DNA from: a virus
Length of the DNA stretch: 64,000 bases
Reading direction: 5' to 3' (one strand)
Virus record (IMG/VR): IMGVR_UViG_3300042507_003741
Location: 1-64,000 of that record
The translations under genes and the position numbers were made by a program. The notes under the pieces are model-generated. The model searched no databases and was not told the DNA's origin. It was given only the letters and a program-made list of their open reading frames with translations. Below are positions 1 through 64,000 of the stretch, in pieces (position 1 is the stretch's first letter; the number at the start of each line of letters is the position of its first letter).

Positions 1-230
1 CACTTCCTGTCGATCACCTTGCGTAGCGTGTCGGCATCCCGTCGCCGCTCGTCCCCCAGTTGCTCAAGCCTCTCGCGCAGAATGGAGTTCACGCCGCGCA
101 GCCGCCATATCTCGTCTACCAGCGGATTGGCGCCGGTCGCCCAATGCAGCAGCCACGCCGATCCAACGAACGACGCCGGGATGAGTACGGCCAAAGAAAA
201 CCACGCATACCAAGGCATTTCGTTAGGCAT
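1..230 (-). CDS. Small membrane/coiled-coil protein (MPNEMPWYAWFSL...), stop codon cut by window edge
   Basis: Near-identical to ORF 60572-60802; ATG at 228-230. Confidence 0.7.
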   Translation of the reverse strand, partial: MPNEMPWYAWFSLAVLIPASFVGSAWLLHWATGANPLVDEIWRLRGVNSILRERLEQLGDERRRDADTLRKVIDRK

Positions 231-232
231 TT
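1..232. repeat. Direct repeat, copy 1 (copy 2 at 60573-60804)
   Basis: First 127 nt identical, then 5 substitutions up to about nt 232, then unrelated sequence. Confidence 0.95.
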
Positions 233-254
233 TTCGTATCACATAGGACATGGT

Positions 255-611
255 TTAGGTCGGCCCCGCCCCGCCTACGTCAGTGACCCTAGCGGCGCTA
301 GGGCGTTCGACGGGAGCAGGGCCGACTTGTTGAGTTCGCTCCAGCAGCCCGCGAGCCACAGCGACCGCCGCCATGTCATCGTCGGCGTGGCATCCGTTCT
401 CCTGGCGGTCGATCTCGGAATACTCCGCGACTGCCTCGCACAGCCGCATTATCGCCTCTCGCTCCTCGTCGGTGAGCGTGGGCTGCGGAATCCAACTCCT
501 GCGGTCCAGTTCTCTCGCCGCGTCCAGCAAAACGTCACTGTAATCGGCACCGCAAATGTTGAGCGTGTCGCTCATGTCTCGCAGCCGTTCGGCCAGTTCG
601 TCCTGTGTCAT
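255..611 (-). CDS. Hypothetical protein with PTLTDEEREAI...GLLERT module
   Basis: ORF track; module shared with four other small ORFs. Confidence 0.65.
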   Translation of the reverse strand: MTQDELAERLRDMSDTLNICGADYSDVLLDAARELDRRSWIPQPTLTDEEREAIMRLCEAVAEYSEIDRQENGCHADDDMAAVAVARGLLERTQQVGPAPVERPSAARVTDVGGAGPT

Positions 612-682
612 ATCGAAGTCCTTTCTCGGGCTGCTCTCTGCGGTCAGTGATGATCGCCGCCTATTTTCGCGGTTTTCGCCGA

Positions 683-904
683 TTATCGGTCAAAATCCAC
701 GCGACACCGTGCAATCAGTGTCTCCAGCACGGCCGCGTGCCGCTCCTCTCCGGGCGTGTCGGAGTACGCCGCAAACCAAGCAATCGCCTCCTGCTCCTCG
801 TCGGTGAGCGTGGGCGAGCCGCTGTCGATCACAGCGCTAAGCCGCCGCACCTCTGCGGCGAGCAGGTCGGGATCTCGGCAGGTGTCAGGGTCAACTCGCA
901 TCAT
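683..904 (-). CDS. Hypothetical protein with PTLTDEEQEAI module
   Basis: ORF coupled to upstream gene by 4-nt overlap; shared module. Confidence 0.65.
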   Translation of the reverse strand: MMRVDPDTCRDPDLLAAEVRRLSAVIDSGSPTLTDEEQEAIAWFAAYSDTPGEERHAAVLETLIARCRVDFDR

Positions 905-1659
905 GCCTCTCCGTCTGGGTCATGGCTAGTCATGGTGCAGGGCAGCCCCTGCCTCGCCAGCGACTCCGGGTAGCCGTGTGCGATGAGCCACTCTGTTACG
1001 TCGCCGTCCGTCGCAGGGTCGTACAGTCGCGGAAATCCGTATCGCCAGCCGCTCGGCGGATCGACCAAGTGCGGTCGCTGCATCCACGCCGGCCGCAGCA
1101 AGGCCGGGCGTTGCTCGGCCTGCACCGGCCGCACTCGCGGCAGCACGCGGGCGACATCGTCCATCGACCAGGGCGTCCATGGCGCTGGACCCTCTGGCCC
1201 GTCGGCGTCAACGCCAACGTCCAGGGTATTCGTTTGCCGCTGCCTGTCCTCGTCTCGCAGCCGGCCATGCACATGGCCGTAGAGATGCCAGGAGCCTCTG
1301 TGACTGGCAGGCCAAGAGCGATGCGGGTAGTGCGACATCCAGATCCGCTGCGTGCCGACGCTGATCTCGGCCACCTCACCGACGCTGGCAAATCCCGCGC
1401 CTTCGCATTTCGACCGTCTGTCATGATTACCTAAAAGCAGCCGAACGTCGCGGCAGGCGATCTGATAGCGGTAGTAGTGAGGATTGCGACCCTTGAGGGC
1501 GAAGTCCCCGAGAATCCACAGCGTATCGTCTGGCTGCACCGCCGCGTTGATGGCGGCGATGATCGTCGCGTCCATCTCGGCTACGGCAGAAAACGGCCGC
1601 GAGCAGTGGCGGATGATGTTCGCGTGACCGAGATGCAAATCGGCGGTGAAGTAGATCAT
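901..1659 (-). CDS. Calcineurin-like metallophosphoesterase
   Basis: Motifs DLHLGH, LGD, GNHD, HYP, GHVH. Confidence 0.9.
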   Translation of the reverse strand: MIYFTADLHLGHANIIRHCSRPFSAVAEMDATIIAAINAAVQPDDTLWILGDFALKGRNPHYYRYQIACRDVRLLLGNHDRRSKCEGAGFASVGEVAEISVGTQRIWMSHYPHRSWPASHRGSWHLYGHVHGRLRDEDRQRQTNTLDVGVDADGPEGPAPWTPWSMDDVARVLPRVRPVQAEQRPALLRPAWMQRPHLVDPPSGWRYGFPRLYDPATDGDVTEWLIAHGYPESLARQGLPCTMTSHDPDGEA

Positions 1660-1935
1660 TCACGGCTTCTCCTTGAGAAACTCCGCCGGCGGAGCCTCTC
1701 GCAAGTACGCCGACACAATCGCCGGGACGGTGCCAATAGCGAAGCACGCCAGCAGGACGGCGATCACCGTCCACTTCTCCCACCGCTGGAGGTCTTCCGC
1801 CTGCCGGTCCAGAGCCGCCCGGAGAGCCAGCAGGTCGCACTCCATTCTCGTAATGGAATCCGGAGTAGCCAGAACGGGCATCCTTTCCCGCTCCGGCATC
1901 CCGGCGACGATTCGATCCATCTCCTCGACGCTCAT
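1660..1935 (-). CDS. Small membrane protein (coiled coil plus one TM helix)
   Basis: Likely start MSVEEMDRI overlapping the ssb stop; hydrophobic WTVIAVLLACFAIG. Confidence 0.55.
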   Translation of the reverse strand: MSVEEMDRIVAGMPERERMPVLATPDSITRMECDLLALRAALDRQAEDLQRWEKWTVIAVLLACFAIGTVPAIVSAYLREAPPAEFLKEKP

Positions 1936-2288
1936 GCGAACGGGATCTCGCAGTCCTCCTCGACCGCCCCAACAGCCTCGCGCTTCGGCCACCGCAGACT
2001 GACCCCCACCTCATTCGCCATCAGACGCAATGAGAAGCCCTGTGAGCCGTCCTTCTTCTCGTACGTCTCCAGGCCAGCCCGACCGGAAACGACCACTCTC
2101 TGGCCTTTCTGGAGCGTCTGGGAGCATGTCTCCGCCTGCTCGTCAAAGCAGACCACCTCTACCCACGTCGTCGGCCCGTCCTTCTTCTCCGTCGAGGCCA
2201 CCGAGAAGGTCAGCATGGCCTTCCCGCTCTTGGTGATCCGGAGTTCGTTCACCTTGCCCACATTGCCAGTCACGGTCGCTTCGATCAT
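1932..2288 (-). CDS. ssb: Single-stranded DNA-binding protein
   Basis: MIEATVTGNVGK...FSVA...TTWVEVVCF...KGQRVVVSGR; acidic tail ending EIPFA; GAGGA RBS. Confidence 0.9.
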   Translation of the reverse strand: MIEATVTGNVGKVNELRITKSGKAMLTFSVASTEKKDGPTTWVEVVCFDEQAETCSQTLQKGQRVVVSGRAGLETYEKKDGSQGFSLRLMANEVGVSLRWPKREAVGAVEEDCEIPFA

Positions 2289-2628
2289 CGTTTCCTCTCT
2301 CTCATTGGGACGCTGGACAGGTGGACAGCATATCGCTGGACGGGCGTTTAGCAACCCCCCAGCACGCAGGGGTCGATCTGTTTTGGGAAAAAATCCAGGA
2401 GGGGAACGTAACTGATACGTGACGCGGCTGGGGGGGGCTCGGGGGCGTTCCATCTATACGCCGCCCCCCGCCGCAGAAAACAAGGCACCAATCCTTCACG
2501 CTGTCCGTCGCTGCCGTGAAACCGGCCCACGAAACCCCTTTCCATCGCGGTCCGTTCGCTGCGGAGTCTGCCTTGTGTCGGAACGACGACGGCGTTCGAC
2601 CGTCCAGTGACCGACCGGAGGATGACCC

Positions 2629-2835
2629 ATGCCGACGTTCAACTACGTCCACTGCACCTGCTGCGGCAACCAATTCACGGATCGGCTCGGCCTTCTTCGC
2701 GGCATCGACGCTCTCCACTTCGTCTGCACCTTGTGCGACGACGAGCGGCGTGTGGAGAACGCCGACGCCCATAGCCGCTGGCTCGACGAGATGGAGGCGC
2801 AGTGCGGCTGGTTCTCCGCTGCCGACGAGCGGTGA
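2629..2835 (+). CDS. Small Cys-rich (zinc-binding-like) protein
   Basis: GGAGG RBS; CTCC...CTLC. Confidence 0.7.
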   Translation: MPTFNYVHCTCCGNQFTDRLGLLRGIDALHFVCTLCDDERRVENADAHSRWLDEMEAQCGWFSAADER

Positions 2836-2910
2836 TTTGCCGCTGCGGAGTCTGCCTTTCGGTGGCCGACGTTCGGCCTGCCGTCCCGTCCCTCTCACTC
2901 GGAGCGTCCC

Positions 2911-3090
2911 ATGTTCTGCGTCGTGTCCATCACCGCCAGCGGCGAGCGTCGTGCCTACGTCTTTCCCTGCGAGCGGAAGGCCCGCTGGTACATCAACGAC
3001 AACGCGGATGGCGTGCGGCTGTTCGTGTTGTACGACCCTGCCGGCGAAGTCGTGATCGAGTCTCGGTTCCCGGTGCTGATGGTGGCCTAA
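2911..3090 (+). CDS. Hypothetical protein (59 aa, MFCVVSITASG...)
   Basis: GGAG RBS, ATG 2911, TAA 3088-3090, lies between two motif copies; below ORF-track cutoff. Confidence 0.65.
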   Translation: MFCVVSITASGERRAYVFPCERKARWYINDNADGVRLFVLYDPAGEVVIESRFPVLMVA

Positions 3091-3176
3091 ATCGCCGCTG
3101 CGGAGTCTGAATTGTGGCGGCGGCACGTTGCCGTTCGTCACTGGTTCGGTTGTTTCTTTCCATGAGGAGAATTGCC

Positions 3177-3593
3177 ATGACGATTGCCCAAATCCAGAAG
3201 ATCGCTGCCGAAGCCGTTGCCAATGCCCTGCGGCTCACGCAGACCCAAGATGCCCCCGCCCCCGTGAAGAAGGCGAGCGGCGACCTCAAGGCCAAACGGC
3301 TGGCCGCATTGGAGAAGGCCCGTGCCGCGAAGAAGGCGAAGGCGCAGGCCAAGCCCGCAGCCGTTGTCGCGGAACCCGTGAAGAAGCCCGCGAAGGTGAA
3401 GAAGGCACGCCCCGCATGGAGCGTCAAGGATCATGTCACGAAGAAGAACGTGAAGGGCCAGATCGTGCAGATCGGACCGTTCACCGCGTGGCTCCCAGAG
3501 GGCGACGAGGAGCGCAAGGCTGCGGTGTTCTCCGCGATCAACGACGTGTGCCGCACGGACGAAGTGCGGAAGTTGGCCGCTGCCATCCGCTGA
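3177..3593 (+). CDS. Lys/Ala-rich basic protein, possible DNA-binding
   Basis: GAGGAG RBS; KARAAKKAKAQAKPAA...KKPAKVKKA. Confidence 0.75.
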   Translation: MTIAQIQKIAAEAVANALRLTQTQDAPAPVKKASGDLKAKRLAALEKARAAKKAKAQAKPAAVVAEPVKKPAKVKKARPAWSVKDHVTKKNVKGQIVQIGPFTAWLPEGDEERKAAVFSAINDVCRTDEVRKLAAAIR

Positions 3594-3730
3594 TTCCGCC
3601 GCTGCGGAGTCTGACCAGTGAGGGCCGACGACGGCTCGGGCGGGTTCGTAGCCCGCCCCCTCACCTACGCCCATCGCAACTTCGCGGTGGGCGTTTGTGT
3701 TTCTAGTCCCTGTTTCACAAGGAGTTCACC

Positions 3731-3952
3731 ATGCCCCGTTCCCCTCTCGCCCAGTTCACCGGCAAAGACGGCTGCCTGTACCTCATCAACCTCAAGAGCG
3801 ACGGTCGCGTGTACGGTCCGTACCTGGACGCAAAGCAGGTTCGCATGGCCCGTGCCTGCATCCCCGCCCACGAGCACAGCAACGACGTTGTGCGTGCGTT
3901 CCGCGACGGCCTGCCTGCGGGGGAGGCCGACGTCAATCCGCTGACCCGGTAA
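3731..3952 (+). CDS. Hypothetical protein
   Basis: AAGGAG RBS; bounded by motif copies. Confidence 0.75.
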   Translation: MPRSPLAQFTGKDGCLYLINLKSDGRVYGPYLDAKQVRMARACIPAHEHSNDVVRAFRDGLPAGEADVNPLTR

Positions 3953-4048
3953 ATCACCGCTGCGGAGTCTGATTTTCACACTGCGAATGGGGCCAGTCGT
4001 CACGGTGGCGGCTGGCCCCGTCGCATTTCACCCACGAGGAGCGATGCC

Positions 4049-4393
4049 ATGTACGAACCACTCGACAACACCACGCCTCACTGGCCCGACGACTGCGGCC
4101 ACGACACGCTCGATCCCGCGTCTTTCGTGGGCACGTTCAAGATGTTTCATCACCCCCGCGAGGCGATTGTGGACGTGTACGTCTATGACGCACTTGGCGA
4201 CCCGCTGTCGCAGGGCATCTGCCTTCGGCACGGAACCGATCACCTCTATTCCACCGTGCGGGTGAACGAGATGTTCGATCACCCAATCGGCATGGAGTAC
4301 GACGGCGGGCTGCTCCGCTGCGCACGCACGTTTCTACTGTCACGGGGCACGTTTCGCTGGCAACCAGTGGCCGCAGTCGCCCACGACAACTGA
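4049..4393 (+). CDS. Hypothetical protein
   Basis: GAGGAG RBS; bounded by motif copies. Confidence 0.7.
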   Translation: MYEPLDNTTPHWPDDCGHDTLDPASFVGTFKMFHHPREAIVDVYVYDALGDPLSQGICLRHGTDHLYSTVRVNEMFDHPIGMEYDGGLLRCARTFLLSRGTFRWQPVAAVAHDN

Positions 4394-4479
4394 TTCGATA
4401 CGCGATTCCGCCGCTGCGGAGTCTGGATTCTGACCGGCGGCACAGTGCCGCCCGGCTTTCACCACGAAGGGAGTGCGTC

Positions 4480-4833
4480 ATGCACAAAGAGATCGCAGAA
4501 ATGTGGGTCGCTGCACTGCGAAGCGACGAGTACGGGCAGACCTACGGGTATCTCCGCCAGGAGTACGAGCCCGGCCAGTTTGCCTACTGTGCGTTGGGCG
4601 TGCTGTGCGACATCCACGCGAAGGCCACCGGCCTGCCTTTCGACAAAGAAAACGGCGGGCTCCCAACGGAAGTCGCCGTGTGGGCGGGCCTGCACTGGCT
4701 TGACCCGGATGTCGTCATGCCCGTTGGCGACAACGAGGAGGAGCACATGTCCATCACGTCTGCCAACGACGAGTACGGGTTTCCGTTCTCGCAAATCGCA
4801 GCGGCCATCTCGACGCAGTGGGAACGCCTGTAG
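4480..4833 (+). CDS. Conserved-type phage hypothetical protein
   Basis: WVAALRSxEY..YCALGVLCD..ND..GFPFSQIA pattern; GGGAG RBS. Confidence 0.75.
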   Translation: MHKEIAEMWVAALRSDEYGQTYGYLRQEYEPGQFAYCALGVLCDIHAKATGLPFDKENGGLPTEVAVWAGLHWLDPDVVMPVGDNEEEHMSITSANDEYGFPFSQIAAAISTQWERL

Positions 4834-4911
4834 TTCCCGCTGCGGAGTCTGTCTCTCGGTGACCGGACGTTCCGGCCACCCGTCCCTTGTCCCTTGTTTT
4901 GAGGAGTTCCC

Positions 4912-5082
4912 ATGCGCACGCATGTCACCACCACCAGCCCCCGCCTCATGCACTTCGTCTCGCTCGCCCGCGTGGCAAGCGAGGTGGGTGCGAAGTCGCA
5001 GCGTCACCTTCTGGCCGACCTCCGCACGCTCACCCATCGTGAGCGTCGTGAAGTGGCCGACCTCGTGAAGAAGGAGGGCTGA
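4912..5082 (+). CDS. Hypothetical protein (56 aa, MRTHVTTTSP...)
   Basis: GAGGAG RBS, ATG 4912, TGA 5080-5082. Confidence 0.65.
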   Translation: MRTHVTTTSPRLMHFVSLARVASEVGAKSQRHLLADLRTLTHRERREVADLVKKEG

Positions 5083-5085
5083 TGT

Positions 5086-5343
5086 ATGGAGTGGATCAAA
5101 TGCACAGACAGGCTTCCGCCAGACGCTCGCCCGACATACGCACAGCCTCCTGTGCTGGCGTGTACGAGGGGTGGCACTCGGCAGGCGATGCACTACGACC
5201 ACGACATGAAGGACTGGTACTGCGCTCAAGGCGATGGCTATGGGGTGCATGGCGACATCACCCACTGGATGCCGATGCCGCCGCCGCCGCCGGAGCAGGA
5301 ACGCAAAGAGATCGCTGATGTTCTGTACCCAGAGGAGGACTGA
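5086..5343 (+). CDS. DUF551-like protein
   Basis: MEWIKCTDRLP...ITHWMPMPPPP. Confidence 0.8.
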   Translation: MEWIKCTDRLPPDARPTYAQPPVLACTRGGTRQAMHYDHDMKDWYCAQGDGYGVHGDITHWMPMPPPPPEQERKEIADVLYPEED

Positions 5344-5346
5344 CAC

Positions 5347-5775
5347 ATGGCCGAAGCATACAAGGTCGCGGCTTCGTACCGCGATTCGATCCTCGCCCAC
5401 CAACGCATCCTGTGCGGCGATGACGTAGGCGAGGGCAAGGCATGGCAGGAGCAGGCCATGCGCCTGTCGCATGAACTGGAACGCTACGCCAGTTTCCTGC
5501 GGGACTGCGTGGGCGGCGGCTATCCCGGCCCCGTCGCGTTCCCATCATGGGACGAGGATGCTGCGGAACGATGGGACGGATACCAAATGGTGTGCGATGC
5601 GATCCGCAAGGCCGATCTCATCGACTATCTGGAGCAAAGCCGCTCCACGCTCAGCGATGCGATTTTTGATGGCAGGCGTGGACTGAACGCCAGCCTGGAC
5701 GCGATGCGGGCGACCTCTCTGGCCGCAGACGCCACCACGTTTTTGCGGGCGCTCGGCGTTCCGCAGGAGGACTGA
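5347..5775 (+). CDS. Hypothetical protein
   Basis: GGAGG RBS; contiguous in operon. Confidence 0.65.
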   Translation: MAEAYKVAASYRDSILAHQRILCGDDVGEGKAWQEQAMRLSHELERYASFLRDCVGGGYPGPVAFPSWDEDAAERWDGYQMVCDAIRKADLIDYLEQSRSTLSDAIFDGRRGLNASLDAMRATSLAADATTFLRALGVPQED

Positions 5776-5903
5776 TGGGCAACAAGTGGAACGACCAGTG
5801 GTGGTCACTGGTCAAGGCTGAACGAGTCAAGGAGGAGGAGCGACTGCGAGTGGCACGCAAGCACGCCAAGCGAGCCACTCGCCGCAAACAAAAGCAGCGG
5901 TGA
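5775..5903 (+). CDS. Small basic protein (42 aa)
   Basis: TGATG coupling, GGAGG RBS, stop just before motif copy 8. Confidence 0.5.
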   Translation: MGNKWNDQWWSLVKAERVKEEERLRVARKHAKRATRRKQKQR

Positions 5904-5989
5904 TCCGCCGCTGCGGAGTCTGGTTTTCGGCATGGGCCGTCCCGTCGTGGGGCGGCCCTTTCTTTTTCACCTTCGCTGAGGAGCGAGAC

Positions 5990-7234
5990 ATGAGCGACGA
6001 GAACGAAGTCCTGCACGACGAGTACGGGTTCAACGAGACCACCGGCATCCACCACGAGACGGGAACCTTGTGGGATCCCAACGGGTTCGACATGGAGGGG
6101 ATCCACCCAGCCACCGAGACGGAGTTCCACCCTACCACCTCCCGCACGCGCGACGGCGAGGCATACGACTCGGCGGGGTACGACTACAGGGGCTTCAACG
6201 AGGACGGCTACGACCGGGATGGGTACGACTCGGACGGGTACAACTACAACGGGGAGGACTGCTACGGCTTCACCCGCTGCGCCAACGGCGAGTGCGACGA
6301 CGACGACTGCGAGTGTCACGGCTCGGGCTTCGACGACCAACTCGACGACTACGGCACGCGGGCTCACCTCGCGCATGGCTGGGCGGCTGACCCGGCTCGT
6401 GGCCCCGCGTACATGTACGCCGGGCACGAGATCGAGATGTACTCCGACGACGAGGACTTCAGCGACGTGGAACACACGCTCGCCCAAGTCAACGACCTGT
6501 ATCGGAAACTCAATCCGCTCACCCGCAACCGCAAGTGCGCCATCGCCAAACGCGACGGCTCGCTCGACGAGTACGGTCCCGGCGGCTTTGAGTTGGTCAC
6601 GGTTCCGCTCACGACCGAGCAGGTCTACGGCATCTTCGGGGCGTTCAAGACGCTCGGCGACGGACGCTGCTCGGCGTGGAACATGGGCGAGGACGTTGGT
6701 CACCACATCCACCTGTCCAAAGCGGCCATCGGCCCGCTCACGCTGGGCAAGTTGCTGGTGTTCATGAACGCCGAGCCCAACCGCACGTTCCTGGAGGCCA
6801 TCGCCTGTCGCCCTGCGGGGTTCAACAAGTTCCGCACCAAGCAACTGACCCAGACGGAGAACAGCGACCGCTACGAAGTGCTGAACGTGACGAACACCAC
6901 CGTCGAGTTCCGCCTGTTCAAGAGCAACCTGTACAGCCGAGCGATCCTCAAGAACCACGAGTTCGCCGTTGCGGCTGTCAAGTTCTGCGAGCAGGCAGCA
7001 CACGGGTTCGGTGCGGTCGAGTCGTCCCTCGACCCGCTGCACGTCGCCAACTTCCGCGACTTCGTGGCGGTCAACCGCAGTGCGTACCGCTACCTGCATG
7101 AGTTCCTGCTGTCGCATCCGCTCATCAGCGGCGGCTACCGCAGCAACAGTCCGCTCCCGGCGAGCATCGCCAACCCGAAGGAGCGGTCGCCCGTGTTCAA
7201 CATGATCCGTACGTCGTCCGTCGTCGGTGCCTGA
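5990..7234 (+). CDS. Putative amidoligase (COOH-NH2 ligase family) with N-terminal GYD/GFN repeats
   Basis: GHEIE, KRDGSL, GFELVT, GHHIHLS, RY..LN, TVEFRLF motifs; adjacent GATase. Confidence 0.75.
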   Translation: MSDENEVLHDEYGFNETTGIHHETGTLWDPNGFDMEGIHPATETEFHPTTSRTRDGEAYDSAGYDYRGFNEDGYDRDGYDSDGYNYNGEDCYGFTRCANGECDDDDCECHGSGFDDQLDDYGTRAHLAHGWAADPARGPAYMYAGHEIEMYSDDEDFSDVEHTLAQVNDLYRKLNPLTRNRKCAIAKRDGSLDEYGPGGFELVTVPLTTEQVYGIFGAFKTLGDGRCSAWNMGEDVGHHIHLSKAAIGPLTLGKLLVFMNAEPNRTFLEAIACRPAGFNKFRTKQLTQTENSDRYEVLNVTNTTVEFRLFKSNLYSRAILKNHEFAVAAVKFCEQAAHGFGAVESSLDPLHVANFRDFVAVNRSAYRYLHEFLLSHPLISGGYRSNSPLPASIANPKERSPVFNMIRTSSVVGA

Positions 7235-7271
7235 CCCCTGGTTTCACTCACACTCACAAGGAGATTCCTGC

Positions 7272-8123
7272 ATGTGCCTCGCCATCTACAAGCCCGCCAC
7301 CACCACGCCCGATTGGTCCGCCTACCGCAACGGCTTCGCCGTGAACGACGATTCGTGGGGGTTTGCCGTCGTCGTTGACGGCACGCTCGTCACCCGCTGC
7401 GGCATCGGCCCCTTTGAGGAGTTCCGCGAAGCCTTCAGCCCTTACGCCGACCGACAGGCCATCATCCACTTCCGATGGGCCACGCACGGCAAGAAGGACA
7501 CGGGCAACTGCCACCCGTTCATGGTGAGCGACGCGCTCGCCGTGATCCACAACGGCGTGATCTCCATCCAGTGCGACGTGGACAAGGATCGCAGTGACAC
7601 TTGGCACTTCAACGAGTTGGTGCTCAAGCCACTGCACTCTCGGGACGAGGACTTCTACCGCCGACGCGAGGTGGTGTACACGCAGCAACTCGCCCACTCC
7701 GGCAGCAAGTTCGTGTTCCTGCGGGCGGACGGCGACTACTCCATCTGGAACGAGGACGACGGCGACTGGTCGCGTGACGGTCACTGGTACAGCAACGACT
7801 CGCACGAGGGTTCGTACTACCGCAGCATCGGCTACGGACTGACCTCTCGCACCACGACGACGGCCACCAAGACCGAGCGTTCGTGGATCGAGGCGTCGGA
7901 TGGCAAGTGGAAGTACGTTGAGGAGGACACCGCCGCGTCCGCCTGCCGCACGGCGTACGACCGCATGGCCGACGAGCAGGAGGAGGAGGACCGCGAGGAT
8001 TCGTTCTACACCAACATGCGGGTGGAGGACTTGCTCGCCTACGGGTTCAGTCGCAAGTGCTTGGCAGAAGTGCAGGACATGCTCGGCCACTTGGGCATCG
8101 AGGCGCTGCACGACGCCCTCTGA
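7272..8123 (+). CDS. Class II (Ntn) glutamine amidotransferase
   Basis: N-terminal MC, NDDSWG, HFRWATHG, NCHPF, HNG, SDT. Confidence 0.88.
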   Translation: MCLAIYKPATTTPDWSAYRNGFAVNDDSWGFAVVVDGTLVTRCGIGPFEEFREAFSPYADRQAIIHFRWATHGKKDTGNCHPFMVSDALAVIHNGVISIQCDVDKDRSDTWHFNELVLKPLHSRDEDFYRRREVVYTQQLAHSGSKFVFLRADGDYSIWNEDDGDWSRDGHWYSNDSHEGSYYRSIGYGLTSRTTTTATKTERSWIEASDGKWKYVEEDTAASACRTAYDRMADEQEEEDREDSFYTNMRVEDLLAYGFSRKCLAEVQDMLGHLGIEALHDAL

Positions 8124-8170
8124 TTTTCCCGCTGCGGAGTCTGTCTATACGGCAAGCAAGGAGGCAAGCC

Positions 8171-8263
8171 ATGCACCACTGGACCCATGCGGAGATCGAA
8201 ATCTTCCTCGCCATGTGCTACGTCGCCATGAAGGCGCTGGCACGGTGGGCGGAACTCGACTGA
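8171..8263 (+). CDS. Very small hydrophobic protein (30 aa)
   Basis: AAGGAGG RBS directly after motif copy 9. Confidence 0.45.
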   Translation: MHHWTHAEIEIFLAMCYVAMKALARWAELD

Positions 8264-8278
8264 CTAGAGGAACCCCAA

Positions 8279-8464
8279 ATGCAGCCAAGAGCCAAGCGAC
8301 TGTATCGGATTGCCGTGCAACAGGAGGAGAGCAAGCCCGAAAGAACTATGTACTTCACGTCCCATTCGTACGGGCCGATCCGCGTCGTGATGCGGCGGTT
8401 CGCAAAGCGATTCCCCAACTACTTCAGCATCGACGTTCGATGTGTAACACCAAAGGAGGAATGA
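8279..8464 (+). CDS. Small basic hypothetical protein
   Basis: GAGGA RBS; coupled to next ORF. Confidence 0.55.
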   Translation: MQPRAKRLYRIAVQQEESKPERTMYFTSHSYGPIRVVMRRFAKRFPNYFSIDVRCVTPKEE

Positions 8465-8736
8465 CCATGCCTTTTGCAGATGCCAAGTACCCGCCGTCCG
8501 CCAAGCGACTGTCTGGCGGAGGCTGGCCCGCTCACACCGTCACGCTAGCCAACGGGGAGCGACTGTACATCGAGGAGGCCGGGCCAAAGGTGGAGATCGC
8601 CTTGTGCGACAAGGGAACCGACAACCCCGATCTTTGGGTGTGCGCCATCACCCGAAACGGCGTGCTTACCTACGGGTACAGCGGTGATTCATGCGAGAGG
8701 ATCGCACAGGAGGTGCCGCTGTCATGTCGGACCTGA
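8461..8736 (+). CDS. Hypothetical protein (start 8461 or 8467)
   Basis: AAGGAGG RBS; MTMPFADAKYP... Confidence 0.6.
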   Translation: MTMPFADAKYPPSAKRLSGGGWPAHTVTLANGERLYIEEAGPKVEIALCDKGTDNPDLWVCAITRNGVLTYGYSGDSCERIAQEVPLSCRT

Positions 8737-9029
8737 CCCCACGCGAGCGAGAGATCCTCACCCTCATCGCCCGCTCGATTGACGCCAATGGATACCAGCC
8801 TTCCTACCGGGAGATCGCCGCCCACTTCGGGTGGACCGGGCTCGGCTGGTTGCAGTACCTCGCCCGCCGCATCGCACTCAAGGGCCATGCCCAAGTGATC
8901 GGCCCCCGTGCGTGGTCGTTCGACTGGAAGTCTTACCTCAAGGAGCAGAAGCATGACGCTGCAAGAACTGATGGATCGCGTACTCGCCGTGTTCCCCGAC
9001 GCCATGTTCGACGAGAGCGACGCGCGTGA
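8724..9029 (+). CDS. LexA-type winged-HTH DNA-binding protein, no peptidase domain
   Basis: LTPREREILTLI...NGYQPSYREIAAHFG; AGGAGG RBS. Confidence 0.8.
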   Translation: MSDLTPREREILTLIARSIDANGYQPSYREIAAHFGWTGLGWLQYLARRIALKGHAQVIGPRAWSFDWKSYLKEQKHDAARTDGSRTRRVPRRHVRRERRA

Positions 9030-9117
9030 GGTCGTCATCTACACCGGGATGCTCCGGCATCCGGATGACAACTGGAACACAGGCTCGCGACCCGTCGAAC
9101 CGTTGACGGAGAACTGA
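8953..9117 (+). CDS. Small acidic hypothetical protein
   Basis: AAGGAG RBS; MTLQELMDRV... Confidence 0.55.
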   Translation: MTLQELMDRVLAVFPDAMFDESDAREVVIYTGMLRHPDDNWNTGSRPVEPLTEN

Positions 9118-9147
9118 AAACATGTACACTCAAACAGGAGGCGGGGC

Positions 9148-9324
9148 ATGCAATACCCGACTACTACTGTGACCCTCACGCCACGCGAGATCGACCTCAT
9201 CATCACGGCCCTGCACGAAAGTGCGGAGGATCGCGAGCAGTTCGATGAACCCGAGCAGTCGGCGGCGTTCGCCGTCTTGCAGCGGAGGTTCGTCAAGGCA
9301 CAGAACCAAGTCATCACCCACTGA
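9148..9324 (+). CDS. Hypothetical protein (58 aa, MQYPTTTVTLTPREIDL...)
   Basis: AGGAGG RBS; fills gap between genes. Confidence 0.6.
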   Translation: MQYPTTTVTLTPREIDLIITALHESAEDREQFDEPEQSAAFAVLQRRFVKAQNQVITH

Positions 9325-9335
9325 AAGGATCCACC

Positions 9336-10214
9336 ATGACACCGACAACTCTCACCATCGGGTCGGGGCTCGGCGGCATCGCCATCCTCAACACCAAGAC
9401 GGTCAACCGCGACCGCCTCTACTGGGCGGCGGACAACGTGAACTGCGGGCAGTTCGTCCCTGCCCAGCCCGCTCGCACGACCGTGCTGCGGGACTGCATG
9501 AAGGACGTAGCCGACAGCCTGTACGGCCGCATCCGCAGGCAGCCCAACGTGGTGCGGCAACTGGACGACCCCGCCTCGTTTGAGGTGGTGCGTGTGGTGC
9601 CGGGCCAGTCGCAGAACGAGTACCGCTTCCTGTTCTCGGCCCTCATCGGCACGAACTGGGACGTTGGCATCCTGGAGTACGACTCCGCCGGGCCACGCGG
9701 CTCACAGGTTCTCGCCTCGCTCGACCCTGCGGTCGTGCAGCAGCGGGACTACCTGCCGTCCAGCGTGGTCGGTCAGGTGGTGGTCAAGATGCTCCGCCAC
9801 TGGAAGGCCACGCCCCTCAAGGACGACGGCGGCGTGTGGTTCATGCTGGGCCAGACGCTTGAGGACTTCCGCACGTTCGCACGCCTGCTGCTCGGGCCTC
9901 ACGCAGACGGCCCGCGATTCACCGTTCACCAAGTCGAGATCGCGTCCGATCCCGACACGGTGATGCACGTTCTCGACCGGCTCGGCTCGGAAGTGCAGGC
10001 CGGTCTGGCGGAGATCATGACCGACGTGATGGAAGCGACCGGCGGCATGGCCGACCGCTCTATCAACGTGCGAATCAACAGGGCCGACAGGTTTCTGGAG
10101 AAGGTGCGGTTGTACGAGCAGGTGCTCGGCCGACCGCTGCCCGAACTGACTGCGGCCATCGACCAAGTGAAGCAGGCAGTCGCCGTCAATCGGCTGCTGG
10201 CTGCGGCTGTCTGA
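9336..10214 (+). CDS. Hypothetical protein, possibly DUF3150/DUF6744-like partner of the AAA-vWA module
   Basis: 292 aa; GGVWF motif and helical C-terminus; context upstream of AAA/vWA; family call tentative. Confidence 0.6.
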   Translation: MTPTTLTIGSGLGGIAILNTKTVNRDRLYWAADNVNCGQFVPAQPARTTVLRDCMKDVADSLYGRIRRQPNVVRQLDDPASFEVVRVVPGQSQNEYRFLFSALIGTNWDVGILEYDSAGPRGSQVLASLDPAVVQQRDYLPSSVVGQVVVKMLRHWKATPLKDDGGVWFMLGQTLEDFRTFARLLLGPHADGPRFTVHQVEIASDPDTVMHVLDRLGSEVQAGLAEIMTDVMEATGGMADRSINVRINRADRFLEKVRLYEQVLGRPLPELTAAIDQVKQAVAVNRLLAAAV

Positions 10215-10241
10215 CCAATCCCACTCACTAAGGAGAGTGTT

Positions 10242-10559
10242 ATGCGTACGCTTCGCCTCGACTACAGCAAGTTCATCAGCGAGTACAAGGAAGCCCTGTC
10301 GTGTGACCTGCACTTCAAGGAGTTCTTGCAACTCGCCGGCATCAGTCCGTTCATGCTCAACGACAGGCTCAAGACGCTGGCCCGACGCGGCCTCGTCCTG
10401 CCCAAGTTGAAGGGCATGCGGAACAGGAAAAGCGGGGCCGCCCCCGCTCGTCGCAAGGTCAGACGCCCGCGCGTCTCGTCCAGGCCGAAGGCGGGTCACG
10501 CCACGCCCGCAACCGTGCGGGAAGCGGACTTGGCCTTCGTGATCTGCGTCGGCGGCTGA
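10242..10559 (+). CDS. Basic hypothetical protein, possible HTH
   Basis: AAGGAG RBS. Confidence 0.6.
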   Translation: MRTLRLDYSKFISEYKEALSCDLHFKEFLQLAGISPFMLNDRLKTLARRGLVLPKLKGMRNRKSGAAPARRKVRRPRVSSRPKAGHATPATVREADLAFVICVGG

Positions 10560-10662
10560 CGTTTTCCCCGCAGTTTTCCCGCTGCGGAGTCTGTTTGTGG
10601 GGGGCGGGGTAGCATCGTGCCGCCCCGCCCCCATTCCTTCCCTACTCAGGAGCATTTCGATC

Positions 10663-11766
10663 ATGCCTCGCACCACACTCGGCAACACCCCCGCGTTCCT
10701 CGCCTGTCAGGTCGCTCCCGTTCTGGTCACGGGCGGCACGGGCGTCGGCAAGTCCTCAACGTGGGAGGCACTGGCCGCCGCACTTGGGCGGGCGTTCGTC
10801 CCGCTGCTCGGTGCCACCCACCTGCCCGAAGATTTCTCTGGCTACCCCATCCCTGACCACAAGGCAGGCGTCGTCCGCATGATGCCGACCTCCCTGTGGG
10901 ACAAGACCAAAGACGGCAAGGCTCTCGTGCTCGTGGACGAGGTGACCAACGTGCCGTCTGCCACGCAAGGAGGCTTGCTCTCCGTCCTGTCGGAGCGACG
11001 AGTCGGCGAGTACGTCATGCCGGCATCGACCATCATCGTCGGTGCGTGCAACCCACCGGAACTGTGCCCCAATGCGGTGCCCCTCGCGCCTGCCATGCGG
11101 GCACGGTTCGTCCACTTCCCATGGGAGGTGGACTACGACCACTGGTTCACCGGCCTGCGGGCTGGCTGCCATTGGACGGCTCCGCAGTTCCCCATCGTGC
11201 CGGAACACTGGACCGACTTCCTCCCGCAGTTCGGCTCGCTGGTGGAGGCGTTCCTCCGCTCGGCACCCGACGCTCGGGAGAAGTTGCCGCAGGACGACGA
11301 GACGATGGCGTTCCCCAACCTGCGGACCTGGACGTTCCTCGCCAAGTGCTTCGCTGCGGCGGGTGCCTGCGGGTACGAACAGAAAGACCCCATCTACCGG
11401 CCGCTCGCCGTTGGCTGCGTCGGTGCGGAGGTGGGCGGCGAGTTCCTCCGGTACTGGCACCGGCTCGACCTGCTCAATCCGGAGGCGTACCTGTCCGGTG
11501 CGGAGGACTACAAGTACGAGCGTCGGCCCGACGCCAACATCTGCTTCCTCACTGGGCTGGTGAAGTCGCTGCGTGACAACACCAGCAAGGAGCGGTGGAC
11601 TCGTGCGGCGGAGGCATTCATCACCATCGGGGAGCAGGAGATCGAGTCGTTTCTCATGCAGTTCCGTTCGTTCTGGAATCCTGTCAGCAAGGGGGGCGTG
11701 CGTCCCGATGGCTGGTCGCCCCCGAAGGACGTGCTGGCGAAGTTGATGGCTCTGGTTCAGTCGTGA
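10663..11766 (+). CDS. MoxR-like AAA+ ATPase
   Basis: Walker A GGTGVGKS, Walker B LVLVDE, sensor GACNP, AMRARF arginine finger. Confidence 0.88.
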   Translation: MPRTTLGNTPAFLACQVAPVLVTGGTGVGKSSTWEALAAALGRAFVPLLGATHLPEDFSGYPIPDHKAGVVRMMPTSLWDKTKDGKALVLVDEVTNVPSATQGGLLSVLSERRVGEYVMPASTIIVGACNPPELCPNAVPLAPAMRARFVHFPWEVDYDHWFTGLRAGCHWTAPQFPIVPEHWTDFLPQFGSLVEAFLRSAPDAREKLPQDDETMAFPNLRTWTFLAKCFAAAGACGYEQKDPIYRPLAVGCVGAEVGGEFLRYWHRLDLLNPEAYLSGAEDYKYERRPDANICFLTGLVKSLRDNTSKERWTRAAEAFITIGEQEIESFLMQFRSFWNPVSKGGVRPDGWSPPKDVLAKLMALVQS

Positions 11767-11785
11767 CCCCACAGGAAACAGGAGC

Positions 11786-12001
11786 ATGCAAGACATGATT
11801 TGGAATCTCTTTCAGCCCGACTACGGCAAAGTCCCCAGCAAGGTCGGCCGCTACCTCGTGGCACGCTCGCACGGGTACGTCCAGATCGCACTCTGGAACG
11901 GCGACTACTTTGTCCCCGACGACTTGCCCACGCATCGACGCCTCAGCGACGTTGATTCATGGGCCGACATCCCCCAACCCCCTCACGGGAGAGACACATG
12001 A
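11786..12001 (+). CDS. Small protein, DUF551-like
   Basis: VDSWADIPQPP C-terminus; AGGAG RBS. Confidence 0.55.
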   Translation: MQDMIWNLFQPDYGKVPSKVGRYLVARSHGYVQIALWNGDYFVPDDLPTHRRLSDVDSWADIPQPPHGRDT

Positions 12002-13494
12002 CCCCACGACAACTACTGGGGCAGGCACGGGTACATACCTTTGAGTATGTCCCGTACCTCGCGTCATACATCTACTCCCTGCGTGAGCAGGAGACGCCGG
12101 GCATCGGCACGGCAGCAGTGGATGCGGCCGGCAACCTGTACTGGGATGCCGAGTTCGTATCCAAGATCGGTCGAGATCAGACCGCCTACCTCGTAGCCCA
12201 CGAGGTGTTGCATCTGATCTTCGACCACCACTCCCGGTCGCAAGAGATACTCGGCAAGAACCCGAGCGACTTGGAGCGATTCGTCTGCAACATGGCCGGC
12301 GATCTGGTCATCGAGCAGACGCTCTCCATGATGCGGCACTTGCGACCGGAGGGTGCCGTGTATCTGGGAGTAGAAGTGCCGGCGTGGGGCATCACGCTCG
12401 ACTTCCCCGAGAACAAGTCGATGCAGGAGTATTACCGCCTCATCATGGAGAAGTTGAAGAATGGCGACAACAACCAACAACAAGGAGACGGCAATGGGGA
12501 ATCTGATTCCGATGGGTCTGCCGGAGGTAGTGGTGAGCAGGGGGATTCGTCCGCATCCGGCGGCGACGATTCCGATGGACAAGGCGATGACGACATGGGC
12601 GGCGAGGGCAGCGACGGTGGCGATGGCAGTCAGGACGATGGGGGAGACGCTGACGAAGACGGTACTGAAGCGGACGGCAGCCCGAGTCCGTCTGGCAACG
12701 GAGCGGGGTCGCCTCCGTCTGAGCAGGGCACGGCACCGCAGCCGCCCGGTACGCCGGGCACGGGGGGCTCGTGTGCGGACGGGCTACCTCGCCCGTACGA
12801 GATAGACAGCGACGGGTCGTGGGAGGCGTACGGCGAGGACATGGCCGCAGCCCAAGCGGAGGACGCCATCGCCAAGTACGAGGCCAGCAATCCAGGCAAG
12901 GTGCCCGGCAATATCAAGCAGGCACTCAAGCAGAAGTTGCGGCCCACGCCCGACCCGTTCGCCCAGTTGCGGTCGGCGGTCTGCACCAGCGTGGCATCGC
13001 CGGTCGGCGGACGGGACTACTCCCACCGCCGCCGGTCACGCAAGCAGCCGCCGGGAGACGATGCCCCGATTCTGCACGGCCGCATCACCGTGCAGCCCCA
13101 CGCCGTCGTGATCGTGGATACGTCCTACTCCATGATGCGAACGGACATCCAGGCGAAGGCGCTCTCGGTCATCGCTCAAGGACTGCGGAAACTGGGGCGG
13201 GTCAAGGTCTACTGCGCCGACACGCAGGTGCAGTCGCACAAGACGGTCGCCACGACCAAGTTGTTTGAATGGCACGGCGGCGGTGGCACGGACATGCCCA
13301 CCGCCATCGCGCAGGTGGAGCGGGAGGACCGGCCCGACTCCATCGTTCTCATCACCGACGCCGAGACACACTGGCACGGCAAGAAGCCCCGTGCCCGTGT
13401 CGTCGTGGCGTACACCGGCAAGAAGGGATCGTCCTGGCACGCCGCAATCCCGCAGTGGGCTCGCGTTGTGCCTCTGTCTCAGGAAGGAGCATGA
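11998..13494 (+). CDS. DUF2201-type HExxH metallopeptidase-like plus vWA domain protein
   Basis: HEVLH; acidic Gly/Asp linker; MIDAS DTSYS, GGGGTD, ITD. Confidence 0.85.
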   Translation: MTPRQLLGQARVHTFEYVPYLASYIYSLREQETPGIGTAAVDAAGNLYWDAEFVSKIGRDQTAYLVAHEVLHLIFDHHSRSQEILGKNPSDLERFVCNMAGDLVIEQTLSMMRHLRPEGAVYLGVEVPAWGITLDFPENKSMQEYYRLIMEKLKNGDNNQQQGDGNGESDSDGSAGGSGEQGDSSASGGDDSDGQGDDDMGGEGSDGGDGSQDDGGDADEDGTEADGSPSPSGNGAGSPPSEQGTAPQPPGTPGTGGSCADGLPRPYEIDSDGSWEAYGEDMAAAQAEDAIAKYEASNPGKVPGNIKQALKQKLRPTPDPFAQLRSAVCTSVASPVGGRDYSHRRRSRKQPPGDDAPILHGRITVQPHAVVIVDTSYSMMRTDIQAKALSVIAQGLRKLGRVKVYCADTQVQSHKTVATTKLFEWHGGGGTDMPTAIAQVEREDRPDSIVLITDAETHWHGKKPRARVVVAYTGKKGSSWHAAIPQWARVVPLSQEGA

Positions 13495-14384
13495 ACATGG
13501 CAAAGCGAAGGAAGAAACTGGCACCACGCCTCTACACGTACGAGAAACTGGAGTCACTGCTGCGGCTGCATGCCGCCGGCAAGCGTTCGCACCGCTTGTA
13601 CAACTGCATCGCCGTGAACAGGCACGACCCGTACATCCAGATTGTCTACTGTGCCAAGAGCCTACGTGTCGTGCTTGCCACCGTCGGCAGAGGCAGCAAC
13701 GGCGATACCGTGTACACGGTGCCGGGAATGGGAAGTCGAGGCAAGACTCCCGAGAGTGCGGCAGCCATTCGCAAGTGGCGGCAGTACGTCCCAGTGTTCA
13801 CGCCCTGCGACGGCAAGCCTTTCGCGGCAGGCACATTCCGGCACTGGCGTGTGCGCGATGGAGTGGCAACGTGGTGCGAGAGAAAGCCGGGCACCTGGAT
13901 GCACGTTCCTCGCGGCATTGATGCCCGGCCCGACAAGTGGGCCGATGTCAACGCCAAGATGTACCCAAACTTCCCGCGCCGCTGCAAGTTCTTCGCCACG
14001 CGATTGAGAAAGGCGCTGGCTGCCGGTCCTCCTGCGGAACTGTCGCTCCTGGCTCTCCGCTCTAGCCGCGAAACCAACCTGCTGTGGAACATAGTGTGCG
14101 CACATGGGGACGGGCCGCGTCTCTCCGTCTGCACGCCTCCCACCGCCACGCAGGATGGCAGGCGGCTGCTCGTCAAAGTTCTCCTGCACGACAAGGAATC
14201 CCGCCAGCACCATCACATTGATGGCGACTACGGGATCAAGCACAACCAGTTCATTGCTCTGGAGGACGGCACGGCACAGTTGCGAGGCAACTGCCTGCGT
14301 TGGAAGTGCAGCAAAGACGCCATCGCAGGTATCGCCGAGTGGATCATGGGCGACATCTACATTCCCGGCCCAGACTCATTCTGA
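13491..14384 (+). CDS. Basic hypothetical protein
   Basis: ATGA coupling to vWA gene, AAGGAG RBS. Confidence 0.6.
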   Translation: MNMAKRRKKLAPRLYTYEKLESLLRLHAAGKRSHRLYNCIAVNRHDPYIQIVYCAKSLRVVLATVGRGSNGDTVYTVPGMGSRGKTPESAAAIRKWRQYVPVFTPCDGKPFAAGTFRHWRVRDGVATWCERKPGTWMHVPRGIDARPDKWADVNAKMYPNFPRRCKFFATRLRKALAAGPPAELSLLALRSSRETNLLWNIVCAHGDGPRLSVCTPPTATQDGRRLLVKVLLHDKESRQHHHIDGDYGIKHNQFIALEDGTAQLRGNCLRWKCSKDAIAGIAEWIMGDIYIPGPDSF

Positions 14385-14397
14385 AAGGAAAAGTGAC

Positions 14398-14610
14398 ATG
14401 AGTTTCTTCGACTACAAGTACGGCCACAGCACTGTCCGCGAACGCTTTCGCGAGATGCTCGGGCTCAACTCCGGGCCTATCGAGTGGGTCTTCCGGCTTG
14501 CGATCCTGGCACTGATGGTCCGCACCAGCCTCGATCCGACCGAGCCCATCTACATGGGTCCGTTCGGCTGGCTCTGCGTCGTGGTCTTCGTCTTCTTCTA
14601 CTTGCTCTAG
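14398..14610 (+). CDS. Small two-TM membrane protein
   Basis: AAGGA RBS; two hydrophobic segments. Confidence 0.6.
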   Translation: MSFFDYKYGHSTVRERFREMLGLNSGPIEWVFRLAILALMVRTSLDPTEPIYMGPFGWLCVVVFVFFYLL

Positions 14611-14621
14611 GAGTCACGCAC

Positions 14622-15362
14622 ATGCCCATCGTCTATGCGTATGGCCGGGCATCCACCGGCCGACAGACCATCACGGAGGACGCCCAGCGCTCCGTGTGCG
14701 AGGAGTACATCAAGCGGGCGCTCGTCCCGGAGGGCTACACCTACGGCGGCTGGCTCTACGACTCCGCCACCAGCGGCACTAAGCCGATGTTTGAGCGGGA
14801 CGAGGGCCGCAAGGTGTGGGCTCTCGTCCAGCCGGGCGACAAGATCGTGTGGGCCAAACTCGACCGGGCTTTCCGCTCCGTCATCGACGCCGCCCAGACG
14901 ATGCAGTTGCTCAACCGGAAGGAGGTGTCGTTCAACTCCCTTGATCTCGGGCTGGACACCGGCAGTCCCATCGGCCGCTGCGTGTTCACGATCCTCACGG
15001 CGTTCGCGGAACTGGAGGTGGAGTTCATCCGACAGCGAACCCGAGACAGCCTGCGTGCGAAGCGCCGGGCCGGCAAGCCGCACGGTCGCCATGCCCCCAT
15101 CGGCTGGAAGAAGTGCGGCAAAGGGAAGGACTCTTACTACCTGCCCGACCCGGAGGAGCGTGCGATGGTCGAGGAGATGGCCCAGAGGCGAGCGGCCGGC
15201 TGGTCGCTGGAGCGGCTGACCATGGCGTACTACAGAGTCAGCAGGCCGAATGGCTACAAGTGGAACATCAACTCCATCAGCCGGGCGCTCAAGGCACAAG
15301 CGGTTCGCTTTGCAAAAGCGTTTCCAGACAGCCCAAAGCGACGGCGAGTCGGCGCTGGATAG
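14622..15362 (+). CDS. Serine recombinase (resolvase/invertase family)
   Basis: YGRASTGRQ catalytic motif; SGT, KLDRAFR, AFAELE..IRQRT. Confidence 0.92.
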   Translation: MPIVYAYGRASTGRQTITEDAQRSVCEEYIKRALVPEGYTYGGWLYDSATSGTKPMFERDEGRKVWALVQPGDKIVWAKLDRAFRSVIDAAQTMQLLNRKEVSFNSLDLGLDTGSPIGRCVFTILTAFAELEVEFIRQRTRDSLRAKRRAGKPHGRHAPIGWKKCGKGKDSYYLPDPEERAMVEEMAQRRAAGWSLERLTMAYYRVSRPNGYKWNINSISRALKAQAVRFAKAFPDSPKRRRVGAG

Positions 15363-15813
15363 TGCGAGGGTCGCAACCCACCTGCTCGCCAATCTCCCGC
15401 AGGCTGAGTCCGCGAAAGAAACGCAAGTGGATCAGCCTGCGGGACTTGGCGGGGAGCCGGGCAATCGCCGCCTGGATTTTCGTGGACAGGACGCGCTGCT
15501 TGCCTGCGGCCACAGCCTCCGCAACCTCCATCGAGACTCGATCCGGCGAGTCATACCGCAGTCGCCGGTTGCGGTCGATCTCCTTGAGCAAGGCGTTGCG
15601 GATTGCCATCGAGAAGTAGGTCGTCACCTTTGACTTGGCTGGGTCGTACGTAACGGCCGCCTTGCAGATAGCCAGATACGCCACGCTCGTCGCGTCTATT
15701 GCGTTCGCCTGCCTGCGCAGGGATGGATACCTGCGACGGAAGGCTGCAATCGCCTTCGGCACAATCTCCATCGCTTGCTCGGCAAGCCGCTGCTGCTCTG
15801 CTGTCAGGTGCAT
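15289..15813 (-). CDS. Sigma-70-family RNA polymerase sigma factor (regions 2 and 4)
   Basis: AYLAICKAAVTYDPAK...TTYFSMAIRN; LIHLRFFRGLSLREIGEQVG HTH. Confidence 0.85.
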   Translation of the reverse strand: MHLTAEQQRLAEQAMEIVPKAIAAFRRRYPSLRRQANAIDATSVAYLAICKAAVTYDPAKSKVTTYFSMAIRNALLKEIDRNRRLRYDSPDRVSMEVAEAVAAGKQRVLSTKIQAAIARLPAKSRRLIHLRFFRGLSLREIGEQVGCDPRTIQRRLAVALGCLETLLQSEPLVP

Positions 15814-15852
15814 ACCTGCACTCTGACGCATGCGGCCCAAGTGGATAGGCCG

Positions 15853-16164
15853 CTACTCCCCCTCCGCCGGCAGCATCGCGACGGCGTCGGCCCATGGAAT
15901 CACTGCGACGCTCGCCAGGAGCGTGGCCTTGTCTGCCGCTTCCCACATCTCATGCAGCCATCCACCCGGCTGGATCGCATAGAGAAGCGTGGCCGGGAGC
16001 ATGAGCCGGCCGTCTGTCATCTGTCGCGGCATGGCGATGCAGTCCGGTCTGCCGTACGTGGCGTGCAGTTCCGCGAGCCGCTGGGCCAGTTGCGGCGAGA
16101 ACACCAGTGCATGGTTCTGGCAGAACTCTACGGACGGCGGGATGTCAATTTCGGAGAGGGTCAT
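15853..16164 (-). CDS. Hypothetical protein
   Basis: 4-nt overlap with upstream gene. Confidence 0.65.
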   Translation of the reverse strand: MTLSEIDIPPSVEFCQNHALVFSPQLAQRLAELHATYGRPDCIAMPRQMTDGRLMLPATLLYAIQPGGWLHEMWEAADKATLLASVAVIPWADAVAMLPAEGE

Positions 16165-17777
16165 GCGTCGCGTCCCATGGCGGCCTGGAACGCTTGTATG
16201 GCCGCGTTGTAGTCAGAGACTTGCTGCGCGGTCATACCTGCGCCGATGCTGTACGAAAGGATCCTGTGGTTAGCAAAAGATGCCGCCGTTCCCGCTGAAT
16301 TGGTGGCATAGACAAACCAGCCATTTGCGTGTGTTGCCGGCGTTGTGCTGGTTGTTCCTGTCACCTTGCTGGTGGCATTGTTGTACGTCGTAATCGCAAT
16401 GCTGCTCGTCCGAGTGCTCGTCCACAGTCCGCCTGGGAGGGTCGTTACACCGGCCCCGAACGTGTCGTCGCTGCTTACAGTTCCGCCCCACATGGCGCGG
16501 AACTGCACTAAGTTGCCGCCGGTCAATCGCTGAAAAATCTCAAACCGTTGCGACCCGCTCGCTGCACCCAGCAACGAGCGGCTACTGCCAGGAGTAAGCG
16601 ACGGGATGTATGCCGACAGGTGACCTGTTGCAATCTCAGGGATCGCGGCTGGCGTCAGTCCAGTAGACAGGTACTTACTGGTGCCGTCGCCCAAGAGTCC
16701 GCCGCTCGCGCCCGTCTCCGCGTAGTCAGTGATGGCGAAGTTGACGTTGGTATCCAGCGTGTTGCCAAACTGCGTGCCGCCCAGCGACTGCCCGCGATAG
16801 AGAGGCGTTCGGACGGCAATCAGTGAGGCGTCAGCAGTGCCGCAGAACAGGTTGAGCCGGTAGAAGCGGTCCCTCAACCCCGCCGCGTCGATGGCGTTGC
16901 AGAACGTATTCACCGCCGTCGCCGTAGTGGACGAGACGGTGCCGCCGTTGGCGTAGACGCGGTTCACCCAGTCTTGGGCATCGGTGTTGCTGACCTGCGG
17001 GGCAACGGTGATGCCCCACTTGCGCCCAAGGTAACGCTCAACCTGCAACCGCTGGGCGTCGGTGAGCACGCGGGGCCACACCAGCACCTCGCCGATCCAG
17101 CCGTCCAGCAGGTTCGCGCCGTTGCCGCCGCCGACAGAGACGGCCAGGCTATCGGTGTCGGAGGTGTTACCGGTGGTCTGGAACGACGTGTTGCTGCCAG
17201 CGAGAGAACTTTCGGCGTAGATGAATGCGTCCGAGTTGGCGTAGTCGAACACGGCAGACGCGATCCTTGGATTGGTCGTGCCTGTGCCGTTGACGCGGTT
17301 GAATGAATCGGCGTCCACTCGGCGGCCACCACCGGACAGGCTGCTTACGACCGGAGCAACAGAACCGAGAGCCGCGCGGGCCTGCGTGGAATTGGCTCCA
17401 GACGAAAAGATTACGGCCGTATAGCCCAGTGAAATCGTTGACAGCGCGTCCCATTTGACGGCCGCGATGATCGTCGCCCCGCTCACGTTTCGCAGAAACC
17501 CCAGCGTCGCGGCGTTGCCGAGCATCTCTTGGCCGCCCGTGTAGTCCAAGACGCGCCGGCCGTTCTGCGTGCGGTTCACCGCATTCGGCTGCGACGCTGG
17601 GGTCGCCTGCGCGACGTGCCGCCCGTTGCCCGACAGGTCGCGCCACTCGCTGACGGTGTTCCCGTTGAGCGTCAGGCTGCCGTCGTTGCTCGCGTCCAGC
17701 CACATGCCCAGATTCGGGATTGATCGCGGGTCAAATCCGCTGGCTCTGGGCCGCAGTAGCCGATTGTTCATTGACAT
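16161..17777 (-). CDS. LamG/concanavalin-like domain virion protein (putative adhesin or fibre)
   Basis: WLDAS..VSEWRDLSGNGRH; GWIGEVLVW..L..VERYL..KWG; Thr/Gly-rich. Confidence 0.7.
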   Translation of the reverse strand: MSMNNRLLRPRASGFDPRSIPNLGMWLDASNDGSLTLNGNTVSEWRDLSGNGRHVAQATPASQPNAVNRTQNGRRVLDYTGGQEMLGNAATLGFLRNVSGATIIAAVKWDALSTISLGYTAVIFSSGANSTQARAALGSVAPVVSSLSGGGRRVDADSFNRVNGTGTTNPRIASAVFDYANSDAFIYAESSLAGSNTSFQTTGNTSDTDSLAVSVGGGNGANLLDGWIGEVLVWPRVLTDAQRLQVERYLGRKWGITVAPQVSNTDAQDWVNRVYANGGTVSSTTATAVNTFCNAIDAAGLRDRFYRLNLFCGTADASLIAVRTPLYRGQSLGGTQFGNTLDTNVNFAITDYAETGASGGLLGDGTSKYLSTGLTPAAIPEIATGHLSAYIPSLTPGSSRSLLGAASGSQRFEIFQRLTGGNLVQFRAMWGGTVSSDDTFGAGVTTLPGGLWTSTRTSSIAITTYNNATSKVTGTTSTTPATHANGWFVYATNSAGTAASFANHRILSYSIGAGMTAQQVSDYNAAIQAFQAAMGRDA

Positions 17778-17848
17778 TTCATCTGGCCCGGAGTGCGAGG
17801 ACGAACACTGCGATCATCAGCAGCGTGAGGAGGATGTGCTCGATCATG

Positions 17849-18109
17849 TCAGTTCCTTCCCTCGTCCACTCCATTCGCTGCGGCCACCTTCGGCTGCAAG
17901 GCGTAGAGCAGCCGCGTCTGTTCGTGAACGGCTTCGGCTATGTCCCGCTGGGTCAGGGACATCTCCCGGAGAAACGCTTGGTGCGCCTCTACCATCGGCA
18001 GCACGATGTCCACTCGCACAAACCACAGCACGCAGGTCGCCAGCATGAGCCCAAACCCATACCGCTCCCACATCCGCAACGCTGTCTCGTACATGTCCGC
18101 ACTACTCAC
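17849..18109 (-). CDS. Holin-like membrane protein
   Basis: One TM helix plus coiled coil, within membrane gene cluster. Confidence 0.45.
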   Translation of the reverse strand: MSSADMYETALRMWERYGFGLMLATCVLWFVRVDIVLPMVEAHQAFLREMSLTQRDIAEAVHEQTRLLYALQPKVAAANGVDEGRN

Positions 18110-18471
18110 GGCTCACCTCTTGCTGCCCACTGCCACCCCGCCAGTTTCACGCGGTTCGCCGCTCTGGATAGCCACCACTCCAGGATGTGCTGCACGATGG
18201 CCGAGATGGCGGCCGACAGGATCAGCGTCCAGAAGAAGCCGTAGGTCTGCTCGCCGCCACGCAGCGCCTCGTAGGTGGCTGTCACTCTCTTGGTGGTTGC
18301 GTCCAGGATCTTCTCCTCCTCGACCGATCCCCTGCCGGCAGCGAGAAGCGGCTCAATGGGCCACTCCGTGACGGCGATCAGCACGAGGTCGTTCAGCCGC
18401 TCCTTGCCGACGAGGCGGGCGCGAACCGGAAGGCGGCGGCGGACGTGGTCGCACAGTTCGTCGGCCCTCAT
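18106..18471 (-). CDS. Hypothetical membrane protein
   Basis: Likely start MRADELCDH; C-terminal hydrophobic helix. Confidence 0.6.
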   Translation of the reverse strand: MRADELCDHVRRRLPVRARLVGKERLNDLVLIAVTEWPIEPLLAAGRGSVEEEKILDATTKRVTATYEALRGGEQTYGFFWTLILSAAISAIVQHILEWWLSRAANRVKLAGWQWAARGEP

Positions 18472-18704
18472 GGCTGCCTCTCGCACGAGCCATTGACGCA
18501 TCGCTGCGGCTTCGGCCGGTTCTTCGCACACGGACACGTCGCCGGGCATTCGCACCACACCCGCGTGATCCCGTCTCCCGTCGGCACCATGCCGGTGCCG
18601 TTGCACTTACCACAGCATTTCACTGCCGGCGGCGCGGGAGGAACAGGCGCGGAGGCTGGGGCGAACGCCAGCCACACCGCAACGGTGGCGGCCGTAATCT
18701 TCAC
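18468..18704 (-). CDS. Small secreted Cys-rich protein
   Basis: Signal-like N-terminus; CGKCNGTG...CECPATCPC. Confidence 0.6.
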   Translation of the reverse strand: MKITAATVAVWLAFAPASAPVPPAPPAVKCCGKCNGTGMVPTGDGITRVWCECPATCPCAKNRPKPQRCVNGSCERQP

Positions 18705-19642
18705 CCCAGAATCTCCTTTGCGCCCCAGTCCTTGAGCATCCGCTTGGGGAACCCCAGCACGTTGGACACGGCATACGTCCCGCCCTGCGAGATCATTCGC
18801 TGGGCCGTCTGCTGGTCAATCCAGAAAGACCCCTCCGGCTGGTCGTGAACCTTCGGGCCGGTGTGAGCGTTCCAGCCCCACGAGTTCTGCACGCAGAAGC
18901 GGCAGTCATTGGGGCGGGTGTCGTCGGCTGCGTGCCACTGCATCGCGTGGTGCCATGTTCCGGACGGGCGGATCATGCCCTCCGAGTTCCGCCTCATCCC
19001 GGCGAACCCCACGTCTGAGCAGCACACCAGCCCGTACCCATTGGCGATTGCGTCCCGCGCCTGCTGCCACGTCGTCACCAGACTGATCGTCCCGATGTGG
19101 TGCTTCTTTGCCTCACTGGTCACCTCTGAGGGGACGCCCCGCGAACCCCACCGCATCCCCACCGCTGCGTTGTATTCCGTGAGGTCGAGCCCGAGCGCGT
19201 CATACTTCTTGCGGAGCATCAGCCCGCCAGTCTTGTGCGCCCACTCCACGATGCGGGAGCAGGTGGCACCCTGACCGCCGTGACCACGAGCGCCGTACAG
19301 CGGCTCCGTCGCCGTCCGGTCCACCCAGTCCTCTGTCGAGTGCAGGTCAGGGTCGTTGCCCCGAGCAACATCTGCCCCGCCACGCACGGCATGGCTCACG
19401 CAATCGCCCGTCGTTTGCGTCTCGTCGTATGGCTTGCGGCCGGTCGCCGTCTCCCAGTGAACGACCGACTTGAAGGCAAGCGACAGTTTGCCAGCCCCGC
19501 TTTCGGCCAGCGTGCTGCCAAACAGCGGCATGGGCAGCGACCGCAGCAGCCGGGCGGTGGCGTCGGGGTCGCAGTACGAACCCACGAGCCCTTCGTTGTA
19601 CGCCCGAGCGATGTCCTCTGGCGAGGCGAAGAAGTCTTCCAT
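18701..19642 (-). CDS. Papain-like (C1) cysteine peptidase
   Basis: QTTGDCVSH (Gln, Cys), WHHAM (His), QNSWG (Asn). Confidence 0.85.
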   Translation of the reverse strand: MEDFFASPEDIARAYNEGLVGSYCDPDATARLLRSLPMPLFGSTLAESGAGKLSLAFKSVVHWETATGRKPYDETQTTGDCVSHAVRGGADVARGNDPDLHSTEDWVDRTATEPLYGARGHGGQGATCSRIVEWAHKTGGLMLRKKYDALGLDLTEYNAAVGMRWGSRGVPSEVTSEAKKHHIGTISLVTTWQQARDAIANGYGLVCCSDVGFAGMRRNSEGMIRPSGTWHHAMQWHAADDTRPNDCRFCVQNSWGWNAHTGPKVHDQPEGSFWIDQQTAQRMISQGGTYAVSNVLGFPKRMLKDWGAKEILG

Positions 19643-19649
19643 GCCTCAC

Positions 19650-20066
19650 CTATTTGATCGCTGCAAAAGCCCGAGCCGCTGACTGCCTGAGTTCCGGCGT
19701 GAGCGGCAAGTCCTTGTCGCCCACAGCCAGGAGCAGGTACTCGTCGAGCCGCTGGCCTAGCCCGGCATACCGGCCCACCATCCCCGTGTTCTCAAAAGCC
19801 ATCGACAGGGCGTGCTTGTACCGTGCCCGCAGGTCGAACAGCGTCTTGCAGACCGGCTGCTTGGCCGACCCGTCCCGCACCACGATGTCCGCCACTGCCG
19901 CATGAAAGTCACGCAGGATCGCGGCATCGGCGGCACTGACGCCAGCCAGGACGCCAGCAGGCTGCGGCACAACCGGAGCCACGACTGGCCTGCGGGGCAG
20001 GACGGTAACCGTCATGGCCCCAATGCCAATCAGCAGGCCCGCCCAGATTGCGACCGTCCGTGCCAT
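19650..20066 (-). CDS. Membrane-anchored hypothetical protein
   Basis: N-terminal TM helix. Confidence 0.65.
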   Translation of the reverse strand: MARTVAIWAGLLIGIGAMTVTVLPRRPVVAPVVPQPAGVLAGVSAADAAILRDFHAAVADIVVRDGSAKQPVCKTLFDLRARYKHALSMAFENTGMVGRYAGLGQRLDEYLLLAVGDKDLPLTPELRQSAARAFAAIK

Positions 20067-20069
20067 GAA

Positions 20070-20312
20070 CTACCGCGCTTTCTTCGGGAGTTCCTTCTCT
20101 GCGACCAGGGCGGCGATCAGCGCTCGGGCCGCAGTCGCCACCGGAGTCTCGCCGGCCTCTTCCGCCTGGACGGCCAGAACGAAGAGGCGATTCACCCAGC
20201 CGGCCCGGTCTGACGGCGAGACTCCGGGCGACCGGGCGGCCGTCAGGTGCGGGAATGCCGCCGCGCCAGCGGCGACGGCAAATGCGACGGCGGCCACCAA
20301 GTACAGCGTCAT
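20070..20312 (-). CDS. Small membrane protein
   Basis: Start MTLYLVAAVAF with GGAG RBS; ATGA coupling. Confidence 0.6.
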   Translation of the reverse strand: MTLYLVAAVAFAVAAGAAAFPHLTAARSPGVSPSDRAGWVNRLFVLAVQAEEAGETPVATAARALIAALVAEKELPKKAR

Positions 20313-20581
20313 CCGTCGATCTCCGCCTGCGACACCGCCGTCACGACAGCCACGATGTACCGGAACAACTCCTCGCCCTGCGGGCTCAACAGGCACGCCT
20401 CTACCCGCTCGCAGAGGTCATCGTCGATGGGAGTCGCCGTCTTGGTAGCGACAAACCGCATGAGTTTGAGCGCCCCTGCGGCCCGCTCTTTCGCCGTGTC
20501 GGCTGCGGAAATCTCGGACAGCATCGACAAGGCCGGAGCCCACTCGACGATCATCCTCACCTTGTCCGCGACAGTTGCCAT
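20309..20581 (-). CDS. Hypothetical protein
   Basis: AAGGAG RBS; TPIDDD motif; follows putative late promoter. Confidence 0.7.
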   Translation of the reverse strand: MATVADKVRMIVEWAPALSMLSEISAADTAKERAAGALKLMRFVATKTATPIDDDLCERVEACLLSPQGEELFRYIVAVVTAVSQAEIDG

Positions 20582-20957
20582 TTGCCTTCTCCTTCTGGCG
20601 GGCCGCCCATGCCACCAGAAGATTTATGTCCCGCTCGGGACGGCACAGGGACAACAGTTTTCGCCTGACTAAAGCGGGGTCCAGCCGCAAATCCAGGCAC
20701 GTCTGGTCGAACGTGAACAGGCCGCCCGTGCCCTCAAACGCCCAACGATAGGCCGCCACCTGCCGGCGGAGCGTCTCCCACTCCTTCCGGCTTGACGGCA
20801 GCATCTGGGCGTACCCCAGCCGGCGGTGCCGGCGACACAACTCCCGAACGTGATAATGCGTGCGAACGAGAACCTCTGCGCAGAACCTACCCCAACCGGC
20901 CTCGCAATCCTCAACGATGTTCTCGTCGTCGTAGTCCTTTACGGCGACGGCGATCAT
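20418..20957 (-). CDS. Hypothetical protein
   Basis: TAATG coupling to upstream gene; 3' end overlaps next gene. Confidence 0.5.
   Translation of the reverse strand: MIAVAVKDYDDENIVEDCEAGWGRFCAEVLVRTHYHVRELCRRHRRLGYAQMLPSSRKEWETLRRQVAAYRWAFEGTGGLFTFDQTCLDLRLDPALVRRKLLSLCRPERDINLLVAWAARQKEKANGNCRGQGEDDRRVGSGLVDAVRDFRSRHGERAGRRGAQTHAVCRYQDGDSHRR
20621..20634 (-). promoter_or_regulatory. Putative late promoter motif GCGGGACATAAATC
   Basis: Shared with 40406-40419 and 58714-58727; upstream of membrane/lysis block. Confidence 0.55.
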
Positions 20958-21571
20958 TAGTTTGTCGGTGCCTCACAATAGCCGGTACGAAATGAACCTT
21001 CGTTGAGTTCCGGCCACAACTCCAACGAATGAATCGCTGCCATGAAGTTCCACGCCGCATGGCCCAGATGGTCTTCGCTCCTGTCGCCGTCCAGGAACTT
21101 GAATACGTGGCGAATGGCATGATTCAGTATGTCGGCTGCACCCATCCCGGCTTCCCAGTTATAGGGACTGTACTTGGCGGCACCTTCTGCACAGGCGATT
21201 GCCACTGCCTCAATGCCCTTCGGTGGAATCAGGTCATAACGAAACAACCGCACTTCGTGCATTTCTTTCTCGACACGGCTGTTCTCCTGAATGGCGTGCA
21301 GGACTGCAACCGCAGCGTTTGCCAGATGGTCGGCATTCCTATCTCCCGCCAGAAAGAGGTATGTATCTCGGAGGCACTCGTTGAGACATTCCGGCACGCT
21401 CAGTCGCCCCCCATACTTCGCGGCTCCTTCCGCACACGCTGCCGCCACCGCCGCCAGACCGATGGGCGTGATGAGGTCGTACCTCGTCGCCTCCGCATCG
21501 CTCGACCGAACGGCACCGCTGGCGTACCTGACTGACCTGTCCTCAGTTACTTTTGTCACTGGATTTATCAC
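20957..21571 (-). CDS. dATP/dGTP diphosphohydrolase-like (DUF5664) protein with internal duplication
   Basis: RYDLIxP..ACAEGAAKY..DHL(A/G)xAA occurs twice. Confidence 0.75.
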   Translation of the reverse strand: MINPVTKVTEDRSVRYASGAVRSSDAEATRYDLITPIGLAAVAAACAEGAAKYGGRLSVPECLNECLRDTYLFLAGDRNADHLANAAVAVLHAIQENSRVEKEMHEVRLFRYDLIPPKGIEAVAIACAEGAAKYSPYNWEAGMGAADILNHAIRHVFKFLDGDRSEDHLGHAAWNFMAAIHSLELWPELNEGSFRTGYCEAPTN

Positions 21572-22083
21572 TTGACTAACTCCTTGAATCGGGCCTCAAA
21601 CAACTCCTTTGCTTGCGTCCAGGAATACGGATTCACTGGCCCGCACGCAGGCTCTACGTCGATCCCCCAGTCGTGCGAGCAGGAGATCAAATCGCGCTTC
21701 TCCGCCATCAACGCCCGCAGGTCTGCCTGCTTTACGTCGGGCGGCATCGGCCACGACAGCCGAAACACGCGGGCTATCGTCTGCTGCACCCGCTCCTCCA
21801 GTTCCCGGTAGCCGGGCAGTAGGTTCTTCAGCGGCGTGGCTACGTCTCCCAAGTACGCCTCGCTGGCATCATGCAGAAGCCCCCACAGCGCGTTCTCTGG
21901 CAGCGTCAAGCGGCTCACCATGACGCTGTGCTGGGCCACGCTGTACGGGCACTTGCTGTGGCCCGTGAATCGGCTGATGAGAGACAGGGCGTGGGAGATG
22001 TCGGGCAGGCGGACGTCCTCCTCGCTGAAGTTCGCGAGGTCGATCAGTTTCCCGGTATACGTCTGCATGGTCGTGGCGTTCAT
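21568..22083 (-). CDS. HD-domain phosphohydrolase (5'-deoxynucleotidase-like)
   Basis: RFTGH, YSVAQHS, LLHDASEAYLGD, KQAD. Confidence 0.88.
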   Translation of the reverse strand: MNATTMQTYTGKLIDLANFSEEDVRLPDISHALSLISRFTGHSKCPYSVAQHSVMVSRLTLPENALWGLLHDASEAYLGDVATPLKNLLPGYRELEERVQQTIARVFRLSWPMPPDVKQADLRALMAEKRDLISCSHDWGIDVEPACGPVNPYSWTQAKELFEARFKELVK

Positions 22084-22085
22084 GG

Positions 22086-22559
22086 TCAGCACTCCTTGCA
22101 CACAAATGGGTCTATCGGACGCAACGCCGACTGCGGGACGAAATACGCTTCCCCGTAGCCACCGTAGTTGGCCTTGAACTTTGGCTGCTTCGCCTCCGCC
22201 GCAGGCATCCAGCCGTGAATGGTGAACTCGTGCGGGCCTCCCGTGACCAGTACGAACACGTCACTGTCCCTGTCTCCGGATCGGACGATAAGGTCATAGG
22301 AATGCTTGGATCGCGTGCGGACCTGGATGCGTTCACCGACATCACCACCAGACTTGAAGGTGTTGACACTGCCGTTCCAGTAGCGATTGGTCGCCTTCGC
22401 GAACGCACACTCACCGAGCGCGCCGAGAATGTGAACGTGCCACTCGTTTTCGTTTGTGGGACGGGCGTTTTGCAGACCCTTTCGCAGAGCCTCCACGTTT
22501 CGGCTTACTCCCACGAGTGCTGCCCGGCTCACCTCGAACCACTCCAGCGTTACCCGCAT
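22086..22559 (-). CDS. Hypothetical protein, PD-(D/E)XK-like
   Basis: GALGECAFA..DVG..IQVRT. Confidence 0.6.
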   Translation of the reverse strand: MRVTLEWFEVSRAALVGVSRNVEALRKGLQNARPTNENEWHVHILGALGECAFAKATNRYWNGSVNTFKSGGDVGERIQVRTRSKHSYDLIVRSGDRDSDVFVLVTGGPHEFTIHGWMPAAEAKQPKFKANYGGYGEAYFVPQSALRPIDPFVCKEC

Positions 22560-22667
22560 CGTTCTTTCCTTCCCTGAGAGCGACCCAGCCGTCCTTGTCC
22601 GGGATCGGGCTGTGGATTTCCTCCTCCTCGCCGTCGTCTCCATCCCAGTCGATCACTCTGGCGTTCA

Positions 22668-23369
22668 TCACATGGCCCCCTGCACCTGCTGCACGAATCG
22701 CTTGATCTGCTCCAGCGGGAACGTCACAAGCCACTCCTTATCGTTCTGCCGGTGCAGCACCACCGGGCAGAGTTCGCCGCACTGCTCACGGGACTTCTCC
22801 ATGACGGCGTGGAGGTTCAGCCCGCGCTCCACCCGCTTTACCTCCAGCCACAGGTGCGGAGTGCCAGGAGACAGGAGATCGCTGGCCGACTCCGTGCCGC
22901 TGTGCTGCTGCGAGCGGCGGGCTCCGGCCCATGGAACCAGCCGGTTCCATTCGGACGCCGCCTCCAACTCGCCACGCTTTCCCTTCTGCCTGCTGTTGAT
23001 TGCCATATCCTTCAACTCCTTTGGGATCCCGTTCCGCCGACGAAATACGAACACACGCACCGGATACCGCTCCGGGCCGTAGCCCAGATGTTTCTTGAGG
23101 CGGAGCGAAGCCAGGAACGCCGGGTCGTAGTGGGCGTCGTCAACTTCTCTCTTTGCGGTGAGCAGCATCCCTTTGGTGAGGTTGTTCTTGCCCCCGAAGT
23201 GCAACCCCTCGTGGCACCACATGCAGAGACGCAGGAGGTTGCGTCGGTCGTGGGAGCGGCCCGCCCCTTGTTGCAGGTGGTGGATGTGCAGCGACTCCCG
23301 CCCCCAGCACACAGCGCAGAAGCCGTACTCCGCCGCAAAGGCCGCCAGTTCTTTACGGGCATCACTCAT
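22668..23369 (-). CDS. HNH domain fused to Holliday-junction-resolvase-like PD-(D/E)XK domain
   Basis: CAVC..HIHH..NLLRLCMWCH; NSRQKGKRGE..DL..LEVKR..PVVLHR. Confidence 0.75.
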   Translation of the reverse strand: MSDARKELAAFAAEYGFCAVCWGRESLHIHHLQQGAGRSHDRRNLLRLCMWCHEGLHFGGKNNLTKGMLLTAKREVDDAHYDPAFLASLRLKKHLGYGPERYPVRVFVFRRRNGIPKELKDMAINSRQKGKRGELEAASEWNRLVPWAGARRSQQHSGTESASDLLSPGTPHLWLEVKRVERGLNLHAVMEKSREQCGELCPVVLHRQNDKEWLVTFPLEQIKRFVQQVQGAM

Positions 23370-23649
23370 CCCCCCTCTCCGTCGTCAGGCTCACGATGTC
23401 CCGCACGGCATGGGTAAAAGCCTCTGCGTCCTCCTCTGTGGCAAACGCGATGACGTACCGATACGACTCCTCTGTCGTGTTCAAGTCCACGCTGTGCTCG
23501 TGCGTCTCCTTTCGGCAGGCTGCCAGACCGCCCAGCCTCTTGGCGGCTTCCACCAACTCCCGGTTCTCCTGCAAGAACCCCGCCAATGCTTGGCCGATGA
23601 ATCCCACGACGATGACTCCCTTGTGAATGTTGGACACACAACTCTCCAA
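23362..23649 (-). CDS. Hypothetical protein (start uncertain)
   Basis: Overlaps start of next gene. Confidence 0.5.
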   Translation of the reverse strand: MESCVSNIHKGVIVVGFIGQALAGFLQENRELVEAAKRLGGLAACRKETHEHSVDLNTTEESYRYVIAFATEEDAEAFTHAVRDIVSLTTERGDE

Positions 23650-23689
23650 TCAAAGCGCCTCTTCAAGCGCTGAAACAAATCAATCTGCT

Positions 23690-23960
23690 CACTGTTTGAA
23701 GGCTCGCTGCGGGTGGACGGCGACTATCCCCAGCCCGAAGGCTAGGGTTAGCCGCCACCTGCCCACTGTCAGTTAGGACGTAGGGGTGTCCTCCTTGCCG
23801 CAGGGGCGGAGGCATGCGACCTGCTTATCGGACATCCTGCTGTCCGCGTGACTTGGCCCTGTCGCTTGCGGCTGGCCTACCCACTTTCGTCACGATCCCT
23901 TCTGGTCGTGGGTCATGCGTCTGCGTGCCATAGGTTCACCCAACCCACGCAGCCGTTCGG
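23690..23960 (-). ncRNA. Candidate structured RNA or cis element
   Basis: Gap with no convincing CDS; long stem with C(UUCG)G loop and G-U pairs on the minus strand (23713-23766); second stem 23790-23812. Confidence 0.45.
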
Positions 23961-23974
23961 ATTGTCGAATCGCT

Positions 23975-24373
23975 CTACTTCATTCGCGGGATGCTCCGCA
24001 GGACTGCCATGTCCGACCACTTGTCCGCAGCGTGCCAGGACATCCAGCGGCCGCCATTGGTTGCGGCCACAGGAACGCAAAGGACGACGCCCGTGCGGAT
24101 GTTGCAGAGCACAAAAGCATCGACGTGTCGCGGATCGTATCGCTGCGACTTGGCCGACCCTCTGCCAATGCGAATGCGGGACTTGTTGCGGCCGCGAGAC
24201 GACGATGCCTTGACCTGGATCCGCCAGCAGCGGCGTGCATCAAAGGCGAGCAGGTCATACCCGTCGTCCACAATCGGGACGGCGACGTAGAAGCCCGCCC
24301 GGAGCAGCCGCTCCACAGCCATAGCCACGCCGATTTGTGATATGAAACGCTCATCTGGCGATCCTTCGCTCAT
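23975..24373 (-). CDS. PD-(D/E)XK endonuclease resembling the group I intron-associated type
   Basis: GVAMAV..LLRAGFYVAVP..DDGYDLL..RIQVK. Confidence 0.7.
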   Translation of the reverse strand: MSEGSPDERFISQIGVAMAVERLLRAGFYVAVPIVDDGYDLLAFDARRCWRIQVKASSSRGRNKSRIRIGRGSAKSQRYDPRHVDAFVLCNIRTGVVLCVPVAATNGGRWMSWHAADKWSDMAVLRSIPRMK

Positions 24374-24381
24374 GCGCACTC

Positions 24382-25905
24382 CTACCGGGCCGCAGTGGTT
24401 TCCTTTCGCCGCCCCAGTTCCCTCCGCACGGCCGACGTGAATGGCGTCTCCTTCTTCTGGGAGCCAAGCACCCACGAGAGGTATCCCTCCGGGATCGAGT
24501 CCAGAGGAATGCCCTTGTATTTGCCGTACATCATCCGCCAGCCACGCTTCTTCTTGGCCTCCGGCTCGGAGAAGAGGTCGCGGGTGGTGTGATCGAAGTT
24601 GACGCCTATCAGAAGGCTCTTGCGGCGCTCCCGGCTTTCCAGTGACCGGGCCTCCAGTTCTGCCAACTCAATGGCATCCGCCTCACGAATGGCACTGACG
24701 GCATCCGTGCCCTCCATCGACAGAGAGGCAGACAGTCGGCTGCGGCGGGCGGGCCGCTTCCTGCTCTTTGCGTCCAGGACTTGCATCGCATTGAGCAGTT
24801 GATGGTTGCGACTGCTGTCGGTGATGTCGTAGATGTTGAAATGAGGCTTGTCGCTCGCCGCGATTGCCGCCAGCCGCTCGTCCCGGCTCATCTCCGAGTG
24901 GATCGTGCCGGGCAGCGGCCGGGTGCCGCGACCCAGACGCTGCTCGTATCGCGACAGGCTGCGAGTCGGCGCTGCCATGTAGATGTTTCGCAGCGCCGGG
25001 AAGTCCCAGCCGTACCCCAAGATGCCGACGTTCACGATGATCTTGGTTTCACCAGACAGGAAGGCGTCCATGTTCGCCTGCCGCTCGACAATGTTCTGGC
25101 TGCTGTGAACCAGACTGACAGTGTGCTGGTAGCGCTCAAACATGTCGCGCAACTGCACGGCCTGCCGCTTGTTGCATGCGTAGACCACCGACGGCTGCTG
25201 CTTGAAGGTTGACAGGACAAGGCCCGTCACCTCCTGCGCGAAATGCTCTGCCGTCATCACGGCTGCCAACTGGGACGTGTTCCACTCGCCGGCCTCGTCT
25301 TCCACGAGGGACAGGTCGAAACTCTTGGCCTCGCTGAGAAAACACTTGGGGCCGACCAGATACCCGTCGCTGATGCCATCCAGCAGCGAATACACCACCT
25401 GCGGGCGAGGCCAGTATCGCAATGCCTTGCCCTTGCCCTTGTAGGGAGTGGCCGAGAATCCGACGATGGTCGCCCCTCGATTTTCAAACCACTGGAGCAT
25501 CTCCTCCATGCGTGGCGTCATGCCGACGTGGCACTCGTCCACCAGCACCAAAGACACACGCTCGTACGCCTTCGCCTTGAACCGGCTGCTGGAGAGCAGG
25601 CTGTCCCGAGAGCCGACAATCACTCTGCGGCGCAGCCCCTCGATGCTCTCCGCAAAGTTCCCGCCCTGCTCGATGTCGCACCGTTCTCCCAGACGCAATT
25701 CCAAGCGGTCCCGGCCCTGACGCATGAGGTCAAGAAGCGGCACCACCTTCAGCGGGTATCGTGCGATGCGGCACAACTCGGCCATCACCTCTGTCTTGCC
25801 GGAGCCGACCGGCTGGCAGACGACGATCCGCTTTTGGCCTCGCTTTGCGGCCCGGCACACAGCCTCGACGGCGGATCGCTGATAGTCACGAAGGGAGATC
25901 GTCAT
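24382..25905 (-). CDS. Superfamily II DNA helicase (DExH)
   Basis: LRDYQ, PVGSGKT, DECH, SATP, GWDFP, QRLGRGTR; C-terminal YGKYKG..IP..YL.W. Confidence 0.92.
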   Translation of the reverse strand: MTISLRDYQRSAVEAVCRAAKRGQKRIVVCQPVGSGKTEVMAELCRIARYPLKVVPLLDLMRQGRDRLELRLGERCDIEQGGNFAESIEGLRRRVIVGSRDSLLSSSRFKAKAYERVSLVLVDECHVGMTPRMEEMLQWFENRGATIVGFSATPYKGKGKALRYWPRPQVVYSLLDGISDGYLVGPKCFLSEAKSFDLSLVEDEAGEWNTSQLAAVMTAEHFAQEVTGLVLSTFKQQPSVVYACNKRQAVQLRDMFERYQHTVSLVHSSQNIVERQANMDAFLSGETKIIVNVGILGYGWDFPALRNIYMAAPTRSLSRYEQRLGRGTRPLPGTIHSEMSRDERLAAIAASDKPHFNIYDITDSSRNHQLLNAMQVLDAKSRKRPARRSRLSASLSMEGTDAVSAIREADAIELAELEARSLESRERRKSLLIGVNFDHTTRDLFSEPEAKKKRGWRMMYGKYKGIPLDSIPEGYLSWVLGSQKKETPFTSAVRRELGRRKETTAAR

Positions 25906-26224
25906 GCTTCCCTCCTCGCTTCTTGGCCTTCTTGGCACGCTTGGCTGCCCGTTTCCTCTTGCCCGACTGAGGCTCGGCGGCCGGAGCCGACCAGCGGTTG
26001 CTGCAAATGGTCGCACTGCACTCCGGCTGCGGGTCTGCGGCAGGAGCCGGAAACATCTGCGACAGGCGTGCGTCCAGCCGCTGCGCCAGTTCGATCTCCA
26101 CCAGCAGGGCCGGCAGGATCGCCTTGCAAAACCGCACGGCCGTATCGGCGTCCAGCGTCCCCGCCTGTGCGTGAGCCGAGACGCCTTGAGCCAGCGAGAT
26201 GTAGCGTTCAGTGTCGGGTGTCAT
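25886..26224 (-). CDS. Hypothetical protein with basic tail
   Basis: Fills gap between ERF and helicase. Confidence 0.55.
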   Translation of the reverse strand: MTPDTERYISLAQGVSAHAQAGTLDADTAVRFCKAILPALLVEIELAQRLDARLSQMFPAPAADPQPECSATICSNRWSAPAAEPQSGKRKRAAKRAKKAKKRGGKHDDLPS

Positions 26225-26294
26225 GAGTGAAATGCCGGATGAGAGGACGGCATCCGGCGTGCCGTTGGGATGTGGCCCTGCCCTGCCAAGTTGA

Positions 26295-26984
26295 TTACGA
26301 CGCCGCCACCGCTGCCCGCTGCTCCTTCTTGGCCGCAGGTGCGGGCAACTTGGACACGCAGTCCGCAGCCACCAGACGCACGCGAGCGGCCGCTGCGGCA
26401 GACAGTTGCCCGCCCTCGACCCCTCGCTCGACGCGACTCAAAACGGAGTTCACCGACACTTCGTCCTTCGCCGCCCGCAGGTTCGCTACAAGCGCCTTCT
26501 CGATTCGCGGCTCATCGTTGATCGACGCGGCCGCATGCGTGGCGTCGGCCTGCTGCCCGTCGTCGTCGCTGTCCGCAGCAATCCCGGCGATGGCGCACAA
26601 CGCCGCACGCTTGAGGTACGTCGCCGTCGAGGCCAGCGACTGCGGTGGCACGTTGCCCTTGAGCGGCAAGTACGACCGCTGGAACTGCCCAGACTTGTGG
26701 CCGAGCGTGGTCACCAGGATGAGCCCACCGTCCTCGCCGTGAGGCATGAACGTCTGGCTCACCGACAGGCCATTCGCTGCAAACGGCGCCCGCAGCGTGT
26801 CCAGAATCGTCGCCAAATCGGCGTAGTCCGGGATCGGCTCGCCGGTCCGCTTGTCCTTCTTGGCGAAATGAGACACGCAGGTGCGTGGTGCGTTTCGCAA
26901 CTGACCTAGCGCCGTCGCATGAGCGGCAAACAGTTGATCGAGATGCTCGGACGCCTCCTGCCACACAGATTGAAACTTCATCAC
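26295..26984 (-). CDS. ERF-family ssDNA annealing protein
   Basis: YADL..IL..NGL...Q; TTLGHKSGQ; TYLKR.AL.AIAGIA.D.DDDG. Confidence 0.85.
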   Translation of the reverse strand: MMKFQSVWQEASEHLDQLFAAHATALGQLRNAPRTCVSHFAKKDKRTGEPIPDYADLATILDTLRAPFAANGLSVSQTFMPHGEDGGLILVTTLGHKSGQFQRSYLPLKGNVPPQSLASTATYLKRAALCAIAGIAADSDDDGQQADATHAAASINDEPRIEKALVANLRAAKDEVSVNSVLSRVERGVEGGQLSAAAAARVRLVAADCVSKLPAPAAKKEQRAAVAAS

Positions 26985-27967
26985 AGTCTCCCAAGAACGT
27001 GAGCCGGAAATGGAAGTTCAACAACCTCGCCGTGCGATTCCGGCAGCCACCAGTCGAGGTCTTCGCGCAATCGAAGTTCAGCAAGGGCGGCATCCATGAG
27101 CCGCCGGCCCTCTGCGACCACAGCAGAAGGGAGAGTCACGACCTGACAGTCGTGAGGCAGAGACGTTGAGACGACAATGAATCGCAGCGGCTGCGGGTCC
27201 AGCCCCATCGCTTCCATGCCGCACTGATACCACGCATCCTGGAGGTGGTAGCGGAAGTCCATGACTGACCGCCAGAAGTTCGCCAGGATGTCCGCCTCGC
27301 GGGTGGTCTTGAGGTCAATTGCCAGACCGTCGCGGGTGATCGCGTCGAACCTGCACTTGAGTTGGTGGCCTTCTGGCGAGCGCCAATACGCGCCCACTTC
27401 ATGCTCGGAGATTGTGGACAGGAGTTCACGGGATGCTGGGTTGTTCTTGATCGCCGACACTTCCGCGACGATCTGGGCTCGCTCCTTCGGGGATACGACT
27501 GTTGCCCCCTCTGGGGCCTCGTTTTTGGCCCATTTCTCCGCTTCTTTGCCAACCAGCCCGGTGGCTGTTAGGGTTGCTGGCGGAGGGACGACCAGCGACT
27601 CAAGGAAGTCATCGCCCAGTTCCAGCCACGAATGCAGCAGCGTGCCATGATCGGTGGCGCTGCTGGAGAACGGCGGCAGGGTCTTGGCGATGTACCGCTG
27701 GTGGTACAGGACAGGCGAGTCAAGGAGCGTTTTGATTCGGCTGCACGACCTGTGCGTTTCATTGGCGTGATACTCGGCGTTTGCCTCTCCTCGCCGAATC
27801 ACGGCCTCTACATGTGGCGAGTACGCTTCCGATTCTGTGGGCGTACATGCTGCTTGTAGGTGCTCCGTTTGAGGGGTTCGTACTTTGCCGGATGCGCAGC
27901 CGAGTTGAAAGTCGGCCGGGCTGTCCGATAAATCACCCCTCACATCAAGTGAGGCAACCATGTCCAA
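26981..27967 (-). CDS. RecE/exonuclease VIII-like PD-(D/E)XK nuclease (DUF3799-like); start uncertain
   Basis: EYHA..SCSRIK; GTLLH; KCRFD; IDLKTT; YHLQDAWY; adjacent ERF. Confidence 0.82.
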   Translation of the reverse strand: MDMVASLDVRGDLSDSPADFQLGCASGKVRTPQTEHLQAACTPTESEAYSPHVEAVIRRGEANAEYHANETHRSCSRIKTLLDSPVLYHQRYIAKTLPPFSSSATDHGTLLHSWLELGDDFLESLVVPPPATLTATGLVGKEAEKWAKNEAPEGATVVSPKERAQIVAEVSAIKNNPASRELLSTISEHEVGAYWRSPEGHQLKCRFDAITRDGLAIDLKTTREADILANFWRSVMDFRYHLQDAWYQCGMEAMGLDPQPLRFIVVSTSLPHDCQVVTLPSAVVAEGRRLMDAALAELRLREDLDWWLPESHGEVVELPFPAHVLGRL

Positions 27968-28784
27968 TAACCTCCCTGTCCTGGTGGAGCGATACCTCCG
28001 CTCCCGATCCGTCAGTCCTGGCTACGCCCGAAATGTCCGTGCCGTCTGCTTGGCCTGTCGCACCATGTCCGTCGATGCAATCAACACGTATCTGCAAAAA
28101 CGAATCGTCGAGGTGGCTTCGATTACCGCAGCGACCGAGCGAGCGATTCTCGTTGGCATCTGGAAGTGGGCCTACGAAACCGAAGTAGTGGATCGACTGC
28201 CACGCGGAATAGTCAAGATCAAAATCGCCCGGCGTCCGACTCGGGCGTGGACTATAGAACAGTGCTGTACGGCCGTCAAGGGGACTTTCGCCCTCGCCGA
28301 AGAAGTGCGTCGGAAGCGGGTGACAGTCGGCCTTTTTCTGCGGTGCTGGATGCTGCTGGGGTACGAAACGGGCGCGAGGCACGGGGACTTGTGGGAGATG
28401 AGGCAAGAAGACTTCGACCTGGATGCCGGCACCGTCCGCTGGTCGCAGCACAAGACCGGCGAGCCGCACGTCAAGATCATGAGCCGGCCCTGCCTGCTGG
28501 CCGTCCAGGAGATGCTGGAGCGGTCGCCAGACGGTCGCGTGCTGGGTTGGGTGATGTCAAAGAAATCGGGTCATCGGCGGATGCGGAAGTACCTGCGTGA
28601 CATGAAGTACGCGGGATCCTCCAAGTGGCTACGCCGCAGCGGGGCCACCCACATTGAGATGGAGCATCCTGGCAAGGGGCGGCTGCATCTTGGTCACAAG
28701 ACGCCTGGACTGGCCGAGCGGTGCTATATCGACTGGTCGCAGGTGCGCAGGGACATCCCGTGCGTGCCGTCGCTACTCAAATAG
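27960..28784 (+). CDS. Tyrosine recombinase/integrase
   Basis: YETGAR (Arg), KTG (Lys), WLRRSGAT, LGH, terminal Tyr (ERCY). Confidence 0.85.
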   Translation: MSNNLPVLVERYLRSRSVSPGYARNVRAVCLACRTMSVDAINTYLQKRIVEVASITAATERAILVGIWKWAYETEVVDRLPRGIVKIKIARRPTRAWTIEQCCTAVKGTFALAEEVRRKRVTVGLFLRCWMLLGYETGARHGDLWEMRQEDFDLDAGTVRWSQHKTGEPHVKIMSRPCLLAVQEMLERSPDGRVLGWVMSKKSGHRRMRKYLRDMKYAGSSKWLRRSGATHIEMEHPGKGRLHLGHKTPGLAERCYIDWSQVRRDIPCVPSLLK

Positions 28785-31700
28785 GGAGATGGCGCTGGTG
28801 TCCGACTTCCGCTTCTTGGGCTTCTTCTTCTCACCGACCTTTTTCCGAGCCTCGCGACGTTCTCGTCCAAGCGCTCGGGAGACGGCCATCCGCTGCAACG
28901 CCCACTGCGGCACTCCCGGCTGGAGGTGCTCGGGGATGTATGTCTGCTGGAACTCGCGGGTATACGGGTCAATGGACTCCTCGATCTGCCGCACGGCGTC
29001 GGCAAGGGCGTCCTGCTGGGCCACGTCCCGAATCTTGATCCCGGAAAGGGCATTCAATCCGGTCTTGCCGATGCGATGCGAGAGAGGCTGGCCGCCGCGA
29101 TCATCGAGCAGCGAGCGGGCGACGTACAGCGGACGGCCAACGAACGGGGCGGCCTCGATCAACTTCTCTGGGAGAGTCGGCACATCGGCGTACGGGTTGC
29201 CGCTCACCGCACGAGCAATAGCGTCGAGCGAGGATGTCGCTTCGGAGAGCGGGCGGTTGGTGAACAGGTCTTTGCCGAATGCAAACTCAGCCCCCATCCG
29301 GAGGAGCGGGTGCGTCTGCATGGCGATCTGCCGTGCCGTGCCAGACGCCATGCCGCCAATCGTTCCCGGAGTCTCGATCATGTTGATCTGGTCGAAGCCC
29401 GGTGCGTCGATGTCGGTCAAGTAGGTCTGCGTGCCCGGCGCAGGAACGCCGCCGAACACCTCCGGGATCGGGAAGGCAAACTGCGACCGCAGGCCAGACG
29501 GGATGTAGGTGTCCTCGCCCTCGTCCTGCACTGCTTCGGTGGCGCGGATCATTTGCCCGTACCGCCCGCCCGGTCGCTCCGCGAGTTGCCGCAGCACTTC
29601 GCGGAAAATCCTGCTCTGGTACGAGTACCAAGGAAAAACCGCCTTCAGCAGCGATTTCTCCATACCGGATAGGGATGAGTAATCGACGTGGGCGCGTTTC
29701 ATTGCCGCCGCCGCCGCCATCGGATCGTAGCCCTGCTTGAGCAGAGCGATGTACCCAGTGAGCCTGTTCACGCCATCGGTCAGCGAGTTCATCCGCTCGC
29801 CAGCCCGGAGCAGCGGATTGGTCTGCTCGGCCAGCGGATTGCGTTTGGATCGCCAATTGAGGAAGTCCTGCGTGTTCCACCCCTTGCCCAGTTCTCGTCC
29901 GATGGACGCCATGCTGATCGGGTCGGATCCGATGATGTTGTCCAGCGCCCGCTGGCCTGTGACGCTGGCACTCAAGTCGCTGACCGAGCCGCTGCTGACA
30001 AGGCCGGTGCTGGACAGGTCGGCGTAGAACTGGGCCAGCCCGTCGTCGTTGGCGTAGCGTGGGATGGATGCCAGCGTGCTGCGGAACTTGTCGCTGTCTG
30101 GCCCTTCCATGACCAACGCCTTTGCGGCACGGACGGAATCCAGGTCGAGCGCTCCCTCCAGCCAGTTGCTGATTGCCCCAGAATACAGGTCACGCACTGC
30201 CCGTGAGGGCCATGCCAAGATCGAGCCACGCCACGCCTGCGTGTAGTGGTCCAGCCCCCGCATGAACGCACCGGCCGCCTCGCCCGTGCTGTACAGGTCT
30301 TTGGCACGAGTCAGCCGGTTGATGTGTTCTTCCGGGATGGAGAACTGATTGAGGTTGATTTCGTCGGCGTCCTTGCCAAGCAACTTCGCGAGACGCTCAC
30401 GCATCTGCTGTGCGGCACCGACCTGCGGCGTGATGTTGGACAGTGTGCCTTTGGATGGCACGGCGAACACCTGACTGCTTGCGTCGTCGTACGTCTTCAG
30501 TCCAAGACGCTGGATCGCTGTGGGCAGAGAGATGTGCCGACCGCGACCTGTGGTGTCCACCAAGTTGTAGGGCTTGTCTACGGCAAACGTCGCTACGGAG
30601 TCGAGCAGCGTTGTGCCCGTGCCCAACGCCTCGCCTGTGTTGCGAACGTAGGAACCAATCATGTCCGTTGGGTGCTGGCCGAACAGGGGCATCTTCTGCA
30701 CCACCTCGTCAGGCAGTGCATTGAGGACGCGGGCAATCCTGCGGGCCTTCTTCATCGTGACTTTTGGCTGTCCGGAAGCCACGAGCGCGTTCAGTTTATT
30801 GCGGATGTAGTTGGCCGCTGCCTCGTCTGTCTTCAGCGTCCGCTTGGGGCCAGAGACGTTGGTGTCTTTTGACAGGTCGATGATGGTCTGCCGCCCGCCT
30901 GGAACCGACATGGCGTCGGTGCGGCGAAGGGCGTCGGTCGTCATGAACGACAACTCGCTGCCCAGTTTGCGGTTGACTCGGGCCTCCATCTCAAGGGCGG
31001 GATCGGCCCGGCGAGGCAGGTAGTCGATGCCGTATTTGTCGGTTAGCGGCTCGCCGTTGAGTCCGAGTTCCCGTCGCTCGCCCAGCGATGTGTCCCGCTT
31101 GGAGGCCCACCAGTCGGCGTACTCCTTCAAAGCCGGGCGGCTGGTGACGTACTGCACGTCCTCTGGCTTTCGGGCAGCCGCGCCCTCAAGGTATCGGCCG
31201 AGCCGTTCGTTGCCCTCTGGCGAGAACACCTCCGGGTGCGCTTGCCGGAGGCGAGACAGTTGAGCGGTGTGTTCGGCCGTCGCCGCCCCGCCACCAACCT
31301 TGCGGGCCTGGAAGTTGGCGATGTTGGTGATCTGCTCCTCCGCGTCGATCTTGCCTCCAACGCGGGCGTCGAAGCCAGCAGCCAGACTGCGGCCCGGCAG
31401 GCTCCATCGGTATGCCTGACCGAAGGAATCCAGCGCATCGGCAAACGTGTCGCCGAACCCCTTGCCCAGCCAATCGCCCACGACGAGCGGATCGCCCATC
31501 GGCAGGCCCAAGCCAAAAGACTTGGCGAGCGGCTGGTTGCGAATCTGGGCAAGTTGCGCATCTCCGAGCAACTGGCGGGCAGACTCCTCCGCCGCCTTCG
31601 GGTCGTCGGCGTACTTGATGAGGTCGTCCAGCGTGCCCGCTCTGCGGGCCGTCCTGGTGCCGTATAGCGGCCGACCGACCGTCGCGGGATCAAAGGTACT

Positions 31701-32261
31701 GATCGTGCGTCCAGTGGCCTCTAACGCCTTCTTGGTGCGTCTGGCGACGGATGGCAGGAGGTCGTCTGCCATCCCGGTCGAGATGGCCTTCCTGGTAAGG
31801 GCGGTCGGAGCCGTGTCGAGCAGGCTCCCGGTGGTGCCGGCCAACTTGGCCGCCGCCTTGCCGCCGGGCGTGAGCGCCTTCGCCGGCCCGGAGAGCAGGG
31901 CCAACGGATCGGTAAAGACTTCGGTTGCCAGCCCGCCTGCGAAGTTGAGCCAGTTGTCCTCCGGCCCAGCCAGCCCGGCCATCCGGTTCAGTTCCCGGCC
32001 CGTGACCCGCTCGCCCGCCTTTCCAGCAAGGGCACCACGCAGGTAGTCGCCGGGAGCCGCGAGGGCATCGCCGACTCGCGACAGCGTGCCGCCGGTTACG
32101 GCACCAATCTCGGCCAGAACGGAGTCTCGCTCCTGTGGCGTGACGACATCCCTCTCGACCGGCTCGTCAGCCAGCAAGGCGTCATCGAAAAGCGGGATGT
32201 AGCCTGCGGGTCGCTTGCGTTTCCGCTCGTCCTCAAACAGCCCGCCTTCAAAGAGGTTCAT
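28773..32261 (-). CDS. Large virion protein (putative internal/ejection protein)
   Basis: About 1160 aa from MNLFEGG; VDYSSL..EK..FPWYS pattern; position after tail genes. Confidence 0.6.
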   Translation of the reverse strand: MNLFEGGLFEDERKRKRPAGYIPLFDDALLADEPVERDVVTPQERDSVLAEIGAVTGGTLSRVGDALAAPGDYLRGALAGKAGERVTGRELNRMAGLAGPEDNWLNFAGGLATEVFTDPLALLSGPAKALTPGGKAAAKLAGTTGSLLDTAPTALTRKAISTGMADDLLPSVARRTKKALEATGRTISTFDPATVGRPLYGTRTARRAGTLDDLIKYADDPKAAEESARQLLGDAQLAQIRNQPLAKSFGLGLPMGDPLVVGDWLGKGFGDTFADALDSFGQAYRWSLPGRSLAAGFDARVGGKIDAEEQITNIANFQARKVGGGAATAEHTAQLSRLRQAHPEVFSPEGNERLGRYLEGAAARKPEDVQYVTSRPALKEYADWWASKRDTSLGERRELGLNGEPLTDKYGIDYLPRRADPALEMEARVNRKLGSELSFMTTDALRRTDAMSVPGGRQTIIDLSKDTNVSGPKRTLKTDEAAANYIRNKLNALVASGQPKVTMKKARRIARVLNALPDEVVQKMPLFGQHPTDMIGSYVRNTGEALGTGTTLLDSVATFAVDKPYNLVDTTGRGRHISLPTAIQRLGLKTYDDASSQVFAVPSKGTLSNITPQVGAAQQMRERLAKLLGKDADEINLNQFSIPEEHINRLTRAKDLYSTGEAAGAFMRGLDHYTQAWRGSILAWPSRAVRDLYSGAISNWLEGALDLDSVRAAKALVMEGPDSDKFRSTLASIPRYANDDGLAQFYADLSSTGLVSSGSVSDLSASVTGQRALDNIIGSDPISMASIGRELGKGWNTQDFLNWRSKRNPLAEQTNPLLRAGERMNSLTDGVNRLTGYIALLKQGYDPMAAAAAMKRAHVDYSSLSGMEKSLLKAVFPWYSYQSRIFREVLRQLAERPGGRYGQMIRATEAVQDEGEDTYIPSGLRSQFAFPIPEVFGGVPAPGTQTYLTDIDAPGFDQINMIETPGTIGGMASGTARQIAMQTHPLLRMGAEFAFGKDLFTNRPLSEATSSLDAIARAVSGNPYADVPTLPEKLIEAAPFVGRPLYVARSLLDDRGGQPLSHRIGKTGLNALSGIKIRDVAQQDALADAVRQIEESIDPYTREFQQTYIPEHLQPGVPQWALQRMAVSRALGRERREARKKVGEKKKPKKRKSDTSAISLFE

Positions 32262-34357
32262 TGTTGTGGTGCTGGGTAACCTGCCACGCCGCGAGCGAAG
32301 TTCGCAGGCCCGCCGATGACATAGTCCGGAGCGCCCCTGAGCGACTGACCGGCCGAGTACGCCCAACTGCCGCCTGCGGAGGCGTGCATCTTTTCCGCTT
32401 GGTCGGGGCTCAGTTTGAGCACGTCTCGCGCAAACGCCAAGAACGCCGGCTTGTCATTGACAAGCGCCCGCAAGTGCGCTTTGACTTCTCGGCTGTTTGG
32501 ATTGATGCCTGCTTGATGCTCCAAGACGATAGCCTGCACCCGCGCAGGGATTTGCGCTGGGTCCATTCCGGACTTTTGCAACACCAGCGTCAGGGCTGCG
32601 TCCCTCTGCTCCGGAGGCATCCTCAAGGCGTCCATGAACTGCGGCATCAGTTGTGACGGGAGGGTGCTGTCTTGCTGCGGCTCTTCCTGGCCGGCTTGGG
32701 CTCTCGCCTGCGCGGCAGCCAGAGCGGCAGCGTTTGCACGCTCACCCATCGCCAAGTCCATCGCCCGCTGGGCGCCACGCGGATTCCCGGCGATGTCATT
32801 TGCCGTCGCCAGCATGACGGGATCGCCTTGACGCACAGCGTCGATCAGCGAGCGGACCGCCATGCCAGGAGCAAGGTTCGGGTTGCGAAGGTCGCGCGTC
32901 AGGCTGAAGTTGGCCTGCCGATCACGCCACGTCTGGTTTTGCAGGTCCGTCAACTGGAACCGCATCTGCTCGTTGATCTCACGCATCTTCGTGAAACCGT
33001 CTGGCGAATTGACAAGCCCAACCAGCGCCTGCTTCTGCTCGGGCGACATCATGCGACCGTAGCGGGCGACGATAGTCCGGGCGAACTCCATCTTTCGCTC
33101 GGGACTCATCTTCGCCTCATTGTCGAGGCGGGCCTGTGCCATCTTCTCGGGATTCGCGGCATACCGAGTGCCGCCCATGGGCGTCCGGACGGTGTCGTAC
33201 TTGGTCCCCAGCCGGTCGTGTCGCTCTTTCTCGCGAGCCACGTCAGCGGCCAGCAGCGCACGGTCTTCCGGCTTGGTGCCGTCGTACTGCGACACGTCGA
33301 TGCCGTACGCCTTGCCCATTTCGCGGTGCTGCTCAAAACTCCCCTCGCCGTAATACTCTGCCGCTCGCTTGGCATCTTCCAGGCGGTAGGCTTCTGGCGC
33401 CCGAGAGGACATCGAGCCGTCGGCGTTGAACGTGAACGTGCCGCCGTGAGCAGTCTGCGGCACCTCTGGCGTGTAGACATCGCGCGACATGCCCCTCATC
33501 TGCTCGGGCGTGTACACGCCGGGCTTGAGTCCCTCCGGCAGCGGCTTTCCGGCGGCGCGGCGGGCCTGCGCCAGCGGGCTGAGATCGCTGGGGGAGCCGT
33601 ACGCCGCACGCATGGCAGCCTCGCGGGCGGGAGGAGGCATGTCGCCGTACTTGAATCCGAGATAGTCCTCAAAACTCTCGCCGTGTGCGTGCGACCCGCT
33701 CTCAAACTGCTGACGAACCGCCGCCTTTTCTTGGGGCGACAGCCGGTCAAACACGTCCATGGAAGTGACCTGCTCCTCGCCGGGAAGCGTCCCAGACTCC
33801 GGAGGCAGATTCCATCCAGGCACCGGACTCTTTCCTTCGTATTTCGGAGCCTTGCTGTGTGCGGGCGGCACCGGCATGGCGTCCAGGCCGGTCTTGGGCG
33901 CGGGCACAGGAATGTCCATGTTCAAGACATCCGCCGGCGGCAGGCCCAGCGGGTTCGTCGGGTCGGTCGTGGCGGCAACAGCAGCGCCGGCGGCCTCCGT
34001 GCTTGGCGTCCATGAGTTGCCGCGTTCCCAGTTGCGGGTTGCCGCCGGAGCGGTGTTTGTCTTAGCCACTCTGGCAGTTGCGGTTGGGGCAGCCGTAGGC
34101 CGCGAGTACGGGCTGGGGTCCGGAATCGCGAGCGTCTCCTGCGGGGGCGCGCTCCCCTCTTCCGGCATCAGCAGCGGATCTGCGGCCTGCCGAGTTCGTG
34201 CAGTACGCTCTGCCGCCAACTGACGCTGGGCCGCTTGCAGTTCACGCACCCTGGACGCACGCTCGTCAGCGCGGCGAGCCTCACGCGCCAGATACTGACG
34301 CTTGAACATGTCGGCAAACCCGGCTTCGGCAATGGGCGCAGAGTCCGCCATCGTCAT
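32258..34357 (-). CDS. Large hypothetical virion protein
   Basis: 699 aa; coupled overlaps on both sides. Confidence 0.6.
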   Translation of the reverse strand: MTMADSAPIAEAGFADMFKRQYLAREARRADERASRVRELQAAQRQLAAERTARTRQAADPLLMPEEGSAPPQETLAIPDPSPYSRPTAAPTATARVAKTNTAPAATRNWERGNSWTPSTEAAGAAVAATTDPTNPLGLPPADVLNMDIPVPAPKTGLDAMPVPPAHSKAPKYEGKSPVPGWNLPPESGTLPGEEQVTSMDVFDRLSPQEKAAVRQQFESGSHAHGESFEDYLGFKYGDMPPPAREAAMRAAYGSPSDLSPLAQARRAAGKPLPEGLKPGVYTPEQMRGMSRDVYTPEVPQTAHGGTFTFNADGSMSSRAPEAYRLEDAKRAAEYYGEGSFEQHREMGKAYGIDVSQYDGTKPEDRALLAADVAREKERHDRLGTKYDTVRTPMGGTRYAANPEKMAQARLDNEAKMSPERKMEFARTIVARYGRMMSPEQKQALVGLVNSPDGFTKMREINEQMRFQLTDLQNQTWRDRQANFSLTRDLRNPNLAPGMAVRSLIDAVRQGDPVMLATANDIAGNPRGAQRAMDLAMGERANAAALAAAQARAQAGQEEPQQDSTLPSQLMPQFMDALRMPPEQRDAALTLVLQKSGMDPAQIPARVQAIVLEHQAGINPNSREVKAHLRALVNDKPAFLAFARDVLKLSPDQAEKMHASAGGSWAYSAGQSLRGAPDYVIGGPANFARGVAGYPAPQQ

Positions 34358-37300
34358 CTCCCGAACAGGTAGTTTTGGTACGTCTGATAGGTCTGCGGCC
34401 CGCCGCCGCGAGAGCCGCGAATACGGTCAAGAGCCCGCTGAATCGCTGCCTCTTGCTCCAGTTGATCGTCCATTGGCACGCTCGCACCGTCTCGCACCGG
34501 GATCGGGTAAAAGTCGCCGCCACCGCCGCCAGGGCCGCCACCGGAGCCACCGGCCGGAATGGGGATGTCAATGAAACCGCCGCCGCCGCTGTTTATCCGT
34601 GCGAGGCCGCCCAGAGTGCCGCCGACGGCCGCAGTGCCGACGATCCAGGGCCACTTGCCACGTTTCTTCTGCCCCTTATTCTTGGCCTCCGGCTGCCCTG
34701 CCTGCGGCGTGTCATCTGCTGCCTTCTTTGCGATAGCCGTCTCTGGGGCGTCGATCTGATCCTCGTCCGCAAGGCGAACCGGCTTGATCGGGTCTGCCTG
34801 CGGAGCGTCGGCGGCAGCCGCAGGGGTGGCCGCAGTCGCCGCAGGCGGGTCTACGTCCGCCGGCGCTGGCGAGGCAGGCGCAGGATCGCTAGACGCCGGA
34901 GCGGCATCGCCCTTGATGGGCTTGATGCGGAGTTGCCTCTGCTCGTTGATGTACTTGCTGGCGGCATCGCGGGCAGACGTCCGGGCTTCGTCTTCGCCGT
35001 CACCCATGTCGATGTAGTTGCGATAGGTCTGGTCGTAGACTTCCTGCCCCTCCTGGTCGATGTCCTTGATGATGTCTTCATCGCTGCGGCTGGCGGCGCT
35101 GGCCGCGTTCTTGCCGGCAGGAGCCGGGTCGCCATCAATGTCGGAGATGTCCGTAGCGGAGGCTTCCAGTTTGGCTTCTTCGGCAGTCGAGGACTTGCCT
35201 CCCCTTCGCCGCGATGGCTTGGCCGGCGGCTCGGCAGGAGCAGCCTGCGAAGGCGCGGCAGCGCTGGTGCCTGTGCCGCTCTCCAGATCGGGGGCCACGT
35301 CTTCGCGGAGAATCTGCTTGCCGGCGACTGTGCGGGCGGACTCGTTGCGGTTCTGCGGGCCGAAATAGTCCTCAAGCGCTCGGATAATGGCCGCCCGATC
35401 CTGCTCAAAGCCCTTGTCGCCGGGCTTGAAAACGGTTTGGCCGGCGAGCAGGTCGTCTGCGAGTTGCTCGGGCGTTTCAAAAGGGACAAACGTGAAGCCG
35501 CCGGTGTCCGCTTTCCGCCCCAGCGGGTTGCTCGTCCCGTAGAGGGCGCCGAGAGCCTGTTGAATGTCGCTCTCGCGCCGCGAGCCGCCAAGACGCCCGC
35601 GCTTGCCCTGCTGGCCGAGAGCACTCACTTCGTCGTCGGGCGATTCGGGAATCACGTCGTCCGGAACATTCGACGTAGCGTCCAGTTGCCGCCTAGCGTC
35701 AGCATTCAAGATGGCACGCTCGGCCGCAGACAACTCGTCGCTGGCACGATTGAGATTGTATGCAGCACGCGGCCGTCGCCCGACCAGTTTCATCACGAGG
35801 TTGTCTCGCACCGACTGAATGCTCTCGCGGTTGAGCATGCTGTCGGGGTACGCCGGCCGGCCCCGCTCAAGAACCCAGCCCTTCGGAACGTCCTCGCTTC
35901 GCATGCCGGCCGGCGCGCGCTGCACTCGGCCAGTCCTCTGCTCTACGAGTCGCGGCGGGTACAACTTGTCGAGTTCCCTCTGCGCCTGCGTTACTTTTTG
36001 CTGAGCGCGTGCAAGTGCCTCCGCGCCTTTGGCGCTCTGCATTTCGGCAAGGGCAGCGGTGAGGCTGTCCTCCGCCGTGCGGGCCGCCGCGACCGCGTCC
36101 CGGTCGCGAGTGTCAGGCAGGCGCTCGCGGATGGGCCGCACTTCAAGCGGTGTCGCAGAGTCGTCGCCCTTGAAGGCAAGCGGGATATTCCCATCTGGGA
36201 ACATGCCCTTGCGCACTTCTTCGGGCATCCCGCCGCCGACTGCCCTGCGGTCTAGGGCCTCCTCGCGGGCGCGATTCACCGCCACGCCTTCGTCGAAGGC
36301 GGTCGGCATGTTCGCCTGACCAATGTCTTCGATTACCGTCACCGGCGTACGAGCACCTGGAGCAATGCCGGGACGCGGCGCAGGGGCGACCGAAGAACGC
36401 AGCAGTCGCTCTTGCTCGGCCAGATAGTCCGGGTCGGTGCCGACGATGGCGCGCCGCAACTCCGACGCCGCCTGCTGCCGCTGCAAGAAAGAAGTCCGGG
36501 CACCCGAGATCATCTCCTCCATCGCCTGCCGTGCTTCGTCCGTGTCGGCCGGGCGCGTGCGGATGTCGTCCACCACGTCGCGAGCAGCAGCAATGGCGGC
36601 CTCGTCGCCAGATCGCATGGCGGTGTCCAGGCGAATCAAAGCCTGCTCCATCTCGTTGCCGCCACGCAGCAACTCTGCCACCGCATTGGGGTCGAACGCC
36701 GGCCCGTCTGTGCCGCGACTGAGGCGCTTCTCGATGAACGGCCGTGCCGCCGTTTGGTCTTCTGGCCCACGCCGGAGGCCCATCGGGTGGGGCCTGCTTG
36801 CCGTAGCGCCGGAGTCCAGTCGGAGCGGCGCGTCGCCCGGCTTGCGACGCTCCTTGAAAACGCTGGGGTCGAGCGCCCCTCGTCCGCCGGTCATAGGCTC
36901 CAGCGAGCGGCCAGAGGACAGCCGCGCCAGCACGGCTTCCCGACGTTCGGCCGGCATCGCGTTGAACGCCGATGCCAATGCGTTCCAGTCGCCTTCCGGC
37001 ATGGCTTCTTCGACCAGTTGGCGTGCTGTCCGCACGTCCACGCCCGCTGCCGCCGCATCCGCAGACCCGGCTCGCGAGGCAGCCGCAACCTCGCGTGCAT
37101 TTCGGGCGGCAGTGAGTTGCTGGCCTGCGCGGGTCGCGTCTGGAACTTCCGCCATCTCCGCAAGAGTGTCGAGTCGCTGCTGGGCAGCCGCAATCGCAGC
37201 CTGCCGCCTCTCGGGAATGCGCTTGGCATCGACGGACTCAATGCCGGCCGCCAGTGCGGGATGAGAAAGCAGCGCCTCACGCTCGGCCTCATTCAATCGC

Positions 37301-38217
37301 GAGACTTGCGTCTGCAAGTCCTTGAGCGTCCTGCGTGCAATCGGATCAGTGCTACGCTGCTCGGCAGTGGCAGAACGAATCCGCTCCGCAAGGCTATCAA
37401 TCTTGTCCTGCCGAACCGCGTTGGGCGGGAGGTTGTATCGCGGCGAGGCGGCGTCGGTCGTAATCGGGGTGGCCGAGTTCTCCAGGTCGTCTGCGACATC
37501 CGTCGTGGAAGTCAGGTCACCCGGCGAGCGGCCGAGCACGTTGCCGTACACGTCAACGACCGTGCCGTCATCCACGTACCGAAACTTCTCGCCATCTCCA
37601 AATGGCTCCAGGCGGCGGCCGCCCACGCCGATCAACTCCTTGCCTTCCTGCGCGAACGGCAACTGCCCGGCCTCCGCAGGCAACATGTCGGGGGCCGCAG
37701 TGGGCGCAGAAGACTGCGGCCGCACGAACGAACGCCGCAGGCCGCCGATCTCCTCTGGCGTGAGGGCGTCGATTCCTGCGACTGCAATCTTGCGGAGAAT
37801 CGCCTGCACCTGTGACTGCGGAATCGGCCCCGCCATCACGAGGTCGAGGTCGGCACCGGCCCGCACCAGAGCCAGAACCTCCTCCGGCAGCATGGCCGCC
37901 GGGCCTTGATTGCCCAACTTCTCCAGCAGCCGGTATGTGTCTGGCACGTCTTCCGGGTCGATCTCGCTGAACCGCAGCACGTCATCGGCGGGCAGCGGCG
38001 AGGCGTCAGTCGTGCCAACGCCCTGCGGGCCGCGCGGCAACTCGCCGGGAGTAGGCTCCATGTACAGGGGCGCGCCCTCTACCGGCACGGCACGAGGCTT
38101 CGGGAGGCTCCTCTGCCGGCCTGCCACCAGCACTGCCTCTCGGGCGGCCGCCTCAACTTCGGCCGCACGAACCGCTTGCTGGAGGCGGCGAACCGCGAGT
38201 GTCGATGGAGACGCCAT
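34354..38217 (-). CDS. Large Ala/Pro-rich virion protein with C-terminal TM-like segment
   Basis: 1287 aa; WPWIVGTAAVGGTLGGL. Confidence 0.6.
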   Translation of the reverse strand: MASPSTLAVRRLQQAVRAAEVEAAAREAVLVAGRQRSLPKPRAVPVEGAPLYMEPTPGELPRGPQGVGTTDASPLPADDVLRFSEIDPEDVPDTYRLLEKLGNQGPAAMLPEEVLALVRAGADLDLVMAGPIPQSQVQAILRKIAVAGIDALTPEEIGGLRRSFVRPQSSAPTAAPDMLPAEAGQLPFAQEGKELIGVGGRRLEPFGDGEKFRYVDDGTVVDVYGNVLGRSPGDLTSTTDVADDLENSATPITTDAASPRYNLPPNAVRQDKIDSLAERIRSATAEQRSTDPIARRTLKDLQTQVSRLNEAEREALLSHPALAAGIESVDAKRIPERRQAAIAAAQQRLDTLAEMAEVPDATRAGQQLTAARNAREVAAASRAGSADAAAAGVDVRTARQLVEEAMPEGDWNALASAFNAMPAERREAVLARLSSGRSLEPMTGGRGALDPSVFKERRKPGDAPLRLDSGATASRPHPMGLRRGPEDQTAARPFIEKRLSRGTDGPAFDPNAVAELLRGGNEMEQALIRLDTAMRSGDEAAIAAARDVVDDIRTRPADTDEARQAMEEMISGARTSFLQRQQAASELRRAIVGTDPDYLAEQERLLRSSVAPAPRPGIAPGARTPVTVIEDIGQANMPTAFDEGVAVNRAREEALDRRAVGGGMPEEVRKGMFPDGNIPLAFKGDDSATPLEVRPIRERLPDTRDRDAVAAARTAEDSLTAALAEMQSAKGAEALARAQQKVTQAQRELDKLYPPRLVEQRTGRVQRAPAGMRSEDVPKGWVLERGRPAYPDSMLNRESIQSVRDNLVMKLVGRRPRAAYNLNRASDELSAAERAILNADARRQLDATSNVPDDVIPESPDDEVSALGQQGKRGRLGGSRRESDIQQALGALYGTSNPLGRKADTGGFTFVPFETPEQLADDLLAGQTVFKPGDKGFEQDRAAIIRALEDYFGPQNRNESARTVAGKQILREDVAPDLESGTGTSAAAPSQAAPAEPPAKPSRRRGGKSSTAEEAKLEASATDISDIDGDPAPAGKNAASAASRSDEDIIKDIDQEGQEVYDQTYRNYIDMGDGEDEARTSARDAASKYINEQRQLRIKPIKGDAAPASSDPAPASPAPADVDPPAATAATPAAAADAPQADPIKPVRLADEDQIDAPETAIAKKAADDTPQAGQPEAKNKGQKKRGKWPWIVGTAAVGGTLGGLARINSGGGGFIDIPIPAGGSGGGPGGGGGDFYPIPVRDGASVPMDDQLEQEAAIQRALDRIRGSRGGGPQTYQTYQNYLFGR

Positions 38218-38522
38218 TACTTGCCCTTCTTCTTGGCGGGCTTCTCGTCGTCCGCGTCCTCGTCGTCCGACTCCTCTTCCCCTTCGTCTTGCGAGAGTTC
38301 CGGAGGCAGGTCGTCTTTCGTGACGGGGATCGGTGCGGGCTTGCCATTGGTCTGCTCGTGCAGATCAGTGAGTGCCTCACGCTCTTCGTCCGACTTCTCG
38401 GCGTCCTTGCCTTCCGGCTTCTTCCCGGCCTTCGCCAGCATGCTCTTGATGAGTTTGCGAAGTGCCTTCGGCGGCAGGTCTTCCAGATCCAGTTCAGCGG
38501 CGTCCATGCCTTTCTCCTTCAT
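38217..38522 (-). CDS. Highly charged small protein
   Basis: Coupled overlaps; Lys/Glu/Asp-rich. Confidence 0.65.
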   Translation of the reverse strand: MKEKGMDAAELDLEDLPPKALRKLIKSMLAKAGKKPEGKDAEKSDEEREALTDLHEQTNGKPAPIPVTKDDLPPELSQDEGEEESDDEDADDEKPAKKKGK

Positions 38523-39052
38523 TCAAAAAGCCTTCCGAGTAGCGGCGTGTAGTCGAGTTGCTGCTGGTCTAAACCGAACTGCCCCCTGCGGATAGCCTCG
38601 TACAAGTCCTGTTGCCATCCGCGTCGTTGCTGTTGCTCCATCGCTTTCGTGTTGCGAAGACCCTCAAGCAGTCCCGCATTGGCAAGTCGCTCGTTGGCCT
38701 GCATGCTGTCGGCGGTCTGGCGAGCGACGGCATTGGCATTCGCTGCCGCCATCTCCGTCTGCACAGCACCAGCACTGGCTTGGGCGTCCGCTGCGTCCTG
38801 CGCCATCTGGGCGGCGTACTGCTGACCCTTGCCGCGCGAGACGCCTCGACGGTCTTGGCCCGCCAGTGCGGACTCGCGAGCGCCGTAGCCTGCTGCCATC
38901 TGGTTGTTGACCGCAGACTGCACGGCCGAGTCCGCAATCGCCGGAGGGCGCATGGGGTACTGCGGGGACGCGGCCTGCATGGGCGCCTGCGGCTTTGGCC
39001 GAAACGCTGGCGGGCTGCTCTTGGGCAGGGAGGAGTCCAGGCCAATAGCCAT
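38519..39052 (-). CDS. Ala/Gln-rich putative virion protein
   Basis: Operon position and composition. Confidence 0.6.
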   Translation of the reverse strand: MAIGLDSSLPKSSPPAFRPKPQAPMQAASPQYPMRPPAIADSAVQSAVNNQMAAGYGARESALAGQDRRGVSRGKGQQYAAQMAQDAADAQASAGAVQTEMAAANANAVARQTADSMQANERLANAGLLEGLRNTKAMEQQQRRGWQQDLYEAIRRGQFGLDQQQLDYTPLLGRLFE

Positions 39053-39414
39053 CAGAAGTCCCTCGCCATTCCAGTGAGGAGCGCCTGCTGGAGATTGAGA
39101 TTCCGCCGCTTTTGCATGGCGGCGTAGTCAAAGCCCATGCCCATGTCGAACACGCCGGAGCGGTTTGCGGCGGACCCAGCAGCCACCCGCTCCTGCGAGG
39201 CGTTCGCGGACTGCTGGGCCGAATTGCGGGCCGCCGCCTGCCGCTGCTGGCTCTCGTCCTGCATCTGCTTGAGGGCGAAGTCCTGGTTCTTCTGCTCCCG
39301 ATCCATGTTGAGAGCGGAAGCAGCCTGCATGGCCTGTCCCTTCGCAAGCGGACTCGCCTTGCTGGACAGACCAGACAGCAGCCTGGAGCCGGGAGTGAAT
39401 CCGATGGCGTTCAC
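39052..39414 (-). CDS. Ala/Gln-rich putative virion protein
   Basis: Operon position and composition. Confidence 0.6.
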   Translation of the reverse strand: MNAIGFTPGSRLLSGLSSKASPLAKGQAMQAASALNMDREQKNQDFALKQMQDESQQRQAAARNSAQQSANASQERVAAGSAANRSGVFDMGMGFDYAAMQKRRNLNLQQALLTGMARDF

Positions 39415-39417
39415 GGC

Positions 39418-39744
39418 TCAGTACCTCATCGAGCCGTTCTTGCCGGAAGTGAAGCCGTACGAATACTGGCCGTCGCCCTGCCCGATCTTCTTCATCAAAC
39501 CGTCCAGGACGCCGTACTTGCGCTCCTGTGACTGGCGGGCAGTCTGCGAGTCGTACATGCGGCGCTGCGACTCTTGCTGCTGGAGTCCGCGCTCGTACAT
39601 CTCGCGCTCGTAGTCAGGCGACTGCTGGTACGCCTGCATCTGCTTGTTGCGAGCCAACTGTGCGGAGACTTCGTTGTAGCCGTACCCCGCCTGCGGAGCG
39701 GAGGCGCCGTGATTGAAGCCAGAGAAAGAACCTGCGTACGCCAT
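39418..39744 (-). CDS. Gln/Tyr-rich small protein
   Basis: Start MAYAGSF after GGGAGG. Confidence 0.6.
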   Translation of the reverse strand: MAYAGSFSGFNHGASAPQAGYGYNEVSAQLARNKQMQAYQQSPDYEREMYERGLQQQESQRRMYDSQTARQSQERKYGVLDGLMKKIGQGDGQYSYGFTSGKNGSMRY

Positions 39745-39760
39745 AACCCCTCCCTGCGTT

Positions 39761-40390
39761 TCAACCAAAGTCCTGCATCAACACAGAACCGTCGGGCAAG
39801 CCGAAGGGGTTCTGGAGCCGCGCATGCTGTTCCCTGGCTTCTTGGCCGTAGTCGTAGAGGTGCATGGATCGGGCACCGCCTCGACGGAGGAAGTCAGCGA
39901 CAGGGCTCTGCGTCTGCGGAGGCGTGGCCGCCGCCGGTGGCCTTCTTTGCGGCGGCTGCTGCTTGGGCTGCTGCTTGGGCGGGCCGGCAGGTTGGCCGTC
40001 TCCGTCCGCGACCACAGGCGCCGCTGGCTTCCGGTTCGGGTCGTCCATCCCCTGCCAAGTGCCGCCTCCGGCAGAAGCGCTGCCCGACGAGGTTTCGGAT
40101 GTGACGCGAACCAGAGGCGACAGGCTCTGGCCCGGATCGCGCTCCGACGCTGCCGGGAGGTGGGCGCGCACGGCCTTGACCAAATCGCGCACCTTGTTGC
40201 CCGCCGTTACCGCACTGGGGTCGCCTCTGAAGTTGGCCTCAAACTTGGCGTCCCTCAATGCACCAATCGCGTCCTGCTTTTTCGCCAGATCGTCCAGTCC
40301 GCTGTAGTCATAGGACTTGCTGGAACTGGACTGCGAAGACGCCGGCGAGGCGGTGTACGCAGTCAGCAACTCGGGAAGTCGTAAAGCCAT
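39761..40390 (-). CDS. Hypothetical protein
   Basis: GAGG RBS; follows putative late promoter. Confidence 0.6.
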   Translation of the reverse strand: MALRLPELLTAYTASPASSQSSSSKSYDYSGLDDLAKKQDAIGALRDAKFEANFRGDPSAVTAGNKVRDLVKAVRAHLPAASERDPGQSLSPLVRVTSETSSGSASAGGGTWQGMDDPNRKPAAPVVADGDGQPAGPPKQQPKQQPPQRRPPAAATPPQTQSPVADFLRRGGARSMHLYDYGQEAREQHARLQNPFGLPDGSVLMQDFG

Positions 40391-40405
40391 GCCTAGCCTC
40401 TCTAC

Positions 40406-40419
40406 GGATTTATGTCCGC
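40406..40419 (-). promoter_or_regulatory. Putative late promoter motif GCGGACATAAATCC
   Basis: Intergenic; shared with two other sites. Confidence 0.55.
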
Positions 40420-40426
40420 AGATTGG

Positions 40427-40849
40427 CTAGTGAGCGGCGGCCTTTCTGGCCCGCCGGATGGCTAGGAGAACCGCCTGCCGGGCGACGGTCGCCGAGAACG
40501 GGAGGTGCCTGCGGCCCGCTTCCTCCCGCAGCCATCCCACGATCTCGTCCAGGCGTGTCTCGCACTCATCCGCCCCCCAGACGTCCATCTGGGCGGCTCG
40601 GGCGTTGCACGGGCAGGTCGGGGTGGCGGTGATGCCGACGAGCCGGAGGAGTTTCTTGAGTTCTGTGCCTGGACCGCCGGGCGTCTGGGTGATCGGCAGC
40701 GCCCTCGTGACGCGCGGATAATCCTGGTGCGTCTCATCGACCGTGACTGTGGCGCCGTCCTGGCTGACGATGCAGCCACGCACCTCGTCAAGCGTGTAGC
40801 CGCGCTCGCGGCAGCGAGCATCAAAATGTGAGCGGAGTCCGGTGATCAT
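40427..40849 (-). CDS. Conserved-type phage hypothetical protein
   Basis: GPGTELKKLL..GI..CPCNARA.QMD.WG..IVGWL. Confidence 0.65.
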   Translation of the reverse strand: MITGLRSHFDARCRERGYTLDEVRGCIVSQDGATVTVDETHQDYPRVTRALPITQTPGGPGTELKKLLRLVGITATPTCPCNARAAQMDVWGADECETRLDEIVGWLREEAGRRHLPFSATVARQAVLLAIRRARKAAAH

Positions 40850-41673
40850 GGGAAGGGGTTGAAGTCTCCGCAAGGCATGCAATCACTTGCCGCATCAGAA
40901 AACTGCACCCATACGCCGCACGGCGTGTAGCCAGGAATGTTCGGTGGCCCGGTCCCTGCGGGAATGCAAAACGTATTGCAGTTAGGGACGAGGCCGGGAC
41001 AGTCGGTGCAGTCGTTCCATATCTCGTTGGGCGGCTCAACGCACAGACCTACGCATTGTCCGTTCACGCAATCGCATCCAGGCCCGCAATCCCCCATGGA
41101 CTCGCAAGGGCCGGAGCATGGCGGGGCGCAAAGGTCAATCCCAAGAGCGTCCGCGCACGCCTGCATTTGCGTGGACTGCGGTGGCGTGTACGCAGAGAAG
41201 TTGGCGCACCCCGTCGCCTCCACGCCTACCGGGCAGTTGTCGCCGCCGGTGTAGGACAGCGAAGACACGCACTCGTCGCAACTATCCACGACTCTGGTGC
41301 GAAAGTAGTACTGCTGGCGTGGGTACATCGTGTCCGGGTTTTCTGTCGGCAGCGCGGAATCTTCTAGGCACCACTGGCCCGGCCACTGAGGCAGCGCCGC
41401 AGCGTCTGCCGCGCACGCGGCGATACCCAACCCGGCTTCGCAATTCCATCCGCTGACCCGCACCACATCCGCAGGCTGGGCTGGGATGTTGTCAATCGTA
41501 GAGGTTTCGCAATCCAACTCGGTGTTGTAGGAGGCTTGGTACGTCGAGTACACGGTTTCGTGGCAGATGTAGCGATATTCGCACGGAGACTCGCAGCAGC
41601 AGGCAGCATTGGCCGCCAAGCCTCCGCCCCTGACTAGCAGCACGCCGTTGTTGAGATAGAGCGGCACCGTCAA
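40846..41673 (-). CDS. Cys-rich protein in tail region
   Basis: Many Cys residues including CxGPC..C.PGC.CV.G.C. Confidence 0.6.
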   Translation of the reverse strand: MTVPLYLNNGVLLVRGGGLAANAACCCESPCEYRYICHETVYSTYQASYNTELDCETSTIDNIPAQPADVVRVSGWNCEAGLGIAACAADAAALPQWPGQWCLEDSALPTENPDTMYPRQQYYFRTRVVDSCDECVSSLSYTGGDNCPVGVEATGCANFSAYTPPQSTQMQACADALGIDLCAPPCSGPCESMGDCGPGCDCVNGQCVGLCVEPPNEIWNDCTDCPGLVPNCNTFCIPAGTGPPNIPGYTPCGVWVQFSDAASDCMPCGDFNPFP

Positions 41674-43097
41674 CCCCCAGTCGGGCAGTCGGAAATCGGG
41701 ATCACAAGGTTCTCGGCCGGATCGCCCTCAGCAAGCACGTACAGGTTCTTGCGAGAGAACTCCAGGCCGGAGGCAGTCAGGGCAACGTCCGTCAGCACCG
41801 TGACCAGATGCGACCGCCACGTCAGGCAGGGGTCCGCCCCCTCAGATGCAGTGACGTACGACAGCGCCGAAGGCAGGTCGCTGTCGTAGCCAGACAGGTC
41901 ATCGACCTTGATCCCGACGAGCGAACTGAACGCCGTGCAGTGTGCGGCCGGCTGAATCTCAAGGGCGTAATACTCGACCTCTGGGGCGTTCACACCATCG
42001 GGCTCCGCCTCGACGTACTCGCCGTTCACGTCGAACAACGGCGGCCCAGACATCACGGCGGCGGGGTCGTCTCGCTCGGTAGATTCCGGCTCCGGGTCGG
42101 GCGGGGCTGGGGCGGCCTGGACGCGATCTTTCGTGCGGGCTGCGAACAGGACGTGCTTTTCCTCGTCCGTGTCCGCAATCGGGGTGGTCTGATTGAGAAC
42201 ATCCACCTCCAGTTCAGACTCGGGCCACACCTGCTCGACGGACTTGGTGTCTCCGACGGCCCATCCGCCCGTAAACTTGCCGACCCGGAACGTGTTGAAA
42301 TAGGTGTTGGCGTCTCCGCGTGACGAGAAGACAGGGATGATCCTGCGGCGGCCGCGAAGCCCCTTGCGGTCCTCGACGATCTCGGTCACGACCGTCTGGG
42401 GCGTGACAGGAATCGTGTCCACTCGCTCCTTGCGCTCGTTCCACGCCTTGATGCGCTCGTAGGTGACCTCCAGCCCTCTGCCGTCGATGAACTCGACCTT
42501 CGTCACTACGTCGTACTCGGAGCGGTTGAGCATCTGGAGGTTCCAGAGCACCTCCCGGCCCGTCTCTTGGATGTCGAGGCGCGCCGTGCCGTCGTTGTGC
42601 CCGACCTGCGCGCGTGGGGCTTTGCCAACGAGTTGATTCGCCTGCGAGTCCAGCATCGCCACCGGCAGGCCATTGGCGGGTCGGCCGGCGACGACGTTGC
42701 GGACGCTGACTTGTGCGGCCTGACCATTGCCGGCCACGTCCGTCAGCGAGCCAGGAGCAACACGGAACTGGGCAGGCGCCTGCTGCGGTATCGCCACCGG
42801 GACCACGTTCGGCTCCGGCTCTTTCTCGGGCCGCTGCTCGGACGGGGCGGTCCGCTGCGGCCGGTGGTCGGGATCGGCAGGGCGAAAGTCGAGATTCGGG
42901 AATCGCAAGCGCCGCTTCTCGGGCGTCACCATCCGCATGTCGGCTGGGGTGCTGTCGATCTCCACCGGCCCGGCGTGCCGCATCTCCTGAGCGCTGTTGC
43001 CCAAGATGCTGGCAATCTGCGTGGCGGCGTCAGGCGACAGCCCGGCCGACACGAGCGCCTTCCGCAACTGCTGCCGCTGTTCGCTGAATCCGGCCAT
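41670..43097 (-). CDS. Putative tail-associated protein
   Basis: 475 aa directly downstream of tail tubular-like gene. Confidence 0.55.
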   Translation of the reverse strand: MAGFSEQRQQLRKALVSAGLSPDAATQIASILGNSAQEMRHAGPVEIDSTPADMRMVTPEKRRLRFPNLDFRPADPDHRPQRTAPSEQRPEKEPEPNVVPVAIPQQAPAQFRVAPGSLTDVAGNGQAAQVSVRNVVAGRPANGLPVAMLDSQANQLVGKAPRAQVGHNDGTARLDIQETGREVLWNLQMLNRSEYDVVTKVEFIDGRGLEVTYERIKAWNERKERVDTIPVTPQTVVTEIVEDRKGLRGRRRIIPVFSSRGDANTYFNTFRVGKFTGGWAVGDTKSVEQVWPESELEVDVLNQTTPIADTDEEKHVLFAARTKDRVQAAPAPPDPEPESTERDDPAAVMSGPPLFDVNGEYVEAEPDGVNAPEVEYYALEIQPAAHCTAFSSLVGIKVDDLSGYDSDLPSALSYVTASEGADPCLTWRSHLVTVLTDVALTASGLEFSRKNLYVLAEGDPAENLVIPISDCPTGG

Positions 43098-43101
43098 GCG
43101 G

Positions 43102-46062
43102 CTACCCTCCGGACGCCGTGCCGTACACGTCGAGGGCGTAGACGATGACGGGATCGGCGTTCTTGCTGGCGCCGATCAGTTCGACGGCCACATGACGATC
43201 AGAGGACTGGATGTCGTCCATGCTGCGACTGGCGAACGCCGCCTTCGCCACGCCGCTGTCGTAGCCAGTCCGCGTAGTCTGTGCCGCCATGTCCAGGCGG
43301 GATGCACCATCAACGGTGCTGGCCGTAAAGCCCACGCCGCGATTGCGGTTGGCGACGTTGGGGCGAGCGTGCGCCGAGTTGTTGTAGTAGAGGCGTGCTG
43401 CGATGTCGCACTTCGCGGACTGGGGCTTGTAGGTCAGGCTGACATCGCGCGACTGCCCGGAGCCACCGCCCTTGGCGTTCATGTCCGTTGGAAAAGCACG
43501 GTTACCCGTCTTGTAGCGATACACAGGGAACATCGAGCCGGTGGCGGCGACAAAGGTGGCCGTCGCCTGGACGGGTGCCGCGCAGTTCGGGTCGTCGGGA
43601 GCCGAGACGGTAACGGAGCCGCTGGAGTACCCGTGCCCTTGATGCAGAATCCAGATGCCGCTGACCTGCCCTTCGGCGTTGATAACAGCCTGGAGTTCTG
43701 CCCCCACGCCGCCGGAGACGGTCACGGTCGGAGGCGTGCGATACCCCGCCCCCTTGTTCGTGATGGTCACGGTGGAGATGGCCCCGACTGCCGAGTCCAG
43801 TCGCCCTTCGTCGAGCAGGAAGGCACCGCTCGACGCCCCATAGACGCAGCGGTAGTCTCCGTTCGACATCGGGACTGCGGCACCAGCGGAGATCCGCTGC
43901 GGATACCGTTCCATCCACCACGTATTGGTGTCGATGGAGTAGCACAGGGCACGGGTCGGATATCCCGTCGAAACGTCGGCCTTGAATGCTACGAATACCC
44001 GCACGACCTTGCGGACGGCATCCACGAGGACGAAGTTCCATCCCTTGCGGCCCAGAGCCCAGTCCACTTGCGTGCGAAAGATGTCGTCAATGGGGGCCGA
44101 CAAGTCCTTGAACTCACCCTGCGGCGAGATCGAGTACACGCCGTACTGATCCAGCACGTAGCAGACCCCTGCATAGATGTCCCAGCACCGCTGGCCGGAG
44201 CAACCCCTGTTGGCAATCGGCGACACGTCGGCATCCCGAAGCGGCTGCTTGCTGTACGACAGCGAGTAGGCGTGCCGCGACTGCATGATGAGCATGGAGC
44301 CGCCAAACGGGATCAAGGCCGTGATGGCGTCACCGTCCCTCGCGTTCTGCTGAAGCACGAGTTCGTTGATGTCAGGAACGCTCTCCGGCTCGTCCACCTC
44401 CGAAAAGTAGATCGAGTTCGGCTCGGCCCCGCCCGTGTCCACGCCGTACCAGAAGCGGTCCTGGTAGCGCACGACGACGGCCTTGTCGTTCGGCGGCGGC
44501 TTGAACCGCATGGCGTTTAGATCGCCGTTTGGCAGCACAATGGGCATGGCTGCATACCCCACCCGGTCCGGATTCCGCACCTCCTCGTCGGTTAGGTCAT
44601 CGGTGAGCGTGGCTTCGGTGCCAACCCGGTAGAGCATGAGGGCTTGGTCGCCCGTTGTCCGCCACAACTCCACCGTGAGCGTGCGGCCATCCGTATTGCT
44701 CGGCCCGGTCACGCTCCACGCCATCGACTGCGCCCCCTCTCCTGCGTCCACCTCCAGGACGGGAGACAGATTGCTGGGAATCGGACCGCCACTGGCAACT
44801 GGCGTGTTGTCTACATAGCGGTAGTAGCACTGGTACTTGCCACGCAGGTGCGGGCGGGCCACTGCAAACGCTTCCGCCCCGCCTGCGACAGCAGACACCT
44901 GCGGGAGCGTCTTGTAGCCGCCGCCGCCAGACTCTAGCGATACGGATGAGATCGCCCCGTTGGTCACCTTGCATGTGGCGTATGCGCCAAAGCCTGACGC
45001 CGACGTGATCTGGATCTCCGGAGCAACCACGTATCCGCTGCCGGCGTTTGTGATGGTGATGGACTTGATGGAGAATCGCGGCGTGGACGTGTTGTTGGCG
45101 TGGCCCGGCGGATAGCCTTCGATGATGATCGTCTTGTTGGCCGGCAGCGCACCACGCGCGCCTGTGGTGGCGTTCCATGAGGAACCGCTGGTGATCTCGA
45201 TCCGCACTGGGTCGGTCTGCGAGTATCCTGTGCCGGCGGTTTTGGCCGTGACGGACCGGACAAACGGCGACTCTGACCAAAACACGAACGGCGTGCTGCC
45301 GACGCACTGCGTCTCCAGGACTCGCTGCCCGTAGAAGTTCACTCGCGCCACTGCGCCAGTGCCTGTGGCGCCGCTCACGGTGTACGTCAGCGTGGTCGTG
45401 ACCGGCACATAACTGGTCAGGTTACTCGGCCCCAGACCGCATGCGTTGTGGTAGACCGAGACTGTGCGTGCCACAGACCCGCTGCCATTGGTCAGCGGAA
45501 TATCGACTGCCCCCCATGCGGCGTACACGGTGCGCTGGCTTGCGATGTAGTCGGTTTCGTCATCGAACGGCGGCCCTTGCAGCATCTCGTAGTGCGTGAT
45601 GGAGCCGGGATTGGGGGGCGTGCCGTCCATGACGGGAGTTAGCACGGCTCCCGTCCCGTGCGTGGTACTGAGGACGATGGGCGGAGGAGCCGGGTAGTGC
45701 TTGCCGCCGTCCGTCACAACCAGTTCGCTGACGACCGACTGGTTGAGGTAGGACTGGGCCTTTGCGGCCCGATAGCCGGCCGGAGGAGATGCGGGGGCGG
45801 TGAACGTCACGGACGGGGCGGCGTTGTATACGGCACCGGGCTTGTGAACATCGGCGCGGGCGACGTAGTACCGCTTCGTGGTGTTCAGCGTGATCGTCGG
45901 TGCGGTCGCTGGGGGCACGATGCCAGCGTTCGTGGATGTGCCGACCCCATTCCATCGCTTGGGCTGGATGCCCAATCCCTGCGCGATAATCAGTTCGCCG
46001 TAGCGACCCTGCGCGCACGAAATCGGATGCGACGTACTGAAGCCGGATGCAATGACGGTCAC
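43102..46062 (-). CDS. Tail tubular B/nozzle-like protein with inserted ITxxGxGY repeats
   Basis: IYFSEVDEPES, GDAITAL, GCSG, DLSAPID patterns; position after adaptor. Confidence 0.6.
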   Translation of the reverse strand: MTVIASGFSTSHPISCAQGRYGELIIAQGLGIQPKRWNGVGTSTNAGIVPPATAPTITLNTTKRYYVARADVHKPGAVYNAAPSVTFTAPASPPAGYRAAKAQSYLNQSVVSELVVTDGGKHYPAPPPIVLSTTHGTGAVLTPVMDGTPPNPGSITHYEMLQGPPFDDETDYIASQRTVYAAWGAVDIPLTNGSGSVARTVSVYHNACGLGPSNLTSYVPVTTTLTYTVSGATGTGAVARVNFYGQRVLETQCVGSTPFVFWSESPFVRSVTAKTAGTGYSQTDPVRIEITSGSSWNATTGARGALPANKTIIIEGYPPGHANNTSTPRFSIKSITITNAGSGYVVAPEIQITSASGFGAYATCKVTNGAISSVSLESGGGGYKTLPQVSAVAGGAEAFAVARPHLRGKYQCYYRYVDNTPVASGGPIPSNLSPVLEVDAGEGAQSMAWSVTGPSNTDGRTLTVELWRTTGDQALMLYRVGTEATLTDDLTDEEVRNPDRVGYAAMPIVLPNGDLNAMRFKPPPNDKAVVVRYQDRFWYGVDTGGAEPNSIYFSEVDEPESVPDINELVLQQNARDGDAITALIPFGGSMLIMQSRHAYSLSYSKQPLRDADVSPIANRGCSGQRCWDIYAGVCYVLDQYGVYSISPQGEFKDLSAPIDDIFRTQVDWALGRKGWNFVLVDAVRKVVRVFVAFKADVSTGYPTRALCYSIDTNTWWMERYPQRISAGAAVPMSNGDYRCVYGASSGAFLLDEGRLDSAVGAISTVTITNKGAGYRTPPTVTVSGGVGAELQAVINAEGQVSGIWILHQGHGYSSGSVTVSAPDDPNCAAPVQATATFVAATGSMFPVYRYKTGNRAFPTDMNAKGGGSGQSRDVSLTYKPQSAKCDIAARLYYNNSAHARPNVANRNRGVGFTASTVDGASRLDMAAQTTRTGYDSGVAKAAFASRSMDDIQSSDRHVAVELIGASKNADPVIVYALDVYGTASGG

Positions 46063-46427
46063 GACGGCGGCTCCCCTGCGTGGTCGTGGAACGTCCCCGT
46101 GTAACTGCTCTGCACCTGCCCAGAGGACGGAGACAGCGATGGGTCAATGGGGCTCGACAGGGCTGTGCCGTACGCTGGCGTTGCCAATGACCGCACTTGT
46201 CCAGAAGCGTCCAGGACAATCATCTTGGCGGCGTTGCCGAAGATGTATGGATAGCAGTCCCGGATTTCTGGGGCCGCGCTCGCGAACGACACCGGCCGCA
46301 TGCCGCCGCGACTGGTGAGTTGGCCGGGAGTTGCCGTGACGATATTGGTCTGCTCGACGGCAGCGCCCGCAGGGATGGCATACGGGCTGGCGTTTGTGAC
46401 CAGTCCTGCCCACATCGCTTCGGCCAC
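46059..46427 (-). CDS. Tail protein resembling the N-terminal part of a nozzle protein
   Basis: GLVTNASP..IP.GA...N....GQL..RGG. Confidence 0.5.
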   Translation of the reverse strand: MAEAMWAGLVTNASPYAIPAGAAVEQTNIVTATPGQLTSRGGMRPVSFASAAPEIRDCYPYIFGNAAKMIVLDASGQVRSLATPAYGTALSSPIDPSLSPSSGQVQSSYTGTFHDHAGEPPS

Positions 46428-46429
46428 GA

Positions 46430-47314
46430 CTACACCCCCGTGTCTGCGCCCGAAGGCGAGTAGTACCCAAGTGAACGCGGGCCGCTCACAACGATGCCGT
46501 CTGGGCGAGTACCACTGAGCGGCGCCACCACGTCCGCCTCAAAGGCCATCCGCAGGTCGCGGGCGTAGACGGTCAGCGATCCCTCGACGTTCTTGCCCAT
46601 CATCTTGGCGACCCACACCTCTGCACCGGACAGCACTGCCGTGAACATGGTGTCGCTCACGTCGAGGTAGTCCGACACGACTGTCTTGGCGTTGGCGGGC
46701 GGTGTGCCCACCAGACTTCCTGCGACCCCGATGATTTCTTCGGCCGTGAACGGGTTGATCCCCGCTGGCCCCTCCGGAAAGGCGGTGGCCGTGCCGTAAC
46801 GCTTCACCAGCCCCGTCGTGGACAGCGATCCATTCCGGCTCGCTGCCTCGTAGCCCATGTACCGCAGTGGGGCAGGCTTCCGCCGGTAGGTGTAGGTCAG
46901 CGTTTGCGTGATGTCCGGGTCGCCGACGACCTTCAAGGCCCAGCGGTCGTAGAGCGTCGGATGCTTGACGACGGTCCACAGAATGGGCGAGTTGAGTTCC
47001 GGCAGCACGACGTTGAGTCGCGTCCACTCCATCGGCGTGACGTACTTCACAGACGACGGACTCGTCACGGGCGGGATGATGGAATCCACGTTCCGCACAT
47101 TCGCCGGCAGCGTGTAGGTGAAGCCGGGACCGCCGCCGGCGTCGGGCGTGGTCAGGGTGGCTGTCGTGACGTGCCAGTTCCAGTCGCGGGCGTGCGTCAC
47201 GTCGCGGTGGGCGTGGTGTGCAGCGGCCCGCAGCAGGCGATGCTCGCTGTCCTGAGCCCCGCCGCCAACGGAGTTCATCAGGTACTCTAGAATGTCCTGC
47301 CCGCAGTAGTACAT
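46430..47314 (-). CDS. Head-tail adaptor/tail tubular A-like protein
   Basis: DWNW, YTLPAN, YTYRRKP; position after portal. Confidence 0.6.
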   Translation of the reverse strand: MYYCGQDILEYLMNSVGGGAQDSEHRLLRAAAHHAHRDVTHARDWNWHVTTATLTTPDAGGGPGFTYTLPANVRNVDSIIPPVTSPSSVKYVTPMEWTRLNVVLPELNSPILWTVVKHPTLYDRWALKVVGDPDITQTLTYTYRRKPAPLRYMGYEAASRNGSLSTTGLVKRYGTATAFPEGPAGINPFTAEEIIGVAGSLVGTPPANAKTVVSDYLDVSDTMFTAVLSGAEVWVAKMMGKNVEGSLTVYARDLRMAFEADVVAPLSGTRPDGIVVSGPRSLGYYSPSGADTGV

Positions 47315-47339
47315 CGACGCCCCCTGCGTGACCGGATAA

Positions 47340-47669
47340 TCAGCCCTTCACGCTCACGCGGAACGTCGCCGTGCCCGCGTTCGTCACCGCCACGATGAAC
47401 GGAGCGGCGAACAGGGCATCTGGCAGCGTGTAGGCGTTGTTGGCCGCAATGGTCGTGGTCACGCCCGAGCCGTCCGCATTGAGCGGCACGGGCGTGAGTT
47501 CCGGGCCGAAGGCGACATGCCACGTAAGCGTCGTGGCACTGGACACGGCGTCCACGATGAGCACGCCGCCGGCTGCGGCAGCGAACGGAATCTTGGGGCT
47601 GGTGCTGGTGCTGTTCGTGGCGACGAACGTGCCCGTCACGGAGTTGAGTCGCTCGATCTTGTTCGGCAT
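47340..47669 (-). CDS. Small beta-rich virion protein
   Basis: Thr/Ala-rich; TAATG coupling. Confidence 0.6.
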   Translation of the reverse strand: MPNKIERLNSVTGTFVATNSTSTSPKIPFAAAAGGVLIVDAVSSATTLTWHVAFGPELTPVPLNADGSGVTTTIAANNAYTLPDALFAAPFIVAVTNAGTATFRVSVKG

Positions 47670-48250
47670 TACTTCTTCTTCCTTTTCCAGTGGGGCACGA
47701 TGCGGTCCTTCACCTTCTCGATGGCCTCGCCACGCTTGAGTTTCGGGTTGTTCTTCATCTCTTCCCGGACATGCTCACGCAGGATGCGGGGGTTGATGTC
47801 CACTTCCTTCGGCGGCCCCTTCTCCGGCGGCACGTAGTCCACGATGCCGTGAACCTCCAGGTCGCGCTTCTTGGCGACCCGCAGAATGTCGGCGGTCGAG
47901 TCCACCCACGCCTCCGGGTCGCGGTGGCCCCGCTTGTCCGCGATGCCGCCCATGTAGAACTTGCCGGTGGTGTTGATCCCGGCGGCGCGGGCTTGCCCAA
48001 TCAGCCAGTCCGCCTGCTTGCGGGGAATGTTGTTGAGCCACTCGCCACCCAGCCGACCCTGCATGAAAGCCCGGTCGCTGCCTCGCGTGCCAGGAGGCTG
48101 ACGCAGGGCGCACATGGCCGCAAACCGCTCCGTCTGCCCGTCCGCAATGAGGCGGGCGTAGTGCGTGCGGACCTCCGCACTGGAGGCGGCAATCTCTGGC
48201 GGGAGTTGAATGGCAGTTTTCATGGCACCTATAGGTTCTTGTCCTGTCAC
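47669..48250 (-). CDS. Hypothetical protein
   Basis: Downstream of portal; start may be MKTAIQL. Confidence 0.6.
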   Translation of the reverse strand: MTGQEPIGAMKTAIQLPPEIAASSAEVRTHYARLIADGQTERFAAMCALRQPPGTRGSDRAFMQGRLGGEWLNNIPRKQADWLIGQARAAGINTTGKFYMGGIADKRGHRDPEAWVDSTADILRVAKKRDLEVHGIVDYVPPEKGPPKEVDINPRILREHVREEMKNNPKLKRGEAIEKVKDRIVPHWKRKKK

Positions 48251-50289
48251 GGCTGCATCTCGGGCGGCACCTGCGGGGGCGGACCTTCTGGCATCGGTGG
48301 CGGCTGATCGGGTGCGGCACCCTCTGGGCCAGCAGGCGGACCTGGAGGCATTCCAGGAGGGCCGGGAGGAGGAGGCGGTGGCGGCGGAGGCGGAAGCAGG
48401 TACGGCTTGGCGTCGATGTCCAGGCTGTCGGCCCAGTCAGAAATCAAGGCGTTCAGCGGATCCACCATCCCCATCGGAACCAGCCCTTGCAGGATCGGGC
48501 CAAGCGTCTGGAGTGCCGCCTGCATCTGCTCGACGCGGGTGGCCTTGTTGGGCTTGCGGGCTGACCCCGCCTCTACCCGGTACTCAAACTCACGGGCCAC
48601 CGTCGCCGGGTCCATGCTGGCGATGTGCTGGCCCCATGCGGCAGCCCCCAGCGGACCGACGATGGACTCCACGTCCTGCGGCCGGAGCAGCCACCGGGCT
48701 GCCAGCGCCTCGCGGCGGGCCAGAAGGCTCATGGAGTCCTCCAGTCGATTCGCCATGTCGTCCGGACGAACAGACAGTTGCTCCGCCTTCACGTTGGCCT
48801 CTGTGGCACTCCGTATCTGGCTCGACGACATAGCGTACGCGAGTTCGGTGAGGCCAACGCGCTTGTCGAACTGCTGGGCAACAGCGTCCACGATACGCCA
48901 CAACTCCGGCGACACCTCCGGCAACTGGAACACCGAGATGAGGTCGTTGACGCTCCGTCCAAGCGTCTCGCTGATCTCCACGACCTTGAAGCCCTTTTCG
49001 GACTGCGACAGGATTTGATCCTTGATGTCCTGGTCCGCAGCCTTGCTCACGCCAAGCAGCGTCTCGCAACTAGTGGCGACACGCTGGGCGATGAACGACA
49101 TCGCGAAGTTCAAGAACCGCAGTTCGCCGATGCCCGGCTTGATGTGGCTGATCGGCCACACGTAGCCCGGTTTGCGGTGGAAGTCGAGGGCCACGAACGG
49201 CCAGCCATTGGCCTCCGCCCAGAACGGGATCGGCCACTGCACGGCACGGAACAGTCCCGGAGGCATGCCGGTCGCCTCATCGACCTGCTCCTCTAATGCC
49301 GCTGGCGGCATGTTGAGCGGGTGCGGGATGCCCTCGCAGACGACGATGTAGCAGTTGTCGCCTACGGAATCGAACGTGCCGACCAGTTCCTTCGGCATGT
49401 CCTTGAGCCGGTCGCCCAGTCCCGTCTTGCTCCAAATCTTCCAGTAGGTGACCAGTTCGTTGGACTTGCCAGCCTTGCGTCCCTTGTAGGTCTGGTCGTC
49501 CTCCGTGAAGATTTGGTTGTCACCTTCGCCGTCAATCGGCTTGGCGCCGTCCAGGTGGCCCTTGAGTTGGTCGCGATCCAGCCCGTACTGGCGCGCCACC
49601 ACGTCGATTGGGTGCGTGCATCTCCGGGCGCACCATGTGATGTCCTCGATCTCGGTGGCGTCCGGATCGAGAGTGAAGTTGTCCACGCTGTCGGCAAACG
49701 ACCCGATGATGCCGATGTCTGAGCCTGGAATCGTAACCATCTCGGTCCACCACACGCCCATGCCCTTGATGATCGCCTCATCCACGACGCGACGGCTGTG
49801 CGTCTTGAGGTCGAGTTCGTTGGGCGTGTAGTTCAGATACCGCTCCATCAGCAATGCGGCGACCTTGCGGACTTCCGAGCGCTGCATCGTCTCCTGCGCC
49901 GCCTGCTGGTAGGCCATCATGGACTGCTCGTCCGCAACGCCCACGAGTTCCGGAGACACGAACGGGTACTTGGCCGGCGTCACCGTCCGCACCGGGTTGC
50001 GGTGGTAGATGACGCTGCCAAACAACTTCACGGCCTCAAACACGCGATTGACCTGCATGCGAAACGCAGGCGGGGCGATGGTCCGGTTGTAGCCGTACTC
50101 GTGGCGGGCGTAGGTGTCCTTCCAGAACCAGTTGTGCGGCCCGTCGAAGAACGACATGGCCTCCCGGCCGTCCTCCGTGAAAGGACGCTTGTGCTTGAGA
50201 GACAGTTCGATCTTCTTGAGCCACCCATTCGCTAGAGAGCGAAGGGCGTCCTCACCCGTTCTTGGTTCCACCGTTTTGCTTCCTTGCAA
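48247..50289 (-). CDS. Portal protein
   Basis: 680 aa after terminase; RSATEA motif; Pro-rich tail typical of podovirus-type portals. Confidence 0.75.
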   Translation of the reverse strand: MQGSKTVEPRTGEDALRSLANGWLKKIELSLKHKRPFTEDGREAMSFFDGPHNWFWKDTYARHEYGYNRTIAPPAFRMQVNRVFEAVKLFGSVIYHRNPVRTVTPAKYPFVSPELVGVADEQSMMAYQQAAQETMQRSEVRKVAALLMERYLNYTPNELDLKTHSRRVVDEAIIKGMGVWWTEMVTIPGSDIGIIGSFADSVDNFTLDPDATEIEDITWCARRCTHPIDVVARQYGLDRDQLKGHLDGAKPIDGEGDNQIFTEDDQTYKGRKAGKSNELVTYWKIWSKTGLGDRLKDMPKELVGTFDSVGDNCYIVVCEGIPHPLNMPPAALEEQVDEATGMPPGLFRAVQWPIPFWAEANGWPFVALDFHRKPGYVWPISHIKPGIGELRFLNFAMSFIAQRVATSCETLLGVSKAADQDIKDQILSQSEKGFKVVEISETLGRSVNDLISVFQLPEVSPELWRIVDAVAQQFDKRVGLTELAYAMSSSQIRSATEANVKAEQLSVRPDDMANRLEDSMSLLARREALAARWLLRPQDVESIVGPLGAAAWGQHIASMDPATVAREFEYRVEAGSARKPNKATRVEQMQAALQTLGPILQGLVPMGMVDPLNALISDWADSLDIDAKPYLLPPPPPPPPPPGPPGMPPGPPAGPEGAAPDQPPPMPEGPPPQVPPEMQP

Positions 50290-50611
50290 GGGCCACCTGT
50301 TCCGTCAGGCTGGCGATCTGAGCCACGAGGCCGTCCATCTTTCGCATCTGCGCAGACTGCGGCGTGAAGTCCCAGCAGCCCCACTGCCGCCACTCGGAGT
50401 GTTCCTGCAAGCCGGGATCGTCCTTGTGCCGCACGGACGGACGCTCCAGGAAACCTGTGTTCGGAGAGAAGGTGAGGACACTGACCGTCATGACGCCCGG
50501 CCGCTCCACGATCCACCCGAGCGTCGGCTCGTTGCAGTTGAGCGGGTCGTGATACCAGTAGACGCTGTCGCCAACGCGGACCGTCGGAGGACTAAAGGAC
50601 TCGACTTCCAT
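50252..50611 (-). CDS. Hypothetical protein
   Basis: Between terminase and portal. Confidence 0.65.
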   Translation of the reverse strand: MEVESFSPPTVRVGDSVYWYHDPLNCNEPTLGWIVERPGVMTVSVLTFSPNTGFLERPSVRHKDDPGLQEHSEWRQWGCWDFTPQSAQMRKMDGLVAQIASLTEQVALARKQNGGTKNG

Positions 50612-52316
50612 ACTTTGCTCCTGACTGTGGGCCTAAGAAGATGAACTCGTCGGAATCGGCTGCGAGACGCTTCTTGCGTTTCCGCATCCAATCGACGTAC
50701 CAAGGATCGGGGCCGACATCGACTTTAGGCTTGTGCCAGCGAGGTCGATAGGCACAGAGGTACTCCAAACACTGGCAGGCATGGACTTCCCCCCGCGTGT
50801 TCGGCTGGTCCGTTACCACGTAGGCTCCGCCCACCAACTGGGTCTTGTGCTTGTACCGCCTGAGTTCCCGCTCCAGGTCGGGGACGGCATTTCGCAGCAC
50901 CCGCAGCATGGGCCTGCCGTCAGGGCGGATGTGCAGGTAGTTCCGGACAGCCGACATGCGGGCCTGCACGTCGTCGCACCCCGCCAGGAAACTGTGCCCC
51001 GTCGTCTCGCTGGACACACCCTGCGACTTGAGTTGCTCGGTGTACAGTTCCACCGGCAGGCGTCCTGAGCCGATCTCGCGAAGCCGGCCGCCGTGCATGT
51101 CGATGATGAAGGCGTAGAAGTTCTGGCCCTTGCACTTCTCCTGCATCTTCTCGCCAAACACGATGGCGTTGCAGTTGCGAATGTAGAGTTGGTCGTAGAT
51201 CAGCAGCATCGACTCGTCAGGCGGCACGGCGGCGAATAGCACCGACGTGACGGCGTGACCAGGGTCGATGGCGGCGTACCGGCACCAATCGTTCGGCACG
51301 GTCAGGTTCTCCAGTTCCGTCCGGTCGTAGCCGTGAACGTGCATGGCGAACGTCGGGTAGCAGAGGATCGAGTCGCTGATGAACTCGCCCTCGCTGCGCA
51401 TCCGCAGCACGTCGTCTCCCAATGCCGCCCAGCCTTCGATGCGCTTCCGCTTCTCGTCGTCCGGGATGTGCGGGTTGTCCAGGAATCGGAGTTGGAACTT
51501 GACGATGGTCGGGTTCTCGACGCCCTCCTCCGCCAACTTGTCGGCCCGCTCGGCGAGCGACTGGAGCGAGTCGTTCCGGCTGTGCGGCATGGCCGACCAC
51601 GCAAATACGCCGCGACGATCCGAGAGGCGGGCCTGCATCTCCGGAACCCACGCATCGCCGTTGTTCACGTCTTCGTCGATGTGGACGCGGTTCGCCTGCC
51701 AGCCCTGCGGCGGCTCTCCTTCCGACGAGAAGAAGTAGAGTTGCCAGCCGTTGGTCAGCGTGCAGGACTGGATGTAGCGAGCGGACTTCAGAATCCACGA
51801 CTTCTTCGCCACCATGCGAGGCGGAATCAGCGGCGGGGCAGGCTTGGCCTCACGCTCACGGGCAGAGTCGGTCGCCGGGTTGAAGGCCCGCCACTCGCCG
51901 GTCTTCTCGTCCTTGATGATCTTGAACGCCCCAGCCATGAACAGCATGGGGTAGACCACAAGGCCGATGTGCTTCCAGTCCTTACCAACGATGGCGAGGA
52001 TGCCGTCCTTCTCGGGGTACTTCCCGTGCGGGTCTTTCCCGCAGACGGCACGGGCGTCCTCCACGAACGTGCAGAGCGACTTGCCGGAGCGGTTGCCGCC
52101 CAGCACGAGCATCTCACTCGACCGGGACTGGTGGACTTCCTCCTGCTTGGGCGTCGGCTGGTAGAGCCGCAATGCCTCGATCCGGCGGCTCGCCAACTCC
52201 GCCTGCATCTCCTTGAGTTCGCTCTGCTGGAACGACCCCAATCGCTTGACGGACGGCAGCGGCGAAATCTGAGGGGGTTTGCGGCGTGACTTCGACATTG
52301 AGGAAACCTCCACCAA
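50592..52316 (-). CDS. terL: Terminase large subunit
   Basis: GGNRSGKS Walker A, VHIDE Walker B, DNPHI, AIDPG nuclease. Confidence 0.9.
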   Translation of the reverse strand: MVEVSSMSKSRRKPPQISPLPSVKRLGSFQQSELKEMQAELASRRIEALRLYQPTPKQEEVHQSRSSEMLVLGGNRSGKSLCTFVEDARAVCGKDPHGKYPEKDGILAIVGKDWKHIGLVVYPMLFMAGAFKIIKDEKTGEWRAFNPATDSAREREAKPAPPLIPPRMVAKKSWILKSARYIQSCTLTNGWQLYFFSSEGEPPQGWQANRVHIDEDVNNGDAWVPEMQARLSDRRGVFAWSAMPHSRNDSLQSLAERADKLAEEGVENPTIVKFQLRFLDNPHIPDDEKRKRIEGWAALGDDVLRMRSEGEFISDSILCYPTFAMHVHGYDRTELENLTVPNDWCRYAAIDPGHAVTSVLFAAVPPDESMLLIYDQLYIRNCNAIVFGEKMQEKCKGQNFYAFIIDMHGGRLREIGSGRLPVELYTEQLKSQGVSSETTGHSFLAGCDDVQARMSAVRNYLHIRPDGRPMLRVLRNAVPDLERELRRYKHKTQLVGGAYVVTDQPNTRGEVHACQCLEYLCAYRPRWHKPKVDVGPDPWYVDWMRKRKKRLAADSDEFIFLGPQSGAKYGSRVL

Positions 52317-52791
52317 TACTCATGGCAATGCGGCTGAGACGCTGATCCAACTCGGACTCCAACTCCTCGTCAGACCACTGGGTCAGCGGCTTCTTCGCCC
52401 CGCCCAGTTCGGTGTTCTTCGTGACAAGGCGGACGATGCCCTCCAGCAACTTGGTGCGGTGCGAGCCGCCGGGAGGGGCGTCGAAATACTGCTTGACCAT
52501 CATGGCGGCAAACCCGTTGGACCCGCCGAAATACTCCATCAGCCGCTCCAGGAGTTCGCTGGAGTGCGGGATGTTCTCCCCTCCCCTGCCAGCCGCCTTC
52601 GCGAAAGCGTCGAGGGCACCCTCCTCGATTGCGGCCATGTCCCGCTTCTTCTGCTTCAACTTCTTGCCGCGATTCACCTTCGCACGGCACATGACGCAGC
52701 GGGGATCCCACGACCCATCCTTCTTGACGCGGAAGTGGTTTCTGGAAAGTGGAAAGGACTGGCCGCAGTCGGTGCAGGTCTTGTCGCTCAT
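52114..52791 (-). CDS. Zn-finger-containing protein, possible terminase small subunit
   Basis: CTDC..CVMC; WSDEELE; directly upstream of terL. Confidence 0.45.
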   Translation of the reverse strand: MSDKTCTDCGQSFPLSRNHFRVKKDGSWDPRCVMCRAKVNRGKKLKQKKRDMAAIEEGALDAFAKAAGRGGENIPHSSELLERLMEYFGGSNGFAAMMVKQYFDAPPGGSHRTKLLEGIVRLVTKNTELGGAKKPLTQWSDEELESELDQRLSRIAMSIGGGFLNVEVTPQTPSDFAAAVRQAIGVVPAERTQGDAGGVGEPPDRGIAALPADAQAGGSPPVPVE

Positions 52792-53198
52792 GATGCGGAC
52801 GCTCCTCCCCAGTAGGGCTTGCAGTTACCGCACGCGCAGCGTCCCTCCAGGTACAGGGCGGCATATCGCAGAAGTTGCGGGCTGTCCCGAAAGTGCCCCA
52901 GACCCAAGTTGCATCGGCTGCACAACGCGCCGCGAACACGCCCCGTTGCATGATCGTGGTCGATGGCAAGTTGCATCTTCTGCGTTTCGCCGCAGATGAC
53001 GCACTGCCGCACTGCCCTTGCTTCCATTGCACGCGCAATATCTAGGACGCCCTCCGGAACCCTAGTGGCTTTGCGGTACGCAGACCGGCACTCGCGACAC
53101 CACGAGTCCAGCCCGTTCTTTTTGCGCGAATTGGGAGGGAAGTTGGTGAGGTCGCCGGTTTTTGGGACTCTGCATTTCGTGCAAGTCAGCAATCCCAT
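52788..53198 (-). CDS. Endonuclease VII-like (His-Me finger) nuclease
   Basis: CVICG..IDHDHATGRVRGALCSRCNLGLGHFRD. Confidence 0.88.
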   Translation of the reverse strand: MGLLTCTKCRVPKTGDLTNFPPNSRKKNGLDSWCRECRSAYRKATRVPEGVLDIARAMEARAVRQCVICGETQKMQLAIDHDHATGRVRGALCSRCNLGLGHFRDSPQLLRYAALYLEGRCACGNCKPYWGGASAS

Positions 53199-53473
53199 GC
53201 TCGCCTCGCTTTAATTAGACGACTGTCAGGGTCTTTTGCTGCCTCCGGAAACATCTTGGCCTGACCTGCGCTGCGGGCACAGAAAGACTTGCGTCTCGCT
53301 TGATCCGCCGCGTCTGGATCGCCTGCCTTGACTGGCGGCTTGAGGTTGGCGTCGTTCTCGCGGTTGTAGGCAGCACGCCCAGCGGCATTCAGACCGCCCT
53401 CTGGGCTTTGCCCTTCCTTGCGAGTCCACGCTGCCGACTTCAGTTTCCGCACCCGGTCGCCATGCTCATCCAT
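53186..53473 (-). CDS. DUF6321-like small basic phage protein
   Basis: AWTRKEG..GGLN..GRA..RRKSFCAR..DPDSR..ARRAWDC. Confidence 0.7.
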   Translation of the reverse strand: MDEHGDRVRKLKSAAWTRKEGQSPEGGLNAAGRAAYNRENDANLKPPVKAGDPDAADQARRKSFCARSAGQAKMFPEAAKDPDSRLIKARRAWDC

Positions 53474-53476
53474 GCG

Positions 53477-53659
53477 TCACCTGTCCGCCTGCGGGACCGA
53501 CGAGATCATCGGGGCCATGCCGTCCTTCGGGGCCGGAACGCGACCGGCACCCACCTCCCGCTTGGCCTTGAAGTCCTCCAACTCCGGGAAGTCCAGCAGC
53601 CCCGCCGTGTGCAACTGGGCCATGATCGCCTGCCGGTCAGGCTGATCGAACTGGCTCAT
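53477..53659 (-). CDS. Small hypothetical protein
   Basis: MSQFDQPDRQ... C-terminal part of track ORF 53477-53755. Confidence 0.45.
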   Translation of the reverse strand: MSQFDQPDRQAIMAQLHTAGLLDFPELEDFKAKREVGAGRVPAPKDGMAPMISSVPQADR

Positions 53660-53709
53660 CGGACTAGGTTCATTGGGAAGCGACACTGTCGATACTCCCT
53701 GTACAAAGG

Positions 53710-53753
53710 GCAGGGGCCGCAGGTGGGCGTCCTTCCCCTCCTGCGGCCCCTGC
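53710..53753 (-). terminator. GC-rich hairpin, probable terminator/stabiliser after capsid genes
   Basis: GCAGGGGCCGCAGG...CCTGCGGCCCCTGC 14-bp stem; weak U-tract. Confidence 0.55.
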
Positions 53754-53779
53754 AACGTCGCGACGTGAGATGCACCGAA

Positions 53780-54316
53780 TCAGAAGCCAGCGGCCGTGCG
53801 GACCAGAATCCGCCCGGAGGTCGTGGCGCTCGTCGCGATGGCGAAGCCCAGAAGCGGGTTCGTGGACTGGGCCGCCGCCGAGCCGGCCGTCGCCGACAGA
53901 CCGTACGAGGCACCGGCCGCCACGCTGGTCGCCGTCTTGGTGACCGTCGAGGGACCGCGCACCACCAGCCAGAACACCTCGTTGTTGGGCACGCCGGCCG
54001 CCGGGAGGTACTCGTCCACGACGCCCATGAGGGCAGTCGAGGTCGTCGCCAGACCGTCCACTTCGGACAGGATGGCAGCGTCCTTGAACTTGGCGACCGC
54101 ACCCGGCACGAGGGCCGAACCGCTCGTGTTCTTCACGGCGATGCACTCGACCGTCCGGTTGCTCTTGAGAGCGCCGGTCTTCGGGTCTTCATCGCGGAAC
54201 ACCTTGCGGACGCCCACGACGTTGGAGCCGTCGCCGTTCTCGGCCTCGTACAGCGTCACGGTGACGCCAAGCGTCTGGCCGCGAGCAAATCCGGGATCAG
54301 CAGTCAGCGTACTCAT
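53780..54316 (-). CDS. Capsid decoration/cement-like protein
   Basis: Ala/Thr/Gly-rich; FWLVVRGP; directly after capsid gene. Confidence 0.6.
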   Translation of the reverse strand: MSTLTADPGFARGQTLGVTVTLYEAENGDGSNVVGVRKVFRDEDPKTGALKSNRTVECIAVKNTSGSALVPGAVAKFKDAAILSEVDGLATTSTALMGVVDEYLPAAGVPNNEVFWLVVRGPSTVTKTATSVAAGASYGLSATAGSAAAQSTNPLLGFAIATSATTSGRILVRTAAGF

Positions 54317-54352
54317 CTGCGAGGAATCTCCTTCTCTGGTTGCTGGCAGGGG

Positions 54353-55471
54353 TCAGGCGAGGGCCGCGAACTTCACAAAGTTGCGGGGCGACTTCATCTT
54401 GATGTTGGCGAGAACCGACACGGCGTAGCGGTACGCGGAAAGTTCCTCGTTGTAGAACGGTCCCTCCGCTTCCAGCAGGTTGCCGGTCATCACCTTCATC
54501 TCCATGTTGCCGATGGAGAGGGCATAGCCCACGCCCGGCGGCACGGCGTAGTCCGACGCGGTTTCGATGCCGTCGATTTCGACCACATCGCCGAAGCCGT
54601 AGGACTTCAGACCGTTGGTCTTCGACACGATGGCCCGCTCGCGGCTGTCCAGCCGGTTGAGGAACTGGATGTACATCGACCGATCCAGGAGGATCATGTC
54701 GATCTGGTTCTCGCGAGTGTCGTTCCGCTTTGCGTGGTTGACCGACTCGCGGATCGCCTCGATGCACTGATCCTTCCAGGTCGCCGTCGCACCGCCGAAG
54801 GCCGTGCTGGTGTAGTTGCAGACCAGGGGCGACCAGAAGTCGTACTCCGGATCGGCCGGAACGCGGGGCCACGAGCCGGTCGCCAACTGCGATCCAGCGT
54901 ACTGACCCAGGCCCGTCTTCAGACCGGCGTACTCGTCGTTCGGGAAGCCGAAGGGGTCGGCGGGATCCGCCGTCCGCTGGGCACCGGTGGCGACGTTGAC
55001 CGTCCCGTTCACGGCGAACATGGACTCAAGCCCATGCCACCGATTCTCGTTGCCGCTGGCGTACCCGTCGATGAACACCTCCTTGGCGAGATGCTCCTGC
55101 ATCGACTCCGTGAGCCGGTTCGTCATCTTCCCGGCCACGTCGATGAGTTGGGCCTGACCGCGATTCTCCAGCATCTCCCGCTTGGTGATCTGATCGGTGA
55201 CCGAATAGCCCCGATACGGGAGGTTGGCTCGCTGCCAGAGCGCGTGGCGTGCGAAGACTCGCGGCGACTCGCCCGTGTACGTGGACACGGGGATGTTGCG
55301 ATAGCGCACCTGCCAGTCAAAGCCACGACCTCCCTGATTCATGGCGACGTTGCCGTTCGCCTGGAGGGCCGCGAAGACCTTGAACTTGCGGAAGGTCGTC
55401 TGCTCCTCTTCCTTCAGATGGAGGGTCAGAGTAGTTCCGATAGAACGAGCCCAGTCAACGCTTGACGCCAT
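54353..55471 (-). CDS. Major capsid protein
   Basis: 372 aa between scaffold and decoration genes; ENRGQAQLID, DG......GL, GF..V..DG patterns. Confidence 0.78.
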   Translation of the reverse strand: MASSVDWARSIGTTLTLHLKEEEQTTFRKFKVFAALQANGNVAMNQGGRGFDWQVRYRNIPVSTYTGESPRVFARHALWQRANLPYRGYSVTDQITKREMLENRGQAQLIDVAGKMTNRLTESMQEHLAKEVFIDGYASGNENRWHGLESMFAVNGTVNVATGAQRTADPADPFGFPNDEYAGLKTGLGQYAGSQLATGSWPRVPADPEYDFWSPLVCNYTSTAFGGATATWKDQCIEAIRESVNHAKRNDTRENQIDMILLDRSMYIQFLNRLDSRERAIVSKTNGLKSYGFGDVVEIDGIETASDYAVPPGVGYALSIGNMEMKVMTGNLLEAEGPFYNEELSAYRYAVSVLANIKMKSPRNFVKFAALA

Positions 55472-55485
55472 GTCGCGTTACCCTT

Positions 55486-56586
55486 TCAGTTGTGGCCGTC
55501 TCGTGCCAGTTGGCGAGCGAGACGCTGCTCAAAGGTCAGAGGTGCTTGCGGTGTTCTCGGGTCGCTTGACCCCGCAGCCCTACTCGGATTGCGAGACGCT
55601 TCCCTTCTAAGAAAATCTATGTCCTTCTCGGCCTGAGTTGCGGCATTGGCCGCTGGCGCCGGCGCAGCAGCGGCGGGCATCGCAGGTGCGTTTTGCTGCG
55701 GTAAAGCAGACTCAAACGCACTTCGCTGCGTGCTCTGCGACTGCATGCCACGCAGTCGATCAAGCAAATCACGCTCGATCATTTTCGTGGCATATTCCCA
55801 CCTCGCCTCTGCACTCTGGATGCCCATGCGAGAGGCTTCTTCGATGTACGTCTGCGCCGCCAAACCTTCGGCGGTGGGCGTCTTCCCGTCCGCCTCGTAC
55901 AGCCAGTCGGCGTTCTCCTTCTCCAGCCCGGAAACGTACTGGTGCTGCTGCACCTCCTGGAACTGGCTCTCCACGATCTGCTGGGCCTGACGCTGGGCGA
56001 TCTCCTGGATCATCGGCCCCAGCGCCTCCTCCGGATTGGTGAGGAACTTCTGGGCGAAGTCGGCCTTGTACTTCTGGTACTCGTACAGGGCGTGCTTGGC
56101 GTCAAGCGGGGCGTCACCGGAAATGACCTCACGCCCGTTCTCGTCTTTCACGAGGTACTGCTTGTACGACTCGCGGACTTCCGGCGGGCTCCACCACTTC
56201 TTCACCGCCTCTGCGGCAGTGGTCTTCTGGAGAGGCTGCTGGGCGGCGGGTTGCTCTCGCTGGGAGGAGAGCCATCGCTCAAAGGGCTCTCGGTTCTGGA
56301 GGTACTGCTGGGCGTATGGGATGTACTGCTGGTACTGCTGGAGGGCTTGAGTTGCGGCTTTCTCCCGCTCCATAGAGGCATAGAGGCGGCGAGCAATCGC
56401 CAAGTCGTCCTGCCCCTGGAACTCATCGAGATTCTTGAAGGCGTCCCAGACCGACTGCTGTGGAGCCGGTGCAGCAGCCGCCGCAGGTGCAGTTTCCGGC
56501 GTCGAGGGGGCACTGGAGGTGCTTTCAGTCGAGGTGTCTGGCGTGGAGTCTACGGATTCGTCAATGACTGCTGATTCGTCGGACAT
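55486..56586 (-). CDS. Capsid scaffolding protein
   Basis: Acidic low-complexity N-terminus, Gln-rich helices, upstream of capsid. Confidence 0.65.
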   Translation of the reverse strand: MSDESAVIDESVDSTPDTSTESTSSAPSTPETAPAAAAAPAPQQSVWDAFKNLDEFQGQDDLAIARRLYASMEREKAATQALQQYQQYIPYAQQYLQNREPFERWLSSQREQPAAQQPLQKTTAAEAVKKWWSPPEVRESYKQYLVKDENGREVISGDAPLDAKHALYEYQKYKADFAQKFLTNPEEALGPMIQEIAQRQAQQIVESQFQEVQQHQYVSGLEKENADWLYEADGKTPTAEGLAAQTYIEEASRMGIQSAEARWEYATKMIERDLLDRLRGMQSQSTQRSAFESALPQQNAPAMPAAAAPAPAANAATQAEKDIDFLRREASRNPSRAAGSSDPRTPQAPLTFEQRLARQLARDGHN

Positions 56587-56598
56587 GATTGCCTTTCT

Positions 56599-58041
56599 CT
56601 ACGGCTGCACGGCCGTCGGAGCGGCCTGCAACTTGCGTGACATGCGATTGCGGACCTGCTCCAACTCGCCAAGCGACCCCCGCTCGGCAAGGTCATCATG
56701 TGCCTGCTGCTGCGCTGTAGATAGCCGCTCGTTTTCGCCAAGTGCGCGATGCAACTCGGCGCCCGCCCGACGGCTGCGATCTACCTGCTCGGGCGACTTG
56801 TAATCAAAATCGACGCCCGGCTTGCCGCCGCCAGCCGCATACTGGCGCCACGAGCGGCCCGGCTCGCCGCCTAAAGCCCCCTGCATTCCTGCGTCAAACG
56901 CCCACTCCTGGCCGGCGTCTCTGGCAAGCGCGGCCGACACAGCCGGCACTGCCGCACGGCCAGCCTTCGCCAGCACCCCCGCGCCTCCAGCGAGCGTGAG
57001 TGCTGCACTGGGGTCAATCCAGCGAACCAGATTCTCGCCCGTGTCGGCCAGCCATCCAGGCGGAGCGTAGCCTGTCGTGCGATACCACCGCTCCGATGCC
57101 ATCGGCGTATTGGAGTCGTAGACTTGGTTCTGGAGTTCGGCAATTCTGCGGCTGATGTCGCCAGACGAGGGCCGCGATCCGACCGGGAAGTCTGCAACGC
57201 GGGAGGGCATGGTCGTCCTGTAGTGCTGCGTGGCTGCGTGTCGAGCGCGAGCCCTGTCCCATGCCTCTTGGTCTTGGAACGCCCGAGCAATCGGCAGCGC
57301 CCATCGGACGTGCGCAGGAGCAAGGGCGTCTGCCTTGCTGGAGTCCGCCGGCACACCGGCCTCGCCACCTGCTGAAGTGAGAATCGCTTCGGCCGGGATT
57401 TCTGCCCAAGTAAAATACGATCCAGTGGGCGTCTCTGGGTCCGCCACAGCATTCAGCAGGGCATTCTGCCAGCCGCCCCAGCGTTGATACCCGCCCTGCG
57501 GCACGGAGAGCGGCTCCCCGTACACCCCTCCAGACCGAGCCAGCCGTTCGCCGGAGTTGCTGTCGTAGAAGCGAATCGCGTTCGCATCCAGCATCCTGCG
57601 TGGCGTCCGCATCCGCTGCGACTGCTCTTGCGACTCCAGTTCGCTCCCCAAGAAGTCCAGGTCGCGGCCGAAGTCCTGCATGTATTGCTGGGAGCGAGGG
57701 TCCAGCAGGTGCATGGACGCAGCACGCCGCTGCCGCACTTCTTGCGGCGACTTGCCTTCTGCGGCGTACTCCGCCCTCGCCGACTCGCGCGCCTCTGGAT
57801 TTTCCCACGCACTCAACTCGCCGCCGTCATTTCCAACGGCAGTCCGCATCTGGGCCTGCATGTTGATGCGATCAATGGCCTCCTGGAGCGTGCGGTGCGG
57901 GGCAATTCCGTGCCGCCTGTAAATCTCCCCGCGAATGGCATCCGCCCGCTCCATGCCCAACGCACCCGGCTGGGCGGCAGGGTTGGGCTTGGGGCGTGAG
58001 GCGAAGATCGCGTCGATGCCCGCCTCGTTCAGTCCAGCCAT
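56599..58041 (-). CDS. Hypothetical (virion-associated) protein
   Basis: 480 aa; AAGGAG RBS. Confidence 0.6.
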   Translation of the reverse strand: MAGLNEAGIDAIFASRPKPNPAAQPGALGMERADAIRGEIYRRHGIAPHRTLQEAIDRINMQAQMRTAVGNDGGELSAWENPEARESARAEYAAEGKSPQEVRQRRAASMHLLDPRSQQYMQDFGRDLDFLGSELESQEQSQRMRTPRRMLDANAIRFYDSNSGERLARSGGVYGEPLSVPQGGYQRWGGWQNALLNAVADPETPTGSYFTWAEIPAEAILTSAGGEAGVPADSSKADALAPAHVRWALPIARAFQDQEAWDRARARHAATQHYRTTMPSRVADFPVGSRPSSGDISRRIAELQNQVYDSNTPMASERWYRTTGYAPPGWLADTGENLVRWIDPSAALTLAGGAGVLAKAGRAAVPAVSAALARDAGQEWAFDAGMQGALGGEPGRSWRQYAAGGGKPGVDFDYKSPEQVDRSRRAGAELHRALGENERLSTAQQQAHDDLAERGSLGELEQVRNRMSRKLQAAPTAVQP

Positions 58042-58042
58042 A

Positions 58043-58699
58043 TCACCGTGTCTCCTTCAAGCCAGAAAGCACGCCGGGCTGCTGCTGTTGGGCGGCTCCA
58101 GCCCCGATCAGTGCAGGCACGGCCATGATGCGAACCGCATTCCGCAAGTGATGGTCGGGGAGGACAAACTCCCGGTCGTGATTGCGGGAACTTCCAGAGA
58201 ACGGCGTGTTGCGGACGTTGTATTGCGGCAACTCGTCGGCAGGCACGTCGATTCGGTAGATCGGCGCCTCCAGGTCGTTGTCGCCCACGTAGTAGTCCAG
58301 TTCGTGCGGGGCGTCTGTTGCCCACCGCCCTGCTGCGCCGGGCGGGTTGGGATCGAACTGATCCTGCATGGCATAGTCCCGCGAGCGCTTCCACTCGGCA
58401 TACGGAACCTGCTGGCCCCACATGTTCACCGTTTCCGGCGGCTTGTAGTTGAGCGCGGTTTCGCCAACGCGATAGGTCCGCACGTAGCCCTCTGAGGGAG
58501 GCTCGGCGGCACCGATGCGGCGAGTCAGTTCATCGAACCGCTGCTGGTGCAGGGGGTTCCCTTTGTGGTATCCGCCCACAGATCGAGGCGGGGCAGGAAC
58601 GGGTGCGGGCGGGGCTGGAGCGCGGACTTGCTCCGCCAACTCCGCCACCTTAGAGGCCCGCCCCAGACGGGCGGCAGCGAGCGCAGCGGGTGTTGCCAT
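58043..58699 (-). CDS. Hypothetical protein
   Basis: First gene after putative late promoter. Confidence 0.6.
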   Translation of the reverse strand: MATPAALAAARLGRASKVAELAEQVRAPAPPAPVPAPPRSVGGYHKGNPLHQQRFDELTRRIGAAEPPSEGYVRTYRVGETALNYKPPETVNMWGQQVPYAEWKRSRDYAMQDQFDPNPPGAAGRWATDAPHELDYYVGDNDLEAPIYRIDVPADELPQYNVRNTPFSGSSRNHDREFVLPDHHLRNAVRIMAVPALIGAGAAQQQQPGVLSGLKETR

Positions 58700-58713
58700 A
58701 GAAATCCCTCACG

Positions 58714-58727
58714 GGATTTATGGCCGC
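58714..58727 (-). promoter_or_regulatory. Putative late promoter motif GCGGCCATAAATCC
   Basis: Intergenic; heads the head-gene block. Confidence 0.55.
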
Positions 58728-58871
58728 CTACTTCGCCAACAGGTACAAACCCACGTTGGAGAAGGCGTACCCCAAGTAGGCGACCCCCATGCCGGGATTG
58801 CCCCGCCAGAACTGCTCGGCGGAGACGTAGGCGTAGATCAGCCCCGTCAGTGCTATCAGCCATCCGCTCAT
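58728..58871 (-). CDS. Small two-TM protein (47 aa, MSGWLIALTGLIYAYV...)
   Basis: Translated by hand; hydrophobic; below ORF-track cutoff. Confidence 0.6.
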   Translation of the reverse strand: MSGWLIALTGLIYAYVSAEQFWRGNPGMGVAYLGYAFSNVGLYLLAK

Positions 58872-58968
58872 TCGTCGTACGGGTAACCGTCCTCCGGGTC
58901 TTCGGTGTACGGGCCGGGCTCCGCGTCCTCATGGAACCAGGGGCGTACGTCGGGGTAGGTGGCTTGTG

Positions 58969-59295
58969 TCACTTTTCGACAGTTTCCGTGCCATCGCTCG
59001 GCGGGGCCGGGAGCGGCATCCAGTTAGTGATCCCGAATGAATCCACATCGTCATCGTCCATGCCGCAGAACCGCCACATCACCCCGTCATGCGATGCCAT
59101 CTGAGCAAGGCGAATGTCTTTCGGAAACGCTCTTGTGACAGCCAAGACGGCGGCATGCACTTCCGGCAGCCGCTCCGTCACCGGAATCCAGCGCGGCACT
59201 TGCTCCTCCAACTCTTCGATCTCGGCGTGCATCCTCCGCTCCTCTGGCGTGCAGTCGCAGTTCATGGGCTTCTGGTCGCAGATCGGGCAATACAT
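58969..59295 (-). CDS. DUF551-like protein
   Basis: RWIPVTERLP...ITNWMPLPAPP; GAGGAG RBS. Confidence 0.8.
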   Translation of the reverse strand: MYCPICDQKPMNCDCTPEERRMHAEIEELEEQVPRWIPVTERLPEVHAAVLAVTRAFPKDIRLAQMASHDGVMWRFCGMDDDDVDSFGITNWMPLPAPPSDGTETVEK

Positions 59296-59315
59296 CCTAC
59301 TTCTCCTCTACGCTC

Positions 59316-59364
59316 ACAGAACCAAGCGATGCAGCGGACGAGACGCTGATCGCCAGCGTTCTCA
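59316..59364 (+). other. attC-like recombination site 1
   Basis: ACAGAAC-CAAGC-GATGCAGC-GGACGAGAC-GCTGATC-GCCAGC-GTTCTCA. Confidence 0.8.
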
Positions 59365-59592
59365 CTCATCGACACTAACTGCGGCGCCTTCAACGGTCGG
59401 CTCATTGAGTTCATAGGCCGGAACATCAGCCTCCACCCACCGAATCTGTTTGTCGCCGTCGTTTCCTTCCATGCACTCATACGCAATGTTGGCGGCTTCG
59501 CGACCAGCGTTCTGCCAGCCGTTTGCGGAATAATTGCCATCCTCCGACACGCACACCGCTATGCGAACCCGAATCGTTTTTGCTTCGCTCAT
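59362..59592 (-). CDS. Cassette-borne hypothetical protein (MSEAKTIRVRIAV...)
   Basis: AGGAG RBS; stop abuts GTT of site 1. Confidence 0.7.
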   Translation of the reverse strand: MSEAKTIRVRIAVCVSEDGNYSANGWQNAGREAANIAYECMEGNDGDKQIRWVEADVPAYELNEPTVEGAAVSVDE

Positions 59593-59611
59593 TGCCTGTC
59601 TCCTGTTCTTG

Positions 59612-59660
59612 TGAGAACCACGCGATGCAGCGGACGAGCCGCTGATCGCTGGCGTTATGC
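59612..59660 (+). other. attC-like recombination site 2
   Basis: TGAGAAC-CACGC-GATGCAGC-GGACGAGCC-GCTGATC-GCTGGC-GTTATGC. Confidence 0.85.
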
Positions 59661-59924
59661 GGTCGGGTACTTCTTCTGAAACTGCTCGTACGTCATCGCG
59701 TCCCCTTGGCCGCCGACGCCTGTTGCGATGAATGACCCGCGCGATACCCGGATGGATTTCACGCCCTTCAACTTCTTCCGGCCGGTGAACTCGCGGTATC
59801 TGATTGCTGACCAGCCCTTGCCTTGGCAGTGGATGCAGACCACAGCCTCCCCTTCGCCTTCGCACATGCCGCGATACAGGCCCGCCCCATGGCATTCGTC
59901 GCACTCACACTTGATGTCTGGCAT
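59655..59924 (-). CDS. Cassette-borne DnaJ-type zinc-finger protein
   Basis: CDECHGAG and CIHCQGKG; AGGAGG RBS. Confidence 0.75.
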   Translation of the reverse strand: MPDIKCECDECHGAGLYRGMCEGEGEAVVCIHCQGKGWSAIRYREFTGRKKLKGVKSIRVSRGSFIATGVGGQGDAMTYEQFQKKYPTA

Positions 59925-59943
59925 TTGTCCTCCTGAGTCAACC

Positions 59944-59999
59944 GCATAACCAGCGGATGAAGCGGACGGCGGGGCCGCCGCTGATCCTGCGTGTTCTCA
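59944..59999 (+). other. attC-like recombination site 3
   Basis: GCATAAC-CAGCG-GATGAAGC-16 nt-GCTGATC-CTGCGT-GTTCTCA. Confidence 0.8.
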
Positions 60000-60269
60000 G
60001 CCCAGCCGTTGCAGTATCGATTCAACAGCCACCCTATGCGGCTCATACATGATCGTCGGAAGCATCCGACGGAGCGCCTCCCGCTCCGCGTCGGTGAGCG
60101 TGGGCTGCGGCTCGCGGTAGAGCGACTGCACTGCCATGTCGCCCGCAGCAACCATCTCTGCGTCAGGCCGGTGCAGAAAAAAGTCCGCGTGGTCAGTCCA
60201 CTCAACCATCCACGCCACCGGCTGAGAACCACGCGATGCAGCGGACATATCATCTACCTCGTCTGCCAT
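59997..60269 (-). CDS. Cassette-borne protein with PTLTDAEREAL module
   Basis: AGGAG RBS and ATG lie inside site 4. Confidence 0.7.
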   Translation of the reverse strand: MADEVDDMSAASRGSQPVAWMVEWTDHADFFLHRPDAEMVAAGDMAVQSLYREPQPTLTDAEREALRRMLPTIMYEPHRVAVESILQRLG

Positions 60270-60311
60270 GGTTGCTCCTGTGTTCGATGCCGCTGATCGC
60301 TGGCGTTCTAA
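60223..60311 (+). other. attC-like recombination site 4
   Basis: TGAGAAC-CACGC-GATGCAGC-49 nt-GCTGATC-GCTGGC-GTTCTAA. Confidence 0.8.
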
Positions 60312-60541
60312 TTGGTCCGCTCAAGCAGGCCGTCGATCACGGCGGCGACCTCCACACTGTCGGCAAACCGCCCCGCGAAGTAGTCTTCTCGCACTCGCCG
60401 CAGCACCTTCCTCAGCGACTCCCGCTCCTCGTCGGTGGGCCGCAGGCGTGCGACCTCCGCCTCTAACTGCTGCACTCGCTCCATCGCCTGGATTAGTGCA
60501 TCCAGATCGTCAGGCATCATCGGCGGCACAAGATCACTCAT
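60308..60541 (-). CDS. Hypothetical protein with PTDEERE...GLLERT module
   Basis: AAGGAG RBS; stop abuts GTT of site 4. Confidence 0.7.
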   Translation of the reverse strand: MSDLVPPMMPDDLDALIQAMERVQQLEAEVARLRPTDEERESLRKVLRRVREDYFAGRFADSVEVAAVIDGLLERTN

Positions 60542-60571
60542 GTCTGTCTCCTTTACGTTGAAATCACGCAA

Positions 60572-60802
60572 TCACTTCCTGTCGATCACCTTGCGTAGCG
60601 TGTCGGCATCCCGTCGCCGCTCGTCCCCCAGTTGCTCAAGCCTCTCGCGCAGAATGGAGTTCACGCCGCGCAGCCGCCATATCTCGTCTACCAGCGGATC
60701 GGCGCCGGTAGCCCAATGCAGCAGCCACGCCGATCCAATGAACGACGCCGGGATGAGTACGGCCAAGGAGAACCACGCATACCAAGGCATTTCGTTAGGC
60801 AT
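60572..60802 (-). CDS. Small membrane/coiled-coil protein (second copy)
   Basis: Near-identical to 1-230. Confidence 0.7.
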   Translation of the reverse strand: MPNEMPWYAWFSLAVLIPASFIGSAWLLHWATGADPLVDEIWRLRGVNSILRERLEQLGDERRRDADTLRKVIDRK

Positions 60803-61523
60803 TTGTTGTCCTCTCCAGAAGGCCGTCCAGCACCGCCGCTATCTCGTCGCACGCCACATCGCCAACGTCGGCGTAGGCGTCGCGTACTTCACGCAGGACG
60901 AATCGCTCCGCGTCGGTCAGCGTGAACGGCGTCAGCGAGCAGTGAAGCGTAGTGCGGCCAACAACGTGGGGGCAGGTCTGCGGGGTGCGGTAGAGCGGGA
61001 CGACCTCCCCGTCGTTTTCGTCCGCTGCCGCGTCGGCGTGTTCGCGGTGCAGCGAAACCATCTGCCATTCGTCGGAGTGTGCCAGCCACGCCACCGGATC
61101 CTGTGTATTGTGCCCCCGCCCACCCGCCGCCTCGCCGGTGCCGGGCCGCGTAACGTCTAGGGGCCGCCCCTCGCCGCTTCCATCGCTGGAGGCCGGTGGC
61201 TGCGCTATCGCAGGCGAGGAGCCATCTGTCTCCACGCATGGTGGAGCAGTCTGATTGCCGGTGCCCAACACGGGTCGCGTCACGGGTTTATCAGTCCCGC
61301 CGCTGCCGCGTCCTTCAGACGCATGAACGCCTGTTGGCAACTGGACTCTCGCCGCCGGCGCGGCGTCATGTTCGGTTCGCTCCCGCTCGCGGAGCATGGC
61401 GTCGGCCCAGCGGTAGGCAGCCGTGAGTAGGTGTTCCCACTGCAATGCAGTTGGGTACTGATTGGCCTCGTCTGACAGCAGCCCGGTCAGGGCCGCAGCG
61501 GCGAAGTGGTCACGGTCTGTCAT
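60795..61523 (-). CDS. Mosaic hypothetical protein (RDHFAAAALTGLL N-terminus; TLTDAER...GLLERT C-terminus)
   Basis: GAGGAGG RBS; shared module. Confidence 0.65.
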   Translation of the reverse strand: MTDRDHFAAAALTGLLSDEANQYPTALQWEHLLTAAYRWADAMLRERERTEHDAAPAARVQLPTGVHASEGRGSGGTDKPVTRPVLGTGNQTAPPCVETDGSSPAIAQPPASSDGSGEGRPLDVTRPGTGEAAGGRGHNTQDPVAWLAHSDEWQMVSLHREHADAAADENDGEVVPLYRTPQTCPHVVGRTTLHCSLTPFTLTDAERFVLREVRDAYADVGDVACDEIAAVLDGLLERTTNA

Positions 61524-61747
61524 GTCTTGTCCTCCTCGTTGGCCCACAGCATTGCGGCCTTCTCGTCCCAGCAGTCAGCCCGTCCCATGTCGAACCAGTG
61601 CGGGAAATGTCGCAGCACAGCCCGCGCCTCTTGGCGAACCTCCGTGCGGATCCCCTTGATGCCGCCCTCCACATAGACGTTGGAGAGCCGCACCAGGAAG
61701 TCGCGGGCACGGAGGACCGCTAGCGTTCGTTCACACGGGAGGGTCAT
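61520..61747 (-). CDS. BPSL0761-like small protein
   Basis: MTLPCERTLAV..AR.FL..VRQEARAVLRHFP. Confidence 0.65.
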   Translation of the reverse strand: MTLPCERTLAVLRARDFLVRLSNVYVEGGIKGIRTEVRQEARAVLRHFPHWFDMGRADCWDEKAAMLWANEEDKT

Positions 61748-62022
61748 GGCCACCTCGGGTACAGGAGGCAACCTTCATTGGCGTAGCCGTTCATCACTTC
61801 GATGGCGGAGATCCGCGGGAACTCCTTGGCCATCTCCTTGGCAATGTCCTCGCCAGGCAGCATGTCCAGCCGCTGGCGGTGGGCTGCCACCCAGGCTTGC
61901 ATCTTGGCCATGTCATCGCCGTGCGTCGGGCCATGCTCTTTCCTCTCAACCCAGGTCCGAATGACATGGTTGAAGGTGCGGAACTTTAGGATGTTTTCCC
62001 AGATCACTTGTTTGCCAAACAT
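61744..62022 (-). CDS. Hypothetical protein
   Basis: Coupled overlap. Confidence 0.6.
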   Translation of the reverse strand: MFGKQVIWENILKFRTFNHVIRTWVERKEHGPTHGDDMAKMQAWVAAHRQRLDMLPGEDIAKEMAKEFPRISAIEVMNGYANEGCLLYPRWP

Positions 62023-62028
62023 TACATC

Positions 62029-62670
62029 TCACCCCATGTGCTTACGAGTTTTTGCTGGAGCCTTTGCAGCTCGGCCTCCAGCGTCCGGATGCGTCTTCGC
62101 AACGTATCGTTCTCTCTCTTCAGTCTCTCCTCCTCCTGCAAGGAAGGCTTCGGTTGGTCCATCTACTAGGTCCAGATAGGCGTGCGGGTACAAGAGGTTG
62201 ATCAACGAATCGGCCGTACGGAGGTGCGCTTTCGGGGCGACGAGGACCGGCACCTCATGCCCACGGCCGCGGTCAAACGTAACGGCCTCTGTCCAGCTCT
62301 CGTCACGGTCCAGGATGGTGAGCCACACCCACTTGCCAGTGGGCTTCGACAGGTACACGTAGATGAGGTTCTGCGTGGACTCCATCTCAAGGCCGCGCAG
62401 GTCATCGACAAAAACCGTGTCGTAGGGATAGGACTCCGGATCATCGAACGACAGGCTCCGCTCCTTGATCTCAATGGAGAACAGCCCAAGGGCGTCAGGG
62501 GTTTCAACATGTCCAGTTTTCCTGCAATGCTGTTTGACAACTATCTTCTTGCCGTGAGCGACCGACCGTCCGCTGGTCCGCATCGCCTCCACCCATTTGC
62601 GTTCGGCCGCCTGGCCTTTAACGAGTGCCGACTGGAATGAACGCATAGTCGTTCCAAAAGGAGTAGACAT
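62029..62670 (-). CDS. PD-(D/E)XK-like protein; start uncertain
   Basis: GQAAE..TPD..IEIK. Confidence 0.5.
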   Translation of the reverse strand: MSTPFGTTMRSFQSALVKGQAAERKWVEAMRTSGRSVAHGKKIVVKQHCRKTGHVETPDALGLFSIEIKERSLSFDDPESYPYDTVFVDDLRGLEMESTQNLIYVYLSKPTGKWVWLTILDRDESWTEAVTFDRGRGHEVPVLVAPKAHLRTADSLINLLYPHAYLDLVDGPTEAFLAGGGETEERERYVAKTHPDAGGRAAKAPAKTRKHMG

Positions 62671-63136
62671 GCATGGCAACCGGCACGCGCGGCTGACCAA
62701 CCATGCAGCCCTGGATCACACCCGCAGCCCGCAGCTCCGCCGCGCGCTTGTACAACTCCTCCGGGGGCACATCGTCTCGCTGGAGCCCGCATTCCAGGAA
62801 CTCCAGGCGTTCCGGGATGGGCTCGTTCGCCTTTATCTCATCCGCGTTGTCGCGGACGGCCTTGGCCCAACGATTCGACCGGGAGAAAATCTCTGCGATG
62901 TCGGCGTCATCCAAGCCCCAGTCACGCATGACCACCAGGGCCAGACGCTCGGGCGACGGCATGTAAGTCAGCCGCTTCAGCAGCCGCACCGCACCCTGGG
63001 TCTGCGGGCCCAGCAGACCCAGGATCCTGGCCACGTAGGACGCCGGCTGGCCGTTCACCAGACACCGACGCTTCAGCTCGGGGGCGTGAGCCAAAGCATG
63101 CCGCAATACGACGCCACAGTCTGCGAAACCAACCAT
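62618..63136 (-). CDS. Putative HTH protein
   Basis: WGLDDADIAEIFSRS; AGGAGAGG RBS before MVGFADC. Confidence 0.5.
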   Translation of the reverse strand: MVGFADCGVVLRHALAHAPELKRRCLVNGQPASYVARILGLLGPQTQGAVRLLKRLTYMPSPERLALVVMRDWGLDDADIAEIFSRSNRWAKAVRDNADEIKANEPIPERLEFLECGLQRDDVPPEELYKRAAELRAAGVIQGCMVGQPRVPVAMHVYSFWNDYAFIPVGTR

Positions 63137-63228
63137 CTTTCCTCTCCTCCTTGATGAAAGTTGTGGGGAAAACGTGATCCACATCGAAGTAATCCAAGAC
63201 CTCCTGGAGCGTGTCATCCAGGAGAACG

Positions 63229-64000
63229 TCAGGCCGTTTGCTTGCCATGTCTCCTATCCCTCTCCTTGCGAAACAGACTGCTCACCCAACCTTTGGTGTT
63301 CACTGCGGCCCACCGCAGATACCAATCAGGCAACGTGTTGAGCGTGCGGCCGGCGAACTTGCCTTTCAGCGGGTTCACATACGTTCCGACGCACCGCTTG
63401 CCCGAGCCGATCTGCACCTCCTCGGAGAACAGACGGCCCGTCGCTTGGCCCTGCATCCGCTTGCGGCGGGCTTCGATGTCCTGGGCAATCAGCCGGCGCT
63501 CCAGTTCCTGCTGGGCCAGGGCGTCGATCTGCTCCTGGGTCAGCGGCTCGGCGGCTTGAGCGGCAGCCTTCTTGATGACCTGGCGCACTTCCTTGTCGGC
63601 CGTGCAGAACATGTCCACGGCTGTGACGAGTCGGTGGTCCAGGCTTGCATCAGTGCAATCGACAATCTTGAAACGTGGCTTTCCAGATCCTGCGATCCGT
63701 GCAATACGGCCGGATGGATCCGAGCCTTCGTAGTCCACAACTCCGGGGAGAGGACGAGTGGCTCGTCCCACGCATTGCAACCAGAAAGATCGGGACTTTG
63801 TGGGCCTTCCGAGGATGAGGGTGGCGGTCGGCGGATGATCGAAGCCAACGGCCACAACTTGGCAATTGACAAGAACCTTCGCCTCTCCAGTCTTAAATCG
63901 CCGGATAGCATCTTGCCGTTCCTCCTCGGGCTGGGTGCCGTACACATAGACCGCAGGGATGCCGTAGTTGTTGGTCAGGTAGTGGCAGACACCCTTGGCC
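63229..64000 (-). CDS. Superfamily II helicase, C-terminal part (runs off window)
   Basis: VLVNCQV..GFDHP, RPTKS, QCVGRATRPLPG, GKFAG..LPDWYLRW; homologous to 24382-25905. Confidence 0.85.
   Translation of the reverse strand, partial: AKGVCHYLTNNYGIPAVYVYGTQPEEERQDAIRRFKTGEAKVLVNCQVVAVGFDHPPTATLILGRPTKSRSFWLQCVGRATRPLPGVVDYEGSDPSGRIARIAGSGKPRFKIVDCTDASLDHRLVTAVDMFCTADKEVRQVIKKAAAQAAEPLTQEQIDALAQQELERRLIAQDIEARRKRMQGQATGRLFSEEVQIGSGKRCVGTYVNPLKGKFAGRTLNTLPDWYLRWAAVNTKGWVSSLFRKERDRRHGKQTA

What the first reader, a model, noticed from the sequence alone, without database searches (positions are those of the whole stretch)
2557..10662. Modular + strand gene array punctuated by a conserved 15-mer, an RNA hairpin and an RBS
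Seen: CCGCTGCGGAGTCTG at 2557 (14/15), 2840, 3095, 3599, 3957, 4411, 4837, 5908, 8129 and 10579, all on the + strand, and not noticed elsewhere in the window. Seven copies start 3-5 nt after the previous stop codon and two start within 20 nt. In nine of ten copies a GC-rich hairpin of unrelated sequence begins roughly 3-11 nt downstream (GGCCGA-CGT-TCGGCC, GCGGCA-CGT-TGCCGT, CCGGA-CGT-TCCGG, GGGCCGTCCC..GGGGCGGCCC). Their G-U pairs favour + strand RNA, and an A-CGT-T loop recurs three times. A pyrimidine tract and strong RBS follow. The core CCGC-T-GCGG is palindromic. Inference, three options: (a) reiterated early promoters giving 5'-hairpin-protected mRNAs; (b) an RNA processing signal; (c) crossover or homology sites that make each gene an exchangeable cassette, perhaps with the serine recombinase closing the block at 14622. 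This would be a second cassette grammar in the same phage.
Basis: partly seen in the sequence, partly recalled or inferred. Interest (0 to 1): 0.8.

Follow-up and report, generated by a model that had tools for sequence, protein, structure and literature searches.

The report
Repeated gene-start cassettes in lake phage
An uncultured lake phage and at least 18 related phage contigs put the same 15-base box, usually followed by an RNA hairpin, in front of each unit of one gene block; this is most likely a private "start here" signal, and related phages differ in gene content at the edges of these units.

Summary
CCGCTGCGGAGTCTG occurs 9 times exactly and once with one mismatch, all on the + strand at 2556-10593. 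It occurs nowhere else in the 81.6-kb record; 0.51 copies are expected by chance.

Each copy lies after a stop codon or, for the first copy, in the divergent control region. A + strand RNA-type hairpin follows in 9 of 10 copies, then a pyrimidine tract, a ribosome site and ATG.

The same box forms one-strand arrays in 18 further IMG/VR contigs. It stays invariant there while the proteins fall to about 45-50% identity.

Gene content differs between relatives at the unit edges: just 5' of the box, or between hairpin and ribosome site. The edges rarely fall inside the unit.

Best reading (0.45): reiterated single-block promoters whose transcripts begin at the hairpin. This is a non-sigma-70 variant of the PeSL cassettes of T4-type phages, and the repeats double as homology for gene shuffling.

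Rivals are an RNA processing signal, an operator or roadblock, local antitermination, and a dedicated recombination site.

The LexA-like protein is an unlikely reader. The serine recombinase has no support. No transcript data exist.

The scan has noted PeSL-like arrays in other genomes, but none with this sequence.

The parts
2556..10662 (+). Array of 10 box units punctuating the + strand gene block
2291..2555 (.). Divergent non-coding region between the - strand SSB gene (ATG near 2290) and unit 1. It holds a block at about 2381-2460 that is conserved in relatives.
   Evidence: Function not established.
2556..2628 (+). Unit 1. Box at 2556-2570 (14 of 15). Hairpin at about 2577-2615. Ribosome site at 2617. 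ATG at 2629 (68-aa gene).
2840..2910 (+). Unit 2. Box at 2840-2854. Hairpin at about 2860-2883 (CGT loop). ATG at 2911 (59 aa).
3095..3176 (+). Unit 3. Box at 3095-3109. Hairpin at about 3114-3141 (CGT loop). ATG at 3177 (138 aa).
3599..3730 (+). Unit 4. Box at 3599-3613. Compound structure including hairpins at about 3638-3658 and 3667-3694 (the latter followed by a T run). ATG at 3731 (73 aa).
3957..4048 (+). Unit 5. Box at 3957-3971. Long hairpin at about 3982-4025. TTTCAC box. ATG at 4049 (114 aa).
   Evidence: In relatives this leader type precedes at least 9 different genes.
4411..4479 (+). Unit 6. Box at 4411-4425. Hairpin at about 4434-4455. ATG at 4480 (117 aa, phrog_18067).
4837..4911 (+). 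Unit 7. Box at 4837-4851. Hairpin at about 4858-4880 (CGT loop). ATG at 4912 (56 aa), then three tightly packed genes up to 5903.
5908..5989 (+). Unit 8. Box at 5908-5922. Hairpin at 5934-5958 followed by a T run. ATG at 5990 (amidoligase-like gene, then a GATase-like gene up to 8123).
8129..8170 (+). Unit 9. Box at 8129-8143. No hairpin. Ribosome site at 8158. ATG at 8171 (conserved 30-aa peptide gene).
10579..10662 (+). Unit 10, the last. Box at 10579-10593. Hairpin at about 10600-10632. ATG at 10663 (AAA/MoxR-type ATPase, then the VWA-like gene and onward to the resolvase, with no further box).
15289..15840 (-). Phage ECF-family sigma factor. It is a candidate reader of the box, by inference only.
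   Evidence: assign the family. One search shows its DNA-binding regions are conserved in the 5 relatives with a full-length sigma.
8691..9029 (+). LexA-DNA-binding-domain-like protein inside the array.
   Evidence: assign the domain. One search shows the recognition helix is variable.

Best explanation
Each unit is a compact transcription-start cassette. The 15-bp box is a single-block promoter element. It is read by a factor shared by this whole phage lineage: possibly host RNA polymerase carrying the phage's own ECF-family sigma, or another unidentified factor.

Transcription would start about 6-7 nt after the box. The GC-rich hairpin would then sit at or within a few bases of the 5' end of the mRNA. 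There it would protect the message, and where a U run follows it would damp read-through from upstream units. A ribosome site and the gene follow.

The units are about 60-100 nt of conserved sequence reiterated along the block. They therefore also act as portable homology, so related phages gain, lose and replace the ribosome-site-ORF-stop segments between them.

Shown here: the anatomy, the conservation, the strand of the hairpins, and the places where gene content changes. Inferred: that the box is a promoter, where transcripts start, who reads the box, and how recombination proceeds.
For: 1. Sharp block. In 117 distinct contexts (the window's record plus 20 loci from 18 IMG/VR contigs) all 15 positions carry 1.5-2.0 bits. 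The flanks fall below 0.9 bit at once.

2. Only repeat. It is the only word of 10 nt or more that is repeated at least 3-4 times in both this genome and the complete relative G406.

3. Orientation and place. Copies lie on one strand per record, co-directional with the genes. Counts are 10/0 here, then 12/0, 9/0, 10/0 and 9/1 in four relatives. They lie only in the gene block. The first copy sits in the divergent region where a promoter is needed.

4. No dependence on neighbours. The box needs neither an upstream gene (unit 1) nor a hairpin. 8 of 107 distinct units have no stable hairpin and leaders of only 22-29 nt, with the ribosome site starting 6-14 nt after the box. Any start or cut must therefore lie in or just after the box.

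5. Start-like step. Six to seven nt after the box, position +20 is a pyrimidine in 106 of 117 contexts and +21 is a purine in 111 of 117. In the window this holds for 8 of 10 units (read). The hairpins begin 0-11 nt after the box.

6. Sigma geometry. The box contains GTC about 9-10 nt before that purine. I recall this as the geometry of ECF-type -10 elements. The phage encodes an ECF-family sigma, and its region 2 and region 4 helices are conserved in the 5 relatives where a full-length sigma was recovered.

7. Precedent for single-block promoters. The phiEco32 sigma gp36 uses a single conserved element with starts 6-8 bp downstream (passages of PMC8948821).

8. RNA hairpins. They are + strand RNA-type. 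The consensus folds are better on the + strand in 7 of 7 leader families, with 6-36 G-U cells each.

9. One common reader or copy homogenisation. In relative G403, 8 of 9 copies share the same T-to-C change at box position 14. Either copies are homogenised or they all answer to one reader.

10. Closest known layout. PeSL cassettes run stop codon, promoter, stem-loop, ribosome site, start, and sit at indels between related phages (PMC2839356, sections 13 and 16).

11. Gene flux at the unit edges.
Against: - There is no transcript evidence. No RNA run holds the region.
- No -35-like block exists. The sequence upstream of the box is ordinary coding sequence. Yet the phage sigma has a region 4, which normally reads a -35 element.
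- Fifteen fully informative positions are more than most sigma-type promoters carry.
- No phage RNA polymerase was found (whose control rang nowhere).
- If the block is the earliest-expressed region, a phage-made sigma would not yet be present.
- Phage sigmas usually drive late genes, and the late genes here carry no box.
- In 39 of 99 units with a stable leader fold, at least 4 of the 10 nt after the hairpin are T. Such hairpins would also terminate transcripts that start at their own box.
- The pyrimidine-purine step could simply mark where G-rich stems begin.
Confidence: 0.45

Rival explanations
1. RNA punctuation. The block is transcribed as one long RNA from a promoter in the divergent region. 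The box acts in the RNA as the recognition site of a sequence-specific endoribonuclease or RNA-binding protein. That factor cuts or blocks decay just after the box. The result is gene-sized mRNAs that begin with a protective hairpin.
For: - The same anatomy fits: a box, a U-rich single-stranded spacer of about 5-11 nt, then a + strand RNA hairpin.
- The pyrimidine-purine step at +20/+21 could be a cleavage site.
- Hairpin apexes are constrained: 50 of 98 are 3-nt loops, mostly closed by A-U. That hints at recognition of the folded RNA.
- The box abuts the stop codons. 56 of 97 gaps are 3-5 nt.
- A 265-nt conserved non-coding region lies before unit 1 and could hold the single promoter.
- No recognisable promoter sits at the units.
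Against: - Known bacterial and phage endoribonucleases read much shorter or structural signals (my knowledge). No candidate enzyme was found in the block.
- No Rfam family matches.
- 8 of 107 units have no hairpin.
- No host-type promoter was found upstream of unit 1 either.
Confidence: 0.25
2. DNA operator or roadblock. A phage-encoded or host regulator binds the asymmetric box at every gene boundary and shuts down or gates transcription of the block, like the stoperators of cluster A mycobacteriophages.
For: - The site is asymmetric and has many copies.
- Copies keep one orientation relative to transcription and lie in short gaps at stop codons.
- The first copy lies in the control region.
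- A LexA-type DNA-binding protein is encoded in the block, and tblastn found it in 12 of the 20 related loci searched; the other 8 cover only part of the block.
- The first nine bases of the box form a perfect palindrome.
Against: - The recognition helix of the LexA-like protein differs strongly between relatives that share the identical box.
- The box is invariant across 18 contigs whose proteins fall to about 45-50% identity. Immunity operators diversify with their repressors (the title of PMC6550527 in the listing, otherwise my recollection).
- The sites are confined to about 8 kb, not spread over the genome.
- The fixed short distance to the hairpin has no role in this model.
Confidence: 0.12
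3. Local antitermination or attenuation. The hairpins are terminators that close each gene. A factor bound to the box in the nascent RNA or the DNA lets polymerase pass the terminator that follows.
For: - Many hairpins in relatives are followed by U-rich runs and look like intrinsic terminators.
- Two hairpins in the window pass a strict scan.
- The box lies at a fixed short distance 5' of the hairpin.
- Unit 1 would gate entry into the block.
Against: - In only 39 of 99 units with a stable leader fold are at least 4 of the 10 nt after the hairpin T.
- The box does not overlap the stems, so no alternative pairing is evident.
- Hairpin-less units still carry the box.
- Known processive systems need one site per operon, not one per gene (my knowledge).
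Confidence: 0.08
4. Dedicated recombination site. The box is the crossover site of a site-specific recombinase, for example the resolvase at 14484-15362, which would make each gene a mobile cassette.
For: - Gene content differs at the unit edges.
- A small serine recombinase closes the block.
- An integron-type cassette array exists elsewhere in the same genome (earlier notes e1-6112749 and e1-6112750, not re-tested here).
Against: - Homology breaks lie 5' of the box or after the hairpin. Only 12 of 266 right ends fall at the 3' end of the box.
- One leader type stays in place while at least 9 different genes follow it.
- The box is asymmetric and has no inverted partner. Serine recombinases use dyad sites (my knowledge).
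- All copies are direct repeats, so resolvase action would delete the genes between them.
- The units are also needed for expression of essentially every gene group in the block.
Confidence: 0.05

Closest known systems
PeSL (promoter-early stem-loop) cassettes of T4-type phages RB49/phi1, PST and nt-1. Sources: Arbiol et al. 2010, PMC2839356, sections 13 and 16 read; Comeau et al. 2014, PMC4122927, abstract read.
   Same: Both are reiterated intergenic composite units in a block of small, variable, non-structural genes. The order is the same: upstream stop codon, conserved signal, GC stem-loop with G-U (G-T) pairs, ribosome site, start codon. In both, the units sit at insertions, deletions and replacements between related phages.
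   Different: PeSLs carry a recognisable sigma-70-type -35/-10 promoter with an AT-rich upstream region. Here there is a single 15-bp GC-rich box with no bipartite promoter. The stem-loop always follows the box. The box is invariant across a whole uncultured lineage. Promoter and terminator activity and mini-circles were shown experimentally for PeSLs; none of these is shown here.
Late promoters of T7-group phages paired with leader hairpins or RNase III sites
   Same: A near-identical contiguous promoter block repeated before many genes, followed by a stem-loop at or near the 5' end of the RNA, then the ribosome site.
   Different: T7-group phages encode a single-subunit RNA polymerase. None was detected here (whose control rang nowhere). 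The box is shorter.
Single-element promoters of the phiEco32 sigma gp36 (passages of PMC8948821).
   Same: A phage-encoded sigma of the sigma-70 family reads one highly conserved block, with starts 6-8 bp downstream and no -35 element.
   Different: According to that paper gp36 lacks homology to region 4. The sigma here has a clear region 4. The phiEco32 element has 9 conserved positions and 6 mapped copies before middle and late genes.
Stoperators of cluster A mycobacteriophages. Only the search listing was seen (PMC9283540, abstract start; PMC6550527, title and abstract start). Details are recalled.
   Same: Asymmetric sites of 13-15 bp, many copies, one orientation relative to transcription, in short intergenic gaps at stop and start codons.
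   Different: Stoperators are spread over both genome arms and differ between immunity groups. Here the sites fill one 8-kb block and are invariant. No repressor is identified.

Membership tests
PeSL cassettes | Reiterated composite intergenic motif concentrated in a block of small variable genes | tested here: met
   10 units lie in 2556-10662 and none elsewhere. The same holds in 4 of 4 relatives searched whole.
PeSL cassettes | Sigma-70-type -35/-10 promoter with an AT-rich upstream region | tested here: not met
   One search finds 1 sigma-70-like site in 14 kb (1.7 expected), and it is not at a unit. The logo is a single block. The sequence upstream is coding.
PeSL cassettes | Stable stem-loop within the unit | tested here: met
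   99 of 107 distinct units have a leader fold of -10 kcal/mol or lower. In the window it is 9 of 10.
PeSL cassettes | Units lie at indels and replacements between related phages | tested here: met
   107 of 284 homology left ends lie within -30 to +14 of a box start, against 6.3% of random positions. 39 of 266 right ends lie at the leader end, against 5.4%.
PeSL cassettes | Demonstrated promoter and terminator activity; mini-circles | not testable with these tools
   This needs reporter assays and PCR on phage DNA.
T7-type promoter system | Phage-encoded single-subunit RNA polymerase | tested here: inconclusive
   PF00940 gives no match in the record, but the control genomes gave none either. 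The large ORFs have no polymerase family hit.
Stoperator system | Sites spread across the genome and co-varying with the repressor | tested here: not met
   The sites are confined to one block. The box is invariant while the only DNA-binding candidate varies in its recognition helix.
Stoperator system | Bound by the phage repressor, blocking elongation | not testable with these tools
   This needs binding and transcription assays.
ECF-sigma promoter | Bipartite -35 and -10 elements about 16-17 bp apart (recalled) | tested here: not met
   There is no conserved second block on either side of the box. Only a GTC core at a suitable distance from the pyrimidine-purine step fits.
Integron attC cassettes | Recombination site is the folded imperfect palindrome itself, with conserved core sites at both ends | not tested
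   No attC model was run. From the sequence, the conserved box lies outside the hairpin, and the stems differ between positions.
Rfam RNA families | Match to a curated covariance model | tested here: not met
   For 2300-10800, 3 weak matches (E 1.7-3) all fall far below their gathering scores.

The most novel reading that the evidence does not exclude
The box and the apex-constrained hairpin together form an RNA-level punctuation code. A dedicated, still unidentified factor of this phage lineage or its host reads the code. It cuts or caps a long early transcript 6-7 nt after every box, so each gene gets its own hairpin-headed mRNA without its own promoter. The same units serve on the DNA as the fixed scaffold between which genes are exchanged. 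That would be a promoter-independent cassette grammar, distinct from both integrons and PeSLs.
Probability: 0.2. Interest if true: 0.7.

Novelty: new variant of a known kind. Interest (0 to 1): 0.5.

Why it matters
If the box is a promoter, it defines the transcription signal of an uncultured freshwater phage lineage. That lineage has no cultured relative. A distant prophage-like relative lies in a Planctomycetales genome. The box would also be an unusually long single-block promoter with no -35 element.

Either way, this is a clean natural example of a fixed regulatory scaffold with exchangeable genes between the units. It extends the PeSL idea beyond T4-type phages and beyond sigma-70 promoters.

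The box is also a practical marker. An exact 15-mer search recovers the lineage and the start of each gene unit in metagenomes.

Tried and rejected
Host-type repeated element. The exact box gives single hits in 7 of 401 genomes of the phylum of the Planctomycetales MAG, against 4 hits for the backwards control. At up to 2 mismatches it is not enriched in that MAG (36 hits against 109 for the control). In the second MAG it is weakly above its control (25 against 14), and the one-mismatch copies examined there are not unit-like. The true host is unknown, so this is not a full test.

Classical ECF promoter. A two-block pattern written from recalled ECF consensus elements matches at 21011 on the - strand, but that site lies in coding sequence and is not conserved in G406. 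The similar match inside the unit 1 hairpin is not conserved in relatives.

Second repeated motif for the late genes. None of 10 nt or more is shared by both complete genomes.

LexA-like protein as reader. Rejected because its recognition helix is variable.

Sigma co-variation with the G403 box variant. No distinctive change appears in regions 2 or 4. This is uninformative.

Hidden RNA polymerase. A D-x-D-G-D pattern occurs once, in the 1287-aa virion protein, about as often as chance allows by my rough estimate. The Atlas search of the 1197-aa protein returned only unnamed virus clusters.

Rfam. Nothing.

Pairing of the box with its upstream flank. Seen in a few units only.

Box copies inside ORFs in relatives. 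They read Ala-Ala-Glu-Ser in Ala-rich proteins and lack hairpins. I judge them incidental.

RNA data. No RNA holder is listed. The four runs laid were DNA contigs only.

GenBank phages. No DNA match to the array or to one unit.

Earlier notes of this scan. None matches by sequence.

Supplementary files of the papers were not opened. PeSL alignments held there might refine the comparison.

Full report
THE OBSERVATION

The 15-mer CCGCTGCGGAGTCTG is present 9 times exactly and once with a single mismatch (2556-2570). All copies are on the + strand between 2556 and 10593. Shuffled sequence gives 0.51 matches at up to 2 mismatches, and 0 of 100 shuffles reach 10.

The window is bases 1-64000 of an 81,601-base IMG/VR virus record. 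The whole record holds the same 10 forward copies, none reverse, and none for the backwards control.

With gene ends, the gaps between the preceding stop codon and the box are 4, 4, 5, 4, 17, 3, 4, 5 and 19 nt.

The first copy has no + strand gene before it. It lies in a 338-nt divergent gap next to a - strand SSB gene, whose ATG is near 2290.

Nine of ten leaders fold into strong hairpins of -20 to -62 kcal/mol. The unit at 8129 has a 27-nt leader and no hairpin. Every unit ends in a strong ribosome site and ATG.

GENOMIC SETTING

The + strand block runs from 2629 to about 15362. It encodes, in order:
- many small ORFs;
- an amidoligase-like and a glutamine-amidotransferase-like protein;
- a conserved 30-aa peptide;
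- a protein with a LexA-type DNA-binding domain (8691-9029);
- a DUF6744 protein;
- an AAA/MoxR-type ATPase;
- a DUF2201/VWA protein;
- a small serine recombinase (14484-15362).

An ECF-family sigma gene lies convergently at 15289-15840. Most of the rest of the genome appears to be - strand replication and virion genes, by the rough gene map and the family hits.

Genes without a box before them overlap or abut the previous gene. Each box therefore opens a group of 1-4 genes.

No cultured phage is close. There is no DNA match. The best portal match is 24.7% identity over 34% of the protein.

A portal search of species-representative genomes found two relatives. One has 40% identity and lies inside a 2.7-Mb contig of an uncultured Planctomycetales MAG. 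The other has 68% identity and lies on a 25-kb MAG contig.

THE BOX IS A LINEAGE-WIDE SIGNAL

Most are single hits, as expected by chance for a 15-mer in so large a collection (my estimate).

Twenty loci from 18 different contigs carry arrays of 3-14 copies at up to 2 mismatches. All or nearly all the copies in a locus lie on one strand.

Four of these records were searched whole. At up to 1 mismatch they hold 12, 9, 10 and 9 copies on one strand, and 0, 0, 0 and 1 on the other.

One record, G406, is complete. It is 60,354 bases with a 127-base end overlap, and it is collinear with window positions 1955-56466.

A logo of 117 distinct contexts shows 15 positions of 1.5-2.0 bits with flanks below 0.9 bit. 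The box is the only word of 10 nt or more repeated in both complete genomes.

The proteins of the block fall to about 45-50% identity between these phages, while the box does not change.

Variation is limited to the first base and the last two. In G403, 8 of 9 copies share the same T-to-C change at the fourteenth base. In the window the units at the same array positions have T there. The copies are therefore either homogenised or selected together.

ANATOMY OF THE UNIT ACROSS RELATIVES

I called 133 units in 21 sequences. Of these, 107 distinct units have a called start and a leader of at most 150 nt.
- The median leader is 67 nt, with a range of 22-139.
- 99 of 107 leaders fold at -10 kcal/mol or lower.
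- The 8 that do not have leaders of 22-29 nt. Seven of them precede the conserved 30-31-aa peptide gene.
- Among 97 units with an upstream stop within 30 nt, 56 have a gap of 3-5 nt and 10 have none.

Upstream of the stop, only the three-base periodicity of coding sequence is seen. No second conserved block exists.

After the box, position +20 is a pyrimidine in 106 of 117 contexts and +21 is a purine in 111 of 117. The hairpins begin 0-11 nt after the box.

For 7 of 7 leader families the consensus fold is more stable on the + strand than on the reverse strand. Examples are -39.7 against -27.9 and -27.8 against -15.3 kcal/mol. Each family has 6-36 G-U cells. The hairpins therefore act in + strand RNA, or less likely in + strand single-stranded DNA.

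Within one array position the hairpin is almost invariant between phages. Between positions the stems differ but the apex is similar. 50 of 98 hairpins have 3-nt loops. CGU is the commonest loop (20), and these loops are usually closed by A-U.

In 39 of 99 folded units, at least 4 of the 10 nt after the hairpin are T. In 56 of 99, at least 7 are pyrimidines. Two hairpins in the window pass a strict terminator scan.

A T[TC]CAC box lies 14-26 nt (in 6 units only 5-6 nt) before the ATG in 39 of 100 distinct units. It occurs in 7.7% of random windows and before 2 of 41 - strand genes.

GENE FLUX

I labelled each unit by upstream gene, leader type and downstream gene. The leaders form a positional scaffold.
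- The leader type of the window's unit 5 precedes at least 9 different genes in 9 phages.
- The types of units 4 and 1 precede 3 and 7 different genes.
- The leader before the amidoligase-like gene follows at least 6 different upstream genes.

I compared 16 arrays by blastn.
- 107 of 284 left ends of homology lie within -30 to +14 of a box start, and 58 of them lie at -1 to +1. Random positions give 6.3%.
- 39 of 266 right ends lie 61-100 nt after the box start, at the end of the leader. Random positions give 5.4%.
- Only 12 right ends lie at the 3' end of the box.

Contigs from four lake metagenomes laid on the window show the same pattern.
- Loose ends begin 5 nt before the box at 3095 and 4 nt before the box at 8129.
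- Loose ends stop at the last base of the box at 10579.
- Joints include 4031 to 4411, 4031 to 4470 and 5821 to 10574.

The box-hairpin unit therefore stays whole, and the segment from ribosome site to stop codon is what changes.

Two biases apply. A conserved island attracts alignment ends, and only intergenic junctions survive selection. This shows where differences lie, not how they arose.

WHAT THE BOX MOST LIKELY DOES

The box works without an upstream gene and without a hairpin. In the hairpin-less units it sits 6-14 nt before the ribosome site. It heads the array and has sharp edges. These features fit a promoter, an RNA cleavage or binding site, or a DNA operator.

Three points make me prefer a promoter (0.45).
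- The pyrimidine-purine step 6-7 nt after the box coincides with the start of the hairpins. That would give mRNAs headed by a 5'-terminal stem-loop, which I recall as a known stabiliser.
- The box contains GTC at a distance from that step which I recall as typical of ECF-type -10 elements. The phage has an ECF-family sigma whose DNA-binding helices are conserved in the 5 relatives where a full-length sigma was recovered.
- A phage sigma that uses a single conserved element, with starts 6-8 bp downstream, is documented for phiEco32 (passages of PMC8948821).

The layout matches the PeSL cassettes of T4-type phages: stop codon, promoter, stem-loop with G-T pairs, ribosome site and start, placed at indels between related phages (PMC2839356, sections 13 and 16; abstract of PMC4122927).

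The evidence against this reading is substantial.
- There are no transcript data.
- There is no -35-like block, although the sigma has a region 4.
- The box carries more information than most sigma-type promoters.
- No phage polymerase was found.
- The late genes carry no box.
- The U-rich hairpins would also stop transcripts that start at their own box.

THE RIVALS

An RNA processing or stability signal (0.25) predicts the same 5' ends and explains the constrained hairpin apexes. However, no enzyme candidate and no known RNA family was found.

An operator or roadblock (0.12) fits the asymmetry, the orientation and the placement at stop codons. Three points count against it. The only DNA-binding candidate varies in its recognition helix between phages that share the identical box. 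The box does not diversify. The sites are confined to one block.

Local antitermination (0.08) fits the terminator-like hairpins but not the hairpin-less units.

A dedicated recombination site (0.05) is contradicted by the position of the breaks and by the asymmetry of the box. Nothing ties it to the resolvase.

HOST SCAN

The exact box is not a repeated element in 401 genomes of the phylum of the Planctomycetales MAG. There are 7 single hits, against 4 for the control. At up to 2 mismatches it is not enriched in that MAG (36 hits against 109 for the control) and only weakly above the control in the second MAG (25 against 14), where the one-mismatch copies I examined are not unit-like. The true host is unknown.

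VERDICT

Option (b) remains open. Option (c) holds only in the weak sense that the units mark where gene content changes.

This is a new variant of the PeSL kind, with a single-block, non-sigma-70 box that is specific to the lineage. The scan's earlier notes list many PeSL-like arrays in other genomes, which lowers the surprise. None shares this sequence.

Noticed in passing
window 1-232 and 60573-60804; record 60573-81601: Bases 1-232 recur at 60573-60804 at 97.8% identity. The complete relative G406 is 60,354 bases and collinear with window 1955-56466. The 81.6-kb record therefore looks like one genome of about 60.6 kb followed by about 21 kb of a second, related phage that carries no box. 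It may be a chimeric or concatenated assembly.
   Followed up: partly
window 2381-2460, within the divergent gap 2291-2555: A conserved non-coding block lies between the SSB gene and unit 1. It is shared by most relatives and includes a 22-base stretch that is unique in the window. It probably holds the control signals for one or both divergent gene sets.
   Followed up: partly
window 8171-8263: A 30-aa peptide gene is 65-96% identical in the 10 related loci where tblastn found it (86-96% in the 6 closest). Seven of the 8 units without a stable hairpin precede this gene, and their leaders are the shortest.
   Followed up: no
leaders of the units, e.g. window 4020-4031, 4456-4463 and 5964-5970: A T[TC]CAC box lies 14-26 nt (in 6 units only 5-6 nt) before the ATG in 39 of 100 distinct units. 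It occurs in 7.7% of random windows and before 2 of 41 - strand genes. In the leader type of unit 5, sequence similarity between relatives ends right after this box, as read from the alignment.
   Followed up: partly
relative G403 (locus L098): 8 of 9 box copies carry the same T-to-C change at the fourteenth base. Another group of relatives (L079, L054, L023) often ends the box in T instead of G. This is concerted change across the copies.
   Followed up: partly
L131 (Planctomycetales MAG, 2.7-Mb contig, 466-488 kb): A portal gene 40% identical to the phage's lies inside a large bacterial contig, so it may be a distant prophage. The 15-mer search of this genome listed no copy at up to 2 mismatches between 466 and 488 kb of that contig.
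   Followed up: partly
window 5990-8123 and 10663-13494: The block holds an amidoligase-like and a GATase-like pair, and an AAA/MoxR and DUF2201-VWA pair. tblastn found them in most related loci that reach those parts of the block. Their role in infection is unknown.
   Followed up: no
window 8691-9029: The LexA-domain protein keeps its scaffold, but its presumed recognition helix differs strongly between relatives. Its own target, if it has one, should therefore differ between phages.
   Followed up: partly

Follow-up and report, generated by a model that had tools for sequence, protein, structure and literature searches.

The window, i.e. the 64,000-nucleotide stretch analysed here from an 81,601-nt viral record, carries four co-oriented elements on the + strand at 59316-60311, all of which have the anatomy of integron attC sites (Table 1). 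Each consists, in order, of AAC, 5 nt, an 8-nt L'' box (GATG(C/A)AGC), a loop, a 7-nt L' box (GCTGATC), 6 nt and GTT, with an extra base, G in E1-E4, at position 4 of L'', and with the inverse core and core triplets AAC and GTT at the two ends of an imperfect palindrome in 4/4 sites. A preliminary description of this DNA had reported the four elements and their AAC...GTT layout, the extra base, the unusual shortness of two sites and three R' boxes that begin GTTCT; re-reading of the sequence confirmed the coordinates, strand and layout, the G at position 4, the two 41-nt cores and the boxes GTTCTCA, GTTCTCA and GTTCTAA. E3 forms six of its seven L pairs, the single L-box mismatch lying in GCTGATC, which reads GCTTATC in relatives. 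None of the four sites has the full consensus RYYYAAC / GTTRRRY, their R' boxes being of the GTTC or GTTA type; the GTTC-type deviation is nevertheless common to genuine integron sites, as intI-adjacent sites of Pirellulales read GTTCTCC, GTTCGGG and GTTCGGC.

Table 1. Sites, cassettes and flanking genes of the array (window coordinates)
Feature	Position	Strand	Description
attC-type site E1	59316..59364	+	Core from AAC 59320 to GTT 59360, 41 nt; R' GTTCTCA
attC-type site E2	59612..59660	+	Core 59616-59656, 41 nt; R' GTTATGC
attC-type site E3	59944..59999	+	Core 59948-59995, 48 nt; R' GTTCTCA
attC-type site E4	60223..60311	+	Core 60227-60307, 81 nt; R' GTTCTAA
Left terminal gene	58969..59295	-	DUF551, 108 aa; PF04448, E 2.7e-10; E1 on its 5' side
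Cassette 1	59359..59654	-	TT...G, 296 nt; gene 59362-59592 (76 aa) and E2 core
Cassette 2	59655..59993	-	339 nt; gene 59655-59924 (89 aa) and E3 core
Cassette 3	59994..60305	-	312 nt; gene 59997-60269 (90 aa) and E4 core
Right neighbour gene	60308..60571	-	87 aa; stop codon adjoins GTT of E4; lacks an upstream site of its own

All of the genes in the array lie on the - strand, with their stops at or touching GTT. Read along the - strand, E1 precedes the DUF551 gene, whose 3' side has no attC-type site in this phage, and the loop of E4 holds the ribosome-binding site and the ATG (60269) of the third cassette gene. That gene encodes an LTDAEREALRR motif common to the phage's own small genes, the product of the second cassette gene is Cys-rich and zinc-ribbon-like with only weak family matches, and the first has no family match. 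The antisense placement of the genes, already remarked upon in the preliminary description, is backed by the DUF551 match and by substitution periodicity in 4/5 ORFs with data, including the right neighbour gene, in which 31/45 substitutions fall on third positions of the - frame; for the ORF at 59997-60269 the periodicity is ambiguous.

The elements are distinctive within the genome. The 12-mer GATGMAGCGGAC occurs exactly only at the places of E1-E4, the remaining 24 of its 28 matches bearing one or two mismatches, and a fuzzy search for both arms found the paired arms confined to E1-E4 in the whole record. When geometry was used without any sequence (AAC-5-8-loop-7-6-GTT, with 7/7 Watson-Crick L pairs), E1, E2 and E4 alone matched on both strands of the 81.6 kb, as compared to a mean of 0.4 matches and a maximum of one in 20 shuffles; the same rule also selects intI-adjacent arrays in bacterial contigs. 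As DNA, the bottom strands of E1, E2 and E3 fold at -12.4, -13.8 and -14.1 kcal/mol (z -2.75, -3.46 and -2.42), respectively.

A covariance-model check, which had been proposed along with the attC reading, was run with a model (R1) trained on 20 attC sites from arrays with a linked intI in four bacterial genomes (G001, G003, G052 and G053), every site bearing an L box of the E1-E4 type having been left out of the training. E1-E4 were the top four matches in the 64-kb window (E1, 21.3 bits, E 0.0094; E2, 31.5 bits, E 5.3e-5; E3, 21.3 bits, E 0.0096; E4, 27.2 bits, E 4.6e-4), i.e. at E 5.3e-5 to 9.6e-3, with the next match at E 0.23, and the model gave 194 matches at E <= 0.01 over 955 kb of related viral loci. 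Judged by their anatomy and by their homology to integrase-linked attC, E1-E4 are classed here as genuine integron-type attC recombination sites, a reading that is borne out both by the R1 ranking and by the family-wide pairing of cassette ends described below. The term CALIN denotes a group of at least two neighbouring attC sites with no intI nearby, and the four sites lie inside 1 kb of a record in which no IntI was detected; from sequence, then, E1-E4 are assigned to a CALIN, which lies among the small genes of a phage from lake water. Neither an Rfam search of 58500-61500 (E <= 1) nor a blastn comparison of 58700-61600 with 50,697 deposited phage records had any match. Among other kinds of repeat, a CRISPR array was dropped on account of an element spacing of one gene rather than ~30 nt, REP/RAYT and IS200/IS605-type hairpins because neither predicts complementary cassette ends, and intrinsic terminators because the - strand has no T-run.

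The cassette ends carry what would be the trace of a circle cut between the G and the TT of GTT. Outside GTT/AAC, the end of each site is complementary to the start of the next over CTCAC, ATGCGGT and CTCAGCC (5, 7 and 7 nt), in agreement with the preliminary description, so that the ends of cassette 1 (GTTCTCAC / GTGAGAAC), cassette 2 (GTTATGCGGT / ACCGCATAAC) and cassette 3 (GTTCTCAGCC / GGCTGAGAAC) are complementary in 3/3 cases, whereas the left and right flanks within one element match, by eye, over only 2, 0, 0 and 2 nt. Across related sequences, complementarity of at least 5 nt between the right flank of a site and the left flank of the next was present in 94/152 adjacent intervals, as against 10.9% upon random re-pairing, 25/251 for the two flanks of the same element and 12/151 for outer flanks.

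These sites belong to a family, all of whose loci were selected by a search motif, with matches in 99 IMG/VR stretches and in 12 bacterial stretches. There are 298 family elements in 1.04 Mb, in length classes of 41-43, 47-50 and 77-83 nt; the search required AAC and GTT, and 179 distinct elements retain both. In those 179, which were found without regard to pairing, compensatory changes occur at position 16 (CG in 129, GC in 36) and position 17 (GC in 114, AT in 49); 174 of them have G as the extra base, and 5 have C. On the + strand of family elements, A.C mismatches (32) outnumber G.T mismatches (11), which indicates that the - strand, also the mRNA strand, is what folds. The reversal of genes relative to attC noted for this phage is likewise a family trait, as an antisense ORF occupies >=80% of the interval in 124/150 cases and a sense ORF does so in 41/150; the bacterial type of polarity (a sense gene with attC at its 3' end) is the arrangement neither here nor across the family. 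Also throughout the family, the long elements contain a start codon. Nucleotide clustering splits 173 cassettes into 140 clusters and offers few informative pairs. In relatives, DUF551 is the commonest cargo (17/122 cassette proteins), there being also one Dam and one Mom. The carrier phages have sizes between 33 and 97 kb. In the Logan contigs of four lake metagenomes, the depth of the elements is roughly 30 to 170x that of the unique sequence of this phage. Also in Logan contigs, joints such as 59656 to 59948, or 60246 to 60289 with four letters between, have short sides (21-37) and are consistent with further copies of the repeat; neither an excised circle nor a minority deletion was seen in these assembled contigs.

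Movement of cassettes among relatives, which had been put forward as a test, was seen in three comparisons. Identical cassettes stand in the order A-B-C in one contig (L032) and X-B-C-A in a near-identical one (L038), a syntenic locus (L082) has two sites versus the four of this phage, and a third relative (L023) is identical to the window up to E1 and unrelated to it beyond the GTT of E1. To locate the breaks, pairs of loci sharing a 200-nt flank at >=97% identity on one side only were compared, 60-nt flanks having been set aside as confounded by the conserved 5' regions of gene families. The 17 pairs obtained are few and non-independent, with 4/17 coming from L032/L038. In such pairs, the core goes with the left cassette: where the right flank is shared, cores are unrelated in 5/6 pairs, and where the left flank is shared, they are identical or differ in the right spacer alone in 6/11. 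The difference lies in the loop or left spacer in 4/11 left-shared pairs and in the right spacer in another 4. In two pairs the break is at the AAC end. Within one element, the left and right spacers are linked (z 20), whereas the right spacer of one site and the left spacer of the next are not (z 0.3). Linkage therefore places the main crossover, as read from sequence, at GTT. The preliminary description had expected change exactly between G and TT; the main break does lie at GTT, but some breakpoints fall inside the core and are not accounted for by cutting between G and TT alone. For instance, the window and L023 differ at four core positions after >140 identical bases, and homologous recombination or gene conversion between near-identical cores must, on the strength of these differences, also act.

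As had been stated beforehand, no IntI is present: searched across the 81.6-kb record at E <= 10, the integron-integrase model TIGR02249 matched nothing, none of 45 related viral records exceeded its cut-off, and a complete integron, i.e. intI with adjacent attI and promoter, was not found in this record. Among bacteria with motif matches, on the other hand, 9/10 genomes tested have IntI above the TIGR02249 cut-off, and in three contigs (G001:C46, G003:C10 and G055:C155) the matches lie in intI-adjacent arrays, pointing away from intI. In the Pirellulales metagenome-assembled genome (MAG) G055, sites of 82, 80 and 50 nt adjoin intI and resemble the phage sites in the loop, their L boxes being of the E1-E4 type and their R' boxes GTTC-type; the genes of that array are toxin-antitoxin-like pairs in sense orientation, with attC at the 3' end. 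The phage host is probably an integron-bearing bacterium whose own integron has the same attC type, and it is possibly a planctomycete, as suggested by one intI-adjacent array in one MAG, binning being fallible. The acting enzyme is most likely the host integron integrase, which is assumed to be supplied in trans. IntI1 recombines 5/6 of the phage attC sites tested in an earlier study (PMC9892861), making such action in trans plausible.

We infer the acting enzyme, the host and ongoing exchange from these comparisons, and the mechanism would be as follows. A cassette would begin at the TT of one site and end with the G of the following one, with one small gene each; a tyrosine recombinase would excise and re-insert cassettes by acting on the folded bottom (- strand) hairpin, with the crossover between G and TT, and this would be the host integron integrase, working in trans during infection. 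In contrast to bacterial cassettes, the genes run antisense to the attC top strand, which puts each site at the 5' end of its gene, and in the 77-83-nt class the loop provides the ribosome-binding site and start codon. Expression would have to come from phage - strand transcription through the array. Taken as a whole, this account of an attC CALIN with reversed genes whose cassettes are exchanged between G and TT by a host IntI in trans is moderately probable. A broader proposal, that phages of integron-bearing hosts keep their own 'reverse' cassette pool, in which attC precedes the gene and can provide its ribosome-binding site, start codon and first residues, and which is spread among unrelated phages by the hijacked host integrase, is more tentative, and we judge it somewhat short of an even chance.

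Other readings have been weighed against this account. The hairpins might serve primarily to regulate a polycistronic early operon, whether as RNA or as DNA (5'-UTR hairpins, processing or pause signals), with shuffling by general homologous recombination between the near-identical 41-nt cores, and RNase III-type sites, which could be among them, are counted here. In keeping with this, the elements are at gene 5' ends on the transcribed strand, the long ones contain a ribosome-binding site and ATG, the folding strand is that of the mRNA, and several breakpoints are within the core. However, R1 matches them to integrase-linked attC, the same family adjoins intI in bacteria, the conserved extra base and the unpaired spacers of 5 and 6 nt are attC features, and in 5/6 right-shared pairs the break lies in a few bases at GTT despite identical blocks of 20 and 12 nt. 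Moreover, the array has no Rfam match, no sigma-70-like site (one promoter type scanned) and no terminator-like site on the - strand, the two such sites found being on the + strand and at chance level. We regard this reading as unlikely, though to be taken seriously; regulatory and recombination roles of the hairpins are compatible. A self-contained phage system, in which the phage's own tyrosine recombinase (27960-28784, 274 aa) recombines attC-like sites, appears rather unlikely. This phage does have such an enzyme (PF00589, E 3.5e-7; phrog_1 integrase), as do 27/45 related viral records and 10/13 of those >=90% complete, but the other 3/13 lack a PF00589 match, the gene is 30 kb away from the array, the protein does not match the integron-integrase model and matches only faintly some generic NCBIfam recombinases, array carriers differ in size as widely as given above, and their arrays are not known to adjoin the recombinase. 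For a phage integrase of ~300 aa, lysogeny is the ordinary explanation.

It is improbable that the array is a passive relic, namely a piece of a host integron acquired once by a phage ancestor with no cassette movement since. The lack of an integrase on this phage or the 45 related records would fit, and the carriage of chromosomal integron fragments by phages is documented (PMC9892861). Against it stand the phage-type cargo (DUF551 in 17/122, one Dam and one Mom), the reversal of genes relative to a bacterial array of the same attC type, the spread of 173 cassettes over 140 clusters, the identical cassettes in different orders on near-identical contigs, and the elevated element depth in all four lake metagenomes. 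Stitching of cassettes from different phages during assembly might be suspected, given that the elements are abundant short repeats and that the 81.6-kb record looks composite near 62 kb, and yet it has very little to commend it: depth is even over the unique pieces of 58300-60226 in two runs (33-38 in X1, 27-35 in X3), the left flank as far as and including E1 is corroborated by an independent contig, L023, a further independent contig from another sample, L082, has an array at this locus with the two flanks on either side, and arrays recur in 99 stretches.

Integrons are regarded as a bacterial device. The few published phage cases have been read as passengers, and the array described here points wider; the uniform family, phage-type cargo, reversed polarity and use of sites as translation starts suggest integron shuffling that belongs to the phages themselves. 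If so, integron machinery would serve the shuffling of phage accessory and anti-restriction genes besides bacterial adaptation, and the cassette pools of phage and host would be linked, with a physical route for gene flow. Should the host integrase act, it would explain the transfer of small accessory genes between unrelated phages and offer a fresh approach to the unsolved problem of how cassettes are formed. For a group of uncultured lake phages, the sites hint at an integron-bearing, possibly planctomycete, host. Phage attC clusters as such are already published (PMC9892861); a literature search covering the main text of that paper found no paper on reversed attC arrays in phages, phage-type cargo, family size or planctomycete phage arrays.

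The closest known system is the set of 17 CALINs described in isolated phages (Qi, Rajabal, Ghaly, Tetu, Gillings 2023, Front Microbiol, PMC9892861). As far as its main text describes them, those CALINs resemble the present array in having attC without intI on a phage genome, single-gene spacing and methyltransferase-type cargo, the last here in relatives (one Dam, one Mom). By the same main-text description, which gives them the bacterial-type orientation, they are set apart from the arrays here, in which genes are antisense and the cargo is of phage type, the sites form one highly uniform family across no fewer than 99 stretches of viral DNA, the long sites carry a ribosome-binding site and start codon, and R' is of the GTTC type. 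Sedentary chromosomal integrons, including that on G055:C155, share the attC anatomy, L boxes, length classes of ~50 and 80-82 nt, GTTC-type R', uniformity of sites within a family and pairing of cassette ends; that bacterial array includes intI and leaves space for attI, whereas the phage arrays have neither intI nor attI and their genes are reversed. The PeSL of T4-type phages have reportedly been proposed as 'mobile regulatory cassettes', their promoter-terminator motifs being thought to act via homologous recombination. They are said to be, like the elements here, short conserved intergenic stem-loops that flank small variable genes in hyperplastic regions, where whole-gene modules are shuffled. 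Unlike PeSL, the array has no promoter-like match in a sigma-70-type scan and no composite of early promoter and terminator stem-loop; instead, its sites match attC models, with an extra-helical base and unpaired spacers, and its breaks lie mainly at GTT.

The + strand of 59316-60311, in an IMG/VR virus record of 81,601 nt (G+C ~63%) whose bases 1-64000 make up the window, carries four elements in the same orientation (E1-E4). In each, AAC and 5 nt precede a left box of 8 nt, GATG(C/A)AGC; then come a loop, a right box of 7 nt (GCTGATC), 6 nt and GTT. The two boxes pair except for one extra base, the G in fourth place of the left box; the attC-type layout claimed in the preliminary description holds at all four positions. 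An exact 12-mer of the elements occurs at these four places only, and paired arms are confined to them throughout the record. Based on a geometry-only rule with 7/7 Watson-Crick pairs, applied to both strands, E1, E2 and E4 alone are recovered (shuffles gave a mean of 0.4 matches); E3 has one mismatch in its box pairing. E1-E4 are beyond chance matches. Folded as single-stranded DNA, both strands of each element form the expected hairpin, including the bottom strand for which an attC-like fold had been anticipated (4/4, -12.4 to -14.4 kcal/mol). The complementarity described between successive sites is also real; over 5, 7 and 7 nt, the sequence past each GTT is reverse-complementary to that ahead of the next AAC, while the left and right flanks of one and the same element do not match.

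Features of the record, and of two related loci, that are discussed in the text
Feature	Position	Strand	Core, AAC to GTT (nt)	Bottom-strand fold, z	Remark
Repeated segment	1-232; 60573-60804				97.8% identity
AGCT-free part	1-62067				0 AGCT sites
Small-gene motif stretches	453; 785; 60075; 60416; 60897	-			LTDAERExLR-like
15-mer module	2557-10610	+			about ten copies
Tyrosine recombinase	27960-28784				phage-integrase type
Synteny with L082, left	58610-59030				91%
DUF551 gene	58969-59295	-
E1	59316-59364	+	41	-2.75
E2	59612-59660	+	41	-3.46
E3	59944-59999	+	48	-2.42
E4	60223-60311	+	81	-1.32
ORF	59997-60269	-			substitutions ambiguous
Synteny with L082, right	61483-61750				91%
AGCT-containing part	62068-81601				42 AGCT sites
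Element of viral locus L097	10578-10658	element orientation			also in L101
Integron of bacterial locus L135 (G055:C155)	7900-10500				first three cassettes

The kinship of these elements with integrons is evident from bacterial genomes. In a collection of bacterial and archaeal genomes, a gapped form of the motif matched 12 stretches, and an integron integrase scoring above the curated TIGR02249 cut-off was present in nine of the ten motif-bearing genomes checked versus 0/14 control genomes. On three bacterial contigs (G001:C46, G003:C10 and G055:C155), the matches lie within arrays that start beside intI and point away from it, which is the standard integron layout; therefore, read along the + strand, the phage elements present the attC top strand. 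A covariance model, self-built from 20 aligned attC sites of integrase-linked arrays after every site with the phage box sequence had been left out, gave E1-E4 as the four best matches in the 64-kb window, all on the + strand (E-values of 5.3e-5, 4.6e-4, 9.4e-3 and 9.6e-3; next match, 0.23). No Rfam family matched the elements. Right beside the intI of G055, a Pirellulales metagenome-assembled genome, attC sites of 82, 80 and 50 nt have the same boxes as the phage and a GTTC-type R', and a loop there is similar to that of the phage long sites.

Among the viral contigs of IMG/VR, 99 stretches carry the motif, by which all of these loci were chosen. Within 1.04 Mb made up of these loci and the record itself, the geometry rule found 298 elements, 288 of them on the strand used by most elements at their locus, with length classes of 41-43 nt (n=115), 47-50 nt (n=31) and 77-83 nt (n=139); additionally, the bacterial covariance model gave 194 matches at E <= 0.01 in 955 kb of viral loci. 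Among 179 distinct elements gathered without regard to pairing, and counted as sequences rather than events, the box stem displays compensatory changes (CG 129 / GC 36 at one pair, GC 114 / AT 49 at another); 174 elements have G as the extra base and 5 have C. Mismatches readable as G.T wobbles number 32 sequences for the - strand versus 11 for the + strand, a weak indication of folding by the - strand rather than the + strand. In L097 and L101, a left box of GCAGCGG type is joined to a right box of CTCCTGATC type, which makes a chimeric core in which pairing of the arms is now incomplete.

All or part of the stretch occurs in 24 runs labelled as lake-water or freshwater metagenomes, four of which contain half or more of the words sampled. 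In four lake runs (X1, X3, X5 and X7), element-bearing bins of 59310-60319 are hundreds to thousands deep versus about 15-38 for the unique pieces of the phage; the repeat family is therefore far commoner in these lakes than this phage. Many lake contigs diverge directly past GTT. The array's unique parts have even depth in two runs, and its layout is corroborated by two independent contigs, L023 and L082. As to the record as a whole, the one-sided distribution of AGCT, the like absence of CCGCGG and CCCGGG ahead of ~60 kb, the recurrence of bases 1-232 at 60573-60804, and the end of synteny with L082 at 61750 suggest a possible chimeric or mosaic make-up, with the junction near 61.75-62.07 kb. 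Elsewhere in the window, the 15-mer CCGCTGCGGAGTCTG lies between + strand genes and is probably a phage promoter or other regulatory motif of its module.

The genes between the sites were said to run on the - strand with stop codons touching GTT, and this reading stands because of a DUF551 match, a LTDAERExLR protein motif common to several - strand ORFs, and substitutions among relatives that, in 4/5 ORFs with data, favour the third position of codons in the - frame. In 124 of 150 intervals across the family, >=80% of the interval is taken up by an ORF running antisense to the attC top strand, versus 41 for a sense ORF, and stops fall at fixed offsets from GTT (+1, +6 and -2). Long sites, including E4, hold a start codon inside the loop, mostly in one frame. 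Among the 122 different cassette proteins of relatives, 17 carry DUF551; Dam, Mom and AP2, like three further families, are represented once each, and the remainder had no family match. Stretches encoding an LTDAERExLR-like motif are conserved in small - strand genes both in and outside the array; therefore, the cassette cargo, whose likeness to the phage's own small genes had been remarked on, is paralogous to the resident ones.

Arrays of relatives differ by gain, loss and reordering of cassettes, the comparison suggested in the preliminary description. Clustered at 80% identity, the 173 cassettes form 140 groups; identical cassettes stand as A-B-C in locus L032 versus X-B-C-A in L038, and in every case the right-hand core moves with the cassette while the left-hand core stays behind. 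Synteny with L082, a contig from another sample, holds to the left and right of the array; L082 has two sites in 814 nt versus four in 1874 nt here. Complementarity of >=5 nt between the right flank of a site and the left flank of the next was seen in 94/152 distinct intervals (<=700 nt), versus 10.9% upon random re-pairing (maximum 16.4%, 200 trials), 25/251 for the same element and 12/151 for outer flanks. Within one element, the left and right spacers show strong linkage (mutual information z 20), but the right spacer of a site is not linked to the left spacer of the next (z 0.3); thus, linkage switches within a few bases around GTT, which is the cut position of integron integrases. G|TT junctions are quoted in section 3.4 of PMC9892861.

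The predicted breakpoint at G|TT therefore stands as the main linkage switch, but some breaks lie inside the core or at its AAC end. Pairs sharing 200 nt at >=97% identity on one side only are few and non-independent. In five of the six right-shared pairs, the cores are unrelated and identity begins from GTT or just past it; the sixth breaks at the AAC end. Among 11 left-shared pairs, the cores are identical in two, the right spacer differs in four (one also with an internal deletion), the loop or left spacer differs in four, and the core is wholly different in one. L023 is identical to the window through the DUF551 gene to the AACCA of E1, then has four core differences, and is unrelated after GTTC. 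These core-internal breakpoints show that near-identical cores also recombine by homologous exchange or gene conversion. In L009/L012 and L004/L094, the contexts part at the AAC end of the core instead of at GTT, possibly a trace of top-strand recombination or homologous exchange. Between otherwise identical cassette-plus-core copies (e.g. L038 vs L064, L022 vs L097), and between E1 and E2, the middle two bases of the 6-nt right spacer, GC[TG/AA/CA/AG]GC, vary, which is not accounted for by one cut at G|TT.

As claimed, no integron integrase is encoded in the 81.6-kb record, nor was one found in 45 viral records of relatives, among them 13 of >=90% completeness. Of these records, 27 of the 45 and 10 of the 13 encode a generic tyrosine recombinase, and that of this phage is not IntI-like. 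A host integron integrase acting in trans on the phage sites is the favoured reading, because the intI-adjacent sites of G055 are alike and IntI1 is published to recombine attC sites from virulent phages (5/6 phage sites; PMC9892861).

Clusters of attC sites lacking an integrase (CALINs) have been published for phage genomes, with 17 described in PMC9892861. The main texts covered by our literature search held nothing on arrays with all genes reversed, on a single uniform family of sites spread over many uncultured phages, on attC sites carrying their gene's start, or on a link between phage arrays and planctomycete integrons. In the Pirellulales integron, the first three cassettes carry genes that look, from their sequence, like toxin-antitoxin or small paired genes. 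That integron and the phage arrays share the same attC type; however, its genes lie in sense orientation, whereas those of the phages are antisense.
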